Source of the DNA: Eledone cirrhosa
Taxonomy: Eukaryota
Assembly (NCBI GenBank): GCA_964016885.1
Contig: OZ024746.1
Location: 17,608,001-17,672,000 of the forward strand
Direction of reading: 5' to 3'
DNA: 64,000 nucleotides
Part shown: one piece after another, positions 1 to 64,000 of the stretch
Position numbering within the stretch: position 1 is the first letter of the stretch
Layout of the letters: each line of letters starts with the position of its first letter
Notes under the pieces: generated by a model
What the model saw: the letters and a program-made list of their open reading frames with translations, nothing else
Database searches by the model: none
Told to the model about the DNA's origin: nothing
Position numbers and translations under genes: made by a program

Positions 1-539
1 CAGTAAATCTGAAAAGTAGGCGTGTGTGTGTGTGGGGGGGGGGGGGTATAGTGCCCCCTTCCCCTGGAGACAGGGTCCGTATTCCAGGTATGAATAATAA
101 ACACGGCTGTAAACACCGAGGGTGGGGGTATGTGTGTATTGCCGTTCCCTATTTAAGTTAATTTTATTAATTTAACATTTTTATTTTTACATTCACTTAT
201 CTGTCTCTTTCCTTTATTGTGAAAAATTCATAGCCCCCCCCCCCCCTCTATATATATCTAGAGAGAGAGCCAGGAAGAGTTAATGTGGTAAATAAATATA
301 TACATATACATCAGGTCCAAACAATGGAACCAAACTCCCACTGTTACTGCCTCTGTCTCTCCCACTATTCTGAGAAAATGGGGAGGCCACCCATATTTGA
401 AGAGTTTACCTTCTTCGGCCCGAAGTGCAGCAGAGCTTGGGTTAGTCGCAGACTGCACCAAGTTGCCGCTGGAGAATGTGTCGCTGCATTTGTTTTGTTT
501 CTCAACTATAAGAGGTACTAGATACTTCCCCTAGTCTGT

Positions 540-760
540 CGTGGCTTACTACGATATTTAAAGGATGAGGACGTTGTGTGTGACTGTGGCATCGAACCAC
601 AGGCTACGCAGCACCTCGTAATATGCCTCTTGCTGGAACACACGTGCACAGCATTGGACTTGGCAGAATTAAATAAGAAAGGACAGCAATGTGTTCAGCT
701 GTGGCGGAACCACATGTAGCTAAGCTTTATAACTGACGCTCTTGTGGACACGACAAGAAG
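540..760 (+). mobile_element. 3' fragment of non-LTR retrotransposon (I-group/Ingi-Nimb-like zinc-knuckle C-terminus)
   Basis: Translates VCDCGIEPQATQHLVICLLLEHTCTALDLAELNKKGQQCVQLWRNHM* (CxC-x8-H-x3-C), followed by a short 3' tail. Confidence 0.55.
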
Positions 761-1422
761 CTCTATGCCGACGTTTAAATTGATTAAATAATTAAATTTT
801 AACAACTTAACTATCACCTTCGGCAATGCTGCCAAAAAACATTATTAGGAGACACCAGCACCTCTTATTGTGGACGGTATGGGGTTTAATGTGCGGATCT
901 TCTTCGCCACCTTTAAAAAATATTTTTTTCTTCTATTTCTTTTATTACTATGTATTTGTATAATCGTTCTTATTCATCAAATAAATTGCATTACCTTGAT
1001 AAATTCTCATATCATTAGTTACCGCTAATTATTCCTTGATAAATTATATATACCCAACGAATAAAAGAATAATCGATATACAGAAAATTACGTGAATTAA
1101 CAGGCCGAAGTTATAAAATATAAACTTAATATTATTCTAGATATAAAGTTATTAACATCACAACTAACTCGGTTGTGACATTGGAAAACGTGAATTAAGT
1201 ATTTTAAGTATGGTATTTATGGCAAAAATAAACCACACGAAATAACGTTTGTGTCTTTCTATTTAAAAATTAATAACAAAAGTTGACTTCTTTGCACTGA
1301 CCGGTAATTGATGACAGACAGATAGACACTTGTTGTTAGTAACAACAGCTGGTAGCAACTAAAACAACAACATAACACTTTCATTTCCTCCACGTGTTGT
1401 ATACTTTTGGATCTATAACTCT

Positions 1423-1768
1423 CGTTGTTGTTGTTGTTGTTGGTGGTGGTGTTGTGACAGTGGTAGTAGTAGTACTGGTGGTGGTTGTGGTGGTGACGAT
1501 GGTGGGGTTGGTGACGGTGATGCTGGTCGTAGTAGAGGTGTATATGGTGGTAATGGTAGTGGAGGTGTATGTGGTGGTAGTGGTGCTGGTTGTAGTGGTG
1601 GTGTATGTAGTGGTAGTCGTAGCGGTGCTGCTGGTCGTAGTGGAGGTGTATGTGGTGGTAGTGGTGCTGGTCGTAGTGGAGGTGTATGTGGTGGTAGTGG
1701 AGGTGTATGTGGTGGTAGTGGTGGTTGTCATAGGAATAGTGGTGAAGGTGGTGATGATGATGGTGATC
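1423..1768. repeat. (GTG/GTA)n-rich degenerate simple repeat
   Basis: Trinucleotide-based; produces Thr-rich and Val-rich pseudo-ORFs. Confidence 0.8.
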
Positions 1769-2199
1769 ATCGTTTTGTTTTTTAACAAACCTTGGTAGAT
1801 CTGATAGGTTGATCTCTATGGATCTCCACAGGAGAGAGATGGATATCTTTGTTGTTGTTGCTGTAGTTGTTGTTTAGCATCTAGTGGGCCTAATTAAGGG
1901 TGCACACACACAATATGTATATATAAACCTATATATTTTATATCACAAAGTGGGAACAATAGCATTGCTGTTGATAGTTTCTAAATTCCCATCCACTAAT
2001 TGTTAAAATTATATTTGGAAAAAAAACAAAAAAAAACAAAAAACAAAAAACAAACTGACGTAATTTTATTTTTTATTTATTTCTTATTTAATTGAATGAC
2101 TCACCTGGTTTTTACTTTTTCTTGTGTCAAGAGTTGCTACCAACAGATAATATCAGTTGGGGGGTGGGGGGGGGGGGGGGTGATGTCCACGGAAACAGT

Positions 2200-2604
2200 A
2201 AGTTTTCTTTTCGACAGATTGTGGAAATATTGTTAGTTTCTTTGGACAGACCATGGAAAGATAGTTTCCTGGGACAGACCGTGGAAAGATAGTTTTTTCC
2301 TGGACAGACCGTGGAAAGATAGTTTCCTGGGACAGACTGTGGAAAGATAGTTTTCCTGGACAGACCGTGGAAAGATAGTTTCCTGGGACAGACTGTGGAA
2401 AGATAATTTTCCTGGACAGACCGTGGAAATATAGTTTCCTGGGACAGAATCATGGAAAGATAGTTTCTTTGGACAGACCATGGAAATATAGTTAGTTTCT
2501 TTGGACAGACTATGAAAATATAGTTTTCTGGGACAGACCATGGAAATATAGTTTCCTGGGACAGACCAGAGAAAGATAGTTTTCCTGGACAGACCATAGA
2601 AATA
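2200..2604. repeat. Minisatellite, ~29-30 bp unit
   Basis: ggacagaccgtggaaagatagtttcctg, ~13 copies. Confidence 0.95.
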
Positions 2605-2792
2605 TTGATTCCTTGGTTTAATCTAAGGATTAACGCTTTCGTTCCTTCCTTTTGGTCAGTGTAAAGGTTTGTTTTGTATGATATATCTATAATCAATATT
2701 TCAATGGAGAAGTGACTCAGTAGTGTTGTATTGAGCTAAGTCCACTGGATAACCTTGTCACATTATTTGCTCTTGGATATTTCTTTTGCAGT

Positions 2793-3210
2793 TTAACACT
2801 TTCTTTACCATATTTCTAATGAAAAACACTACCTATGGTTTTCAAAAATAATCAAGAATTTGGAAAGATTTAGTAATAAGACTAACTTTCTCATTATTAG
2901 ACTGGTATTTGGAACATAACTTAAGAACATTTCTTACATAAAATTGTGATGGAAAGTTTTTAGATAAACAAACATTTTAACCCTTTCAGCTCTGGATTTC
3001 TAATCAAAGACACTGCCTATGATTTTGAGGGATTTAGTAATATAATGAACTTTTTCATTATTAAGCTAGTGTTTGAAACACAACTCATCAAAGGTTTTTA
3101 CATAAAATTATGCTGCAAGGTTTTCAGATAAATGTAAATGCTTTAAAATAAATAGCTTTGTGTTGTAGCACCAGGGACAGTTCAGGTGGTTTGGTATCGT
3201 GAATGTTCTG
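2793..3210 (+). mobile_element. Two tandem copies of a TTAA-CCC-ended dispersed repeat (piggyBac-like MITE)
   Basis: ttaac(a/c)ctttc...tttctaatgaaa..cact.cctatg..; related copies at ~12759-12980, 28200-28430, 41500-41755, 48770-48965, 53270-53390. Confidence 0.55.
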
Positions 3211-3284
3211 CTAAAGATTATCATAATCATTGTGACAAAAGGGAGCCCAACCTCTCTCCAGGTCTGATCACAGCTGATTATTTT

Positions 3285-3471
3285 GGTGAATTGAAAGTAT
3301 CGGTAGAGGGTTGGACGTCATGCTTTCTAGCATAGTTACGTCACTTTATGGTCTGAGTTCAAATCCCGTCGAGGTTAACTTTGCCTTTCATCCTTATGGG
3401 GTCGATAAAATAACGTACCAGTAATGTACTGGGTATTTGCTGGCCTTGTGCCAAAAGTAGAAACAATTATT
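3285..3471 (+). mobile_element. tRNA-derived SINE family 1 (rare plus-orientation copy)
   Basis: ctgagttcaaatcccg (B box), gcctttcatccttatggggtcgataaaataacgtacc core, gctggccttgtgcc..aaacaattatt tail. Confidence 0.85.
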
Positions 3472-3792
3472 TTAAGAAAATGAAGGATCAACCTCAGTAT
3501 TAAACTGGTACTTTATCAACCTTGAAATGATGAAATGCAAAGTTGACTATGGCCGGATTTAACCTCCTCAGTACTGTAGACGAGCTAACTCGTCCTAACA
3601 TGTATGCATTCCAGTGCCACAAACGAGATAACTTGTCCTAACATGTTTGAACTCATTTCCAACAGTTCATAACTTCAAAGCTAGATGGCGTTACTAGTTT
3701 ATTGATGTGACATTTGTCAATCATTCAGATATGTGTTGTTAATAAATGTTTGTTTAAAAAAATAGTCATTTTACTGAAAAAAAACCAGCACT

Positions 3793-3950
3793 GCAACTGT
3801 AGCTGTGTAAAATATACATGGCAGTCAACACAGCAACTGTAGCTGTGTAAAATATACATGGCAGTCAACACAGCAACTGTAGCTGTGTAAAATATACATG
3901 GCAGTCAACACAGCAACTGTAGCTGTGTAAAATATACATGGCAGTCAACA
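3793..3950. repeat. Minisatellite, 40 bp x4
   Basis: gcaactgtagctgtgtaaaatatacatggcagtcaacaca. Confidence 0.95.
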
Positions 3951-4862
3951 GGTGAAACTCAGCACAGAAACCAAGAATGAATCACATAAACTATTCTGAC
4001 AACTTTGATGATTTGATATGGATCGATACAAATCTACAATATCAAATCTGTCAACTTGTTAGGCATCTTTATTTATAGTGAACTTGATTATAGCAAAATT
4101 GCAGTTCCAGGAATCTAATCCTGGTAGTTCTTGTAATATTAATAATGGAGCAATTAACTATCTTGCATTTGGGGTAGGAGAACAAATTATGTTTTTGGTT
4201 TTTAGGAATAATATTAGTGGTCTAGCTTGTGCATGGCATATAAAAACTAAAGAGCAGTTTCTGAATATTTGGTGCCCTCTCCACAACCTCTCAACCCAGT
4301 TAAATTTTGAGAGGTATCTTTCTTCCTCTCCCATGAGCTAAAAGTAATCTTATTCCAGCTGGCAAATTGTTTTTTCAGAATCCTTGAACATGTGTCTTGT
4401 ATTGATATCATATGATTTTAAGCATTTGGAGGGGTTAATGGGCCAGTATTTGAGGTTGGAGAAGACATCAAGGTTGTGGTTTTTAAGGATATGAATTGAA
4501 GGCCAGTATATATCTTGTGTTGATATCTTGTGACTTCAAGCTTTGTGGAAACATACAAATAGAACTTACTTCCTGTAAATTCTTTAAAGAGGGAAAGATG
4601 ACTCTTAAAGTTTTTGGATCAAGAGGAAGTAATTAAATACTCCCACCCCATATATACACACACCCACGTATATATATATATATATACACATTTCTATACA
4701 TATATATATGATGATGATATGTATGTAGTTGATGGATGAGTGAAAAGAATTCTCAATACCGAAGTATATATATATATATATATATATATATCCATTTAAT
4801 GTGGTTAGCAGTGAGCTTTGTTACTCTGGAGTTTCACCTGCGCACTTGCAGGATCATCTTGT

Positions 4863-5048
4863 CAGGGTAGGCTGAAAAGTTCATAGGCTAACTAGGAAAG
4901 AGTGACGCTAGAGCTGTGAAATCTTGCATGCACTAATTTCAACTCTTCTTATTAATAACTGCATTGTTTCTTTTTTAAAAAACACCTCATTTGGTCATTC
5001 CATGGGAATATCTTGGTCAGCCTATGAAGTTTTCAGCCGACCCTCATG
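4863..5048. mobile_element. Tc1/mariner-like MITE
   Basis: TIRs agggtaggctgaaaagttcataggct / agcctatgaagttttcagccgaccct; TA flank. Confidence 0.7.
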
Positions 5049-5238
5049 TATATATATATATATAGGAAAAGGGTTAGGACCCCTACGGCCGTTTCGACAG
5101 CTAGTTCCGAACTCTACTATTCTAAGTATCGAGTACTCTGGTGTGTTTTGGTCCACCTGGTTCCTTACCACACTTTCTTTGTTATATATATATATATATA
5201 TATCCGAACTATATAAGGAACACTTGTGATTGTTTATG

Positions 5239-5275
5239 CCCTTGAGAAGCCCAACTGGGCGAAACGTACGTAGGT
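5239..5275 (+). ncRNA. Hammerhead-like motif, U3-A8 core variant
   Basis: cc-TTGAGAA-GCCCA-ac-TGGGC-GAAA-CGTACG-TA-gg; palindromic ACGTACGT stem III; AATAAA just downstream; stem I weak. Confidence 0.5.
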
Positions 5276-5363
5276 GATATTCTAAATAAACATGTTTTAA
5301 CGGTCTATTCTCCGATTTTTCACTTTCCCACGTATATATATACATCATCATCATCATCATCAT

Positions 5364-5690
5364 TTCATTTTACGTCCGTTTTTCCCTGCTTGCAAGGGTG
5401 GGACGGGAACTGATTCTGGCTTGATTTCTACAGCTGGATGCCCTTCCTAACACCAACCTCATTTACAGTGAGTGCTGGGTGCTTTTTTGCCGTGGCACCT
5501 CCAAGACCACTTTGCAGTGGAATGATAGAGACCCCAGTCCCTATCATCTCATTTCTACAGCTGAGTAAACTGGAGCAATGTGAAATAAAGTCTCTTGCTC
5601 AAGGAAACAACACATCACCCGGTCTGAGAATTGAACTCACAACCTTTCGATTGCAAGGCCAATGCTCTAACCACTAAGCCATGTGCCTCC
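5364..5690 (-). mobile_element. tRNA-derived SINE family 2 with RTE-derived tail
   Basis: Minus: ggaggcacatggcttagtggttagagc (A box)...gagttcaattct (B box)...ccttgagcaagagact...cccacccttgcaagcagggaaaaacggacgtaaaatg. Confidence 0.85.
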
Positions 5691-6204
5691 ATATATAATA
5701 ATAATAAAAATAATAATGAGTATAACCAAAGTTGCAGCTGTGAGTAGCAGATTCACAATCGATTTTTGAAGGCTGTCACAAAGCACTCAGTGAAAGAGTA
5801 ATCAACATAAGTTAGGTAATAGTGACACAATGAAAAATGTGACCAGAGGCGTATTGTCACCTTAATACTACAACAATGAAATATATATATATACATGTGT
5901 ATCTCGGGTTCAATCAGGGGTTACCACAATAAGTAAGGTACTCAATACATAGAGTATATAATGTTTAATATAGAAATGGCTTCTACAGGACTAGAACTTT
6001 TTCATTTGAAGGAAACAGTTCTAGTCCGGTAGAAGCATTTTCTCTCTCGAGAGAGAGAGCCATTTCGACAGTTCGGATCTAGCTGTCGAAACAGCTGGAG
6101 CTCAGCTGTCGGGGTCCCCACTCTTTTTCTATTACCCTCTCTACTACCCTAAGTATCGAGTACTCTGGTGTGTTATCGTCCATCTGGTATCTTATCACAC
6201 CTTC

Positions 6205-6650
6205 TTTCATCATCATCATCATTTTACGTCCGTTTTTCCCAGCTTGCAAGGATGGGACAGGTCCTATTCAGCACAGCATCTCTCCACTTGTCACGGTCCT
6301 TTGTCATCTCCTCCATAAGTTTCAGCGATCTGAGGTCTGCTCTCACCACCTCCACCCATGTTTTTCGTGGTCTACCTCTACCAAGTCTTCCTTCAACTGG
6401 CATTTCCTGGCACTTCTTCACCCATCGGTCATCCTCCATGCGCATCACATGTCCATACCACCTCAGTCACCTCTCTTGCACACTACATTCTATCCCTCTC
6501 AGACACAGTTTCTCTCTCAACACATTCATGCTGGGTCGTTCACGCACATTGACACTGCACATCCAACGGAGCATGTTTGCCTCATTTCTCTCTAGCCATC
6601 ATATATTCTCTGCAGTTGCTGTCCATGTCTCACTGCCATGCAGCATCGCT
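6205..6650 (-). mobile_element. RTE-clade LINE 3' fragment
   Basis: [36 protein letters not shown]; (ATG)n tail. Confidence 0.88.
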
Positions 6651-6898
6651 CTTTGTTATATATATATATATATATATATATATTTCGTTTCTGAATTTGT
6701 TTAGCAAGATTCTTTATCTGAAATCGTGTGTTGAAACCGATATTGTTATACTTTGGGAGGGTCATGTTGCCAATAAGAAACACACGCACCAGTTGCTTTC
6801 ACTTCAATTTAATTTATTATATATTTATAAATTTACAAATTTATAAATTTCTGGTTGGTTGGTTGGTTCCACAACCAGATAGTTGTTTATATATATAT

Positions 6899-6943
6899 AG
6901 TCATAGTTCTTTCGTCACACACTCTGTGACCTCTTCAGTGACT
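6899..6943 (-). ncRNA. Minimal hammerhead ribozyme motif (mirror copy)
   Basis: Reverse complement of 7185-7229 in the left arm. Confidence 0.7.
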
Positions 6944-7184
6944 GGGGATTTCTTTCTTCGTTTCTGTGCCTTTCCTTTCTTCTATCCTACGCCATTTTGT
7001 TTGTGTGTGGGTTGCGTGCTCAGTTTGCGCATGCGCCACATCCGGGTGTCTGTGTGTGTTTGTGACAAACACACACAGACACCCGGATGTGGCGCATGCG
7101 CAAACTGAGCACGCAACCCACACACAAACAAAATGGCGTAGGATAGAAGAAAGGAAAGGCACAGAAACGAAGAAAGAAATCCCC

Positions 7185-7229
7185 AGTCACTGAAGAGGTC
7201 ACAGAGTGTGTGACGAAAGAACTATGACT
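7185..7229 (+). ncRNA. Minimal type-I hammerhead ribozyme motif
   Basis: AGTCA-CTGAAGA-g-GTCACA-gagtg-TGTGAC-GAAA-G-aa-C-TA-TGACT: stem I AGUCA/UGACU, stem II 6 bp, stem III 2 bp. Confidence 0.72.
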
Positions 7230-7380
7230 ATATATATATAAACAACTATCTGGTTGTGGAACCAACCAACCAACCAGAAATTTATAAATTTGTAAATTTA
7301 TAAATATATAATAAATTAAATTGAAGTGAAAGCAACTGGTGCGTGTGTTTCTTATTGGCAACATGACCCTCCCAAAGTAT

Positions 7381-7420
<40 letters not shown>

Positions 7421-8023
7421 ATATATACATACATACACTGAAATTTCTGAATGAAAAATGGAAATGAAATAATGGAAATGAAATAATGAAAAGAAATATC
7501 CTCACCACAGAGCAATGTTCATGAGATATTTTATTTGTGATGTGAAGATAATGGCAAATAATATGGAAATAAAAATTAACTGAAGCCGAAGCTGAAAAAA
7601 TATTTACAATTACAATTATTTGTAATGATGAAAATAAATTTCAGAAAAAAAAAAAGTCGTTTGTTATTTATCATAGAGGAATTGATGAGTATTATGAAAA
7701 ATTCAGCAATGTAAAATTTATTGAAGTATGTTGTATTTTTTTTTTTTTTTTGGTTTGTTGTTGATATAAAAAAGCCCTTAAGTTTACAAATAATAGTATT
7801 ATTGTGTTGTTGCAAATCTTCATCAGCAAATGTTCATTTTTATTGCATCTTTTATTTATTTAATATGAAAGGAAGAGAGAAAAGAATATCAGTAAAAGCT
7901 AGAGAAAAAAAAATCAGCAGCATAATGTTTTTTTTAAAGGAAATTTAGACATATTGTTATTGTTGTTGTATTCTTTTTTAAACTGAGAATTTTACAACTA
8001 ACTCAAGCATGAAGAATAATAGT

Positions 8024-8041
8024 AATATATATATGTGTGTG

Positions 8042-8073
<32 letters not shown>

Positions 8074-8464
8074 ATATATATATATGTGTGTATATATATA
8101 TATATGTATATGTATATATAAATATATATGTATATATATATGTATATGTATATATATATATGTATATATATATGCATATGTATATATATACATATATATA
8201 TGTATATATATTATGTATATACATATATATATATTATGTATATACATATATATATATATATTATGTATATACATATATCTCTCTCTCTCTCTATATATAT
8301 ATATATAATGTATATACATATATATATATATTATGTATATACATACATATATATATATATATTATGTATATATATATATATTATGTATATATATGTATAT
8401 AAATATATATATATGTATGTATATGTATATACATATATATATATATATATACATATATATATAC

Positions 8465-8509
<45 letters not shown>

Positions 8510-8516
8510 CACACAC
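8024..8516. repeat. Long (TA)/(TG)/(CA) microsatellite
   Basis: Source of IYIY pseudo-ORFs. Confidence 0.97.
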
Positions 8517-8549
8517 GATTGTGGAAGATATGCAAGTGTGTAATACTAA

Positions 8550-8972
8550 TAATTGTTTCTACTTTAGGCACAAGGCCAGCAATTACCCAGTGCATTACTG
8601 GTACTTTACTTTTTATCAACCCCATAAGGATGAAAGGCAAAGTCAACCTCGGCGGGATTTGAACTCAGACTGTAAAGGGACGTAACTATGCTGCAAAGCA
8701 TGGCGTCCGACCCTCTACCGATACTGCCAATCCACTGCCCTGTGTAATACTATTAATGATTTCTAATTTGGGCACAAGGCCAGTAAAGTGAGAGGAGGGG
8801 AAAATCGATTTTATCGACCCCAATACTTAGCTGGTACTTTATTTTATCGACCTAGGAAGGATGAAAGGCAAAGTTGACCTTAGCAGGATTTGAACATAAA
8901 GAGAAGGTAAAGAGCCATAAATAAATACTGCAACGCATTTTGTCCGACGCTCTAACAATTCTACCAATCCCT
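8550..8972 (-). mobile_element. Two tandem SINE family 1 copies
   Basis: ggcacaaggccagc...ggatgaaaggcaaagtcaacc...ggatttgaactcag...gatactgccaatcc. Confidence 0.88.
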
Positions 8973-9444
8973 AATAATAATAATAATAATACTAATAATA
9001 AAAATAATAATAATAATAATACTTAAATTTTATAAAATGATAAGATTACAAGTTCTTCAATGTGTGTTTTAATACAATATTTGTTACAGATTTTGATTTA
9101 GTGAAAAAAATGAAAAAAAAAAAAAATCAAAAATTTTTATTAAAGCTGGAAAAAATATCATTGAGTCTTATCAATATGCTTTGTATGCTGGGCAAACTGA
9201 AAATGTCTTTAAAAGTAAGTTCAGACTTTAAAAACAAAGCTTCCCGAATAGTTTCCATTCAACTGCATGCTTCAGTGACATTTACAAACAGATTAAGGGT
9301 GTGTAAATCCATTTCCATACATTTATTTCAAATATGAAAATAAAATCTGATTCCTACGATCTTTAAAATAAAAGTGGGCTATATTTTTTTTCAGTGAAAT
9401 TAAATTTTCCCAGGAAGAATAAGCATTTTCTGTTTGCATATTTA

Positions 9445-9519
<75 letters not shown>

Positions 9520-9617
9520 GCTAAAGATGAAAAGTTCTTTTATATGAAGTGAAATTTGAAAAAAAACTGACAAATATAAAATGAAATATTTCCATGAATG
9601 AAAGAATAGAATGAATG

Positions 9618-9684
<67 letters not shown>

Positions 9685-9848
9685 CAAGAAAGAAAGAAAA
9701 TGAGATGAAAATTCAGCAGTTAATATTAATATTAAAATTATGAAGTTGAAGCCAATAAAAATGATGTAAGGACCATAATATCAAGTTGGCACTTAATGCA
9801 AAGGTTTATCATTTGATATATTTTGGTCAGAACATTATTAAACATATG

Positions 9849-9906
<58 letters not shown>

Positions 9907-10059
9907 CATATATATATATATAAATATATAGATATATGTATTTATGTGTGTGCATATATAATTGCAATAGAAAATGAATGAAAGGAATATAGTTATTTCT
10001 TTTAATAATAATTATTTCTAACATCAATACAAAGCCCAGAAATAATCAGGGCTGGGATA

Positions 10060-10745
10060 GGGGCTTGGGTAGATGACTTAACTGAAACCCTCCCCACCCC
10101 GGTATTCAGTGCTACTTTATTTTATGACCCCCCCCCCCCCCCCCCCCCCTCCCCTCCCGCACTCTCTCCAACCCGGAAATATGAAAGTCAAAGTTAGCAT
10201 TGGTGGGATTTTAACTCAGAATCTAAACAGTCAGAAAAAATGCCACGAGGCATCTCATCTTACTCTCTAACAATTCCACCTATCCACACCCATTGACTTG
10301 TACTTTCTCTTTTTTTAATAACCCCAAAAGTGTGAGAGGCAAAGTTGACCGTAGTGAAATTTGAATCCAGAAGATAATTTGGTGTTTGTCTGTCTCACTT
10401 ATAATTCTGCTAATATGCTGCCATATATTTTACCTTAATAATAAAAATAATGGTTTCTGATTTAGGTACAGGGCTAGCAATTTTTTGGGAGAGAAAAGTC
10501 GATTATAGCGACCCTTGGTATTTTATTTTATCAACCTCGTAAAGATGAAAGGCAATGCTAACCTTATAGGACTTGAACTCAGAACATAAAAGGTCATAAC
10601 TATATATCGCAAAGCATTTTGTCTGACACTCTACTGATACTGCCAATCTACTACCCTTAATAATAATGATAATGATTTTTAACAAAGGCAAAAGGCCAGA
10701 AATTTAACTGGTTCCTTATTTTATCGACCTGAAAAGGACGAAAAA
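10060..10745 (-). mobile_element. Cluster of degenerate SINE family 1 copies
   Basis: Repeated tgaaaggcaa / atttgaactcag motifs. Confidence 0.7.
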
Positions 10746-13289
10746 AGGAGATGCTATTTGTAACCTATTTACTCAACAGCATAAACAGGAATACTTGTTG
10801 AAAAACGTAAAAAAAGAATGAAGGTCCCTCAGAACCTTAATAATAAATAATTTTTCAAGAAACAACATTTGCATAATTAATATGTAAATTAGCAACTGCC
10901 AATAGTGAAGATATGATGTAATGTCATTGGGAATTAATATGTATATTATGTGCATGTTTATATGTCTTTTATATATATGTGTGTAATAATTGAGAAATTC
11001 AGAAAGCCAGTACAATGTAATAGAAACATATATATGAAGGTGGTATAGGGGTAAAGATTGACAAATAAAAGAAAACAAAATGTTTTTACCCAGTATATTT
11101 CAAGCTTAGAACCAATAAAAGAAGAATGTATTAGTTTCTACTTGCATTTGAAAAATCATGATGAAATATACAGGTAAAAAACATAATTTTGTTATGTTTT
11201 ATTTGTCATCCTTTATCTCAATACCACCTATATATATATGTATGTGTGCATGTGTGTGTACTGGTTTTCTTAAGTTCTCGTCAATTATTACATATCTCAC
11301 AATGATGAACTATACTGCTATATATATATTATATATATATGGATGGATGTTGCATATCTATTATATGTATATATTACATATCTATTGCATGTATATTTAT
11401 ATGTTTATTATATATTTATATGTATATTATACATAAATTTTATGTGTATTCATATGCATATTATATGTTTATTATATATATATATTATGCCTATTATATA
11501 TAGATTTATATACCTATGTCTTATATTTATGTTTATATGGTTATTTATATGTTTCTAAATAAGTAAATATATATATTAATCAACTATTTAAGTTGCTAAA
11601 AATAAAGATGACAAAGATAGCTAGACAAAAATTTAATTATCAGTTCAGTTACAATTTAAAAAAAAAAAGAGAAAACATTTTAAAAGTCCAAATCAATAAA
11701 AAAAATGGTGATATTATTCAAATTTGATTTCATTTCTTGGACTTTGGGGATTAAAAAATATAATTGATATATAAATAAGAATTTCCAAGATTTTTTTTGT
11801 TTCCATAAAGAAAGAAAATAAATAAAATTTTAAATTAGTCATTTTTTATCAAACTTTTTTTTTATCTTGAAATATTTTAAAAGTTGATTTCTAATTTTAA
11901 AGTAATTTCTTTAAAATTACTTTAAAATTAATTTAATTACTCTAAAATTAAACAGGGAATCTATTTTCTGAAATCATTGAAAGAATGTCAGTATAGTATT
12001 ATCAAATATGCTGTTTCCTCAACAATCCTACCCTAGCAATGTTCTGTTCTTACTTTCTCAACATCATTAGTCTATGTACTATAGATGCACTTTTGATGAA
12101 TTGTAGTGCACCTGAGTACTGTACATAATAATATTCATTATTATTTATATCAACTCTACCCTAGGAATGTTTTCCTTTCACTAAACAGAAGACCAATTCT
12201 TTCGGCAGAGGGTGAGAATTGTTAACTGATTTTACCCAATTTAAATCTTTTTGATATCACACCACCTGAAGCCACCCCCGATTCTATTAAACAAATCAAC
12301 CCCTTTTAAAATTGTTTACATGTAAATTAAAAACCTTTTTATCAAATCATTTTATTAGTTTCAGTCATTTGACTGCAACCATGCTATAATTATAAAGTTT
12401 AAAAAAAATCATAATTTTATATACGCTGTGTGCATCTGGTTTAGAATGGTTTTACTATATCCCTGCATGTTGAAGTGACTAAAAGGGTTGGCCCCAGGAA
12501 GGTTTTCTGGTCATAAAACATTGCCTCAAAAAGGACCCCATGATGGGCATGGAGCTTACCATGGGGCCTGTAAGGTTAACTCCTGCTTTAGTAGAGAAAA
12601 TTGCCTTAAAATACTTAACAAAATTATTTCTAAAACCATTCTATTAATAATGGAGAAATTAATTTTGTTATTTGATAAAAATTCTTCCAAATTGTAGATT
12701 ATTTTCAAAATTTATTGAAACAAAGTATATTTCATTAGAAATATGGTCATGAATGCATTAACCCGTTAATGACTAGAGTTTTAATGAAATATGCAGTCTG
12801 CATGTTTCAGTTAATTTTGAAAATAATTGAAAAACTTTTTATAACTTATGTTTGTGTTTGGAACATAACAGAACGTTCTTAGATAAAATTATGTTGGAAA
12901 GTTTTTTATTGAAATATGAACACTTTAAAACAGGCAGTTTTATATTCTAGAACTAAGGGGTGGTGGTATCAAAAGGGGTTTTTATTACTGGACTCTAGAA
13001 GATGAAAGGCAAATGCAAGCTCCGGTGGGATTTGAAGTCAGAGAGAATGGATCAAGGAAGAAACTAAATTCTGTACAGCATTATTGCTGCATCTCCATCA
13101 TAACTAAATGGTTTCTCATGCAGGACACAACACTTGAAGGGACAAACCCATAGGAAGGAGAAATGAAGAGTTATGATGATTTATGGTTTGTGGCTATTTC
13201 TTAAGAGCACCAGAAATATATGAGAAAGCACCACCCCTCCACCTTTCCCAGTGATACCCATCACCAATAATAATAATAATAATAATAAT

Positions 13290-14370
13290 GGTTTCTAATT
13301 TAGGCACAAGGCCAGCAATTTGGTGGGTGGGAGAAATCGACTAAATTGAGCCCAGTACATGACTGGTATTTTATCGACTCTGTGGAAGGATGAAAAGCAA
13401 AGTTGACGTTGGCGGGAATTAATAATTATGATGGTAATGACGATGATGATGATTTCATACATTGGAACAAAGCCACACATTTTGGATGAAGAGAATAGTC
13501 GTGCAATTCGACCCCAGTATGTTACTGGTACACCGGAGGGATGAAAGGCAAAGTTGACATCAGCAGGATTTGAACTCAGGTTGTACAGAAACTTAATTAA
13601 ATACCACAAAGCATTTAGTTGAACACTCTACTGTTTAGTTGAGTACTCTACCATTTAGTTGAACACTCTACTGTTTAGTTGAGTACTCTACCATTTAGTT
13701 GAACACTCTACTGTTTAGTTGAGTACTCTACCATTTAGTTGAACACTCTACTGTTTAGTTGAACTCTCTACCATTTAGTTGAACACTCTACTGTTTAGTT
13801 GAACTCTACCATTTAGTTGAGAACTCTACTCTTTAGCTGAGTACTCTACCATTTAGTTGAGTACTCTACTCTTTAGTTGAACACTCTACTGTTTAGTTGA
13901 ACTCTACCATTTAGTTGAGTACTCTACTCTTTAGCTGAGTACTCTACCATTTAGTTGAGTACTCTACTCTTTAGTTGAACTCTACCATTTAGTTGAGAAC
14001 TCTACTGTTTAGTTGAACACTCTACTGTTTAGTTGAACTCTACCATTTAGTTGAGTACTCTACCGGTTAGTTGAGCGCTCTACCATTTAGTTGAGTACTC
14101 TACCGGTTAGTTGAGCGCTCTACCAGTTAGTTGAGTGCTACCATTTCTGCCATTTAACTGCTCTTTAGTGTAAATAATAATAATAATCATAATAATACTA
14201 ATAATGGTTTCTTATATAGGCACAAGGCCAGCAATTTGGGAGGAGGAGGAAGTCGATTAAATCGACCCAGTGCATTACTGGTACTTTATTTTATCGACCC
14301 CGTAAGGATGAAAGGCAAAGTTAACCTTGGCGGGATTTGAACTCAGAACATAGAGAACTGGAACAACTAA
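13290..14370 (-). mobile_element. SINE family 1 cluster containing an internal minisatellite
   Basis: Three copies; the middle one is expanded by a ~20-bp tandem array. Confidence 0.75.
13613..14145. repeat. Minisatellite, 18-20 bp unit
   Basis: tttagttga(a/g)(c/t)actctac(ca/tg). Confidence 0.95.
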
Positions 14371-14467
14371 TAATAATTATAATAATTATCATTATTATTA
14401 TTTTTAACGATATTTGGAAATGAAGCATTCAGGTTTACAATTTGTCTTAAGAAGTACACAAAGAATG

Positions 14468-15022
14468 ATAATACCAGTTATAACTTAAGGGATGGCAACT
14501 GAAATAATACCAGTTATAACTTGGTTGATGGCAACTGAAATAATACCAGTTATAACTTGGTTGATGGCAACTGAAATAATACCAGTTATAATTTGGGTGA
14601 TGGCAACTGAAATAATACCAGTTATAACTTGGTTGATGGCAACTGAAATAATACCAGTTATAACTTGGGTGATGGCAACTGTAATAATACCAGTTATAAC
14701 TTAAGGGATGGCAACTGAAATAATACCAGTTATAACTTGGGTGATGGCAACTGAAATAATACCAGTTATAACTTGAGTGATGGCAACTGTAATAATACCA
14801 GTTATAACTTAAGGGATGGCAACTGAAATAATACCAGTTATAACTTAAGGGATGGCAACTGAAATAATACCAGTTATAACTTAAGGGATGGCAACTGAAA
14901 TAATACCAGTTATAACTTAAGGGATGGCAACTGAAATAATACCAGTTATAACTTAAGGGATGGCAACTGAAATAATACCAGTTATAACTTGGTGATGGCA
15001 ACTGTAATAATACTAGTTCTAA
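14468..15022. repeat. Minisatellite, 30 bp unit
   Basis: gatggcaactgaaataataccagttataacttaagg, ~18 copies. Confidence 0.95.
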
Positions 15023-15239
15023 CTGGATACCATATAAATTCTGAACTACAGGTAAAGAATCATCTAGACTAGGACTCCAGCGTGCCTGACAGTATAAATC
15101 ATACAGAAGACTACCTTACTGGCCATGGGGCTCCCTATTATAGGGAAGGTACTGATGTAGTCTATCTTAACTGTAGCCTTATAATGTAACCAATGACATC
15201 TATTGTCCTGTCTAACAGCGCACTCACTAATGGGTACAG

Positions 15240-15552
15240 AGACATCTGTTGTCCAAGTTTGGTGTACACCACATCTGTTGTTCAGGTTTAGCATACCCAT
15301 GACATCTGTTGTTCAGGTTTAGCATACCCATGACATCTGTTGTCCAGGCTTGGTGTACACCATGTCATCTGTTGTCCAGGCTTGGTGTACACTTTGAGAT
15401 CTATTCTCCAGTTTTGGTGTACTCTGTGACATCTGCTGTCCAGGTTTGGTGTACAGCATGACATCTGTTGTCTAGGCCTGGAGTAAATCTTGACATCTGT
15501 TGTTCAGTTTAGGTGTACATCTTGACTTCAGTTGTCCAGTTTTGGTGCACAC
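15240..15552. repeat. Degenerate minisatellite, ~31 bp
   Basis: tgacatctgttgtccaggtttggtgtacac variants. Confidence 0.85.
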
Positions 15553-15624
15553 TTACTACTAATTAGACTCAATGAGAAAACCACATAGAAATAAAAAAAA
15601 GGGGGGAAAAAGGGGGGGGGGGGT

Positions 15625-17050
15625 ATTTCTAAACCTGGCACAGGGCCCCCACATTTGTTTTTGTGGGGATGGGGTGTTAAGAAGTACATTTAAGTTATCT
15701 ATAAATCCCAGCACTTTACTCACTGGTACTTATTTTATCGGACCCTAGGAGGGATATGAATGGCAAAGTCAACCGTGGCAGGATTTGAACTCAGAATGTA
15801 AAAGGACATAACTAAATACTACAAGGCATTTCCTCCGGCACTCTACCGATTCTGCCATTTACAAAAATAATGCAAAAAAAAAAAGCAAAAAAAAAAAAAC
15901 AAATGACAAAACAATAATGATAAAATGATGATGATGATGATGGAGACAACAACAATGATGAAGACGATGATGATGATAATGTAGACGAGGATGATGGCAA
16001 TGATGATGGTTTGTTTGGGCTAAGTACAAGGCCAATGTTTGTCTACAGGGATGGAGTGTGATTGTTTGGATCATTTTCAACTTAATGCTGGATTATATTT
16101 GACCAAAATTGAAATTATGTTCCAGAAAATATTTGAAAAAAAAATACAAAAAATACAAAAAAACCTCAGAACACTGAGACCAAAGCTGTGTTAATGCTTT
16201 TTAGATGAACATTATAATGACTGGGCCTTCAACACCAACATCAACACAATAATATTTATAATAATAATGATTTCTTACATAGGCACAAGGCCAGAAAAAC
16301 ATTTTTTTTAAGGAGCTGGAGAGCAGGGAGCTGGGTAATGTTGATTAAATTTGTTCCCCAGTATTTCATTGGTACTCTATTTTATTGATTTACCTGGAAA
16401 GATAAAAAGCAAAGTTGACCTCGGCAGGATTTGATCTTAAAGAGACTTAACAGCTACTACAAGGCAGTTTGTCTGATGCACTAACCCCTAACAATACCTG
16501 TTGATTAAATCAACCCCAGAATATTGCTGGTATTCATTTTATACTTTTATTGAACCCTGGAAAGATGAAAGGCAACGCTGACCTTGGTGGGATTCGAACT
16601 CAGATCATAAAGGGGGGGAGGGGGTAAGCTAAATAGTATAAAGTATTCTGTCCAAAGGTCTACTGATTCTGTTGAATCTATCCAATAATAATAATAATTG
16701 TTTCTACTTTTGGCACAAGGCCAGCAATTTGAAGGGAAGAGGAAAGACGATTAAATCAGCCCCAGTGCATGACTGGTACTTTATTTTATCAACCCTGAAA
16801 GGATGAAAGGTAAAGTCAACCTTGGCAGGATTTGAACTCAGAACGCAAAGAGCTGTAATTAAATGCTGTAAAGTATTTTGTTTGACTCTCTACCAACTCT
16901 GCCAATCCACCACCCTACTTTCTGATTTACACAGAATGCCATCAGTTTGGGATGAGGAAGAGGAATTTTCAATTACATCAACCACAGTATGTGACTGGTA
17001 CTTTATTTTATTGTCTTCTAAAGGATGAAAGGCAAAGTAGAACTTAGAAT
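15625..17050 (-). mobile_element. Head-to-tail cluster of SINE family 1 copies
   Basis: About five copies or fragments in the same orientation. Confidence 0.75.
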
Positions 17051-18131
17051 GTTGGCACATGGCCTAACATTTAAAAAAAAGTGATTTGATGGTGGGGGGA
17101 GGGTGTTGGTGAAGGGTGGAAAAGGTGGGTGGAGCGTTAAAGGGTGTTGGTGGTGGGTGGAGGGTGCTGATGGTGGGTGGAGTGGGTGGTTGAGTTAATT
17201 CCCTTGACTGTTATTTATATCTTATCAGGCACACTCCCTCACTCAAAAGATGAAAGGAAAAATTTTTTTTTTACTTCAGGTGGGATCTGTAAATGTAAAA
17301 AGTTCATTAAACTAAATTATAAAAAAACATTTCTACCAGCTTCTGCTCTCTTACCAATTCTGACCACCACTCTCAAAAACAATATAGATAAATAAAATTA
17401 AAAAAAATTTAATTAATGATAATAAACTTGCAACATAGGCCAATGAAGCCATAAGGGAAAGAAGATACGGAAGTGGGGACAATCATGCCTCTCTTTTTTT
17501 TTAAATTCATTATTAATTTATTTTTGTTTTGTTTTGCGAAGATATTGGAAAGGCTAAAATGAAGTGAAGGGATTCCATGCTGGAACTCAATCACTTTCTA
17601 AAGAATTTGTTGTTGCTCAATAGCACCTGTGAATAATAATAATAATGACAATAAGGATAAGAAATAATAATAATAATTATGACAAGAATGATAATAGTAA
17701 AAGAAATAATAATGATAATAATAATAATAATAATAGTAGTAGTAATTGTGGTAATAATGTTACCTAAAGGTTTGGTCCAGGACAACACATTTGCAAGGGA
17801 GAGGGGGGGGGGGGGGGACAGGGAATGAGGAGGGCTATAGTCGATTATATTGAGTTGACCAACCCATTGATATAGCTGGTACTTATGTAATCAAGCCCAG
17901 GGCGTAGTTAAACTCATAAAATGTAAAAAAGGGGGGTAACTAAATACCACAAAGCATCAAATGCAAATAATAATAATAATAGTAATAATAGAAGAAGAAG
18001 AAGAAGAAGAAGAAGAAGAAGAAGAAGAAGAAGAAGGGGGAGGGAAGAAGAAGAAGAAGAAGACGAAGGAGGAGGAGAAGAAAAAGGAGAAGAAGAAGGA
18101 GGAGGAGGAGGGGAAGAAGAAGAAGAAGAAG

Positions 18132-18162
<31 letters not shown>

Positions 18163-18339
18163 TTATGATGTCCCAGAATTGTATAAAAAAACTTGTCAAA
18201 ATGACCAATTCAAGAGACATGACTGACAGATGCCATGTGACTTTGAGATATATGTAAAAATATTATAGTTTATACGAAGTGTTGTGAAATATATGGCTAG
18301 GATTGTTTGGTGGAAAGCTGGTATAATGGAAGTCAGAAA

Positions 18340-18625
18340 TACAGGAGTAAAACTAGAACAGAGTACAGAAAAATAATTAAAACAAAACAATAGTTTATTC
18401 TGTTGTCTTATATTTTATGATATTTCCTGGTTAGGATACCCTTTTCAAAAGAAAGAAAATGGAATATGATGGTGATGACAGCTTGTCACTACCATCATAT
18501 TATTCCATTTTCTTTCTTTTGAAAAAGGTGTCATAACATTGAAATGCCATGAAACATAAGGTAAAAGGGTAAACTATTGTTTGTGTTTTGTCTGTCTTAT
18601 ATCACTCTGTTTTCACTCCTTTATT
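18340..18625. repeat. Old diverged fold-back
   Basis: Inner arms ttttcaaaagaaagaaaatggaatatgatggtgatgaca / tgtcactaccatcatattattccattttctttcttttgaaaa; weaker outer similarity. Confidence 0.6.
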
Positions 18626-19337
18626 TCTCGTTTGCATTGTGTCAGATTTCCCCAAATAACCCTAACCACATATGGAAAAATGATTAAAAAAACAACAAAA
18701 ATGCATATTTGTGAACCAATTAAGCATATTAATTAATTGATTAATTAATTAATATATATGAAAGCGTCTATTACATAATATCGTAATGTTGGTGAAAAAA
18801 CTGTTATTTGAATTGTTATATAATACAAATGAAATGTTTTATAATAAATGAAGTTTTTAAAAAAATAATAAAACATTGCATGAAATTTTTTCAAAATGTT
18901 TTGTTTTTTCTGTTGTTTGTTTGATTGTTTGTTTGTTGTTTTTTTTTTTATTAATTTTCTCACACAAGTTATTATTATGTAATAACCTAATGATGAGAAA
19001 AAAACCTATATCTTCGTTTGATAATTGATATATGTAATACTAAATAACAAAAACATATGATATCAGTGTTTGATCATTATTGTCATTATGTAATAACTAA
19101 TCAGATAACATTACATTTGATCATTACTGTTATTACATAATAACCTAATGATGAGACAATATGATATCATTATTTAATCATTATTGTTATTATGTAATAA
19201 CTTAATGAGATTCAAATTATATTTTCATTTTCATCAATGTTATATGTAATTACTTAACAAGATTATACTGTTTCCATTATTATTATTACTATAGATAATT
19301 ACTTAATGACATGAAATTGTCTTCATTTTATTGTCAT

Positions 19338-20087
<750 letters not shown>

Positions 20088-20195
20088 ATTACTTAATAAT
20101 AAGATAAGATTATTTCTTTTTTTTTTGTTTGTTTTCCAGACACTTTTCTACATAAAATATAAAGCTTGTTCATATCTCTGTTTTGATCACTAAGA

Positions 20196-20259
<64 letters not shown>

Positions 20260-20260
<1 letters not shown>

Positions 20261-21004
20261 TTGCTAACATGGGCACAAGGCCAGTAATTTTGAAGGGGTG
20301 GGATGGGGAACAGTCAAATATATCGACCACAGTATTTGACTGCAGTGGGATTTGTAAATGTAAAAAGCTGGAAAACTTATACTGCAAGGTATTCTCTTCA
20401 GTGCTCTCCAATAATGATAATAATAATAATTGTTTCTACTTTAGGCACAAGGCCAGCAATTACCCAGTGCATTACTGGTACTTTATTTTATCGACCCCGT
20501 AAGGATGAAAGGCAAAGTCAACCTCGGCGGGATTTGAACTCAGATCGTAAAGGGACGTAACTATGCTGGAAAGCATGGCACCCGACCCTCTACCGATACT
20601 GCCAATTCACCGCCCTAATAATAGTAATGTTGATTATATAATACTAATATCGATTATATAATAATATTGATTATATAATAACAACATCGAGTACATAATA
20701 ATAATATCTATTATATAATAATGATAAATAATAAAAATATAGATTATATAATAATAATAATAATGATAATAGTAATAATGGTTTCTTCTATAGGCACAGG
20801 GCCAGCAATTTTGAGGGAGGGGAAAGTCAATTAAATCTACTCCAGTGGGTTACTGGTACTTTATTTTATTGACCCCATAAGGAAAGTTAACCTTCGTGGG
20901 ATTTGAACTCAGAACGTAAAGGATGTCATAAATACTGTAAAGCATTTTGTCCAACACCTTCAAGAAACTGCCAATCAACTGCCCTCAATATTCATCATAA
21001 TTGA

Positions 21005-21046
<42 letters not shown>

Positions 21047-21277
21047 AATAATAATAATAATAATGGTTTGTTATATAGGCACAAGGCCAGCAATTTTGGA
21101 AGAGGGGAAAGTCGATTAAATCGACCCCAGTACATTACTGGTGCTTTATTTTATCGATCCCGTAAGGATAAAAGGCAAAGCTAACCTCAGCAGGATTTGA
21201 AATCAGAACGTAACGGGCTGTAACTCCATTAAGTATGGTATCAGACTCTCTACCAATACTGCCAATCCACTGCCCTA
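20260..21277 (-). mobile_element. Head-to-tail cluster of four SINE family 1 copies in (AAT)n
   Basis: Copies at ~20260, 20430-20615, 20780-20985, 21065-21277. Confidence 0.85.
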
Positions 21278-21468
21278 TGTAATAGTAATAATAATAATGT
21301 TGTCGATGATGATAATAATTTATAAATCTAAGAGTGTGGTAGCAAGTGTCTACTACTTCCTTGTTTCTTTAAGCTTTCCCCTTGCCCAACGTATGGTTCA
21401 GTTCAGATGAGGTAAGAAACTATTACATATGTACATTAAAGCAGGACATATTTTCAGGTTTGGTCCAT

Positions 21469-21540
21469 TTATACATTTCCATAAGCTTGGAATCGGTCGA
21501 TGTATTCCATGACAGCTGTGTGGCAAAACTTAAATTGGTC
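21469..21540 (-). CDS. RPTP terminal coding exon
   Basis: ttccag|[23 protein letters not shown]; typical last PTP helix (xQYxFCY-like). Confidence 0.9.
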   Translation of the reverse strand, partial: DQFKFCHTAVMEYIDRFQAYGNV

Positions 21541-22428
21541 CTGGAAATAGAAAAAAAAAAAATTAAATTAAAAAAGAAAATTAAAAATAGAAGTAAAAAT
21601 AAAAACAAACTGTAAAGAAAATTTGAGTAAGGGGATAAAGATGGAATAGACGCACTGTATGTCCTTCAGTAGACTAAACCCTATGCGTAAGATGGCGCTG
21701 CCACAACCACGTTGACCATCCACTGGACATAGAAATATCATTCCTTGAAGCAAATCGGCCTAGTACTTCAAAAGTTAAAAGAAGCCTAGTATTTGTACAC
21801 AGACAGATACACACACAAAATCGATTTTTCGGCCCCAATATCGTTTTTGTTCAAAACCTGCTCTGGTATATAAGCAACATGTGTGTCAAATTTGGTTGAA
21901 ATCGGCCTAGTACTTCAAAAGTTAAAAGGAGCCTAGTATTTGTACACAGACAGACACACACACACAGACCAACTTGCTTTTATATATATAGATATACATA
22001 TAAATTTTGAGTATATGTTGGTTGTTTACCGACACCTCAGTATGCAGATTGGAGCACTCGACGAAGTACGCAGGTTGGTTTGTTTACTCCGGAGTAATGT
22101 AAAATAAAATAAGTAACTCAAATATGTAAAATTTGGCTTTGTTTATTATAAATTCTCTGCTATATATATTTCGGTGACAGCTATTATTGGCTGTGACCTC
22201 TTCAGGCAGTCCGAATTGGTGTGGAAAAGACAGGTACACATGTTGTTGAAGTGTGTTCCACTCTGTCAATACATCGATATGTTCAGCTCAACACACCCAG
22301 GAGCTGGACATATCGATGTATTGACAGAGTGGAACACACTTCAACAACATGTGTACCTGTCTTTTCCACACCAATTCGGATTGCCTGAAGAGGTCACAGT
22401 CAATAATAGCTGTCACCGAAATATAATA

Positions 22429-22480
<52 letters not shown>

Positions 22481-25400
22481 CATATACATACATATACATA
22501 TAGATATATATACATATACATACATATATATATATATATACATAATATACATATATATATCCATATATATATATATATCAGCATCATCATTTTACGTCCG
22601 CTTTTCCCTGCTTGCAAGAGTGGGACGAGTCCTCTTCAACACAACATCTCCATTTATCACAGTCCTTCGTCATCTCCTCTGTGAGCTTCAACAATCTCTA
22701 TATATATATACACGTTATATACTTTGACCATGGTAGTTCGTGTTTTCTTTTCTTCGAGATTTGAAATAGTTGTATAGGATTATCATCATTCATCATCATT
22801 TCATTTTACGTCCGCTTTTCCCTGCTTGCAAGGGTGGGATAGGAACTGATTCTGGCTTGATTTCTGGCTTCATTTACAGTGAGTGGTGGGTGCTTTTTTG
22901 CCGTGGCACCTCCACGACCACTTTGCAGTGGAATGATAGGGGCCCAAGTCCCTATTATCTCATTTCTACAGCTGAGTAAACTGGAGCAATGTGAAATAAA
23001 GTGTCTTGCTCAAGGAAACAACACATCACCCGGTCTGAGAATTGAACTCACAACCTTTCGATTGCAAGGCCAATGCTCTAACCACTAAGCCATGTTCCTC
23101 CATAGTATAGGTATAATAACTAATGCAACATATTTAAAAATTCTGATTGCTTTTTTCCTGTTATATGTATTGCATTATATAACTATTTTGTTTTTCTGTT
23201 ATATTCTTCTATAAGTGTAATCTGGGATGGGTTTTTTTCAAATCTAACTTCCATTGAGCTTTTATAGAATAACTAAATCAAAATGTTATTTTTATTTTGA
23301 TATATATATATATATAGGGTGGGTAAAATTCCCGAGATCCATGGATGAGTTCTCTCCAGCAGTCTCTGTCCCTCATCATCGCTGCCATGTCCTGCGTCTC
23401 CAAGAGACCGGTGTCTGTCCTTAGGGCATCAACATATGTCAACCCCAGTCTCCCTCTTCTATACATATATATCCTCATCATCATTGTTTAACGTCCATTT
23501 TCCATGCTAGCATGGGTAGGACGGGCAGTCCCTTTCTGAGAGATCTGGTTGGAGAACCATGTATCGCTCATGCAGGGCTGATTTTGGCCTGGTTTCTATG
23601 GCTGGATGCCCTTCCTAACGACAACCGCATTTACAGTGTGTGATGGGTGCTTTTGGTCATGTCGCCATCACGACCACTTTATAGCAGGGGCTGGGTACTT
23701 TTTGTCGAGTCGCCATCATGACTACTTTACAGTGTGGGTTGGAGGCTTCACTGGATATATACTTCAGTTTGTCCTATATATATATATATATGCACACACA
23801 CACACACATGTACGTACACACACACACACATGTACACATACGCAAACACACACACACATATATATATATATATAAACCCTCACCTCTGTATAACCCTATT
23901 TATAAACCTCTATAAAATAGAATCCCACAGTTTAACACTCATTCATGTCCCCATTCAGACTGGTTTCCTAGTAACAAGATCAATCAGAATACTTGATGTC
24001 ATTAACCTGTTTCTGATGTCTTTGTAAATAATTGTTGATAATGTCCCTGTATTTCATCTTTGTTGTTATTTAGCAGTCTCTATAAGGGTTTAACAGGGAT
24101 TAGAAGAATGGTTTAATGGACTAGAAGAGGGGTTTTAAGAGGGTATAGCGAAAAGGCGAATGAGAGAGAGGGAACTGAAAGTTCTTCGTTTTATAGGGTT
24201 CTGCCGGAAGTGATAAAAAGGGTTCTATCACCCAAACGGGAAGCAACTCCAACTACTTCCCGTCTAGAGAGCGTTACTCCATTGGTGATGTGAGTGTCAC
24301 AAGGGAGGCAACTCCTGCTACTAGGGACTAAACGAAGGGTCTAACTGGGCCTAGAGGAAGGGTTTAAGAGGGATTATAGGAGGGGTTTAAGAGGGACTAG
24401 ATGAGGGGTTTAACAGGGACCATAAGGAGCACCAGCCTTAGAAACTCTGGAAAAGATCATGAGTACTTCTCTGCCATCATCTCTGACTAAACACGAAAAA
24501 AAGAAATAAAACAACATTATTCGAATAGTTGTCCTTCCTTATTTAAGACAATGGAATGTGATTTGAAAGAGAACTTAGCTGCTATTTCTTACAAGTTGAG
24601 GGAGCATGTATTGCATGTTGGAGCATCTATTGTACTTGGGAGCATATTTTGTATGTGATGGTGCACCTATTGTATGTGGTGGTGCATCTATTGTATGTGG
24701 TGGTGCACCTATTGTATGTGGTGATGCACCTATTGTAAGTGGTGGTGCATCTATTGTATGTGGTGGTGCACCTATTGTATGTGGTGGTGCACCTATTGTA
24801 TGTGGTGGTGCATCTATTGTATGTGGTGGTGCACCTATTGTATGTGGTGGTGCACCTATTGTATGTGGTGGTGCATCTATTGTATGTGGTGGTGCACCTA
24901 TTGTATGTGGTGGTGCATCTATTGTATGTGGTGGTGCACCTATTGTATGTGGTGGTGCATCTATTGTATGTGATGGTGTATCTATTGTATGTGGTGGTGT
25001 ATCTATTGTATGTGGTGGTGCACCTATTGTATGTGGTGGTGCATCTATTGTATGTGGTGGTGCACCTATTGTATGTGGTGGTGTATCTATTGTATGTGGT
25101 GGTGCACCTATTGTAAGTGGTGGTGCATCTATTGTATGTGGTGGTGCACCTATTGTATGTGGTGGTGCACCTATTGTATGTGGTGGTGCATCTATTGTAT
25201 GTGGTGGTGCACCTATTGTATGTGGTGGTGCACCTATTGTATGTGGTGGTGCATCTATTGTATGTGGTGGTGCACCTATTGTATGTGGTGGTGCATCTAT
25301 TGTATGTGGTGGTGCATCTATTGTATGTGATGGTGTATCTATTGTATGTGATGGTGCATCTATTGTATGTGGTGGTGCACCTATTGTATGTGGTGGTGCA

Positions 25401-27132
25401 TCTATTGTATGTGGTGGTGTACCTATTGTATGTGGTGGTGCATCTATTGTATGTGGTGGTGCACCTATTGTATGTGGTGGTGCATCTATTGTATGTGATG
25501 GTGCATCTATTGTATGTGGTGGTGCACCTATTGTATGTGGTGGTGCATCTATTGTATGTGGTGGTGCACCTATTGTATGTGGTGGTGCATCTATTGTATG
25601 TGGTGGTGCACCTATTGTATGTGGTGGTGCATATATTGTATGTGATGGTGTATCTATTGTATGTGGTGGTGCATCTATTGTATGTGGCGTTGCACCTATT
25701 GTATGTGGTGGTGCATCTATTGTATGTGGTGGTGCACCTATTGTATGTGGTGGTGCATCTATTGTATGTGGTGGTGCACCTATTGTATGTGGTGGTGCAT
25801 CTATTGTATGTGGTGGTGCATCTATTGTATGTGGTGGTGCACCTATTGTATGTGGTGGTGCATCTATTGTATGTGGTGGTGCACCTATTGTATGTGGTGG
25901 TGCACCTATTGTATGTGGTGGTGCACCTATTGTATGTGGTGGTGCACCTATTGTATGTGGTGGTGCACCTATTGTATGTGGTGGTGCATCTATTGTATGT
26001 GGTGGTGTATCTATTGTATGTGGTGGTGCATCTATTGTATGTGGTGGTGCACCTATTGTATGTGGTGGTGCATCTATTGTATGTGGTGGTGCATCTATTG
26101 TATGTGGTGGTGCATATATTTATGCGATGGTGCATCTATTGTATGTGATGGTGCACCTATTGTATGTGATGGTGCACCTATTGTACATGGTGGTGCACCT
26201 ATTGTATGTGGTGGTGCATCTATTGTATGCGATGGTGCATCTATTGTATGTGATGGTGCACCTATTGTATGTGATGGTGCACCTATTGTACATGGTGGTG
26301 CACCTATTGTATGTGGTGGTGCATCTATTTATGCGATGGTGCATCTATTGTATGTGATGGTGCACCTATTGTATGTGATGGTGCACCTATTGTACATGGT
26401 GGTGCACCTATTGTATGTGGTGGTGCATCTATTGTATGTGGTGGTGCATCTATTGTATGTGATGGTGCATCTATTGTAAGTGGTGGTGCACCTATTGTAT
26501 GTGATGGTGCATCTATTGTATGTGATGGTGCACCTATTGTATGTGGTGGTGCATCTATTGTATGTGATGGTGCATCTATTGTATGTGATGGTGCACCTAT
26601 TGTATGTGGTGGTGCATCTATTGTATGTGATGGTGCAGGATGTGTTGTTTACTAAGTGAAAAAGGTGGGACAGATTTTTGCTTTCATTCCATTCATAACA
26701 GCACATTTAATTAACATTAACTTCCTATATAGACAATATTAATTGCTTGATAATAAAGCCACCAACAATGTTAGAGATCAATAAATCAATATACTTCAAT
26801 GTTGGATATCAATAATAGCTCCATTCAGAATATTAAAGGTGAAGGTGGTGGTGGTGATTGTAGATATAAGTATTTATATATAAATAAATATAGGTGTCTA
26901 TTTATACAAACAGGAAATGTATGTATGTATGGTGTATGTATGTATGTATGTATGTATGTATGTATGTATGGTGTATGTATGTATGTATGGTATATGTATG
27001 TATGTATGGTGTATGCATGAATGTGGGTGTGTGTATTCTTACCCACAGCCACAAATATATACATATATATACACACACACACATATATATATGTGTATAT
27101 ATATATATACACATACACACACACACACACAC

Positions 27133-27167
<35 letters not shown>

Positions 27168-30100
27168 TATATATATATATATATATGAAAAGTATTAATA
27201 ACACATACAACAGAAGATGAAGATATAATCAGAGTTGGTATGTGAACAATAAATATTAATTGATTTCTTAATAGATCGATTTATTGATTGATATATGGGC
27301 AGTTGAAAGACATTAAAATGGCTTAGAGACAGAAAGGAGTTTTTATAAATAACAAATAAAATCAAACAAAACACACTAGAACTATGAAAGTTTTTCAATA
27401 TACATTTAATATATTATTAACACCATTGTGTTGATAATATTTTGAAGACTGGGTATTTGGATTCATTTGTGTCATGTTAACTCTCATCATTCAGTAGTTA
27501 TTTAGCAGAAAACTAATGTAAAGGTTTAAAGTTTTTACTGTGGTGCAGTCATAATGCCGCTTTGTATTTTTCAAGAATGTCTTATTAATGTGATTTTATG
27601 TGATTTGATAATTCAAATGTTTATAGTATCGTTAGTAGTGGACAGATTGTTGTGAAAATTTGCAGTAAACTAAAGATATTGGTATAGTCAAAGTACCGTT
27701 TGATATTTTTCAACAATATCTTGTTAATATGATATCATGTGGTACAGGATGTTAAGAGTTAATAATTGTTTCTACTTTAGGCACAAGGCCAGCAATTACC
27801 CAGTGCATTACTGGTACTTTATTTTATCGACCCCGTAAGGATGAAAGGCAAAATCAACCTCGACGGGATTTGAACTCAGACCGTAAAGGGACGTAACTAT
27901 GCTGGAAAGCATGGCGTCCGACTCTCTACCGATACTGCCAATCCACCGCCGTTAAGAGTTAATAATGTGTATTAATTTCCTACTAAAGACATGTGGCTTA
28001 GTGAATGGGTGTTGAACTTATGTTTGTAAGGTCATCAGTTCAATTCCCATATTACATGGACTATTGAGTCCTTAAGCAAAATTTGAAGACCTAGTGTGTC
28101 CTTGAGCAAGATTTGAGGGCCTATTGTACAGACATAAGATGTACCACTCATAACCAGCTCTGTCCAGACACAAGATATTGCTCTGCTTATTTTCCAAACA
28201 CTATCTAGAATTGAGGTGTCATGGAATTAAAGAGCAAAAATATTTATATTAACCTAAAAATCGTCCATCATAATTTTATGTAAGAACATTTGTTAAGTTA
28301 TGTCCCAAACACCAGCTAAATAACGAGGAAGTTAATTATATCATTAAATACCTCCAAATTTTTGATTATTTTCAAAATTACTTGAAAATCATAGGCCAGT
28401 GTCTTTCATTAGAAATATGGTGATACAACAATTGCAGTGGCATAGTTAGAGTGTGTGCCATTCAGAGAAGAGTGTGCCACTCAGGGTAGAGTGTGTGTCA
28501 CCTAGGGTAGAGTGTGTGTCACCTAGGCTAGAGTGTGTGTCACCCATGCTAGAGTGTGTGTCACTCATGCTAGAGTGTGTGTCACCCAGGCTAGAGTGTG
28601 TGTTACCCAGAGTAGTGAGTGTGCCACTCAGGGCAGAGTATGTGTCATCCAGGGTAGAGTGTGTTACCCAGAGTAGTGAGTGTGCCACTCAGGGCAGAGT
28701 ATGTGTCACACAGGGTAGACCCAAAAATGAAATACCATTTTTACTTCACAGTAAAAAGAACAGAAATAGAGAAGGCATGAAAAGAAAAGAAATTAAAGGT
28801 TTGGCTGGTACTTACCAAATCTGTAAGAAGCTGTGGTCTCGGTAACTGCATAGTCCGTATTATATATGGAATATTTACAGTTCTTTCTTTTTGCAATAAC
28901 AACAGGGAAGAAAATACAACACAAAATAGTCCACTTCGTTCAGCACCATTCCTGTTAAAGAATAATATTACATTTAGAGATGTTATTCTTCTGAAATATT
29001 CTATAAGGGTAGATTTTCAAAATGTGTAACCTACAAATAATATCTTGACTTTAGTGTAGATATAACAGACAACAAGAAGTGTTTTAAGGCCAGTTTTCTT
29101 GCAGAAGTAACAGTTATCATTATAACAGTCTTATGGCATTTATATCTATGATGTAACTTATTCTAAATCATAAAAACACAGTTATGAGTGGACATTTCTA
29201 GCTTCAGCTAATATTCCAGGAGGATCGAATTTCAAACTTGTGTATGTGTATCCAGTTTACAATAGGTATACTATATCCCTGTGTGTTGTGGTACTGTGTA
29301 TATCCAGTTTACAATAGGTACACTGTATCCCTGTGCGTTGTGGTACTGTGTATATCCAGTTTACAATAGGTATACTGTATCCCTGTGTGTTGTAATTCTG
29401 TGTATATCCAGTTTACAATAGGTATACTATATCCCTGTGTGTTGTGGTACTGTGTATATCCAGTTTACAATAGGTATACTGTATCCCTGTGTGTTGTAAT
29501 TCTGTGTATATCCAGTTTACAATAGGTATACTGTATCCCTGTGTGTTGTAATACTGTGTATACCGAGTTTACAATAGGTATACTGTATCCCTGTGTGTTG
29601 TAATACTGTGTATACCGAGTTTACAATAGGTATACTGTATCCCTGTGTGTTGTAATACTGTGTATACCGAGTTTACAATAGGTATACTGTATTCCTGTGT
29701 GTTGTACAAGGCAACAAAAAGAGTTGGCACAAAGAAGGATGACTGGCCTTGAAATATTACCTGAAAAATGACTCCATTTAAAACAGTGAACAACCACACG
29801 GAGACCCAGGTTAAAGTGAACAACAATTTACTTACAAACAGTGAACAACCATTGGTGCTTTCGGGTTAGTCTGTGTTTGCTGAAGATGTTGTTTAATTTC
29901 TTCAATCATGTGTAAAAATGATACAGTATTGTTTGGTACTGCAGATGTTGCTGGCCATGATGTGTATTGGTACTGCTTCACACTCAGTTGTTTGCCCTGC
30001 AGTAAATATATAATAATAATAATAATGGTTTCTGATTTAGGCACAAGGCCAACAATTTTTTGGGGAAAGGAAAGTCGATTAAATTGATCCCAGTGTGTGA

Positions 30101-33100
30101 CTGGTACTTTATTTTATCAACTCCATAAGGATGAAAGGCAAAGCTAACCTCAGCAAGATTTGAACTCAAAAAATAAAGCACTGGAACAAACACTGCAAAG
30201 CATCTGTCAGCTGTTTTAACAATTCTGCCAATCTGCTGCCATATTAATTACTCAAATAATAATAATAACTATCTGGAAAAACCTCAACATAAATTAAGGA
30301 CAGATATGAAGAGTATGGAAGGATGTTAATAGGAGAAAGGGCAAGATTGCACCTCATCATAGACACCGGGTTGTGGTCTTCACTTAACTGAAAAACATCC
30401 AACAAAATATTTGCCATTCCACTACTCCTGGACTGGTTTTTATATTATTTAACCCCTGAAAAGATGAACGACAAAGTTGACCATGGCAGAATTTGAACCC
30501 AGAATACAGAGAGTTGGTACAAATATGAGGTCTTTAATCAAACAGTCTAACAACATCTTAAAGACCAATCATCATCATTATCATCATTATTGTTTAATCT
30601 CTATTTTCAATGTGTGCATGGGTTGGATGGTTGTCATGTACTGAGGCCTGATTGGTCAGGTGACTAGGTCCTGCTTGTACGCCTTGCTTTGGCTTGGCTT
30701 CTCTAGCTGGATGTCCTTCCTAACGCCAACCACTTTACAGTATGTACTGAGAGCATTTTATCATGATGTCAGCACTACAAACTTACAGGATGGATTGAGT
30801 GGTTTTCGTCATGGCCGCAGCACTACACCCTCACAGGGTGGACTGGATGCTTTTATCATGGCACCAATGCTATCACATTACAGGGTGGACTAGGTGCTTT
30901 GGTCATGGCACCAGCACTACCTCATTACAACACTAGTGAGCTCAGAGTATTTGGTCCTGCTAGGGTGTGGTGGGTGGATTGAAGTAGTGTTTAAAACATT
31001 ATCAAACAAAGAACAGTTCCTTTTCCAATTTGAATGTGAAATTTAACAAACCGTCTCTGAATTTTGTATGAACAATATTCTTTCCATAAAGTCTGTCTTC
31101 TCTTCTGCCTTACTGCTATGGACTATTATATGTCCAAACTCAATTTCACCATCATCCTTCCAATATTTACAGCAGGTCTGCAAAATTATTAAAAATAAAA
31201 TAAAAAAAAACAAACACATTTTGCTAATTAATAAATTAAGGGGCAATATATACAATAAGGATGAAATGTGAATGTGAATCTAGTGATGAAATGTGAATCT
31301 AGTGATGAAATGTGAATCTAGTATTGAAATGTGAATCTAGTGATGAAATGTTAATCTTTACTACCATGTGGTCAACAAAGTGGAGCAAAACTCCTAAAAA
31401 CCACAATAAATCATTTTCTGTAACTCCTGATAATTATATAAGTTTTTAAAGTCTAGCAGCAATCTGTAAAGTAAGAATTGTAAATGGTGAAATTGTAACT
31501 CACTTCATCCATAGAATCATCACTATTCAACATCACAATTGTGCTACTTTGGATATCACAAACCATCTGCCAAAAATCTTCAATAGTTTCCTTCATTGGC
31601 ATCTGTGTAGCTATATAATTGCGGGGATTTTCATGACTCTGTAATTGAAATGGAAGAAAATATAAACATAAACCCACTGACTAGAATTTTTAAAAATCAA
31701 GATAAAAAAAAAATCTTCTAATTTAGATCCAAGTCAAAGTGTCAGATAGAATATTCTGGTCATCTGGTTCCTACAGCCTCACGATAACAAGTCACTACGC
31801 TCTTCCATCTTTCTCTGTCTCTAGCAAGGATTGGCTCTTGAAACCAGTTTGTGCCACACCTGTGCAGGTCATCTTTTAGGGTGGATCTCCAGGTTTTCTT
31901 TGGCCTACCCCCTTGGTCTTTTCCCAGCAGCTGGCAAACACAACATTGCATTTCTTGCTGGTATATTGTCTTCTATTCATATGACATACTCTGCTAGTAC
32001 AATGTACTGCCTGGATCAGAAATGGAACCCACAACTTTATGATCATGATTACTACAACCTAACTAAAAGACAAGGGGTTGGAAGTTTGTATCTTGTTTTT
32101 ACATTTTATAGACAGACAAGTGTCAGAGAGGGCAGGTGGCTGTAAAACATTTGCCTCAAATCCTCATGTCCAACCCATGCCAACATGGAGGATGAGGAGG
32201 AGGAGGAGAGGAGGAGGGGGGAGAGGAGAAAAAAGCAAAAAAAAACAAAAACAGTATAAATATAAGAAATCAGATATACAATTACAGGTAGATAAACCGC
32301 ATTGATATATCGTGGCTGGCCATCTGGTGCAGGCTTTAGATAGGGGCGATACAAGTCACCTGAAATGTTTAAAAAAAGAAAGTGTTTTGATTATAAATAA
32401 TCAAATTTGTAATTTTAATGTTCTACTTGACAGAAAACTGTTGTGATAGTTGATATATCACCTCAATAGATGGCATGTTACCTCTGTGGTAGGTATGTTA
32501 CCGCAGTGGTAGGTATGTTACCTCAGTGGTAGGTATGTTACCTCAGTGGCAGGTATGTTACTTCAATAGAAGGTATGTTACCTCATTGGTAGGTATGTTA
32601 CCTCAGTGGTAGGTATGTTACCTCAGTGGTAGGTATGTTACCTCAGTGGTAGGTATGTTACCTCAGTGGTAGGTATGTCACCTCAATAGATGGCATGTTA
32701 CCTCTGTGGTAGGTATGTTACCTCAGTGGTAGGTATGTTACCTCAGTGGTAGGTATGTTACCTCAGTGGCAGGTATGTTACTTCAATAGAAGGTATGTTA
32801 CCTCAGTGGTAGGTATGTTACCTCAGTGGTAGGTATCTTACCTCAGTGGCAGGTATGTTACCTCAGTGGCAGGTATGTTACCTCAGTTGTAGGTACGTTA
32901 CCTCTGTTGTAGATATGTTACCTCAATGGTAGGTATGTTACCTCAGTGGTAGGTATGTTACCCCAATAGAAGGTATGTTACCTCAGTGGTAGGTTTGTTA
33001 CCTCAGTGGTAGGTATGTTACCTCAGTGGAAGGTATATTACCTCAGTGGTAGGTATATTACCTCAGTGGAAGGTATGTTACCTCATTGGTAGGTATGTTA

Positions 33101-36100
33101 CCTCATTGGTAGGTATGTTACCTCAGTGGTAGGTATGTTACCTCAGTGGTAGGTATGTTACCTCATTGGTAGGTATGTTACCTCATTGGTAGGTATGTTA
33201 CCTCAGTGGTAGGTATGTTACCTCAGTGGTAGGTATGTTACCTCAGTGGTAGGTATGTTACCTCAGTGGTAGGTATGTTACCTCAGTGGTAGGTATGTTA
33301 CCTCAATAGTAAATATGTTACCTCATAAGTAGGTATGTTACCTCAATAGTAGGTATGTTACCTCAGTGGTAGGTATGTTACCTCAGTGGTAGGTATGTTA
33401 CCTCAGTGGTAGGTATATACACAATACAATTTAGTCAAAATAATAATAAGCTACTTACTAGCAAGAATATTTTTCACACGCGTTTTATTCAAATTATTTT
33501 TCAATTTTGCCGTTTCTAAAAATTCTTGAGATGTCTGAGGATATTCAAGTTCTTGTAGTTCCTGAGTGGAAATAAAAGGTTGACAAATTTCATGTAGTCT
33601 GAGAGAAAAAGGCAATGGCTGTGATGTCAGGGAGGGGCTGTGTCTATAGTCCTTTTCAGGGCCTCTGAGACTGGTAAGAGAGAAATGGACAGTGTGTATG
33701 ACCCTTTCTTGGGCCACCAAAAGTGCTGAGAGGGATGGGGTAGTACCTATGACCTGCTTCAGGGTTTCCAAAAGTACTGAGAAGGAGGAGTAGTGTGTAT
33801 GACCCTTTCTAGGGTCTCCAAGGGTGGTGAAAGGGAGGAATGAAGGTACTGTAAACAAGTGACTTGGTCTGAATGATTGCATTAACACACCTACTACCAA
33901 CAACAGCAGTTGCCATGTTAAGGTTAAATGAAAGTCTTAATGTAATACATCTACCACCAACACCAACAGTAGCTGCCATATTAAGAGTTAAGTGAAAGTT
34001 GATGTTGAAACAAACCTGAAATTGTTGCTGTAGAAGTGTTTTGGAAGAAACATTCTCCTCATTTTCTTCATTCAACTTCTGATAAAAATTGGGGAAATTC
34101 TCAATGGTTACTTGTGTTTGCTGTAAAAATATACTTTCCACAAGAGCAAAGTAGATGAATTCATACTGATCCTAAAGAAAGAAAGAAAGAATGTGTTATA
34201 CCTTCATTTAACCCTTTAATTACCATGTTATTAATGAAAGACACTATGTCATTAACCCTTTCATTACCATGTTTCCAATGAAAGACACTGTCTATATATT
34301 AACCCTTTCATTACCAAGTTTCTAATGAAAGACACTGTCTATATATTAACCCTTTCATTACCATGTTTCCAATGAAAGACACTGTTTATATCATTAACCC
34401 TTTCATTGCCATGTTTCTAATGAAAGACACTGTCTATATATTAACCCTTTCATTACCATGTTTCTAATGAAAGACACTGTCTATATATTAACCCTTTCAT
34501 TGCCATGTTCTAATGAAAGACACTGTTTATATCATTAACCCTTTCATTACCATGTTTCTAATGAAAGACACTGTCTATATATTAACCCTTTCATTACCAT
34601 GTTTCTAATGAAAGACACTCTATATATTAACCCTTTCATTGCCATGTTCTAATGAAAGACACTGTCTATATATTAACCCTTTCATTACCATGTTTCTAAT
34701 GAAAGACACTGTCTATATATTAACCCTTTCATTACCATGTTCTAATGAAAGACACTGTCTATATATTAACCCTTTCATTGCCATGTTCTAATGAAAGACA
34801 CTGTCTATATATTAACCCTTTCATTACCATGTTTCTAATGAAAGACACTGTCTATATATTAACCCTTTCATTACCATGTTTCCAATGAAAGACACTGTCT
34901 ATATATTAACCCTTTCAATACCATGTTTCTAATGAAAGACACTGTCTATATATTAACCCTTTCATTGCCATGTTTCTAATGAAAGACACTGTTTATATCA
35001 TTAACCCTTTCATTGCCATGTTTCTAATGAAAGACACTGTCTATATATTAACCCTTTCATTACCATGTTTCTAATGAAAGACACTGTCTATATATTAACC
35101 CTTTCATTGCCATGTTCTAATGAAAGACACTGTTTATATCATTAACCCTTTCATTACCATGTTTCTAATGAAAGACACTGTCTATATATTAACCCTTTCA
35201 TTACCATGTTTCTAATGAAAGACACTGTCTATATATTAACCCTTTCATTGCCATGTTCTAATGAAAGACACTGTCTATATATTAACCCTTTCATTACCAT
35301 GTTTCTAATGAAAGACACTGTCTATATATTTACCCTTTCATTACCATGTTCTAATGAAAGACACTGTCTATATATTAACCCTTTCATTACCATGTTGCTA
35401 ATGAAAGACACTGTCTATATATTAACCCTTTCATTACCATGTTTCTAATGAAAGACACTGTTTATATCATTAACCCTTTCATTGCCATGTTTCTAATGAA
35501 AGACACTGTCTATATATTAACCCTTTCATTGCCATGCTTCTAATGAAAGACACTGTTTATATCATTAACCCTTTCATTGCCATGTTTCTAATGAAAGACA
35601 CTGTCTATATATTAACCCTTTCATTACCATGTTTCTAATGAAAGACACTGTCTATATATTAACCCTTTCATTGCCATGTTCTAATGAAAGACACTGTTTA
35701 TATCATTAACCCTTTCATTGCCATGTTTCTAATGAAAGACACTGTCTATATATTAACCCTTTCATTACCATGTTTCTAATGAAAGACACTGTCTATATAT
35801 TAACCCTTTCATTGCCATGTTCTAATGAAAGACACTGTTTATATCATTAACCCTTTCATTGCCATGTTTCTAATGAAAGACACTGTCTATATATTAACCC
35901 TTTCATTACCATGTTTCTAATGAAAGACACTGTCTATATATTAACCCTTTCATTACCATGTTTCTAATGAAAGACACTGTCTATATATTAACCCTTTCTT
36001 TACCACGTTTCTAATGAAAGGTACTGCCTATGTCATTAACCCTTTCATTGCCGTGTTTCTAATGAAAGGTACTGCTTATGGTTTTCAAATCATTTTGAAA

Positions 36101-39100
36101 CTAATCAAAAATTTGAAATATTTAGTAATGTAAGCTGTTCTCCTACATTGTCCAGACATATATCATTATGGTAGCGGTGGCAGTGGTCTGTGTACATTAT
36201 ATATATATATACATGTATGCATATATGTCTCTAAGACATGACAACTTCCCTACTAGCAAAGAAATCAGATGTTAAGCCATGATGACAATGATGATAATGA
36301 TAAAGATAATGATGATGATGATGATTAAGATGATGAGTTTTAATATATAAAGTTGAAATACCTCAATCTGTACCATGTTCAGTCTGGCTTTTCTCATTCG
36401 ATTTACACACCCAAATATATCTATGGTGCCTTGGTGTAAAGCTTCGTCCATTAAGAAATCAAGGGCAATAAATGTGCCACTCCTGCCAATTCCAGCACTA
36501 AAAGAAAGGCAACAAAAATATATAAAATGGGGAGTAAATAAAAATAACTAACAAGCAAATAAAACTAATTCAAAAATATTTTGCCTCAATCTGGCAAAGG
36601 TTTGTGTTTTAACTTTTAACATTTCTCAAATGATTAGCAGAAAGTATTCAAAAATGGCTTTGTTAAATTCAAATGTTTATAGTACCTTTATTAGTGGACA
36701 GATTGTTGTGACCATAGCCCCAGTTCAGGAACTATCAAGAATCCCTAGACTAAGCCCTAAAAAAAGAAAAGTAATGAAATAATATTTACCTGCAGTGTAC
36801 TACAAGGGGACCGGTTTCTGCTTCAGTATCATTACGAATTTTCATCATGAAGTTAACCAATCCAGTCGGGGTTGGGGGAACTCCATGATCTGACCATGAG
36901 GTAAAGTGAAATTGATCCAGTTTTCTCACTGGTTCTTCACCCTAATATAGAAAAGAAAGAGATGTAGATTTTAGAGATGATAGCTGCTGCCTCCACTGCT
37001 ACCATCACCACCACTTCTTCCACTTCCATCACTACCATCAATACCAACACCACAACTACTCCTACCACCACCACCACCACCACTGCCACCACCATCATTT
37101 GACTTCAGTAGCAGATGGCCATCCCCTATTGCCAATCCACCCTCTATAGCTAATCTGCCTCCTATTATCATTCTACCCCCTATTGCTACTCTTATGAGGT
37201 AGACTCAATATGTTCCTTTACTCTCAATAAAGACCCCTCTGTTGTAGACATTCAGGTAAGGTCTCTAGTTTGAGGACCCCTTCCGTTCTTTTTCCTTTCC
37301 TGACAAAACAATAAAAATAATCAGCTGCCTGTTGCCAAGTGTAAAAAAATAACATCTGTTTTTCCATGTTGGCATGGGTCAGACAGATTGTCAAAGACCA
37401 AATCAATGTTTCATTTGTGTTACTGTCCTACCCTCTCAGGTGGGACAAAAGGCATGTCTTATTTACATACATTCCACTGTTGGCATAGTTTCTACAGCTG
37501 AATGTCATCCCTAATGCCAATCACTTTACAGAGTGTATTGAGTGCATTTTCTTGTGACCCCCAGCAGTAAAAACTTTGTCATGTCCTTCACATAACTGAA
37601 GCATCCTCTCAACCCCTTTTGGCATGGCTTCTATAGTTGGATGCTCTTCCTAAAAGCAATCACTTTACCAAGTGTACTGGATACATTATATCATGGCACC
37701 ATCACTAAAAAGATTATTATGTCCCCAAAACAAGTGGAGATTCTTCTCAAACGTTTTTGTCATGGCTTCTATGTCTGGATGCCCTTCTTAATACCAACCC
37801 CCTTATAGAGCTCAACACTTTATCTGACACGGATCCTACAGCTGGATACCCTTCCTCACATCAACCACTTTACAGACTGTACTGGGTGCATTTAATTTTG
37901 ACCCCAGCACTACATGTTGCCAATCCACTGCCAAAATTGAAAATCCCCATTCAAAATTTAAAAACAGAATCAGTAAACAATTTCAATATAAAATATCAAT
38001 ACTTTGGTGTTTGACACAGGAAGTTGTGTCAAATGTATTATAAGAAGGACTGGGATTGTATTTCATACCTTTTGTAAAAGAAATGACCTGATGGTAAAAT
38101 CACTGAAGTTTTGTTCTCGAATACATCGGATCTTTAAATCTCCAGAAACTTTCACCTCTTTATCTGGCCAATACTTTTCACATTTTGTCTGGAAATTGCA
38201 AAATAAATATAATTATTTTATCAATTATAAAGAAACAAGTATTTTTGTTAAAACGGGCAAATAAAATGTTATATACTCTAAAAAGATAAAGAAGGGTCTT
38301 AGACCCAAAATATTAGGACAGGTAAATAAAATAACAGGTAACACACCAACATCTTTATTGCCTTCAATTTATTCCAAAATCTACCGTCCATTCAGCCTTG
38401 TTGTAGCCTTCAACTAACTACTTTATACACTAACACAATGCTTCAAGCAAACTACAACATGCTCTTATTTTTGTTAATATTTGAAAGGGAAATGGAAGAG
38501 ATTCTAGATATTATGCTCTCAGAGCACCCTCCTCCATTGCTAAGATAGCAGAAGCTATCAACCACTTCTTTGTGACTGGAATAGGCTTACATCACTGGTT
38601 ATCTTTCTCTCGATTACCCCTGAGCATCCTCTACAAACAAAGTCTTCCTATCCTGTTAGCTTACTTGTTTTCTCACTAAATCTCTTGTGTGCCCCAAATT
38701 TACATTGTGTACTGCGTATGGAGTTTAAGCCTACTCCCTTTCTACATACTGAGCAGGGCCACTTCCCTGAAGGAATCAGGGTCCTATCTTCTCTTCTACT
38801 AACAAGCACTTTAATTTTGGCCTTTTGATTCAAATTCTGTTTCCATAGTCGGGACTTATTTTCTAGGTGTTTAATGGAGTTGGCTATAAGAGAAGTTCCC
38901 ATGGGCAGTTGGTCTTAAACTCCTCTTTTATAGCCTGGAGAACTATAATGAACAACAGTGGGCTAAGAACCGAACCTTGATGAACTCCTACTTGTACCTT
39001 GAAACCCTCACTAAACTCATTTCCTACTCTCACATTGTTGACAGCTCCCTAGTAAATGACTCACACTGCTCTCACCAACCATTCTTCTACACCTAATTTC

Positions 39101-42100
39101 CTTAAGGACCACCAAATAATAGATCGAGGCATTCTGTCAAACACTTTTTCTAGGTCAACGAAAGCTAGGTATAGTAGCTTGTTTTTGGCTAAGAACTTCT
39201 CTTGTAGTTGCTTCACTAGGAAGTCTGCATCTGTTGTACTTTTCCCAGGCAAAAAAAACAAACTGCATCTCATCTAATTTGACTCTTTCTCTAATTAGTT
39301 GCACTAACTCTTTCCATCACTTTCATAACTTGCTTGGTCCATTAGTTTTATTCCTCTATAGTTACTCCTTTCTAGAGCATCAACTTTGCCCTTGTAGCAA
39401 TTTACATAATATATATATATATTACATACATATTACATATATTACGCACACACATATATTACATATATATTTGGTTTGCCAAATTTGGAGGTTGAGTCGC
39501 GAGTTGCTTTAGCAGGAATCCTGAGTGCAGGCTGGCAATCAGTTTGGGATGTTTGCTAAGTGTTTTGTGGACTGATTGGAGCAATACGGTCATATTTATG
39601 TGTATATTACACACACATACATTACATATATATTTGGTTTGCCAAATTTGGAGGTTGAGTCGCGAGTTGCTTTAGCAGGAATCCTGAGTGCAGGCTGGTA
39701 ATCAGTTTGGGATGTTTGCTAAGTGTTTTGTGGACTGATTGGAGCAATACGGTCTTATTTATGTGTATATTACACACACATACATTACATATATTACATA
39801 TCTATATTTATTACAGAGACATATATATATATTGCACATATTGCACATGTATTACATCTGTTTCAAGCCTTTGGTTTGAGAACATCTACCTTCCTCCCAC
39901 CAGTCTTGGAAGTCCTGAAAAGGGGTTAGAGACACTGCCTCCCTGCTTCTCACCAGTTTCGGGAGCCCTGAAAATGATCATAAATATTACCCCATTTCAT
40001 CCAAGAAAACAACAGACAAGGATCAAGGTGTGTGGTACATAACACTTTGACCCCGATTATAGGGGTCCTCTAATTAATCTAAAAACATCCTGAATGATAA
40101 AATAAAGTACCAGTCATGTACTGGGGTTGGTGTAATTGACTCTGATCCCCTAAAATTGCTGGCCTTGTGCCAATGTTTAGAAAGAATCCATCTAAAAATA
40201 TTTTGAATGATACATTGTTGTTGTTTACTTACTTTTCCTGTTTCAATCAAATTAGTTAACATGACTAATTTGGTGCAGTTTACTTGCCACAGCATTTGCC
40301 AAAAGTCCGTTATGATTGCTGAAGTGGGTCCTTGCGAAGCAATGTATTTCTTGGGCTTATTAAAACCCTACAAAGAAAGGAAAACCTATTATATAACATA
40401 GAATAAAGTGAGGGCTTTATAATATGAAGGTGTGTGGCTTAGTGGTTAGGGTGCTTGGTTCACAATCATAAAATCGTGAGTTCAATTCCTGGGCCAAATG
40501 TTGTGTTGAGTCCTTGAGCAAGACACTTTATTTCATGTTGCTTCAGTTCCCTCAGTAAGCAAAAAATGAGTTTTACCTGTATATCAAAGAGTTAGCCTTG
40601 TTGCATCCTATTTCATGCCGAATCTCCCTGAGAAGTACATTAAGTGTACATGTGTGTGGAATGTTCAGCTACTCCCATGCTAGTGTGACAACTGGAACAC
40701 TCATTAGAACTGATTGATGGCCAACATACAAACTTTATATAACATAGGATATACTCCAAACACAGATTGAAAGCATTCAGTAAATGAAAGCATTAACAAA
40801 TGGAGTTATATACAATAATGAAAGCATTAAAAAAATATTAAGATATTTTTTAATTGTATCATCATAATTGTATTCTACATAATGTAAAATGTACCTCGGC
40901 AAACTTTCATTAAAAATATGGATTATTTAGAAAATTATGAGCAAATAAAGATGTAGTTATACTACAGAAAGTTAGTTATATTACTCTCAAAATTTCTGAT
41001 TTTTTGCAAAATAATTTGAAAATCATAGACAGTGATTACTCCAAATTTTAGTTTATTTTCAAAATTAATGAAAACCAAAGTCAGTATTATTCATTAGGAA
41101 TATGATGATGAAAGGGTTAAAAGTATCTGTAAAATAAAAATTAATCAAAATTTAAGAAACACTTACATCGATGTAATTAGCGTTGATGTAGTCTGAATCA
41201 CTATCTTTACATTTCTCCAAAATCACTCGGGAATGATCATCTATAATACAATATTGATACATGATAATGATGAATAAAATATTTGTTAAAATAGGGGTCA
41301 GTACTTAAAATGACAGAACCCATAATACAATAGAGATACATTCATACTAGAATGATAGGACTGGGGCCTCTATCGTTAAAACTCTCAAGAAATTTTCTGA
41401 AATGCAACTTCGTGTAAGGGAGGTTAAACCTACAGGCATGTAAGGTGTGAGATGTAACATCAACATTGACACAAAGTCAAACATTTATGATACAGCTAAA
41501 ACTGCCCCAGGTTCTATGACACAAAATTGTTTATTTTAAAGTGTTTATACTTGTCTAAAAACCTTCATTCATAATTTCATATAAGAACATTTGTTATTAT
41601 TAAACACCATCTTAATAATGATAACATTAAATATATTCCTAAAACCTTCCAAATTCTTAATCATAGACAGTATCTTTCATTAGAAACATGGTAATGAAAG
41701 GATAAATGTCATAGGTAGTATTTTTCATTAGAAATATGATAAAGAAAAGGGTTAAAGACATAGGCAATGTCTTTCATTAGAAATATGATAATAATTGTTT
41801 CTACTTTAGGCACAAGGCCAGCAATTACCCAGTGCATTACTGGTACTTTATTTTATCGACCCCGTAAGGATGAAAGGCAAAGTCAACCTCGGCGGGATTT
41901 GAACTCAGTTCGTAAAGGGACGTAACACGCTGGAAAGCATGGCGTCCGACCCTCTACTGATACTGCCAATCCACCGCCCAGATAAATATGATAATAATAA
42001 GGGTTAAAGACATAGACAGTGTCTTTTATTAGAAGTATGGTAACAAAAGAGTTAACAGTATTCATGTTATATTGAATGACTAAAATGACTGTTCCCCGAT

Positions 42101-45100
42101 GTAATTACTGGTATCCGTATTGTTTATAATAAAATCTCCACTTACATGCAACAATATTTTTATATCTATTCTTTGCCTTATTTTCCTGCAGATTGGCAGC
42201 TTTGCACGTTGCCTCAGTATTCTGGGATAATCTCTGAAAATAATATTTAGAAATGAAAAATTATATATGTTTAGCTTGAGAATTTGAAAACAGTTTCTGA
42301 TATAATTAGTCCTTATTGTCTATTTTATATTCTGTTTACTGATTTATTTATTTTTGTACATGACCAAGGGCATTGAAGGGGGGGGGGGGGGGGGGGCACA
42401 GTTCAAATGTTCCTTGAAGGGGTCAATGAAGCATCAAATAATCCAGGAAGGGGGTCAATGATATAAAATATTTAGGGGTTTTTGCACATTATTTCAATGT
42501 ATTTATCTTCAAATATCTTCTACAAAAGATTATTACTAAAACAAAAATTGTCCATGGCTGGGAGATGAGGGGATTCCAGGAAGGAAGGGAATGATCTAAA
42601 AACATTTAGGGATTTCTATACATTATTACAATAGATTTTGCTGACTGTTCTTCATGACAATGTTTTTATGATATTGTCCATGGGGTGCAGTGTTGAGATA
42701 TACCACATAGACAGGGGTGTGTAATTTGCTCCTACACCCTTCCCCTTATTTTCATTATATATATATGTAATTTGTTTCTATAAAATTATTTACTTTCAAA
42801 TATCTCCTGCAAATGATTTACCAAATAACAAACAAAAAGAAAAAGATAAAGAAAAAAGGACAAAGAAAAAAAGAAATGATTTTATAAGAAGGTATTTACC
42901 CTGTATTCAGCCCCAAATCCCCCTTCAAAGTTTCGTTTGTTCTGTATATAGGCCTGAAGTTCATCAACTGGGATGGAGTCGGGAATTATAATATCGTTCT
43001 CACCAACATTCATATAAATAATTTCATCCTCACACTGGATATCAGCATTACTGCCATCTGGTGGGAAATAATGTCATAGTGATTATAGTGATGATAATGC
43101 TCATGTGATAGTGATAATGTTTACGTGATACTGATAATGTATTCTATAATGGTAATATTCATGTTATAGTGGTAATGCTTGTGATATAGTGATAATTGTT
43201 TCTACTTTTGGCACAAGGCCAGCAATTCTCCAGTACATTACTGGTACTTTATTTTATCGACCCCGTAAGGATGAAAGGCAAAGTTAACCTCAGTGGGATT
43301 TGAACTCAGAATGGCAAGGGCCGTAACTCTATGCGTCAAAGCATGGCGTCCGACCCTCTACCAATACTGTCAATCCACCGCCCTGGTAAAATAATATAGT
43401 GATATAGTGATAATGTTTATATGATAGTGATAATACAATTTAAAAAAATTCACTGAAAACTGTTAAAATATTTACTTGTTTTTGTAGTTACAGGTCATAA
43501 TTATTAATTACATAATAGTTCAATTTATGGATAAACATTAATTGAAAATTGATACATTTAGTAAAATTTACAATTTTATTTGATCAACAAAATTTTAAGT
43601 TATTAGATTGGATGTTATATTATAGTGTAGGTGATTTAATGAATTACTGGTGGTGTTACCAAAAGGAGCACTCAATGTACAGGCAGAGTGTATAAAGAAA
43701 AACAATGAAGTTTCATTTACATGTATTTCGTTTTTTTTTTATTGTGTATGAACTTGTTACACGTGTTTCACAGAGGATTGGCTCAAGGTCACCCATAGAA
43801 GTTATGGACCTGACTCCATTATGGATTTACTCCTCAGACTGTTGATTCAACAAAAAGTACAGCTTTGTTGAATTACCAGTCTGAAGAACAGGTCCATAAT
43901 GGAGTCAGGTCCAAAACTTCTATGGGTGACCTTGAGCCAATCTTCTGTGAAACGTATGACACACAATAAGAACTAAATGCATGTAAATGAAACTTCATTG
44001 TTTTTGTTAATGTGTGTGTGTGCGTGCGTGTGTATACTTGTTGCATTGTCATGTTGTTGACAATTAAACCAGGAACTCCATAAAACCTTGGTGAGAAGGA
44101 GAATTTCAAGGCACCTTGCTGAATGAAAAACAAAGCCTGCCAAAGAGCAGATGAACTCACAAGAGTCATTGACCATCCAATTGTGTGCATATATGCATGT
44201 GTATATACATGTATATATACATATATATGTAATTACATGTGAGTATGTAAATCACACAATAGAATGATACTCTTACTTGAAACCTGTAGTGTTTCTAGTC
44301 ACTGGTGGCCAGGCCATCTCTGTAGCTGGTCTATAAGCTTCAAACACTCAAAGAATGTTACTCATGTCACACAAGTATTTGACACTAAGATTTGATGTGT
44401 CATTATTTTTCGAGGGTGAGTAAAGACTAGGATTTCTTGGAACCACAAACAGAAAGTGTGCCATTCATTGTGACAGACAGGGTATTTTGTACATCTCTGA
44501 TAATGAAATACTGCCACTTCTATAGTTTCCTTGATTGGGAGGGCACATAGAAAATGTTGTATGGGGGGATCAGTCACAATTCTCCATTCACTTTTGTGAC
44601 TATATTCTCCATTTCTCCATTAAGGTACCATTGGTGTCTACAAGATAGAGTCATAGTCTTGTCATTTTAGGACATAAGTTGGCCCTACTCATGTCAACAA
44701 CCACTCTGCTATTTCGCAGAATTAGTATATAAGTAGCTGAGTATTCCACAGACACATACACCCTTAATGCAATTCTTAGGGAGATTCAGCATGACATAGT
44801 CTGATACAGCTGACACCCTGAATCACAGATACAGTCTGTTCAATGGGCTTCTAAACATGCTACATAGTGAGTGTGAACATGAGATCCTCATGTTTCTGAA
44901 GCAAGTGTCTTAATCATTCACCTACATTGCATCCATGATGATATGATGATGATGATGATGACAGTAACATCAATGATGATGAAGAGGAGGATAACAGCAA
45001 TAGTCATGATAATGATGATGATGATAATAATGGGAATGACAACAATACTAACGATAACAATGATGATGATGATGATGATGATGATCAACTGGAACACTTT

Positions 45101-48100
45101 CCTCACCCATATGAGAAGGCAGTACCCTCCCCCTCCATGAACTTAAAAATAAATGGAAATCAAGCAGAAAAAAACCTGTGTGTTTATCTTACCAATTAAT
45201 AACAGGTGAGTTTTAACCACAGATACCTTCCAGGTGATTTAGAATAGTATATTGATATAGCCTGGTTGTGTATGTATCTTGTTTAGAATCGGTACACTGT
45301 GTCCCTGTATGTAATAAGGAGCAACTAAAATAGTTGGCAATAAGAAGGGCATCTAGCTGTAAAACATTGCAGGTCCCCTAAACTTTGAATTATAAACACC
45401 ATTTTATTATTATACTTTTTGACCCAAGTGATAAACAGCATTTTATTACTTCTGACAATTAGACTTTATCAATATGTATACATATATATATTTATATATA
45501 TAAGTAAGTATGTTTTGAAACAGTGAGCAAGTTTGAAATTAGAAATAGAATAGCTTTCACCGTATTTTTGACTAAAGAAATTTTAGCCTGATAATGGGGT
45601 TTAGAACCCTCAGATAAATGGAAAAAGATGAGTCAGTACTCATCTTTTTCCATTTATCTGAGGGTTCTAAACCCCATTATCAGGCTAAAATTTCTTTAGT
45701 CAAAAATACGGTGAAAGCTATTCTACTTCTAATTTATATATATGTATACTGACATACAGGTAGCTGAGGAAAGCCTGAAAAGGAAAGTTACTCCACACAA
45801 AACACTAAAGTCTTGTTAAGATGTTGGCAATCTTTGAACCATAGATGAAGTAAATAGAAGTTGTTTAATGAGCCGTAACAGCTGTAAATATAAAATCTCT
45901 GTCAAAATGGCAACAGTGTTGGGTTACAACTAGATTAATTATTACCACCGGCTTAATTATTTCATTAATTAACTAACGGCTGAAGCAAAGAGAGAAGAGA
46001 ACTTATTCAGAAACAAAACCATCATCATCGTCGTCATCAACAGAATCTACATCAACATCAAATGGAATAATTCCACATCTGCAGCAAATGGAATAATTCC
46101 AAATGTGGAATAAAAAAATAAAACAAAAAAACAACCATCGATCGTCATTTCAAAACTATCGTTGTAATCCATTCAAAATCAATCAACAAAATCATTTAAA
46201 ATCATTAACATCACTAGCAAAACAGGTAAAAAAATGAAGCCAAAATATATTTGAATACTAACGAATCACAAGCAAAATGAAATAACGAACTTTCTGGAAG
46301 AATAACCATCATCAGTGTCAGATTGAAACAGATTCAAATTCTTGGAAGATAATGGAAGTTTACTGTCATTTTAATTACGGGGATATTTTTATCCCGCCAT
46401 GGATTCTCTGTCACTTTTGATGATGATCATCCAGTCATTCAATCAACTGAAAGTCTTGTAGAGGAAGAACTAAAACTTTTCTTTCTCCCCTGCCCCCAAA
46501 GGATAGTCTTATATCCTCCTGAACTAACATCAAAGATGGAGAACTGAGAATGTTGATCGAAAACTATTTTTAAAAAAAATTACTGAATTGAGAACAGGAA
46601 AAGGCCCTTAACTCCTATTGGCATTGTAGGGGGCGCTATCCTGTATTGGGTATATTAAACCTGGTAGAGCCCATTTCTCTCCAAGTCTAAACACAGCTGG
46701 TTTCTTCCAGAGAAAGAGAGCAAGAGAAAATGATAAAGAGAGACAGAGAAGAAGAATCGACTCCAGTACATGACTGGTACTTTATTTATCAACCATGAAA
46801 GGATGAAAGGCAAAGTCAACCTCAGCAGGATTTGAACTCAGAGAGAGAGCAGAGAGCTGGAATGAATTCAGAGACATTTAATCTGATGCCTTAGCAACTC
46901 TGTCAATTCTCAATTCACTGCCTTTGAATTGATAAACTAAATAATATTGATTTCAAATAAATAATATTGATTTACAATAAATATTGATCCAGCATCAAAA
47001 GAACATGTTTATAAACTGACGATCTCTTGTAAATATGTGAGAAAACCAAACCATACCTAGAACCTCCATAATTCCAAATTGTAAACGTAAACCATGGTTT
47101 GATGAAGATTGCAGGGACGCTATAAAAGAGCGAAAAAAATAAGAAAAAAAACACAAACAAAAACAAAGGTGGGCAAAAAATCTTGAAACAAAGACATCGG
47201 ATATTTCTGTTCATCTGAAAAAATACAACAAAGGATCTCTAAACTGAGAAATAGACTTATAACATAACTAAAACACAAGTAATCTGTATAGAATATGGGG
47301 TGTTTTCTACAGTAAATAACCCACAAGATATTGTAAATATGATAAAATATGTTGTTTTCTATAGTGAGTAACCCATAAGATATTGTATATATAAAATATG
47401 TAATGAATATATGTTAAAACATGTGGTGTACACTATTATGAATAACTCACAAGATATTGTATATATGACAGAACATGGGGTGTACAATATATCACTGTTT
47501 GATGAATTTGTTTTCCACAGGCTTTATTGAGGTGAGAATAGATTTAGTAATAGATGTTAAACTGAATAGAAAAAATGGCAAGTATTTCATGAATAGAAAA
47601 TGTTGTTTTCTAAAGTAAATAATCCTATAAAACATGAAATATATGATAAAAGATGATGTGCACAAAATATTAATGTTTAATGAATTTGGTTTTTACAGGT
47701 TCTATTGAAGTGAGAAAGAATCTGGTAGTAGATGTTAAATTGTTTTTAACATTATTGTTTAGGTTCAAATAACACAAAACAAAATCATTTTACTTAGTTA
47801 TAAACAACAAGTCAGTGTTAACAGAAACTGGTACTAGGGTTACAAATTGTCAGTGTTAACAGAAACTGGTACTAGGACTACATATTGTCAGTGTTAACAG
47901 AAGCTGGTACTAGTCAATATGATCAGATACTAGTACTAGGACCAAATACAGTCAGTTTGTGTGAACAAATACTGGTACTAGAACTAGATACTGTCAGTCA
48001 ATGTTAGCATATACTGGTACTAATTTGAACACACCAGTCAATGAGATTCATACAAATCATTAAGTCCAAAATAGTAGAAAAAACCATTATTAATTTGATA

Positions 48101-50379
48101 AATATAATAGGCCTATTTGAAATTATCCTTTCAACTTCAGATTGTATTTAATCATAATATAATAAAATATGTACAAATACAGAATCAGCTTATTCCCAGG
48201 GTGGGTAAAATTTACCCCAGGGAGGTCAATTTCACCCAAAGAAGAAGAAAAAGGTTATTTTAATCTTTTTTGTTCGTTTGTAATTATGAAAGTTGAAATG
48301 ACCTGTTAATCTCAGTCCTCCATTAGTTTGATCAGACATCAAATGGTCTGATTCTTCAGCATGTTCAACTGTGCCCATAGCAAAGGCTTGTTCTGCCAGA
48401 AGTTTGGGAGGCTGTGTCTTTGGACTCCGAAAATATCTGCAGGAGAAAGAAAAAATGTAAAATAGATAAATATATTGAGTTTAGGGTGAAGGGAATTTTA
48501 TAACAAAAAAGACAATTCAAAACAGCAGAAATTAGTTTGGTATATTCATAAAAGATGAAAGATGCCATCACTGAATTTTATGTCAGTTTAACCACTCATG
48601 GGGAAGAACTTTGCCACAACCCAAGCACTCACCCATGACTGCCAGAGATGGAGTCAGTTAGTACAGTGTTCAGCACTGCAGTATCCCAATGACCCCAAAA
48701 GAGATTAGGCAACCATCATGATGATGATTAATCCCTCCTTACCAAACTGCCAGAAATCCAACTCTGATTTTATGAATCAAAAGTGTTCATATATCAAAAA
48801 CAACTTCCAACATAATTTTAAGTAAGAAACTTTGTTAAGTTATGTTCCAAACACCACTTAATAAAGGAAGTTAATTATATTACTAAATCCCTCCAAATTC
48901 CTCATTATTAAAAAAAAAGATTTGTAAATCATAGGCAGTGTAAGTTAGTTATGATAGAGTTAAAATTGACTAAAGAAATATGCATTTTCTGTTTCATCAT
49001 TTCTGTTTGGTTTAGAACAATTATATTCAAACATGAAATTATGGCTGTAGTCTACGATAATGGTTTTTAATTTAGGCACAAGGCCAAGAACTTTGAGGGG
49101 AAAGGGGAAAGTCAATTACATTGACCACAATATTTTACTGGGAAATGGGTTTATCAACTTCAGAAAGATGAAAGGGATGAAAAGTAACGTTGACCTCGGT
49201 GTGATTTGAACTCAAAACGTAATTGGCCATAACTAAATACTACAAAGCACTTTGTATGATACTCTCCCGATTCTGCGAATCCCCCACCTTCTAAATTTTA
49301 GCTGTTGCCTAAAATAATGTGGGGGGTGGTGGGGGTGGTGTGGAGAAATATATCTTTTCTAAAATATTTTAATCTTAGATGAATATATAATTGTTTCTAC
49401 TTTTGGCACAAGGCCAGCAATTACCCCATTGTATTACTGGTACTTTATTTTATCGACCCCATAAGGATGAAAGGCAAAGTTGACCTCGGTGGTATTTGAA
49501 CTCAGATCATAAAGGGGCGTAACTCTATGCTGCAAAGCAGGATGTCCGACGCTCTGTCCAATATTGGCATTCCAACAAAGCCATCGCTATAGCAACAGAA
49601 GTATTTTTGTTAGAGGTGCCTACTGACTGAAGGTTTCGCTTTGTACTTAGGCAAGGCGAGTCTTCTGTATTACTGTGTAGTGCCAAAGATCTCGGTCCAG
49701 TGACATTGTCTTGGAGAGGTGTAAGGGTGTGAGGTCGGAATTTATCAAGTCGTCCCAGGTTTTTCTAGGTCTGCCTCTTCCGTGGCTACCGTCTATTTTT
49801 ATCGCCCTGCACTTTTTTATACAGCTGTTGTCTTTCATGCGCATCACGTGACCATACCAACGTAATCTTCTCTCGAGTAAACAACATCTGACCCCTCTTA
49901 TTCCTAATTTCTCCCTTAGTTTGTTTATGCTTTGCCGTTCACGTATATTACTATTACACATCCAGCGGAGCATGCAAGCATCGTTCCTCTCCAGTCTGCG
50001 TATATCCTCTGCACACAATGCCCAAGTCTCACTGCCATGTAACATTGCTGTTCGTATGCAGGCATCATACAGCCTGCCTTTCAGTTTTAGGGAGAACCCT
50101 TTAGCGGCCAATAGTGGTATAAGCTCTCTGAACTTTTTCCATCTCGTTCTGACTCTAGCTACTGTACTTTCAGAGCACCCTCCCCCACTGCTGATTTTGT
50201 CACCCAGGTAACAGAAAGTGTCCACTATTTCTATAGAACCATCATCATCATCTGATGATGATGATGAATATACATCATCTATCATACACAACATACATCA
50301 CATATAATATATATCATACACAATATACATCACATTTAATATATTTCATACACAATATACATCACATATAATCTATCTA

Positions 50380-50426
<47 letters not shown>

Positions 50427-53400
50427 TATAAAGGTCATCCAGCCATAGGAACCAGACCAAAATAGAAATATGAGCCAAACAGTTGTCAGACAAGACTTGT
50501 CTCAGAGTGTGACAACCCATCTAACCCATGGAAGTATAGAAAATATATGTAAAACCAGGATGATGATGATGATGATGATAAGTCTTTATCAACTGCCCCC
50601 CCGCTGTCTCTGAGTCGCCCAACTATTTCTCTGTTAGTCAAACATCACATCACCCATGTAAGGATGGATGACATTGCTCTGTCTCTATTCAATCCTGATT
50701 ACCATCACCATTCTCTCTTGTTATCCTTCTCTCCCCTTGCAGCGCTATCTTCTTGCTCTCTCTCAAACATTATTTCTATCACCCATTGTTCACCTCTCTC
50801 TCATCATGCTACCTCTTCTCCATCTCTCTGCTTCCCTTCTACCACTCCCCCATCTGACCATCATGCCATCCAGGCAGTTATCCTATTCAATTTCATTACT
50901 AACAACCAATATATAGCTGCCTACCACTGTTCCTCTTCCATTTATTTCCTCCTCTATCACACTCCTGTTGCTACTACTTTATTTTTCCTATCTGATTCTC
51001 TCCCCCTCTCTCTCTCCTATCACCCTCTCACCATAGTTCTCTCTCATTCATCTCTTGCTCTCCTGTTCACACTCTCAGTCATGTTTTCTTCAATGAACAA
51101 AAATAATACACACACACCCATATATGCATATGTATACACAAACACACACAAATACACACTGATACATATAAAAATGTGGTTTCAGTAAATTTTTTCATTA
51201 CAAATATATGGAAAAGTGAAATAAATATTGAAGATTGTACCGGAAGCACAAGACACATAATATGAGGATGGTGATATTTGCCACAAGGGCTGCAGTTAGG
51301 ATATGAAACATGTCAAGCTGGGATTGTTCTCCACTTTGTATAACTGAAAATATAGAAAACAGTAAAAACATGTTCAGAACTGAAGCTAACAGAAACAGTT
51401 ACGTAACAATATATTACATAGAAAATATACAATATTACAACTCCATTAGAATATTTAATTAATTAATTAATTTACCCTTTTGTGAGTGTATTTCAAATGT
51501 AATACTGTTTCAATTAATTAATTGTTTCTACAAGGCCAGCAATTACCCAGTGCATTACTGGTACTTTATTTTATCGACCCAGTAAGGATGAAAGGCAAAG
51601 TCAACCTCGGCGGGATTTGAACTCAGATCATAAAGGGACGTAACTATGCTGGAAAGCATGGCGTCCGACGCTCTACCGATACTGCCAATCCACTGCCACT
51701 TTTCAATTAATTAATGATGAATTTTAAGGAAATTTTGAGACACAAGTGAGAGAAACTCCTGTGATAAGTATGAAGACTACTCTAGGTGACTTAAATCAAT
51801 AAAGTGGGTGGTGATTGGAAGGGCATCTAGCCTTAGAAAACTTGCCAAACAAAGGATTATGGGACCCATCATTTGTATCAAAGACATGACAACCTCTCCT
51901 GTGCACTCAGAGTAATAGTGTGATGGTATGACTGAATTTTTGTACTCTCTAAAGTACAGTGACGCTGGAGTAACAGTGAAATGGTATGGTTGGATTATCA
52001 GAAAGTTTTCATGACTGAAAACAGAGCAAATAAAAAAGCATGTGTGTATTCAGCCATTTTGGAGATAATTTTTTCTTACCTTTTGAACAATGTGTTCCTG
52101 TGTACCCAAGAATGCAACCTTCTAAGCAGGATCCATTGAAATGCTGACATGTTTGGTTATAACAGGTGTGGTTACACTTCTTGGAACAATCTTGTCCAAA
52201 GTATGTACGAGGACAGGCTGTGAAATTGATTAAAAAAAAAACAATTAAGAAACAAGCATATTTCTTTGAAATTAAACTGAAAGTAATATTTAACTTGTAA
52301 GAATATAAATAGCTTCCTTAACATTTTTGATAGCAACCCATCTGAAACCACTCCTAGTTCTATGAATAAAAGAAATGTCTGTTTTAAAGTATTCATGTTC
52401 AGATTTAAATTTTTCATGATTATTTATTGGCAATATCGGTAGAGTACCAGACACCATGCTTTGTAGCATAGGGTTATGGCACTTTATGTCCTAACTTCAA
52501 ATCTCGTTGAGGTTAGCTTTGCTTTTCATCCTCATAGGGTCGATAAAATAAAGTACCAGTAATGAACTGGGGTTGATTTAATCGACTTTCCCCTTCCCCA
52601 AAATGCTGGCCTTGTGCCTATAGTAGAAATCATTATTTTTTTGTAAGAACGGTGGATTGGCAGTATCGGTAGAGGGTCGGACGCCATGCTTTCCAGCACA
52701 GTTACGTCCCTTTACGATCTGAGTTCATAAAGTACCAGTAATGCACTGGCCTTGTGCCTAAAGTAGAAACAATTATTTTTTTGTAAGAACGTTTTTCTCA
52801 AGTTATCTTCTAAACACCAACATAATTTTTAATTTCAGCATGAGGCCAGCAATATGTGGAAGAGGAGAAAGTTGATTATATCAACTTTAGTACTTGTCTT
52901 GTATTCTATTTTATTGAGCCCAGAAGGATGAAAGACAAAGTTAACCTCAGTGGGACTCAGTTGAATCAACACAGATAGAAAAAAACAAATACAGCAATGC
53001 ATTCTATTCAAGGAGCTAACGACCCTGTCAATTCACTGTCCTAAACACCAACTTAATAATGGTTTCTTATTTAGGAACTAGACCAATAATTTTGTGTGGG
53101 GGGGGGGGGGGGGGGAGCAGTTAATTAAATTGACCTCAGTGCATTACATCTACTTTATTTTATTGACCCTTTAATGATGGAAGGTAAAAGTAACCTCAGC
53201 TGGATTTAAACTCAGAATATAAAGCATCTTGTCTGATTCTCTACCAATACTGCCAATCCACATCAATTTAATAATGAGAAAATTAATTATATTACTAAAT
53301 CCTTCCAACTTTTTGATTTAAAAAAAAACAATTAATTAAAAATCATAGTCAGTATATTTCATTAGAAATATTGTAATGAAAGAGTTAATTAGTGAGAAAG

Positions 53401-54506
53401 TTTAATACCTTTAGAGGTAGTGTGCTTCCCGCTCCTGTTCTTGAATCAGCACTCTACTGTGCTAAGTTTAATCCTATCTTGCTAATTAACAGTAGTATTT
53501 ACATATTGTATATACCTCCATATATCCTTTATTATGAACCACCCTACTGCTAATTAATCCTAGCTGATCAAGCTCACACAATATGCAAATGACCATCTCT
53601 AGCCGATGTTTCACATGTAAAAATGTATATAAGCTATAGCTTATTCTTGTCTCAGTACCGAGTGAGTAAACCTCACCACTGAAAGATAAAAATCTAGAAA
53701 CTACTGGCTGACATTCTCACACAGCTACTAAGATAGCTGTAACATGATCACAGCTTAAAACATTCATAGCAAGACTCTTGTTTGTTTATTATACATAAAC
53801 ATAATATATATACTTTCATATACACCCCTAGTTTCTAGGTAGGACATAGTGGATCTAAGCTAAGACACCCCACTGCTATTAGAAGCCAAGTATACTTATA
53901 TCACCTGTTGGTTGTAATTCCTGGCAGAAATATTATTGCTTTTCTAATGATAGGAGTCCAGATTTGAACTAAAAACAGAGTTGGAACAAATTTTGTAAAG
54001 CATCCCGTCTAATTCTTTAACTATTCAGCCAATAACCCCTCTTCCCCCCGTAGACAGGCACTTTATTTTCTGACCCTGAAAGGGTGAAAGGTAAAGTTGA
54101 CTTCAACAAAATTTGAACTCAGGGTGCAGAGATCTAGAACCAATACTGTGATATATGATTTGACACACTAACAACACTGCCAACTCACCACCTTGTAAGA
54201 ACAATAGAAATATATATATACAAATATACCTCTTCGCTCCCTGTCCCCACCCTTTGTGTACCATAACTAAACAGAGTAATAAGTTACAAACCTGTGATAC
54301 AAAGTGGGTTTAGGTAGCCTGGTTCACAACCTTTATTACAAAATCCTGTGATGTGATTACATCTGCCATCTACACAATGTTCACTACACATTGTCATACA
54401 GCCACTGCCATAAAATGGATGTTCACAAGCTGAAATAATACAAAATATATTAATTATATCATTTATTGAACAAGATTTTATTCCAAATCACTCGGTGTCA
54501 TGATAT

Positions 54507-54537
<31 letters not shown>

Positions 54538-56730
54538 ATGAAGAAGAAGAAATACTTACAAGAATCACATCTTTGTCCTTGATATCCAGGGTTACAATAT
54601 TTTTTACAATGACCTGTCACGTGATCACATTCCTGATCAACACAATACTTACTGCAATTCTTCAAACAGCGGATGCCATATTTGTTGTTATTACAGGCTG
54701 GAAGAGGAGAAATACACAAACAGTTATGACAATAATTGTTTAGTAGTGTGGGCTTTGTTTTTTTTTTATCAAGACAATCATCATCATCAATATCAATGTT
54801 ACCATCATCATCATCAGAGAACCAAAAAGAATACCACAAAAGATTCTTTTGATTCAACGCTCTAACAGCTCTACCAATCCACTGTCCTCCTCCGATGACA
54901 GCGACGGCAGCGGTGGTGATGGTGATGGTGATGGTGATGATGATGATGATGATGATGGCGATGGGGATGATGATGATGGTGGTGGAGATGATGATGATGA
55001 TGATGTTAATGATGATGATGGTGATGGTGATGGTGGTGATGGTGATGTTAATGATGATGGTGATGATGATGATGGTGGTGGAGGTGGTGATGATGATGAT
55101 GGTGATGGTGATGATGATGGTGATGATGATGGTGGTGGAGGTGGTGATGACGATGATGATGTGATAATTAATCCCACTTACTTGAATTACAATAATGTCC
55201 TTGGTAACCAGCAACACATCCGCTAATACAACGTCCATTGATGTGATTACAGGTTTGGTAAAAACAGTTGGCACTGCATCTTCTAGTACACTGGTAGCCA
55301 AATGTATGACGGCTACACCCTGTCAAAAGGAGAAAGTTTGGTGAAAAATTTGGCAGGAAAGTCAATATAGATACCTAAGTATATATGTATGTATGGACCT
55401 GTAACTACTGATAGATTTGTAAGGGGTGCTGTAGTAATATATATAGCACATGTTAGACATTTTAAACATTGCAGGCCCTTTCTACTCCAGATTTTAACAT
55501 AGCTGAGAGTCTGAGAAAGATTTATGGAAGAATCAACCCTAGTGTTGGTATTTTTTTTATCAACATGAATGGATGGAAGGCAAAGCTGAGCTTAGTAAAG
55601 TGTCAATAGAAATATCACAAAGCATTCTATTCAATGTTCTAATGACTGTGTCAATTCACCACCTAGATTTCTTAGATTGCTAGGGTGTGTGTTTCAAGAT
55701 GTGATTCGGCTGCTGTTTCTTGTATGTCAAGTAACCACATAGAGATTCAATCCTGACATGGGTTCTTGGGACCATGTGGTGATGTTGATGTATAGGGAGC
55801 TTCATCTCATATCTCTGCTCAACAATCAACCATTACATTATGTCACATGTGTGAAGGTTTTATATATTTTCTAATTCTAATTTTTAGAAAATATTATTAA
55901 TAATAATTGTTTCTACTTTAGACACAAGGTCAGCAATTACCCAGTACATTACTGGTACTTTATTTTATCGACCTCGTAAGGATGAAAGGCAAAGTCAACC
56001 TCGGCGGGATTTGAACTCAGATCGTAAAGGGACGTAACTATGCTGGAAAGCATGGCGTCCGACGCTCTACCGATACTGCCATGATTTCTAATTTAGGCAC
56101 AAGATCAACAATTTGTTGAGAGGGGAGAGTTGATTACATCAACCCCAGTGATTGATACTTTATTTTATTGACCCAGAAGGCAAACTTGACCTCAGCGAGA
56201 TTTGAACTCAGATCATAAAGAGCTGTAAGTAAATGCTGCAATGCATTTTGTCTGATGCTCTAACAATTTTGCCAATCCACTGCCTTAATAATAATTGTTT
56301 CTAGTATAGGCACAAGGCCAGTAATTTTGGGAGGGGAAAGTCGATTAAATCGACCCCAGTATGTTACTGGTGCTTTATTTTGTCGACCCCGTAAGGATGA
56401 AAGGCAAAGTTAACCGTGGCAGGATTTGAACTCAGATCATAAGGGACGTAACTCTATGCTGCAAAGCATGGTGTCCGACTCTCTACCGATACTGCCAATC
56501 CAAATAATAATAATAAATAAGGACAATATATATGCATATATATATATCATTGTTTTTAAATTGACTTTTTCATGTTGGCATGAATTAGATGGGACTTTAT
56601 GAGGCAATGTTTTACAGACAGATACCCTCTTTGACATTAACCCTTTTAGTTGCTTCTATATGGATACAGTGTGTCTACAACACTGTTAGTAACTGCACTC
56701 CTTGTTATTGTTTTTGTTTTTTACTTTTCC

Positions 56731-56774
<44 letters not shown>

Positions 56775-59700
56775 GGAAGACCACGAAAAACATGGGCAGA
56801 GGTGGTGAGAACAGACCTCAGATCATTGAAGCTCACGGTGGAGATGATGAGGGACCGTGACGAGTGGAGAGATGCTGTGCTGAATAAGACCCGTCCCACC
56901 CTTGCAAGCAGGGAAAAGCGGACGTAAAATGATGATGATGATGATGATATGTATTGTGTGTGTGTGTGTGTGAAGGCGCATGGCTTAGTGGTTAGAGCAG
57001 TAGGCTTGCAATCGAAAGGTTGTGAGTTAAATTCTCAGACCGGGTGATGTGTTGTTTCCTTGAGCAAGACACTTTATTTCACGTTGTTCCAGTTTACTCA
57101 GCTGAAAATGAGTACCAGCAATAGCTGGAGGTTTAACCCTGCGATGGACTGGCGTCCTGTCCAGGAGGGAGTCTTGTACTCTCAGTCGCTTCTAGCCATG
57201 AAACCAGGATAAGCACCGGCCAAATGACCCTTCTGGTGTCATCGTATGGCTAAAACAGCACGTGCTGTGACCAGCAGCTCCGATTGGTGCCCGACAGACT
57301 GGTCAAAATGACAAACACAGAGATACAAAAACAATTAGTGTTATTAGGTTCACACTTTGGATGAAAGAGACAGAAAATAAGTTCAATGTATTGGATGAGA
57401 GTCCATCATCAAGTGAGTACAATAGTTCAGAGATTAGAAAATAAAAAAGAAATAGAAAAAAGGGAACACATTAGTGTGTCCCCTTTTTAATTATTTGTGT
57501 GTATCACCGTATATATTGGTGGAATGGTCTATACATTGTTCATGATGGTCTCTAAGTGTGTAAGCAGTCTTGTATTGTATAACTATTGACAGTTTCAGGG
57601 GGTTTGTTGTAAAAACAGTTAAATGAAACAAAGGTAAACACTTACTTGCCGTACAGTATTGACCCTTAAAACCAGGTAAACAACCTTTTGTACAATTACC
57701 AGTTTCATGATGACAGATTTGTTCAAGGCATGTCTCACTGCAGTTCTTATTACACCCACTGCCATATGTATGGCGGTAACAGACTAGAAACATATAGAAG
57801 AATAGAATTGTAAACAGAAATCTATATAACATTTATTACTATAAGAGGAAACTAACGTGGGGTGGGGTCTAAACGATACATCTACAGATAAAATAGAGCT
57901 CCAGATACAATACAGCTCCAGATATAATACAACTCCAGATACAATATATCTCCAGATATAATACAGCTCCAGATACAATACAGCTCCAGATACAATATAT
58001 CACCAGATACAATAGAGCTCCAGATACAATACAGCAGATACAATACAGCTCCAGATACAATAGAGCTCCAGATACAATACATCAGATACAATACAGCTCC
58101 AGATACAATATATCACCAGATACAATAGAGCTCCAGATACAATACAGCTCCAGATACAATAGAGCTCCAGATACAATACAGCTCCAGATACAATATATCA
58201 CCAGATACAATAGAGCTCCAGATACAATACAGCTCCAGATACAATATATCACCAGATACAATAGAGCTCCAGATATAATACATCTACAAATACATTTGAA
58301 CTCACCAGAAAGCCAGAACAAATACTGCAAATCATTCTATTTGATATTCTAACAACTCTGCCACCTCTACTTAGAAAACATAACCTACCTCTACTACATT
58401 GATCTCCGAGGTATCCTGGCCGACATCCGTTGGTACAATAACCAGTTACATGATGACACACACCATCTTGACAGCCGGAAGAACATGTTTCCTGGCAGTC
58501 TTGTCCATATTTTCCTTTGGAACATTCTATAAAAGAAATTTTTAAAAAAATTTATTTTATTTCAAATATTGCAAAAATACTTCATAATAGTTCATTTTTG
58601 TATAATTATCATTTTTAATTTATGCTCATTTTTTAAAAATTATTTTACTGGTTCCAGTCATTAGACTGTGGCCATGCTGGGTCACTCCCTTCTGTACTAG
58701 TTTCAGTCATTAGACAGTGCCCATGCTGGGGCAATATTTTCACATAGTCAATATTATTGGTTGTAGTACTTATTTTATCAAGGGACCTTGTCAATGAATG
58801 TCAGGTAGAAGGGCTTACATAGCTAAATACTTCTCCTGCAGTTGCCTCATGAGGAAGAGAGGCATCAGTGGTACCTCTGCCTGGCACAAAGCTGAACTGC
58901 ATCTCATCTAGGTTAACTTGATCCCTAATCAGTTGTGTTATAACTTACATAATCTGGTCCATCAATTTGATGCCCCTATAGTTTCCTCTATATAGTCCAT
59001 CTTGTAAGTGAATGTATGTGTGTCTGCATCTGTGTTTATGTTTTGTAACTCAGCAGTTCAACAAACACAGATCGATAAGATAAGTACCAGACTTAACTAC
59101 ATACTGGGTTCAAAATGATCAGTTTTATGGTGGCACTCCATAGTGGAATAATTGCTCATTTTTACAAGGTTATTTCAAACATTTCTAAGTTAATATCAAC
59201 TATTTTAATCAATATTTCACATATTTTACAAGTTTGTTTCAAACAATTTGACAGTTTTCTTTGGTACAAACAAATTACAGCTTCGATAATTCCTTGGTAC
59301 TAATTAGGTGCTCATTAATTCCTTGATACTAATTAGGGGTTCATTAATTACTTGGTACTAATTACTTGGTACATTTGCTACAAACAGGAGAAGAAAAAAT
59401 GTGTAAATTAATAGGGATAGATATGAGTATATATTTGATAGAAATATTTGATAAAAATTTATGGTATGAACATTTTTTAAGCCTGTTAGAGTTCACTCTC
59501 CAAGATGGAACCCAACAGATTTCTTCCAGAAAAGGAAAGAAAGTGAGAAACAGATATAGAGGAAGACTTCACTCCAGTACTTGACTGGTACTTTTTTTTA
59601 TTTATCTTATAAGGATGAAAAGCAAAGTTGACCTTGAAAAATTTATGTAGATATGTAAATATATTTGCTAGAAATAGCTGATAAGAATTAATACAGATAT

Positions 59701-60156
59701 GTAAATGTGTATGATATAAATATTTGATAAAAATTGATGTGGATAATTATGTGTATATTTTAAAATAAATATATAATTTATCAGACTTTTCCCCTGGAAA
59801 TAACATAACAATAAGAACAAGTGAATTACTTGTGTGACAGTTGTTGCCTTCCCAGCCATCAATACATCCACCAATACAATCTCCATTTGTGGAATTACAT
59901 TTGTTCCCTTTCTTGCAGTGACATTCTTTGCTGCAGTTATCAGAAAACCAACCAATATTGCAGTCTGAAAGATAACAAGGAATTGTGAGATTGATGATTA
60001 GATTAAAATAGTTTTAGTTGCTGCCAAACATGATAAATGATGTATATATGTAAATATATAGATATATAGATATATACAGGATATCCCCAAAAATGTATAC
60101 ATACTTCAACAGCATTCTAATAAAAATGTGTATAACTTTTTGGGGGACACCCTGTA

Positions 60157-60201
<45 letters not shown>

Positions 60202-60813
60202 ATACTTTGGGAGGGTCATGTTGCCAATAAGAAACACATGCACCAGTTGCTTTCAATTCAATTTATTATAATAAATTTATAATAAATTTATAATAAATTT
60301 ATAAATTTCTGGTTGGTTGGTTGGTTCCACAACCAGATAGTTGTTTATATATTGTCATAGTTCTTTCGTCACACACTCTGTGACCTCTTCAGTGACTGGG
60401 GATTCCTTTCTTTGTTTTTGTGCCTCTCCTTTGTTCTGTCCTACGCCATTTTGTTTCTGAGAAACAAAATGGCGTAGGCGTAGGACAGAACAAAGGAGAG
60501 GCACAAAAACAAAGAAAGGAATCCCCAGTCACTGAAGAGGTCACAGAGTGTGTGACGAAAGAACTATGACAATATATAAACAACTATCTGGTTGTGGAAC
60601 CAACCAACCAACCAGAAATTTATAAATTTATAAATTTATTATAAATTTATTATAATAAATTGAAGTGAAAGCAACTGGTGCGTGTGTTTCTTATTGGCAA
60701 CATGACCCTCCCAAAGTATAACAATATCGGTTTCAACACACGATTTCAGATAAAGAATCTTGGCTAAACAAATTCAGAAACGAAATATATATATATATGT
60801 GTGTGTGTGTGTA

Positions 60814-60898
<85 letters not shown>

Positions 60899-61694
60899 AT
60901 GTGTGTATATATATGTATATATATATATATGTAAACAAGTTTAAGTAAGTTGATATTAGAACCATATAAAAACAAAAAAAAAACGGAAGATTAACAAGGA
61001 TTTTAATTAAAGCATTTAATCTATTTATGACTGTTAGAATAATTCCTCAGAATCAATCAAATGCAAATAAATAAATACTTTACATGTTCCATAATTCCAG
61101 GGAGAGAAGAGTGAAAAACGTTAATACTTATCTTCAGTCAAAAAATATGGCGAAAGCGTCTATTTCTAATTACAAACTCGCTTGTGGTTTCAAAACAAAT
61201 ATATATATATATCATCATCATCGTTTAACGTCTATCTTCCATGCTAGCATGGGTTTAGATGGGAATTGTCCTTCATGAAGCAAGATTGGTCAGGTGACCA
61301 TGTCTCGCTCGTATAGGACTGTCTGGCAGGTTTTCTACGGCTGGATGCCCTTCCTAACACCAACCACGTTTACAGTGTGGACTGGGAGGTTTTTACCGTG
61401 GAAGTGAGTAAAATCGAAGTTGCGGCGTTCAGCCAGCATCCATGAAAAGACTATTTGGAAGCTTTGCATGAAGCACTCAATCGATAGGTTACATATCAGA
61501 GTAATAAACATACATTAAAAGGCATGACAAATTGAAAACTGTGGTTAAGGGGACAAAGCCACAGAAGCCACCACAACAACAAAAATATAATCAGGTTAAA
61601 TAACAAACCCTGACCGTATCAAAAGATATACAATATCCTCGATTGGTTTCTGTGAATCTTAAATCAACAATCCAACTTGTGCAATATGCAAGTC

Positions 61695-61728
<34 letters not shown>

Positions 61729-63010
61729 ACACATATATAGATAGATAGATTGATAGAGAGATGTAAAATGCATCTGGTCTACCCTGTCAGGTGGTAGTGG
61801 TGGTGCCTCGAGAAGACAGGTTGTCATATTCTGAGGCTAGACAGACAGGTCAGACGACTGTGTCTTGCTCATACACTCCATTTTGGTATGGTTTCTATGG
61901 CTTGATGCCCTTCTTAATGCCAACCACTTCATGCCATGTCCCAGGTTTATCTTTATAGTGCCACCACTACTACCTGACAAGGTGGACCAGGTGCATTTTA
62001 TATTTATTTATTAAGCTACCAATCTATCTATATCTATCTGTCAAGCTATCATTCTATATCTGTGCATCTATTAATCTATCTATATATATATATATATATA
62101 TCATATACATGTGTGTGTGTGTGTCTATGTTATATATATATATATTTGAATGCTATTGTTTATGTTTTTACCACTTTTCTCTCACTGGAATTCTAGAACA
62201 TTTAAGGTATTTATTTGTATTTGATCAATTTCAAATTGATATTTTTTTTCCCCATTTCTTAAATATGATTCTATTTGATTTCCTTGAACTGAGCATAGTC
62301 AACAATAAAACAAATAATAATAATAATAATAATGCTTTCTTTATTAACCACAAGGGTTTACATAAAGTAGACATTAAGGATAATACAGGACAATACAGGA
62401 CGGTACAAATGGGCATTTCTGCGTGTAAACCCCCCCTCCAAAACAGAGGATGTTGTAACAAAAAAGAAACAATGAAAAATTCCCCAATGCGGGGAGACTT
62501 GCGAGGGACATTCGTGGAAAAAGCCCATTAAAAAAAGCCACGGTGACCCTGACGACCAGGGCAAGTGCCCTCTCCCAGTTTTAATAATAATAATAATTGT
62601 TTCTTCTTTTGGCACAAGGCAGAGCAATTATCCAAGTTATCAACCCCGTAAGGATGAAAGGCAAAGTTAACTTCGGCGGGATTCGAACTCAGACCATAAA
62701 GGGCCGTAACTCTTTGCTGCAAAGCATGGCGTCCGACCCTCTACCGATACTGCCAATCCACCGCCCTAATAATAATATTAATAATAATAATAATAAATAT
62801 ATTTACCTCCACCAATTAACACTTCGCACAAATTCAGTTTCCGGTTATTTCCAGGTAAAACAATAAAAAGTCTGTTGCCATATTTCTTCAATGGGAAACT
62901 TATATCTACAATTCCATTGGGGTTAATTGGATGGGAGTTTTCATAGAGAAGTGTCCCATTAGATATATTTTTTCTGTCACTAGCATACACCTTAAAGTTC
63001 TGGAATAATT
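21469..63010 (-). CDS. Multi-exon gene, 5'-partial: receptor-type protein tyrosine phosphatase (lectin-like domain + 6 EGF-like modules + TM + PTP D1 + PTP D2)
   Basis: 25 GT-AG exons joined with consistent phases and no stop until TAA at 21469; motifs [41 protein letters not shown], then a second degenerate PTP domain. No clear single orthologue, so no symbol. Confidence 0.95.
21752..21992 (-). mobile_element. Helitron-like non-autonomous fragment
   Basis: Minus strand begins tctatatatataaaagc..., (TG)/(TCTG) tract, internal duplication aaatcggcctagtacttcaaaagtt. Confidence 0.45.
21995..22425 (-). mobile_element. Fold-back element family B with hammerhead motif
   Basis: Inverted arms ~22166-22289 and ~22301-22425 with an 11-nt spacer; unpaired tail to ~21995 with AATAAA on the minus strand; (TA)n flanks. 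Confidence 0.7.
22157..22209 (-). ncRNA. Minimal type-I hammerhead ribozyme motif
   Basis: Minus strand: CTGC-CTGAAGA-GGTcACAGC-caataata-GCTGTcACC-GAAA-TATATA-TA-GCAG; stem I CUGC/GCAG; palindromic stem III. Confidence 0.78.
22580..22697 (-). mobile_element. RTE LINE 3' end
   Basis: ttttacgtccgcttttccctgcttgcaag... same 3' terminus as 6221-6300. Confidence 0.75.
22803..23102 (-). mobile_element. SINE family 2 copy
   Basis: Near-identical to 5364-5690. Confidence 0.85.
23320..23460 (-). mobile_element. RTE-like LINE 3' fragment
   Basis: [17 protein letters not shown]...MRDRDCWRE. Confidence 0.6.
24650..26637. repeat. Minisatellite, 21 bp unit (~2 kb)
   Basis: ggtggtgca(c/t)ctattgtatgt; explains the GGAPIVC/YNRCTTT ORFs. 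Confidence 0.97.
27763..27950 (-). mobile_element. Young SINE family 1 copy with TSD
   Basis: Flanked by direct repeat gttaagagttaataat (27751 and 27951). Confidence 0.92.
28447..28718. repeat. Minisatellite, 21 bp unit
   Basis: agagtgtgtgtcacccagggt variants. Confidence 0.9.
28816..28951 (-). CDS. RPTP D2 exon 6
   Basis: [45 protein letters not shown]; 136 bp. Confidence 0.92.
29246..29705. repeat. Minisatellite, ~52 bp unit
   Basis: tatccagtttacaataggtatactgtatccctgtgtgttgtaatactgtgta, ~9 copies. Confidence 0.95.
29836..29996 (-). CDS. RPTP D2 exon 5
   Basis: [54 protein letters not shown]; 161 bp. Confidence 0.93.
30025..30240 (-). mobile_element. SINE family 1 copy abutting the D2 exon 5 acceptor
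   Basis: Family motifs; tail ends ~25 bp upstream of the acceptor at 29997. Confidence 0.8.
31052..31177 (-). CDS. RPTP D2 exon 4
   Basis: [42 protein letters not shown]; 126 bp. Confidence 0.9.
31504..31638 (-). CDS. RPTP D2 exon 3
   Basis: [45 protein letters not shown]; 135 bp. Confidence 0.93.
31757..31985 (-). mobile_element. RTE LINE 3' fragment (other subfamily)
   Basis: [16 protein letters not shown]...ARDRERWK. Confidence 0.75.
32286..32359 (-). CDS. RPTP D2 exon 2
   Basis: [24 protein letters not shown]; 74 bp. Confidence 0.92.
32455..33416. repeat. Minisatellite, 20 bp unit
   Basis: cctcagtggtaggtatgtta, ~48 copies. Confidence 0.97.
33459..33561 (-). CDS. RPTP D2 exon 1
   Basis: [34 protein letters not shown]; 103 bp, phase 0 to 1. 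Confidence 0.88.
34016..34171 (-). CDS. RPTP exon: end of D1 and linker
   Basis: [52 protein letters not shown]; 156 bp. Confidence 0.92.
34207..36080. repeat. Minisatellite, 45-47 bp unit (~1.9 kb)
   Basis: ttaaccctttcattaccatgtttctaatgaaagacactgtctatata, ~40 copies. Confidence 0.97.
36362..36497 (-). CDS. RPTP D1 exon (AGIGRSG, Q loop)
   Basis: [45 protein letters not shown]; 136 bp. Confidence 0.95.
36790..36941 (-). CDS. RPTP D1 exon (WSD loop, VHCS)
   Basis: [51 protein letters not shown]; 152 bp. Confidence 0.95.
38069..38188 (-). CDS. RPTP D1 exon (KCEKYWP)
   Basis: [40 protein letters not shown]; 120 bp. Confidence 0.95.
38650..39400 (-). mobile_element. Degenerate RTE reverse-transcriptase fragment
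   Basis: GKSTTDA...[11 protein letters not shown]...; [13 protein letters not shown] readable near 38950-38990; frameshifted. Confidence 0.85.
39468..39790. repeat. Tandem duplication, ~165 bp x2
   Basis: atttggtttgccaaatttggaggttgagtcgcgag...gcaatacggtc repeated. Confidence 0.9.
40233..40367 (-). CDS. RPTP D1 exon (YIASQGP/DFWQM)
   Basis: [45 protein letters not shown]; 135 bp. Confidence 0.95.
40425..40710 (+). mobile_element. Older tRNA-derived SINE
   Basis: gaaggtgtgtggcttagtggttaggg...gagttcaattcc...tccttgagcaagacact. Confidence 0.7.
41167..41240 (-). CDS. RPTP D1 exon (DYINANY)
   Basis: [24 protein letters not shown]; 74 bp. Confidence 0.95.
41793..41978 (-). mobile_element. Young SINE family 1 copy with TSD
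   Basis: TSD aaatatgataataat. Confidence 0.9.
42146..42233 (-). CDS. RPTP D1 exon (KNRY motif)
   Basis: [29 protein letters not shown]; 88 bp. Confidence 0.95.
42900..43057 (-). CDS. RPTP exon: pre-D1 / wedge region
   Basis: [52 protein letters not shown]; caccag/gtaaat; phase 1 to 0. Confidence 0.9.
43193..43383 (-). mobile_element. SINE family 1 copy
   Basis: Full-length family motifs. Confidence 0.88.
43695..44006. repeat. Diverged fold-back element (family D)
   Basis: Inverted arms ~43695-43850 and ~43864-44006, e.g. ggattggctcaaggtcacccatagaag / cttctatgggtgaccttgagccaatc; CTGA(A/G)GA...GAAA remnants. Confidence 0.7.
45227..45304 (-). CDS. RPTP exon: juxtamembrane 2 (candidate)
   Basis: atacag|..[25 protein letters not shown]|gtatct; 78 bp, phase 1-1. 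Confidence 0.55.
45538..45733. repeat. Near-perfect palindrome (family E)
   Basis: ~96-bp arms around ~45635; the left flank recurs in reverse at ~61130-61198. Confidence 0.8.
47057..47119 (-). CDS. RPTP candidate optional juxtamembrane exon
   Basis: Long pyrimidine tract, ttatag|..[20 protein letters not shown]|gtatgg; 63 bp, phase 1-1, open frame; no homology support. Confidence 0.5.
   Translation of the reverse strand, partial: RPCNLHQTMVYVYNLELWRF
48303..48436 (-). CDS. RPTP exon: juxtamembrane 1
   Basis: ctgcag|[44 protein letters not shown]|gtcatt; phase 2 to 1 fits the neighbours; donor is weak. Confidence 0.7.
49060..49572 (-). mobile_element. Two SINE family 1 copies
   Basis: Family motifs at ~49060-49290 and ~49390-49572. 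Confidence 0.8.
49647..50240 (-). mobile_element. RTE-clade LINE 3' fragment
   Basis: FCYLG...LHGSETW...[12 protein letters not shown]...GRGRPRKTW. Confidence 0.92.
51241..51343 (-). CDS. RPTP exon: transmembrane segment
   Basis: [34 protein letters not shown]; tttcag/gtacaa; phase 1 to 2. Confidence 0.85.
51519..51698 (-). mobile_element. Young SINE family 1 copy with TSD
   Basis: TSD tttcaattaattaat. Confidence 0.9.
52080..52217 (-). CDS. RPTP exon: EGF-like module 6
   Basis: [45 protein letters not shown]; tcacag/gtaaga; 138 bp; not in the ORF track. Confidence 0.92.
52428..52776 (+). mobile_element. Two plus-orientation SINE family 1 copies (second internally deleted)
   Basis: Second copy bounded by the direct repeat attattttttgtaagaacg. 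Confidence 0.85.
52815..53262 (-). mobile_element. Two degenerate SINE family 1 copies
   Basis: Family motifs. Confidence 0.7.
54560..54697 (-). CDS. RPTP exon: EGF-like module 5
   Basis: [45 protein letters not shown]; ttccag/gtaagt; 138 bp. Confidence 0.92.
54893..55165. repeat. (GAT/GGT)n microsatellite
   Basis: Intronic, between EGF exons 4 and 5. Confidence 0.95.
55182..55319 (-). CDS. RPTP exon: EGF-like module 4
   Basis: [45 protein letters not shown]; tgacag/gtaagt; 138 bp. Confidence 0.92.
55905..56501 (-). mobile_element. Three head-to-tail SINE family 1 copies
   Basis: Copies at ~55905, 56083 and 56292. Confidence 0.88.
56773..56945 (+). mobile_element. RTE LINE 3' end
   Basis: [26 protein letters not shown]; (ATG)n tail; same family as 6205-6650. 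Confidence 0.85.
56972..57230 (+). mobile_element. SINE family 2-related copy with a different 3' half
   Basis: Same tRNA-like head and ccttgagcaagacact core, then ccctgcgatggactggcgtcctgtccagg. Confidence 0.75.
57646..57783 (-). CDS. RPTP exon: EGF-like module 3
   Basis: [45 protein letters not shown]; ttctag/gtaagt; 138 bp. Confidence 0.92.
57895..58280. repeat. Minisatellite, 17-19 bp unit
   Basis: agctccagatacaata(c/g). Confidence 0.93.
58389..58526 (-). CDS. RPTP exon: EGF-like module 2
   Basis: [45 protein letters not shown]; ttatag/gtaggt; 138 bp. Confidence 0.92.
58840..59000 (-). mobile_element. Degenerate RTE RT fragment
   Basis: Similar to 39200-39390; minus strand reads ...[16 protein letters not shown]...QEK. 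Confidence 0.55.
59830..59964 (-). CDS. RPTP exon: EGF-like module 1
   Basis: [45 protein letters not shown]; tttcag/gtaatt; 135 bp, phase 1-1. Confidence 0.92.
60075..60156. mobile_element. Very short Tc1/mariner-like MITE
   Basis: tacaggatatccccaaaaa...tttttgggggacaccctgta. Confidence 0.6.
60354..60396 (-). ncRNA. Minimal hammerhead ribozyme motif (sense to RPTP pre-mRNA)
   Basis: Mirror of 60528-60570. Confidence 0.68.
60528..60570 (+). ncRNA. Minimal hammerhead ribozyme motif
   Basis: GTCA-CTGAAGA-g-GTCACA-gagtg-TGTGAC-GAAA-GAAC-TA-TGAC. Confidence 0.68.
62595..62766 (-). mobile_element. SINE family 1 copy
   Basis: Family motifs; 40 bp from the exon donor at 62806. Confidence 0.85.
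62807..63010 (-). CDS. RPTP exon: C-terminal part of fucolectin/galactose-binding-like domain
   Basis: ttccag|..[11 protein letters not shown]...[22 protein letters not shown]|gtaaat; the LxLCEV motif ends F-type lectin-like folds; 204 bp, phase 1-1. Confidence 0.8.
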
Positions 63011-63496
63011 CTGGAAAAAATTAAAATTTTAAGTAAATTGTATTATTATATTACATAAAATAATTTTCTTTTTTTGAATTAATTTTAACAAAGGTATTTG
63101 AGATCACAGCTTCAATATTATGTGACATATACCATACTTCTTAGAGTATGATATGGATTAGTATCAGAGAGGGCATTTGGCCATAGAATAGGGAAGTAAA
63201 TATGATAAGAATGTTGATGATGTATGTGTGTGTTTATATATTTATATACACATGCATATATACATATATATGTAATTATATAAATGCACCCAGTCCACCC
63301 TGTAAAGTGGTAAGCATTACAAACAGTATCCAGTCGTAGAAACCAAACAAAAAAACAACATATCAGCAGGATGTGGTCACTTGACTAGTCTGGTTTCATA
63401 ACATGACAGCCTGTCTTACCCATCAAATATGGAAAATAGACATTAAGTGGTGATGATGATGATACATACATAAGTATAAATATATATATAAACATA

Positions 63497-63528
<32 letters not shown>

Positions 63529-63544
63529 CGTAGTTTAGAAAGCC

Positions 63545-64000
63545 ACAACAATGCAGAGGGAAATCTCGAGGTAGGAAGTGAATGATAGATAGGAGAAATA
63601 GGAGAAAGTGAAAATTGAGAGAGACAAAGATGAAAACAAAACAAAGGTAGAAGGGTTACCGTAGTGGAGATTTAATCCCAATATTTCGGGCTCACGCCCA
63701 TCAACGGGGGGAAACAGGCCAAGCCGGAGAAAGTTGTGATGTCGTTAAAACAGGAATGCCGTTAGCGGCATTCCTGTTTTAACGACATCACAACTTTCTC
63801 CGGCTTGGCCTGTTTCCCCCCCTTTTGGAACTTTCCCCCGTTGATGGGCGTGAGCCCGAAATATTGGGATTAAATCTCCACTACGGTAACCCTTCTACCT
63901 TTGTTTTGTTTTCATCTTTGTCTCTCTCAATTTTCACTTTCTCCTATTTCTCCTATCTATCATTCACTTTCTACCTCGAGATTTCCCTCTGCATTGTTGT
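63545..64000. mobile_element. Fold-back element family C (runs off window end) with degenerate hammerhead motif
   Basis: Palindrome centred ~63773, arms >220 bp, one ~17-bp indel; TCCC-CCGTTGA-t-GGGC-gtga-GCCC-GAAA-TA-TT-GGGA at 63834-63869; begins just after (TA)n. Confidence 0.65.

Follow-up and report, generated by a model that had tools for sequence, protein, structure and literature searches.

The palindrome at 6684-7388 of the window, the 64,000-nt stretch of the Eledone cirrhosa assembly analysed here, is genuine in the assembly and is a head-to-head pair of ribozyme-bearing ends of a Penelope-like retrotransposon (PLE) within (TA)n. Very probably it is a 5'-truncated head-to-head insertion of a young PLE, likely formed when one sense RNA was reverse-transcribed twice, with priming from both target strands. 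A sequence-only reading had described a near-perfect palindrome about a 1-nt centre at 7064, with a hammerhead motif on each strand and predicted cuts after 7224 and 6904. The motif positions agree with ours, and the arms are in fact perfect, being complementary at 324/324 nt (100%) in the assembly sequence; what had been overlooked is the 56-nt unpaired tail that extends one arm and the identity of the arms as PLE pseudo-LTRs (pLTRs).

This identity follows from mapping the window onto an intact copy of the element, with the A of the ATG counted as +1. The minus strand matches the element from +86 to -299 at 99.5% identity and the plus strand from -298 to +26 at 99.4%, so that, judged by this alignment, the arms are the pLTRs of a PLE and the unpaired stretch is its 'tail' (Table 1). 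The two element ends of the window copy lie 60 nt apart on the element, both at AATATCG sequences that share ATAT with the target, and both outer ends of the palindrome adjoin (TA)n. A second copy, from an older subfamily, is present in the window at 60182-60788, with its junction at -240|-237, its tail on the right and (TA)n on both sides; its arms (60194-60788) are 95.8% alike, and a 7-nt duplication stands beside its centre.

Table 1. Features of the palindrome and its flanks in the window, followed by the edited sister loci
Feature	Positions	Strand	Remarks
(TA)n target, left flank	6657..6683	.	last ATAT, 6680-6683, common to element +83..+86
Unpaired tail, ORF positions +82..+27	6684..6739	-	56 nt continuing the left arm
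PLE ORF start, 27 codons (MTLPKY...QKR), interrupted by target	6685..6765	-	
Left arm, pLTR, element +26..-298	6740..7063	-	to -299 with G7064
Minimal type I hammerhead, minus copy	6899..6943	-	predicted cut after 6904; mirror of plus copy
1-nt centre (G7064), head-to-head junction -299|-298	7064..7064	.	
Right arm, pLTR, element -298..+26	7065..7388	+	tail-less end
Promoter-like motifs CCGGATGT (7083), GCGCATGCGC (7092), AAAATGGCG (7130)	7083..7138	+	mirrored at 7045, 7036 and 6998 on the minus strand
Element -250..-220, cDNA 5'-end hot spot in sister copies	7113..7143	+	mirror at 7015-6985
Minimal type I hammerhead, plus copy	7185..7229	+	predicted cut after A7224
ORF start, ATG at 7363, interrupted at +23..+26	7363..7388	+	
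(TA)n target, right flank	7385..7435	.	ATAT, 7385-7388, common to element +23..+26
Edited loci L258 (C1:2082000-2091999), L259 (C1:18410500-18415500), L271, L274			dense A>G, pLTR only

Three ribozyme cores at 4,423-bp spacing on chromosome C1 led to an intact ORF of 1,318 aa (L031:5153-9109; protein P0001), and the parent occurs there as a tandem with a unit of 4,423 bp. On its domains, the parent is an endonuclease-positive (EN+) PLE with intact reverse transcriptase (RT) and GIY-YIG endonuclease. Its single ORF contains a telomerase-like RT (RVT_1, E 2.5e-4, a weak match below the Pfam cut-off) and, in the C-terminal 170 aa, a GIY-YIG domain (PF01541) that scores 23.8 bits, over the cut-off of 22.6; Pfam searched with the full-length protein gave no match. 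The endonuclease carries CCHH, with two Cys between GIY and YIG (VVYSIRC....C....VYIGET...EH...H), and a zinc-finger-like CX2-5CxxC linker between RT and endonuclease, CIDKKCITC in P0001, is kept in 20/20 rows of alignment A1. The predicted model of P0001 (mean pLDDT 84.8) finds its best fold matches in TERTs (Z 14.6, rmsd 5.4, 393 aligned) and also matches I-TevI (Z 9.8, rmsd 2.3, 90 aligned), while a PDB sequence search returned two bacterial defence RTs and nothing else. Near the N terminus lies an Asn/His/Thr-rich low-complexity stretch of ~200 aa. Among named proteins, the nearest relative comes from Octopus vulgaris (67%). Most relatives at 28-49% identity are ENA proteins without a name, and the protein Atlas gave unnamed clusters together with clusters holding RVT_1, GIY-YIG or HTH_animal families.

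The spacing of RT motifs A and B sets this family apart. It is given as 131 aa for the parent and is 127-133 aa in all 20 A1 rows and in P0043, against 61-62 aa in the remaining PLE ORFs from this genome that showed both motifs. Counted by eye in Fig. S1 of PMC8557442, the spacing is about 60-63 in canonical PLEs, which are described there as lacking the insertion in the fingers domain (IFD), 84 in a Naiad and 118 in human TERT. In the papers that could be searched, we found no report of an insertion at the IFD position in PLEs with a C-terminal endonuclease. The family also differs from the named types: Naiad and Chlamys have an N-terminal endonuclease, whereas the GIY-YIG here is C-terminal; Hydra elements lack CCHH and have a CxCX5C linker, whereas CCHH and CxxxxCxxC are present here; and Neptune and Nematis have DKG and no IFD, whereas P0001 has a ~70-aa A-B insertion and DKSG, with DKS or DKT, not DKG, in 20/20 A1 rows. 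In a quick unrooted tree built from 17 of the family's 45 proteins together with six genomic ORFs (23 rows), the 17 family rows form their own branch (SH-aLRT 99), the other types in it being assigned by motif only. In local alignments, P0001 shares 22-30% identity with Neptune-type and short-linker ORFs of the same genome. That genome holds, by motif, several other PLE types (L239, L241, L242, L245, L249 and L243), among them Neptune-type elements with ORFs up to 1,096 aa, short-linker elements and one Hydra-like endonuclease; a first look at the genome gave 10,597 GIY-YIG candidates.

The family is abundant. Exact-pattern searches of the 3.0-Gb genome placed a 21-mer ending at the ATG at 27,716 positions, that is, ~27,700 arm-sized copies, and a marker of the young subfamily at 3,100. 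Genome-wide, 12,601 element ends continue past +26 into the tail/ORF and 13,495 are tail-less and joined to TA. For the mechanism, the first 100 places on one chromosome (C1) were taken for each of the two patterns and mapped onto the intact copy, yielding a mixed-age set (set A) of 70 loci (L049-L118; places in loci already taken were omitted) and a young set (set B) of 72 loci. Head-to-head pairs, taken as arms adjoining within -45 to +60 nt, numbered 63 once the two window copies and one duplicate row had been removed.

These sister insertions display the same layout as the window copy: 61 of the 63 pairs join one tailed to one tail-less arm, and TA-like DNA flanks 58 of the 63 on both sides. 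The pLTR occurs both in a partial tandem (the 4,423-bp unit) and in inverted pairs with a one-sided tail. The inner ends of the arms are variable, with junction positions from -5 to beyond -3000. Among the 61 pairs, the arms are symmetric within 10 nt in 24 and their 5' ends lie more than 15 nt apart in 35; in 12 of these the tailed arm reaches further upstream, and in 23 it is the tail-less arm, so that neither arm contains the other and two cDNAs are required. The excess of longer tail-less arms (23 vs 12) is not significant (p = 0.09). Symmetric junctions outside the 5'-end hot spot described below, which is the class of the window copy, were observed 9 times against 0.83 expected from shuffled pairing; with the two window copies left out, the figures are 5 vs 0.92 and 3 vs 0.21. 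Some of the symmetric junctions fall on local palindromes (-83|-83, -57|-57, -789|-789). BLAST identities had suggested that the two arms come from different source elements, which alignment ruled out: the arms of one insertion share subfamily alleles, and in 46 pairs 13 of the 840 diagnostic cells disagree, against a shuffled rate of 0.358. Four junctions (L046, L163, L167 and L171) contain templated inserts, that of L046 being a 14-nt unit repeated three times, which presumably resemble the products of template switching or polymerase-theta joining. A further arrangement, a seamless tandem at L258:1729-6957, holds two pLTRs from different subfamilies and suggests, from its sequence, that a young copy inserted into an older one at the +26 site.

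Under the proposed mechanism, the endonuclease would cut both strands of (TA)n, and each target 3' end would pair through ATAT with one of two sites on the RNA. Both cDNAs would then be extended upstream across an uncut ribozyme, each ending independently of the other or at the 5' end of the RNA, and would be joined 3' end to 3' end, each presumably serving as template for the second strand of the other; a perfect palindrome would arise where both had halted at one place. The excess of symmetric junctions would be accounted for if, on one RNA, a second RT caught up with the first. A purified PLE protein has been described as cutting and extending both strands from two internal start sites that bound the tail, ribozyme cleavage not being required (PMC11167929).

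The positions at which the cDNAs end bear on the state of the template. In the young set, 41 of 107 5' ends fall at -250..-220, ~100 nt upstream of the ribozyme cut, and only two fall at -148..-131 around the cut itself (-139|-138); the corresponding counts in the mixed-age set are 11/86 and 0/86. These numbers show no 5'-end peak at the cut and, since the ends gather upstream of it and rarely at it, indicate that the templates were mostly uncut. Near -3529, where the sequence is of low complexity, the apparent ends are breaks in the alignment and not genuine. Motifs located from the sequence at element -280, -271 and -233 resemble ETS, NRF-1 and YY1 sites and are candidate promoter motifs. 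Given these promoter-like motifs, and given that transcription of the Drosophila element starts inside its pLTR (PMC2377424), the -250..-220 cluster likely marks the RNA 5' end, or transcription start zone, in which case the hot-spot templates would have carried an uncut ribozyme. A cap-derived G shows no clear excess at the 5' ends, the base before the 41 hot-spot ends being T in 17, G in 10, A in 8 and C in 6. Pausing may be an alternative cause of the hot spot; a strong RNA hairpin was rejected as a cause, only a weak one being predicted (-13 kcal/mol over 80-150 nt).

The ribozyme motif, AGTCA-CTGAAGA-G-GTCACA(loop)TGTGAC-GAAA-GAAC-TA-TGACT, is present in both window arms and at -178..-134 of the intact element. 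In the plus copy, stem I is formed by 7185-89/7225-29, the core by 7190-96 and stem II by 7198-7203/7209-14, with GAAA at 7215-18 and a stem III of two base pairs (A7218-G7219/C7222-T7223) closed by an AA loop. The core features of a minimal type I hammerhead are found: the CUGANGA core, GAAA, NUH, a nucleotide between 9 and 10.1, and the G10.1-C11.1 pair. The extra G (G7197) and the 2-bp stem III, both remarked on in the sequence-only reading, are features of published PLE ribozymes, in which an unpaired base precedes stem II and which are also found in pairs, one on each strand, at a distance of 100-700 bp (PMC4209133). An exact search of the genome gave 5,030 copies of the 39-nt core and none of the reversed control; the motif is therefore not a chance occurrence. 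Rfam gave no hammerhead match at E<=1 in the whole window or at E<=10 in 7150-7270, and hence what supports the ribozyme call is the motif pattern together with the literature, and no covariance-model hit. Sub-threshold Rfam matches to miRNA-like hairpins were dismissed, as any perfect palindrome yields such matches.

Shuffle z-scores of the isolated motif are weak (-0.56 to -1.18), and pairing probabilities in the sense arm are 0.65-0.94 for stem II and 0.29-0.41 for stem I. The earlier suggestion that activity needs dimerisation is in keeping with our analysis, from which a dimer or a helper would be expected, as is known of PLE ribozymes (PMC4209133). The minimal ones in the literature show weak cleavage, and this only as dimers (PMC4209133; PMC6765202) or with the element's own protein (PMC11167929). 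In the stretch AGAACU of stem III, the outer two pairs are self-complementary and the inner AA is not; with AA as loop III the stretch is not strictly palindromic, in which it differs from the minimal hammerheads of metazoan PLEs (PMC4209133), and a dimer helix would therefore carry two mismatches. The best dimer predicted by ViennaRNA differs from the active fold and, since the two ribozymes of the window copy lie on opposite strands, they cannot dimerise within one transcript. The window's variant of the motif is found in 78 of 92 arms of the young set. Three recurring variants make up 35 (19, 14 and 2) of the 60 motif-spanning arms of the mixed-age set, the other 25 being singletons; 14 of the 60, from another subfamily, have GA as loop III. 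The recurring variants vary solely in loop II, loop III, H17 (A/U) and the outer pair of stem I, a sequence pattern that fits selection on the core, though changes are few. In the window copy the ribozyme would be a passenger, dispensable for insertion, and its cleavage is predicted to require either dimer formation or the protein of the element.

Further evidence on the template comes from clusters of A>G changes. Of 389 alignments to the intact copy, four are dominated by sense-strand A>G and none by T>C, G>A or C>T; a scan in 100-nt windows also gave three weaker G>A stretches. The four arms are both arms of two insertions, L258 and L110 (= L259), whose A>G changes are restricted to -232..-84 and -231..-67, respectively. 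L258 has 33 A>G changes common to both arms (of 34 and 33), a pattern occurring nowhere else, and L110 has 28 (of 30 and 29), in arms of which neither contains the other. One forced-edit pattern search returned 4 arms at 2 loci, with no additional locus, and a second returned 9 arms at 6 loci, adding L270, L271, L272 and L274. Of these, L271 is a third locus with an A>G cluster common to both arms, while L270 and L272, with only 2-5 A>G, are not informative. In sense terms, one arm of L274 carries 23 T>C and its partner 4 A>G, so that every A>G lies on the same genomic strand; a fold-back RNA edited on both sides and then copied whole would give this pattern.

The edited A's avoid a 5' G (17/51 vs 90/159, p = 0.006, with sites that are not independent), and ADAR disfavours a 5' G next to the edited A; the preference for a 3' G (28/45, p = 0.095) is not significant. 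Insertions with such clusters are few, and part of the A>G calls made in older copies reflect subfamily variation. From the shared clusters we infer that the templates were sense RNA, that both arms came from one molecule and that the pLTR was sometimes double-stranded; copies with a destroyed ribozyme core would still have been inserted. Alternatively, the shared edits could stem from gene conversion between the arms after insertion. A rolling-circle test at L258 was uninformative, as the downstream pLTR is unedited and belongs to another subfamily.

The same element could have produced the palindrome by self-priming, with one cDNA folding back and being copied onto itself, a variant of which, with an antisense RNA as template, has been proposed (PMC3846280). 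For the window copy, the tailed arm contains the tail-less one, so that a single-cDNA fold-back is possible; the 324/324 identity of its arms and the roughly tenfold excess of symmetric junctions outside the hot spot, some of them on local palindromes, would agree with it. It is nevertheless unlikely: self-priming is unable to give the 23 pairs in which neither arm contains the other, a priming hairpin is impossible with a 1-nt loop, the second end at +23..+26 is left unexplained, and the sense-strand A>G clusters at three loci indicate a sense template. That the window copy is the daughter of an older palindrome, a non-autonomous unit copied from fold-back read-through RNA, is very unlikely. 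L274 fits such an edited hairpin RNA copied as a single molecule, but the window junction recurs at one other place only (L276), in an older subfamily that is 91-92% alike, with different flanks, and the left arm of the window copy differs from the intact copy at only 2 of 381 positions, with no edit cluster.

The sequence-only reading had further proposed that the antisense arm sequesters the ribozyme as a built-in off switch. Part of this stands: both stems I and II fall to a predicted probability of 0.0 in the full fold-back, edited copies indicate that the pLTR region occurs as double-stranded RNA, and the edited fold-back RNA recorded at L274 implies that dsRNA of the palindrome can form. 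A functional unit in which the antisense arm is retained for this purpose is, by contrast, highly improbable, as the palindrome appears to be one outcome of an insertion process whose junctions are so widely scattered and whose products are asymmetric in 35 of 61 sister pairs. The window copy has no ORF to regulate, it is so young that conservation cannot be shown, and the likely start sites inside the palindrome centre face outwards and would give sense RNA without the antisense arm. Just as improbable is a chimera of assembly or amplification. Perfectly identical arms are what such an artefact would leave, but the ends are unequal and lie at the family's two fixed sites, unique flanks adjoin both sides, the second window copy has diverged arms, and the same junction formed independently at L276, where the arms have diverged as well. 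MITEs and other fold-back DNA transposons are short and non-coding, with a long inverted repeat, a TA-rich target and a high copy number; such an origin was rejected in view of the variable length and centre, the RT-encoding parent and the ends unequal by a fixed 60 nt. We retain twin priming on one sense RNA as the likely reading of the window copy.

Other palindromes and repeats occur in the window. One of a second family (22050-22440; 171 exact 25-mers genome-wide) has a hammerhead motif in each arm, with no extra G and with ATATAT as stem III; a copy 75% alike lies beside a short-linker PLE RT in L252, and tblastn found no link between this family (22165) and P0001. At 63529-64000 and L048:1030-1862, a palindrome with a one-sided extension of ~46 nt lies between (TA)n runs, and a further palindrome follows it directly, just past the window end; the layout is the same in other sequences, and a pattern search found no canonical hammerhead core in the first of the two. 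Five more (45536-45735, 43692-44011, 18289-18673, 10982-11292 and 5972-6043), of 70-390 bp with arms 71-97% identical, are probably older fold-back insertions or MITEs. A cluster of inverted 76-146-nt repeats at 51546-52727 belongs to an abundant dispersed family seen in many of the examined loci. Two tRNA-like Rfam matches just under the cut-off (28.1 bits; 5624-5681 and 23035-23092 on the minus strand) are probably the heads of tRNA-derived SINEs, and minisatellites lie at 24604-26637 (21 nt), 32475-33416 (20 nt), 34208-36068 (47 nt) and 14468-15024 (36 nt).

The inverted-pair architecture with ribozymes is already known for PLEs, and the finding as first noted is not new. In their accessible text, reports on EN+ PLEs (PMC8557442, PMC3846280, PMC2377424) describe RT with a C-terminal GIY-YIG and CCHH, partial tandems as pLTRs, an adjacent inverted 5'-truncated copy with a tail at one end only, the first ORF codons within the pLTR, (TA)n targets and an Asn-rich low-complexity ORF stretch, all shared by the family studied here. 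It differs in its tail of 60 nt, against 30-40 in these reports, in having DKSG instead of the published DKG (PMC8557442) and in its very high copy number. With Poseidon of Anolis carolinensis (PAc; PMC11167929, as far as accessible) it shares two internal RT start sites bounding the tail, the cutting and extension of both target strands, an AT-rich target and uncut RNA as the main template. In contrast to PAc, its ribozyme lies 139 nt upstream of the ATG and does not overlap the ORF start, its start sites share ATAT with the target, whereas the PAc start site is not homologous to the cut DNA, and it has the linker zinc finger that the PAc clade lacks. The accessible parts of that paper do not link its results to head-to-head insertions. 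Nematis and Neptune (PMC8557442) share the CX2-5CxxC linker before GIY-YIG, and its 7-aa distance here from the following Cys is similar to that in the Nematis rows of Fig. S2 there; the ~70-aa insertion at the IFD position distinguishes the present family from both.

What is new is the pairing of tailed with tail-less arms (61/63), the finding that in 23 of these 61 neither arm lies wholly within the other, and the A>G clusters common to both arms at three insertions. Our literature search, whose coverage lay mostly outside subscription journals and Repbase, where the family may be filed, found no publication that treats this lineage, twin priming by PLEs or scars of editing in their genomic copies, and these topics do not appear in the accessible parts of the Octopus vulgaris repeat annotation (PMC13282606) or of a retrozyme preprint (10.64898/2026.07.22.740005). 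A broader picture can be put forward tentatively, with slightly less than even confidence: an undescribed lineage of C-terminal-endonuclease PLEs with a fingers insertion of telomerase length, in which a single sense RNA, capped and uncut, is reverse-transcribed onto both cut target strands by two RTs starting at two ATAT-primed sites, in which germ-line A-to-I edits made in fold-back or antisense-paired pLTR RNA now and then enter the genome as a barcode of the RNA molecule, and in which fold-back RNAs are re-copied as whole units.

The finding matters because the formation of tandem and inverted PLE insertions has been named as an open question (PMC8557442; PMC11167929). This family is young, has an intact parent and numbers thousands of insertions, and it offers countable evidence for two cDNAs, one sense RNA and an uncut ribozyme, as against the published model of self-priming with an antisense template. 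A further suggestion is that short PLE fold-backs can be taken for MITEs or miRNA hairpins. Finally, the animal group of the host is one of heavy A-to-I editing, and the many thousands of fold-backs suggest themselves as a source of edited dsRNA.

Follow-up and report, generated by a model that had tools for sequence, protein, structure and literature searches.

Hammerhead ribozymes in the pseudo-LTRs of Penelope-like retrotransposable elements (PLEs) are already described, as are opposite-strand pairs of such motifs, inverted truncated copies, tails and (TA)n targets, and the supplement of PMC8557442 already lists, for an octopus, a Hydra-clade family that has a hammerhead. As far as that paper's account of the clade goes, Hydra elements have RWK, DKT and CxCx5C motifs, no CCHH, and CxxC and CxH; they are under 3 kb long, and the described PLE tail measures 30–40 bp. 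The short-stem-III hammerheads of PLEs (PMC4209133; Lunse et al., via PMC6765202) combine a long stem II, a stem I of 4–5 bp, G10.1–C11.1 and a palindromic stem III region with thousands of dispersed copies and opposite-strand pairs 100–700 bp apart, all of which the motif reported here shares. Metazoan PLE hammerheads of this type are described as showing no cleavage as monomers and low cleavage as dimers (PMC4209133). For the PLE of the anole, PMC11167929 reports that cleavage needs the element's protein and is dispensable for insertion, and that no reads end at the cut site.

Among other known ribozymes, the HDV-like ribozyme of CPEB3 and the intronic hammerheads of amniotes also lie sense in introns of protein-coding genes; they are described as conserved across species, and that of CPEB3 as active alone. 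Our motif differs from these host-conserved ribozymes in that it is a transposon copy among thousands and that it is predicted to be masked. With the non-LTR retrozymes (bioRxiv 10.64898/2026.07.22.740005), which are reported to be under-represented yet still frequent in frog introns, it shares a non-coding, PLE-related sequence and a type I hammerhead. However, retrozymes, as presented there, are head-to-tail tandem units, whereas this locus holds a head-to-head truncated pair from an ORF-bearing family; with no head-to-tail monomers at the locus, a retrozyme was ruled out. What is new here is another family within the known PLE hammerhead type.

The window (the whole 64-kb stretch of DNA analysed) contains the following features around this motif, each with its basis.

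21469..21540, minus strand: last coding exon of a tyrosine phosphatase gene, 23 codons and stop (splice phase; the Pfam match of the preceding exon ends at profile position 221 of 234)
21541..28815, minus strand: last coding-region intron of this gene, 7,275 nt, GT-AG, phase 0 (splice sites, Pfam)
28816..28951, minus strand: phosphatase exon before the last intron (Pfam, splice sites)
22001..22290, minus strand: direct 5'-truncated arm of a Penelope-like element, its last ~190 nt (pseudo-LTR) and tail (genome copies)
22001..22103, minus strand: tail of ~100 nt, the start of the next tandem unit (longer copies)
22142..22147, minus strand: AATAAA of the element, outside the predicted hairpin (sequence)
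22157..22209, minus strand: type I short-stem-III hammerhead (sequence, descriptor, copy comparison)
22209-22206/22160-22157, minus strand: hammerhead stem I, CUGC/GCAG, 4 bp (sequence)
22205-22199, minus strand: hammerhead core CUGAAGA (sequence)
22198-22190/22181-22173, minus strand: hammerhead stem II, nine positions, G-C closed (sequence and fold)
22195/22176, minus strand: C.C mismatch at stem II position 4 (fold)
22172-22169, minus strand: hammerhead GAAA, with GAA at 22172-22170 and a final A that also opens the palindrome (sequence)
22169-22162, minus strand: 8-nt all-AU palindrome AUAUAUAU, the stem III region (sequence)
22161, minus strand: A17, end of the AUA triplet, predicted scission 22161/22160 (sequence)
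22290..22425, plus strand: inverted head-to-head arm, ending inside stem III (mirror comparison)
22290-22300, no strand: hairpin loop, itself family sequence (mirror comparison)
22426..22578, no strand: (TA)n-rich microsatellite joined to the inverted arm (sequence)

Pfam Y_phosphatase (PF00102) matches three upstream minus-strand exons (three of the five peptides submitted), and the peptide of the last exon alone has no Pfam match. These matches and the GT-AG intron agree with the sequence-only reading, which had placed the motif sense in the last phosphatase intron, about 620 nt before the last exon; the distance from the predicted cut to the 3' splice site is 620 nt. The intron is AT-rich and contains four sense AATAAA, that of the element included. 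The phosphatase signature HCLNGAERSG spans an exon junction (28816-29900, minus strand) and is presumably the degenerate form typical of the second domains of receptor phosphatases. Large minisatellites lie at 24490-26650 (21-nt unit), 32326-33500 (20), 34250-36240 (47) and 14360-15080 (36), the first of which shares the last phosphatase intron with the hammerhead.

From sequence and descriptor, the minus-strand motif at 22209-22157 is a type I hammerhead, sense to the phosphatase pre-mRNA: CUGANGA, GAAA and the UH triplet, which the type I core requires, are all present. The canonical core, the 4-bp stem I and the AATAAA behind the motif thus stand as first read. Stem II is indeed closed by G-C, although it is not the clean 8-bp helix that had been proposed, since it has nine positions with C.C at the fourth. 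Likewise, the stem III region is self-complementary as claimed, but it stays open in the minimum free energy (MFE) fold of the monomer, in which forcing 2 bp costs 2.7 kcal/mol; between two copies of the motif, the palindrome is predicted to form an 8-bp duplex of -3.2 kcal/mol. A monomer with no stable stem III fits, on these folding predictions, a dimer-type hammerhead variant. A9 is followed by a G that pairs with the C preceding GAAA, which leaves no unpaired base between positions 9 and 10.1. In this, in its short palindromic stem III in place of none, and in its fixed C.C mismatch, the motif differs from the minimal PLE hammerheads; the unpaired base is common, not universal, in the lists published in PMC4209133 and PMC8557442. 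The motif is the sole complete match of the descriptor in the 64-kb window. Matches were found in 0 of 100 simulated windows with the strict descriptor and in 4 of 100 with the loose one, and its occurrence exceeds chance. The z-score of its fold is only -1.9, and the Rfam hammerhead models gave no match for it at the gathering threshold.

Judged from sequence, the motif is a remnant of the 3' pseudo-LTR of a Hydra-clade PLE, the clade being assigned from motifs, not from a tree. In longer copies, ~1.2 kb of untranslated sequence lies upstream, preceded by a broken ORF. Of the loci matched with the ORF end as query, 20 were analysed, and in 16 of these 20 ORF-anchored loci a same-strand arm match follows downstream of the ORF end, via the 3' UTR, so that the hammerhead sits in the pseudo-LTR, sense to the ORF. 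The order at the fetched loci is reverse transcriptase (RT), linker, endonuclease, UTR and arm. The motifs RMRWK/R, DKT, YRDD, CNCRTPTLC, YIGAT, CxxCLSE and CRH were recognized in the copies, RWK/R and DKT being in frame at L071, L073 and L083; a stretch from CNCx5C to YIG with one Cys between (no CCHH) occurs in 7 of 20 broken copies; raw regex tallies of the motifs include chance matches. Motifs and order agree with a single ORF encoding an RT and then a GIY-YIG-type endonuclease, all copies seen being broken. By eye, the ORF pieces align with the Hydra-1_Obim proteins (PMC8557442 supplement), and the Atlas neighbours at 0.95 are RT-named eukaryotic clusters, in one of which 61% of members have HTH_animal and 17% RVT_1. 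In Pfam, no RT or GIY-YIG domain was recognized in the two ORF pieces submitted, and a PDB sequence search with the ORF gave nothing relevant (two ribosomal-protein rows, E 0.55 and 0.94).

The copies also show the PLE traits of 5' truncation, an inverted truncated copy and a tail; the palindromic stem III region is able to pair between two copies, as in PLE hammerheads with short stem III; and the flanks of 132 arms are mostly (TA)n, as in Hydra-type insertion. However, the ~100-nt tail and the ~1.2-kb 3' UTR are both longer than those described for PLEs and Hydra elements, which counts against the assignment. Naiad, the clade first guessed, is marked by an N-terminal endonuclease and by having no canonical hammerhead, and was ruled out by the C-terminal endonuclease and the presence of the hammerhead. 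To Hydra-1_Obim, as presented in PMC8557442, the element is alike in its C-terminal endonuclease, RWK, DKT and CxCx5C linker, the lack of CCHH, CxxC and CxH around a conserved E and N, (TA)n insertion, a hammerhead lying sense close to the 3' end, copies that are inverted and 5'-truncated, and a tail. It differs in C.C at stem II position 4 and in the length of its 3' UTR and tail, and the hammerhead stems listed for Hydra-1_Obim are unlike those here, which makes this a separate family; among the Hydra motifs listed there, stem III mostly measures 9–10 nt, against 8 nt here. At L034, L041, L042 and L044, long ORF pieces of further Hydra-like PLE families occur within a few kb of family copies, and the Hydra clade seems diverse in this genome.

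A 290-nt arm query gave 2,858 candidates in the 3.0-Gb genome, and the 40 that were scored have 91–95% identity, self-match aside. The exact 53-mer of the motif occurs 35 times, and a looser pattern of core and palindrome has 9,900 matches (reversed control, 0). Queries without motif and tail found 88 arms, of which 81 made up the copy-quality set after the window's two and five short ones were dropped. The four CTGC/GCAG pairs are kept in 73/81, 74/81, 74/81 and 64/81 copies, and the conservation of this pairing, proposed beforehand as a check, was thereby confirmed. The core is intact in 64 of the 81 and stem I fully paired in 59. Called the best-formed hammerhead, the motif keeps this rank in the window, but not in the family, where 27 of 81 copies are as well formed, most with a 5-bp stem I.

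With subfamily sites kept, the core diverges by 1.7% and the flank by 5.5%; with these sites removed, the values are 1.7% and 2.7% (stems, 3.6–4.6%), and post-insertion selection on the genomic copies is not significant (p = 0.14). Subfamily sites occupy 10 of 68 flank positions and none of the 41 positions of core, stems and loop III (p = 0.013). We read this as selection on source elements, then roughly neutral decay of the copies. All four clear private changes of the direct arm in the window lie outside the motif; since the motif sequence is identical in 5 of the 14 subfamily copies as well, nothing marks the window copy as special.

Sister families B (15 loci), C (10) and D (3), with 28 motifs, keep core and palindrome and change the stems on both sides: stem I, starting from CUGC/GCAG, turns into A-U pairs throughout, and at several positions of stem II both partners of the pair differ. 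Stems I and II are thus backed by covariation between sister families, three related families representing few independent events. The C.C mismatch is present in 26 of the 28 sister-family motifs and in 9,194 of the 9,900 genome motifs, G-C being found at that pair in 102. Of the 13 loci of families C and D, 3 have Hydra-like ORF pieces nearby, and in family C, too, AATAAA directly follows the motif. Families C and D (e.g. L149, L154 and L169) share the AU palindrome and keep C.C; stem I of family D is all A-U, and a further hammerhead variant occurs among the genome pattern matches.

At the locus itself, 22301-22425 mirrors 22289-22165 with 3 mismatches in 125. The inverted arm has no complete hammerhead, because it ends inside stem III, as first read; the mirror position of its terminus at 22425 is 22165, 4–5 nt short of the predicted cut. 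A complete plus-strand hammerhead at 22385 was not found in the window, nor was there, past the microsatellite, the rest of the inverted arm, as would be expected had TA repeats expanded within stem III. The ~160-nt tail noted behind the motif does extend to 22001, but it is not all tail: the first ~55–60 nt are the element's end and the rest is the PLE tail, because in longer copies the last ~100 nt (22103-22001) run on into the ORF start, as at L071, L073 and L083. A rare G at stem II position 4 is found in both arms of four other head-to-head pairs (C4:145938392/145938634, C7:46857542/46857668, C23:19191613/19191736 and C2:110004624/110004842), which suggests that the two arms of a pair derive from a single template or have undergone gene conversion with each other. 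On one side of the pair, 21640-21990 is a repeat that starts at a TA tract and has an internally duplicated part as well as short microsatellites, and a similar start follows several family arms ending at position 146; we take this repeat to resemble Helentron/DINE-like elements. On the other side, 22580-22690, beside the microsatellite, is a short fragment like the 3' end of the LINE family in L031 and L037.

When both arms are present, 122 of 125 arm pairs form in the MFE prediction, the probability of stem I is about 1e-38, and the penalty for the ribozyme fold is 53.9–54.9 kcal/mol in three contexts. When the inverted arm is left out, stem I has a probability of 0.27 and the stem II pairs 0.66–0.96. 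The capacity to fold in the pre-mRNA context, by which a domesticated ribozyme would be recognized, was thus not seen in the equilibrium prediction. The duplex would be able to start ~80 nt before the motif is transcribed, which should also give it a kinetic advantage. With the ribozyme predicted to be paired to the inverted arm ahead of it, the host transcript is unlikely to be cleaved. Such a duplex lock could be loosened by RNA editing or by helicases. A head-to-head arm lies within 600 nt upstream in 35 of the 88 copies and covers the core in 17, both arms of one pair often being counted and the window's two included.

A second family with a hammerhead core forms head-to-head pairs in the window at 6938-/7190+ and 60392-/60532+ (6740-7388 and ~60390-60560); its stem II has 6 bp and is preceded by an unpaired G. 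The former pair is likely to be young or homogenised, because its 324-nt arms are 100% complementary, and antisense masking should apply to this family also.

Our reading, to which we give a probability of about 0.86, is that the motif is a Hydra-clade PLE hammerhead in a truncated head-to-head pair in the phosphatase intron, and that it is likely a silent passenger, given the pairing predicted in the pre-mRNA between it and the inverted arm upstream. In the element RNA, tandem motifs would pair via the AU palindrome and cut, perhaps with the help of the element's protein. Insertion into a (TA)n tract presumably produced the direct arm with its tail and the inverted arm, the latter probably stopping at an internal TA run or being cut back to it afterwards. 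Host transcription would then yield the antisense arm first; the duplex would zip from 22289 through the 5' strand of stem I, the core and stem II; and, with no partner hammerhead nearby, the intron would be spliced uncut.

The pair might act on the host without cleavage, the 125-bp hairpin being edited or causing decay, or the element's AATAAA now and then causing polyadenylation within the intron, with loss of the last 23 codons. The hairpin is predicted to be near-perfect, and the AATAAA is sense, lies outside it and has a counterpart in family C; however, with four sense AATAAA in an AT-rich intron, and with such pairs frequent in the family so that any effect would be generic, we regard this as improbable.

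Less probable again is that a 5' fragment left by ribozyme cleavage served as the template of the inverted arm, whose end would then record cleavage. The position of this end just before the predicted cut agrees with this, the TA run blurring the junction, and the sequence-only reading had suggested that cleavage or the AT tract defines the end of the duplication. Of 176 distinct matches in 146 loci, matches within 40 nt of a locus edge being excluded, we kept the 132 arms that cover the region upstream of the motif and excluded the other 44; a few rows may be duplicated loci. In arm coordinates, in which the cut site is 130/131, the 3' ends fall at 271–290 (62 arms), 181–200 (52), 135–160 (7), 120–134 (3), 75–119 (3), 161–180 (3) and 201–270 (2), and those of the 88 motif-independent arms, in the same order of bins, number 29, 42, 6, 3, 3, 3 and 2. 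Thus 114 of 132 arms end 50–70 or 140–160 nt downstream of the cut site. Two of the three BLAST ends at 120–134 resume family sequence after an internal deletion, and the sole arm that truly ends inside stem III is the inverted arm of the window. With only 1 of 132 arms stopping there, cleavage does not define the element's end, the AT tract being the part of that suggestion that stands, and the end at 22425 is therefore a one-off at an internal TA run. A (TA)n junction is, moreover, expected from TA microhomology or deletion, like the family's other ends, and the anole PLE, according to PMC11167929, uses mainly unprocessed RNA as template.

The least probable explanation is a functional intronic ribozyme, as first proposed, which would cut the nascent phosphatase pre-mRNA and lower the mature mRNA as a CPEB3-like switch: core and stems are intact, sense, unmutated and close to the 3' splice site, and the intronic Cpeb3 ribozyme (PMC10919898) is a precedent, but in its context the ribozyme fold is predicted to be disfavoured by about 54 kcal/mol, stem III requires a partner and the descriptor finds no second complete motif in the window, motifs of this type are described as inactive as monomers (PMC4209133), the 53-mer has 35 exact copies in the genome, and there is no sign of locus-specific conservation.

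The preferred reading of a masked passenger leaves room for a wider and rather doubtful proposal, namely that the ~10,000 motifs are a distinct hammerhead subclass in which the C.C mismatch and the AU palindrome are selected, through contact with a protein or a dimer partner, and in which the inverted arm is an antisense lock in either direction of read-through, so that such copies would survive in introns from which sense copies lacking the lock are purged. In the literature covered, with Lunse et al. as cited in PMC6765202, we found no description of an antisense lock of a PLE hammerhead, nor of the C.C mismatch, the term mismatch being absent from the main text of two of the papers; the figures or supplement of PMC4209133 may show the mismatch.

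The locus itself is of little weight, being one of thousands of transposon remnants. The lesson is that intact-looking intronic ribozymes need to be folded in their own pre-mRNA context. With covarying stems in three sister families, a C.C mismatch that is fixed, and numerous copies with and without the lock, the family is a large natural test set for what PLE hammerheads do.

What the first reader, a model, noticed from the sequence alone, without database searches (positions are those of the whole stretch)
60194..60785. Family A copy 2 turns around at a different point but has the same asymmetric ends
Same family 53 kb away in opposite orientation. The fold-back centre differs (~55 bp shorter per arm), yet the short arm stops at the same sequence (ccaaagtataacaata) and the long arm keeps the same ~58-bp extension ending cagaaacgaaa before (TA)n. 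Substitutions that distinguish copy 2 from copy 1 are present in both of its arms. So each palindrome was made from a single template at insertion (fold-back priming or template switch during reverse transcription) or the arms are homogenised afterwards. Two independent copies also argue against an assembly artefact. It lies ~230 bp upstream of the EGF-1 exon acceptor.
Basis: partly seen in the sequence, partly recalled or inferred. Interest (0 to 1): 0.72.

Follow-up and report, generated by a model that had tools for sequence, protein, structure and literature searches.

The report
Mirror-image Penelope retroelement end stubs
The two palindromes are short 3'-end pieces of a very abundant Penelope-like jumping gene, each joined head to head to a mirror copy of itself that lacks the last 58 bases and sitting in a TA repeat; this shape is already described for that group and was likely made while the element's RNA was copied into DNA at insertion.

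Summary
Copy 2 (window 60194-60785) and copy 1 (6683-7388) are palindromes in opposite orientation with different centres. Both have the same short-arm end and the same one-sided 58-nt extension, and both lie in (TA)n.

They are not MITEs. The arm plus extension is the 3' UTR and 'tail' of a Penelope-like retroelement (PLE). [quoted passage not shown] The arm/tail junction occurs 12,278 times in the genome.

In a sample of 90 3' ends, 45 carry an inverted 5'-truncated copy. Its outer end is tail-less in 35, has the tail in 2, and was not traced in 8. This matches the published PLE insertion shape (Craig et al. 2021): inverted copy, one-sided tail, (TA)n target.

Arms are not homogenised later. 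Divergence is 1.9% within copies and 3.9% between copies. Private mutations mirrored in both arms, and a tree in which palindromes mix with long copies, indicate that each palindrome was made at insertion.

This scan had already reached the same reading on other windows of this genome. It is a new member of a known kind, of modest interest. The fixed tail-less end, the preferred start point and the excess of symmetric pairs are useful footprints of the unsolved PLE insertion mechanism.

The parts
60195..60457 (+). Copy 2, tail-less mirror (antisense) copy of the PLE 3' UTR. The outer end TATTGTTATAC abuts (TA)n; the boundary is ambiguous by 1-2 nt inside the TA run.
   Evidence: the same outer end is seen in 27 of 27 full-length relatives
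60458..60460 (.). Copy 2 centre (3-nt spacer tga between gtttc and gaaac)
   Evidence: the same centre type recurs among 121 genomic places
60461..60727 (+). Copy 2, sense copy of the PLE 3' UTR. It starts at the preferred start point (C)AGAAACAAAATGGCG and contains a 6-bp duplication cgtagg at 60474-60485.
   Evidence: the same sequence follows the RT/EN frame in L079
60728..60785 (+). Copy 2 'tail': the last 58 nt of the PLE 3' end, present on this side only, ending CAGAAACGAAA before (TA)n
60528..60570 (+). Candidate minimal hammerhead motif in the sense arm (GUCA-CUGAAGA-G-GUCACA..UGUGAC-GAAA-G-AA-CUA/UGAC). Its mirror lies on the minus strand at 60354-60396.
   Evidence: read by eye. Rfam found no hammerhead at E<=10 in the equivalent region of L079. 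Some inner ends of mirror copies fall at the predicted cut.
60167..60194 (.). (TA)n flank at the tail-less end of copy 2
60786..60930 (.). (TA)n/(TG)n tract at the tail end of copy 2
6683..6739 (-). Copy 1 tail (reverse complement on the + strand), next to (TA)n
6740..7063 (-). Copy 1 sense copy of the PLE 3' UTR (324 nt). It reaches to within about 70 nt of where the stop codon lies in coding copies.
7065..7388 (-). Copy 1 tail-less mirror copy, 100% complementary to 6740-7063; 1-nt centre at 7064

Best explanation
Both copies are 5'-truncated insertions of a Penelope-like retroelement (reverse transcriptase plus C-terminal GIY-YIG endonuclease) in which the element's 3' untranslated end is present twice, head to head, in a (TA)n tract, the mirror copy lacking the terminal 58-nt 'tail'; the mirror copy was likely made during target-primed reverse transcription of one short RNA (fold-back of the cDNA or a second priming from the other cut DNA end), not by later homogenisation.

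Shown:
- The arm plus tail is the sequence that follows the RT/EN open frame in longer copies.
- The family is huge in this genome.
- Half of its 3' ends carry an abutting inverted copy.
- That copy almost always stops exactly 58 nt short of the 3' end.
- Target duplications of 8-12 bp flank the whole unit where they can be read.
- The arms drift apart after insertion.

Inferred:
- The endonuclease nicks the (TA)n target and the RT copies the RNA from its 3' end. I take this from the published model of PLE and non-LTR retrotransposon insertion, not from my own calls.
- The different turn-around points of copy 1 and copy 2 reflect different 5' ends of the copied RNA or cDNA. Copy 2 lies at a preferred start, (CA)n-AGAAACAAAAUGGCG.
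- Symmetric palindromes such as these two arise when the same cDNA is used twice. The commoner uneven pairs arise from two separately truncated copies.

The reason for the fixed tail-less end is not known.
For: L050 holds the arm and tail at both ends. Between them lies a 148-aa frame with CX4CX2C and GIY-YIG (PF01541, E 5.9e-5, above the cut-off).

L079 has a 534-aa open frame with YVDD (RVT_1, E 0.0022, below the cut-off) and GIY-YIG (E 1.3e-4, at the cut-off). It is followed by the arm, the tail and (TA)n. The Atlas neighbours of this frame are RT+GIY-YIG clusters.

Abundance: the EN search gave 35,932 first-look candidates; the 150 that were scored all had E <= 4.6e-83. The arm/tail 28-mer gave 12,278 exact hits against 0 for the control.

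Sample of 90 3' ends (94 occurrences, 4 duplicates dropped): 20 long, 25 plainly truncated, 45 with an abutting inverted copy. The outer end of the inverted copy is tail-less in 35, has the tail in 2, and was not traced by the script in 8; 4 of those 8 reach the tail-less end by eye.

Symmetric pairs number 8 of 35 against 1.9 expected from shuffling (P about 1.5e-4).

Tail-to-head tandem junctions: 430 exact.

Target duplications: 12 bp in L017, L037 and L154; 10 bp in L040 and L055; 8 bp in L059.

Arms: mean divergence 1.9% within copies against 3.9% between copies. There are 8 private substitutions mirrored in both arms. For 8 of 27 short palindromes the nearest relative is a long, plain or uneven copy, and the tree interleaves the classes.

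Literature, passages read: PMC8557442 describes the inverted 5'-truncated copy, a 30-40-bp tail often at one end only, and (TA)n targets. PMC4209133 describes minimal hammerheads in PLE repeats and pairs of them 100-700 bp apart on opposite strands.
Against: No RNA or biochemical evidence was available.

The RT match is below Pfam's cut-off, and no RT phylogeny was made, so the PLE clade is open.

Rfam finds no hammerhead in the 3' UTR.

The tail is 58 nt, against the 30-40 bp described.

At least 40 near-full-length relatives share copy 2's centre to within a few nt, and 121 places hold that centre exactly. This could also mean that a palindromic unit copies itself.

Perfect palindromes with a 1-nt centre are hard to obtain from a simple snap-back loop.

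In L041 no target duplication is visible.
Confidence: 0.88

Rival explanations
1. The roughly 590-bp palindrome is itself a non-autonomous element. Its whole sequence, or its sense arm transcribed from the centre, would be copied again and again by the PLE machinery. In that case copy 2's relatives descend from palindromic masters rather than arising afresh from coding elements.
For: About 40 places match copy 2 over its full length at 88-97%. 121 places hold the same centre with a 0-9-nt spacer. A short internally deleted derivative joined at the same point exists (L172).
Against: The short palindromes are not one clade: they interleave with long coding copies, and 8 of 27 have a non-palindromic nearest neighbour (many nodes are weakly supported, and the 27 were chosen for likeness to copy 2). 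The same start point is used by plain copies (L145, L157, L139) and by uneven pairs (L094, L095, L116, L118). Shared arm asymmetries are few. The expected number of symmetric pairs at a start point used by about 10% of ends is of the order observed.
Confidence: 0.1
2. A fold-back or MITE-type DNA transposon that targets TA, with the differences between copies caused by later internal deletions.
For: Long inverted arms, TA-rich flanks, no coding capacity in the two window copies.
Against: The true ends are not inverted repeats of each other: one end carries 58 extra nt. The arm is the 3' UTR of an RT/EN frame. Copies form a 5'-truncation series. Target duplications are 8-12 bp, not TA. Uneven pairs are as young as even ones: pooled arm divergence is 2.9-5.6% against 4.1%, and some uneven pairs show 0-1 differences. 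This speaks against later deletion as the source of the differences.
Confidence: 0.02
3. The arms are kept alike after insertion by gene conversion or hairpin repair between them.
For: Copy 1's arms are identical over 324 nt. Copy-specific substitutions sit in both arms.
Against: Across 28 copies the arms differ by 0-5.6% (mean 1.9%). The partner arm is strictly the nearest arm for only 13 of 56 arms. Most of the 194 arm asymmetries are private to one copy (63 columns hold a single copy each), or recur at a column with different bases or in opposite directions.
Confidence: 0.03
4. Two independent insertions landed head to head in one (TA)n tract.
For: (TA)n attracts repeated insertions. In L033 two 3' ends face each other across (TA)13. 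Two pairs carry tails on both sides (L127, L162).
Against: In 35 of 37 traced pairs the mirror copy lacks the tail that every independent 3' end has. It abuts the sense copy with no TA between them (gaps -34 to +53, mostly within 15). Target duplications flank the whole unit (L017, L037, L154).
Confidence: 0.03

Closest known systems
Insertion architecture of endonuclease-positive Penelope-like elements (Craig, Yushenova, Rodriguez & Arkhipova 2021, PMC8557442; passages read)
   Same: Strong 5' truncation. An inverted 5'-truncated copy abuts the 5' end. A short 'tail' extension often sits at one end only. Partial tandems (pseudo-LTRs) occur. Insertion is biased to (TA)n. A CX2-5CxxC motif lies before GIY-YIG. 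Target duplications are hard to read.
   Different: The tail here is 58 nt rather than 30-40. The clade (Neptune/Nematis/Hydra type) was not determined. The (TA)n bias was reported there for Naiads and attributed to Neptune by citation, whereas here the EN is C-terminal. The quantitative rules seen here (tail-less in 35 of 37 traced pairs, an excess of symmetric pairs, a preferred start point) are not in the passages I read.
Minimal hammerhead ribozymes in PLE repeats (Cervera & de la Pena 2014, PMC4209133; passages read)
   Same: The motif has the conserved CUGANGA...GAAA core, a long helix II (6 bp) with an unpaired base at its 5' end, and a short helix I (4 bp). Pairs of motifs 100-700 bp apart on opposite strands were reported there and attributed to truncated PLEs.
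   Different: The motif here was read by eye. Rfam did not score it. Its helix III loop is not palindromic. Self-cleavage is untested.
Twin priming of L1 elements giving 5' inversions
   Same: An inverted 5' part is joined to a sense 3' part during target-primed reverse transcription, with a second priming from the other DNA end.
   Different: In L1 the inverted part comes from RNA upstream of the sense part. Here both halves copy the same 3' end, and the second copy starts at one fixed internal site.
Micron, a (TA)n-microsatellite-targeting element of rice
   Same: A short non-coding element flanked by (TA)n on both sides, with subterminal inverted repeats.
   Different: No link to an RT/EN element is known to me for Micron. 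Here the coding parent is identified.

Membership tests
Endonuclease-positive Penelope-like elements (PLE) | Reverse transcriptase of the PLE/telomerase-related type in the single ORF | tested here: inconclusive
   The 534-aa frame in L079 has YVDD and matches RVT_1 at E 0.0022, 18.2 bits, below the 29.6 cut-off. Its Atlas neighbours are RT+GIY-YIG clusters. No RT phylogeny was made, and the frame is N-terminally truncated.
Endonuclease-positive Penelope-like elements (PLE) | GIY-YIG endonuclease fused to the RT (C-terminal in canonical clades) | tested here: met
   PF01541 scores 23.7 bits (cut-off 22.6) in L050 and 22.7 bits in L079, at the C-terminal end of the same frame as YVDD.
Endonuclease-positive Penelope-like elements (PLE) | CX2-5CxxC linker before GIY-YIG (Neptune/Nematis/Naiad type) | tested here: met
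   PCIDKKCIICK lies just upstream of NVVYSIRC...IVYIGET in the translations (read by eye).
Endonuclease-positive Penelope-like elements (PLE) | Partial tandems forming pseudo-LTRs | tested here: met
   430 exact tail-to-head junctions, 0 for the control. In 21 of the 23 loci read, the sense partial copy ending at the junction is 43 to >1146 nt long; 2 loci show none. In 20 of 23 a long body follows.
Endonuclease-positive Penelope-like elements (PLE) | Inverted 5'-truncated copy abutting the 5' end | tested here: met
   45 of 90 sampled 3' ends; both window copies.
Endonuclease-positive Penelope-like elements (PLE) | Short tail extension often at one end only | tested here: met
   35 mirror copies are tail-less, 2 have the tail and 8 were not traced. 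The tail is 58 nt, longer than the 30-40 bp described.
Endonuclease-positive Penelope-like elements (PLE) | Hammerhead ribozyme motif in the repeats (canonical clades) | tested here: inconclusive
   A core motif is present by eye at window 60528-70. Rfam gives no hammerhead at E<=10 or E<=1. The inner ends of L150 and L134 fall at the predicted cut, and 6 of 95 inner ends lie within 205-220 nt of the 3' end.
Endonuclease-positive Penelope-like elements (PLE) | Microsatellite insertion bias | tested here: met
   A TA-rich tract starts directly after the tail in 26 of 27 full-length relatives and in nearly all sampled copies.
MITE / fold-back DNA transposons | Terminal inverted repeats reaching both true ends, with a fixed short target duplication | tested here: not met
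   One end carries 58 nt with no counterpart. Target duplications are 8-12 bp.
L1-type twin-priming inversions | Inverted and sense parts come from adjacent, non-overlapping parts of the RNA | tested here: not met
   Both halves cover the same 3' region, from 58 nt to X and from 0 to Y.
Retrozymes (non-autonomous hammerhead retroelements) | Direct tandem repeats with a hammerhead in each, giving circular RNA | not tested
   The two motifs of a palindrome lie on opposite strands, so one RNA would carry one. No RNA data were available.

The most novel reading that the evidence does not exclude
These palindromes are natural footprints of a step peculiar to Penelope-like insertion. The same short RNA or cDNA is used twice. 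The second copy always starts, or is resolved, at one exact internal site 58 nt from the 3' end. The first 8 and last 7 nt of the skipped tail are complementary, so both end points would sit at the base of one stem. RNA 5' ends, one of them a hammerhead cut, set the turn-around points. If so, this one family, with over 12,000 dated copies, could settle how PLEs build inverted repeats and tails.
Probability: 0.3. Interest if true: 0.55.

Novelty: new member of a known kind. Interest (0 to 1): 0.3.

Why it matters
For annotation, these hairpins should be masked as Penelope-like retroelement fragments. They should not be called MITEs, microRNA precursors (Rfam's microRNA models score them up to 99 bits) or assembly errors. 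They also sit in introns close to splice sites.

For mechanism, how PLEs make inverted repeats and tails is stated to be unsolved (PMC8557442). This family offers many young, datable examples with simple rules that an in vitro system or long-read RNA data could test.

Tried and rejected
Rfam on copy 1 gave only hairpin-shaped microRNA models, all below their gathering scores and on both strands alike. I take these as an effect of the perfect hairpin, not as genes. Rfam on the non-palindromic 3' UTR of L079 gave nothing meaningful and no hammerhead.

Folding the tail RNA showed no stable structure: -5.4 kcal/mol, z 0.87, with 162 of 200 shuffles folding at least as well.

I considered Helitron and Helentron ends (5' TC, 3' CTRR, A|T or T|T target; recalled features) by eye and dropped them. 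The ends do not fit, and target duplications exist.

I considered a Mutator-like reading because of the 10-12-bp duplications and dropped it once the RT/EN parent was found.

Searching the genome with copy 1's central 180 nt found only 4 places, so the long centre is rare.

Earlier notes searched by place (near) and by sequence gave nothing.

I tested whether uneven pairs are older than even ones, which would point to later deletion. They are not.

Full report
**What is there.** Copy 2 (window 60194-60785) is a palindrome. Its left arm runs from TATTGTTATAC... to ...CCATTTTGTTTC, followed by a 3-nt spacer. The right arm carries one 6-bp duplication and continues for 58 nt (60728-60785) to CAGAAACGAAA. 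(TA)n lies on both sides. Copy 1 has 324-nt arms that are 100% complementary with a 1-nt centre (6740-7063 / 7065-7388). The same extension sits on its other side (6683-6739), so copy 1 lies in the opposite orientation. The shared 16-mer at the four arm ends is far above chance: 4 found, 0.17 expected. Fourteen substitutions separate the copies, and each is present in both arms. Copy 2's arms differ at 2 sites and copy 1's at none.

**Family.** The window's own genome (3.0 Gb) holds about 40 places that match copy 2 over its whole length at 88-97% (925 first-look candidates, 40 scored). In 27 loci the two ends are constant, but the centres differ by a few nucleotides: gtttc[T]gaaac, gtttct[G]agaaac, gtttctg[A]cagaaac, (TG)n-type spacers and small one-sided deletions. 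Copy 1's longer centre is rare, at 4 places.

**Identity.** Locus L050 has the arm and extension at both ends. Between them is a 148-aa frame with a CX4CX2C motif and a GIY-YIG domain. L079 has a 534-aa open frame with a YVDD reverse-transcriptase piece and the same C-terminal GIY-YIG. After it come a stop codon, the arm sequence, the 58-nt extension and (TA)n. The Atlas neighbours of this frame are RT+GIY-YIG clusters. The stop codon lies about 455 nt from the 3' end, so both window copies consist of 3' UTR only. The endonuclease search gave 35,932 first-look candidates; the 150 scored all had E <= 4.6e-83. The arm/extension junction 28-mer occurs 12,278 times, against 0 for the control. Tail-to-head tandem junctions occur 430 times. 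This is a Penelope-like element (PLE). I reached this reading before consulting the scan's earlier notes.

**Comparison with print.** Craig et al. 2021 (PMC8557442; passages read) describe PLE insertions as highly 5'-truncated. They say these often have an inverted 5'-truncated copy abutting the 5' end and a 30-40-bp 'tail' often present at one end only. [quoted passage not shown] They call the mechanism undefined. Cervera & de la Pena 2014 (PMC4209133; passages read) report minimal hammerheads in PLE repeats. They also report pairs of such motifs 100-700 bp apart on opposite strands, which they ascribe to truncated PLEs. The window's palindromes are this known shape.

**Rules in an unselected sample.** I took the first 90 loci holding the junction 28-mer. 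They lie in the first 43 Mb of contig C1 and gave 94 occurrences, of which 4 duplicates were dropped. Each was measured against a 1194-nt reference 3' end.
- 20 are long, 25 are plainly 5'-truncated, and 45 have an abutting inverted copy.
- The outer end of that inverted copy lies 58 (once 61) nt from the 3' end in 35 and includes the tail in 2.
- It was not traced by the script in 8. For L084, L092, L104 and L137 the tail-less end can be seen by eye.
- The inner ends are usually uneven: 13 pairs have the mirror copy longer, 14 have the sense copy longer, and 8 agree within 10 nt.
- Eight even pairs is more than shuffling gives (mean 1.9; P about 1.5e-4).
- Uneven pairs are not older than even ones. 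Pooled arm divergence is 5.6% and 2.9% against 4.1%, and several uneven pairs show 0-1 differences. The unevenness is therefore probably made at insertion, not by later deletion.
- Inner ends cluster 305-325 nt from the 3' end in reference coordinates (11 of 95). This is copy 2's turn-around point. It is also used by plain copies (L145, L157) and uneven pairs (L094, L095, L116, L118).
- A smaller cluster lies at 205-220 nt (6 of 95).

**Arms.** Among 28 copies, arm-arm divergence is 0-5.6% (mean 1.9%), against 3.9% between copies. The partner arm is strictly the nearest arm for only 13 of 56 arms. So 'arm-arm identity always exceeds copy-copy identity' is false, and there is no sign of continuing homogenisation. 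Of 194 arm asymmetries, most are private or go in different directions. Eight substitutions private to one of the 27 short copies are mirrored in both of its arms. This pattern fits arms that were identical when the copy was made. On a tree of the last 300 nt, the short palindromes interleave with long coding copies, plain copies and uneven pairs. For 8 of 27 the nearest relative is not a palindrome. Two caveats apply: many nodes are weakly supported, and the 27 were chosen for likeness to copy 2. This favours repeated fresh formation at a preferred point over a self-copying palindromic lineage, without excluding the latter.

**Targets.** Where the flank is not pure TA, duplications flank the whole unit: 12 bp in L017, L037 and L154; 10 bp in L040/L099 and L055; 8 bp in L059. 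In L041 none is visible. In at least 10 plain copies the 5' flank is unique sequence while the 3' flank starts with a TA-rich tract. This suggests, by inference only, that part of the 3' (TA)n is templated or added at priming.

**Hammerhead.** The sense arm holds GUCA-CUGAAGA-G-GUCACA(GAGUG)UGUGAC-GAAA-G-AA-CUA/UGAC (window 60528-60570). This has the conserved core, a 6-bp helix II with an unpaired 5' base and a 4-bp helix I, as described for PLE minimal hammerheads. Rfam does not report it, and its helix III loop is not palindromic. The mirror copies of L150 and L134 end exactly at the predicted cut while their sense partners are longer. This hints that a cleaved RNA served as a second template.

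**Mechanism, marked as inferred.**
- The endonuclease nicks (TA)n, and reverse transcription starts at the RNA 3' end, producing the tail, then the arm.
- Synthesis stops at the RNA's 5' end or earlier.
- A second copy of the same 3' region is then made in the opposite orientation. This happens either by the cDNA serving as its own template (the even pairs, such as both window copies) or by priming from the other cut end on another or a cleaved RNA (the uneven pairs).
- The second copy always begins, or is resolved, at AAUA|UCGG, 58 nt from the end.
- Plain TA microhomology does not explain this site, because better AUAUAUA sites inside the arm are not used.
- The first 8 nt (UCGGUUUC) and last 7 nt (GAAACGA) of the tail are complementary with one bulge, so both end points would sit at the base of one stem. 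This is a post hoc lead that RNAfold does not support.
- Perfect palindromes with a 1-nt centre remain unexplained by a simple snap-back.

**Earlier notes of this scan.** Eight notes on other windows of this genome reach the same identification: head-to-head PLE end stubs in (TA)n, a known shape. They gave me two leads: ends at the ribozyme, and a hairpin in the tail. I tested the first partly and the second with a negative fold.

**Verdict.** The kind is already described, and this is a further family of it, very abundant in this genome.

Noticed in passing
window 24492-26400; 32326-33500; 34251-36239: Three long tandem arrays: a 21-bp unit (about 90 copies, 94-98% alike), a 20-bp unit (46 or more copies) and a 47-bp unit (24 copies).
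   Followed up: no
L193-L200 (G000:C1:132947037-132947575): A tandem array with 46-bp spacing. Its unit is the last bases of the PLE tail joined to the first bases of the element's head; 12 exact junctions lie in a row.
   Followed up: no
L172:1275-1975: A short internally deleted PLE derivative. About 135 nt of the element's head are joined directly to the 3' arm at the same preferred point where copy 2 turns around, preceded by a partial tandem copy.
   Followed up: partly
L033:1100-1930: A long-centre palindrome like copy 1 with a second partial 3' end facing it tail to tail across (TA)13. Its arms have diverged at several sites.
   Followed up: partly
L037:1200-1775: A copy with the long sense arm intact but about 165 nt missing from the mirror arm next to the centre. 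The junction lies at a GTGAC microhomology. A 12-bp target duplication TTTATTTATATA is present.
   Followed up: yes
L157 and L118 flanks: In L157 the two flanks are reverse complements of each other. In L118 a stretch of at least 22 bp is repeated on both sides of the insertion beyond the TA tracts.
   Followed up: no
L025, L115, L150 and L011, L060, L170 (3' flanks): Two other repeated sequences start directly at the far edge of the same (TA)n tracts: '...AACGAAGGAAA.GTGG...' and '...TGAAAAGTGTAATTT...'. They may be further families that use TA repeats.
   Followed up: no
window 60728-60785: The first 8 nt and last 7 nt of the 58-nt tail are complementary with one bulge (UCGGUUUC / GAAACGA). 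This was read by eye and is not chosen by RNAfold.
   Followed up: partly
sequencing runs X5-X13: Runs labelled as other organisms (coded B to J) hold 21-40% of the element's sampled words, so close relatives of this family probably occur in other species.
   Followed up: no
window 6986-7142: Rfam microRNA models (MIR3440 at 99 bits, and others) score the perfect hairpin centre of copy 1 just below their gathering scores, on both strands. This is a likely source of false microRNA calls.
   Followed up: yes
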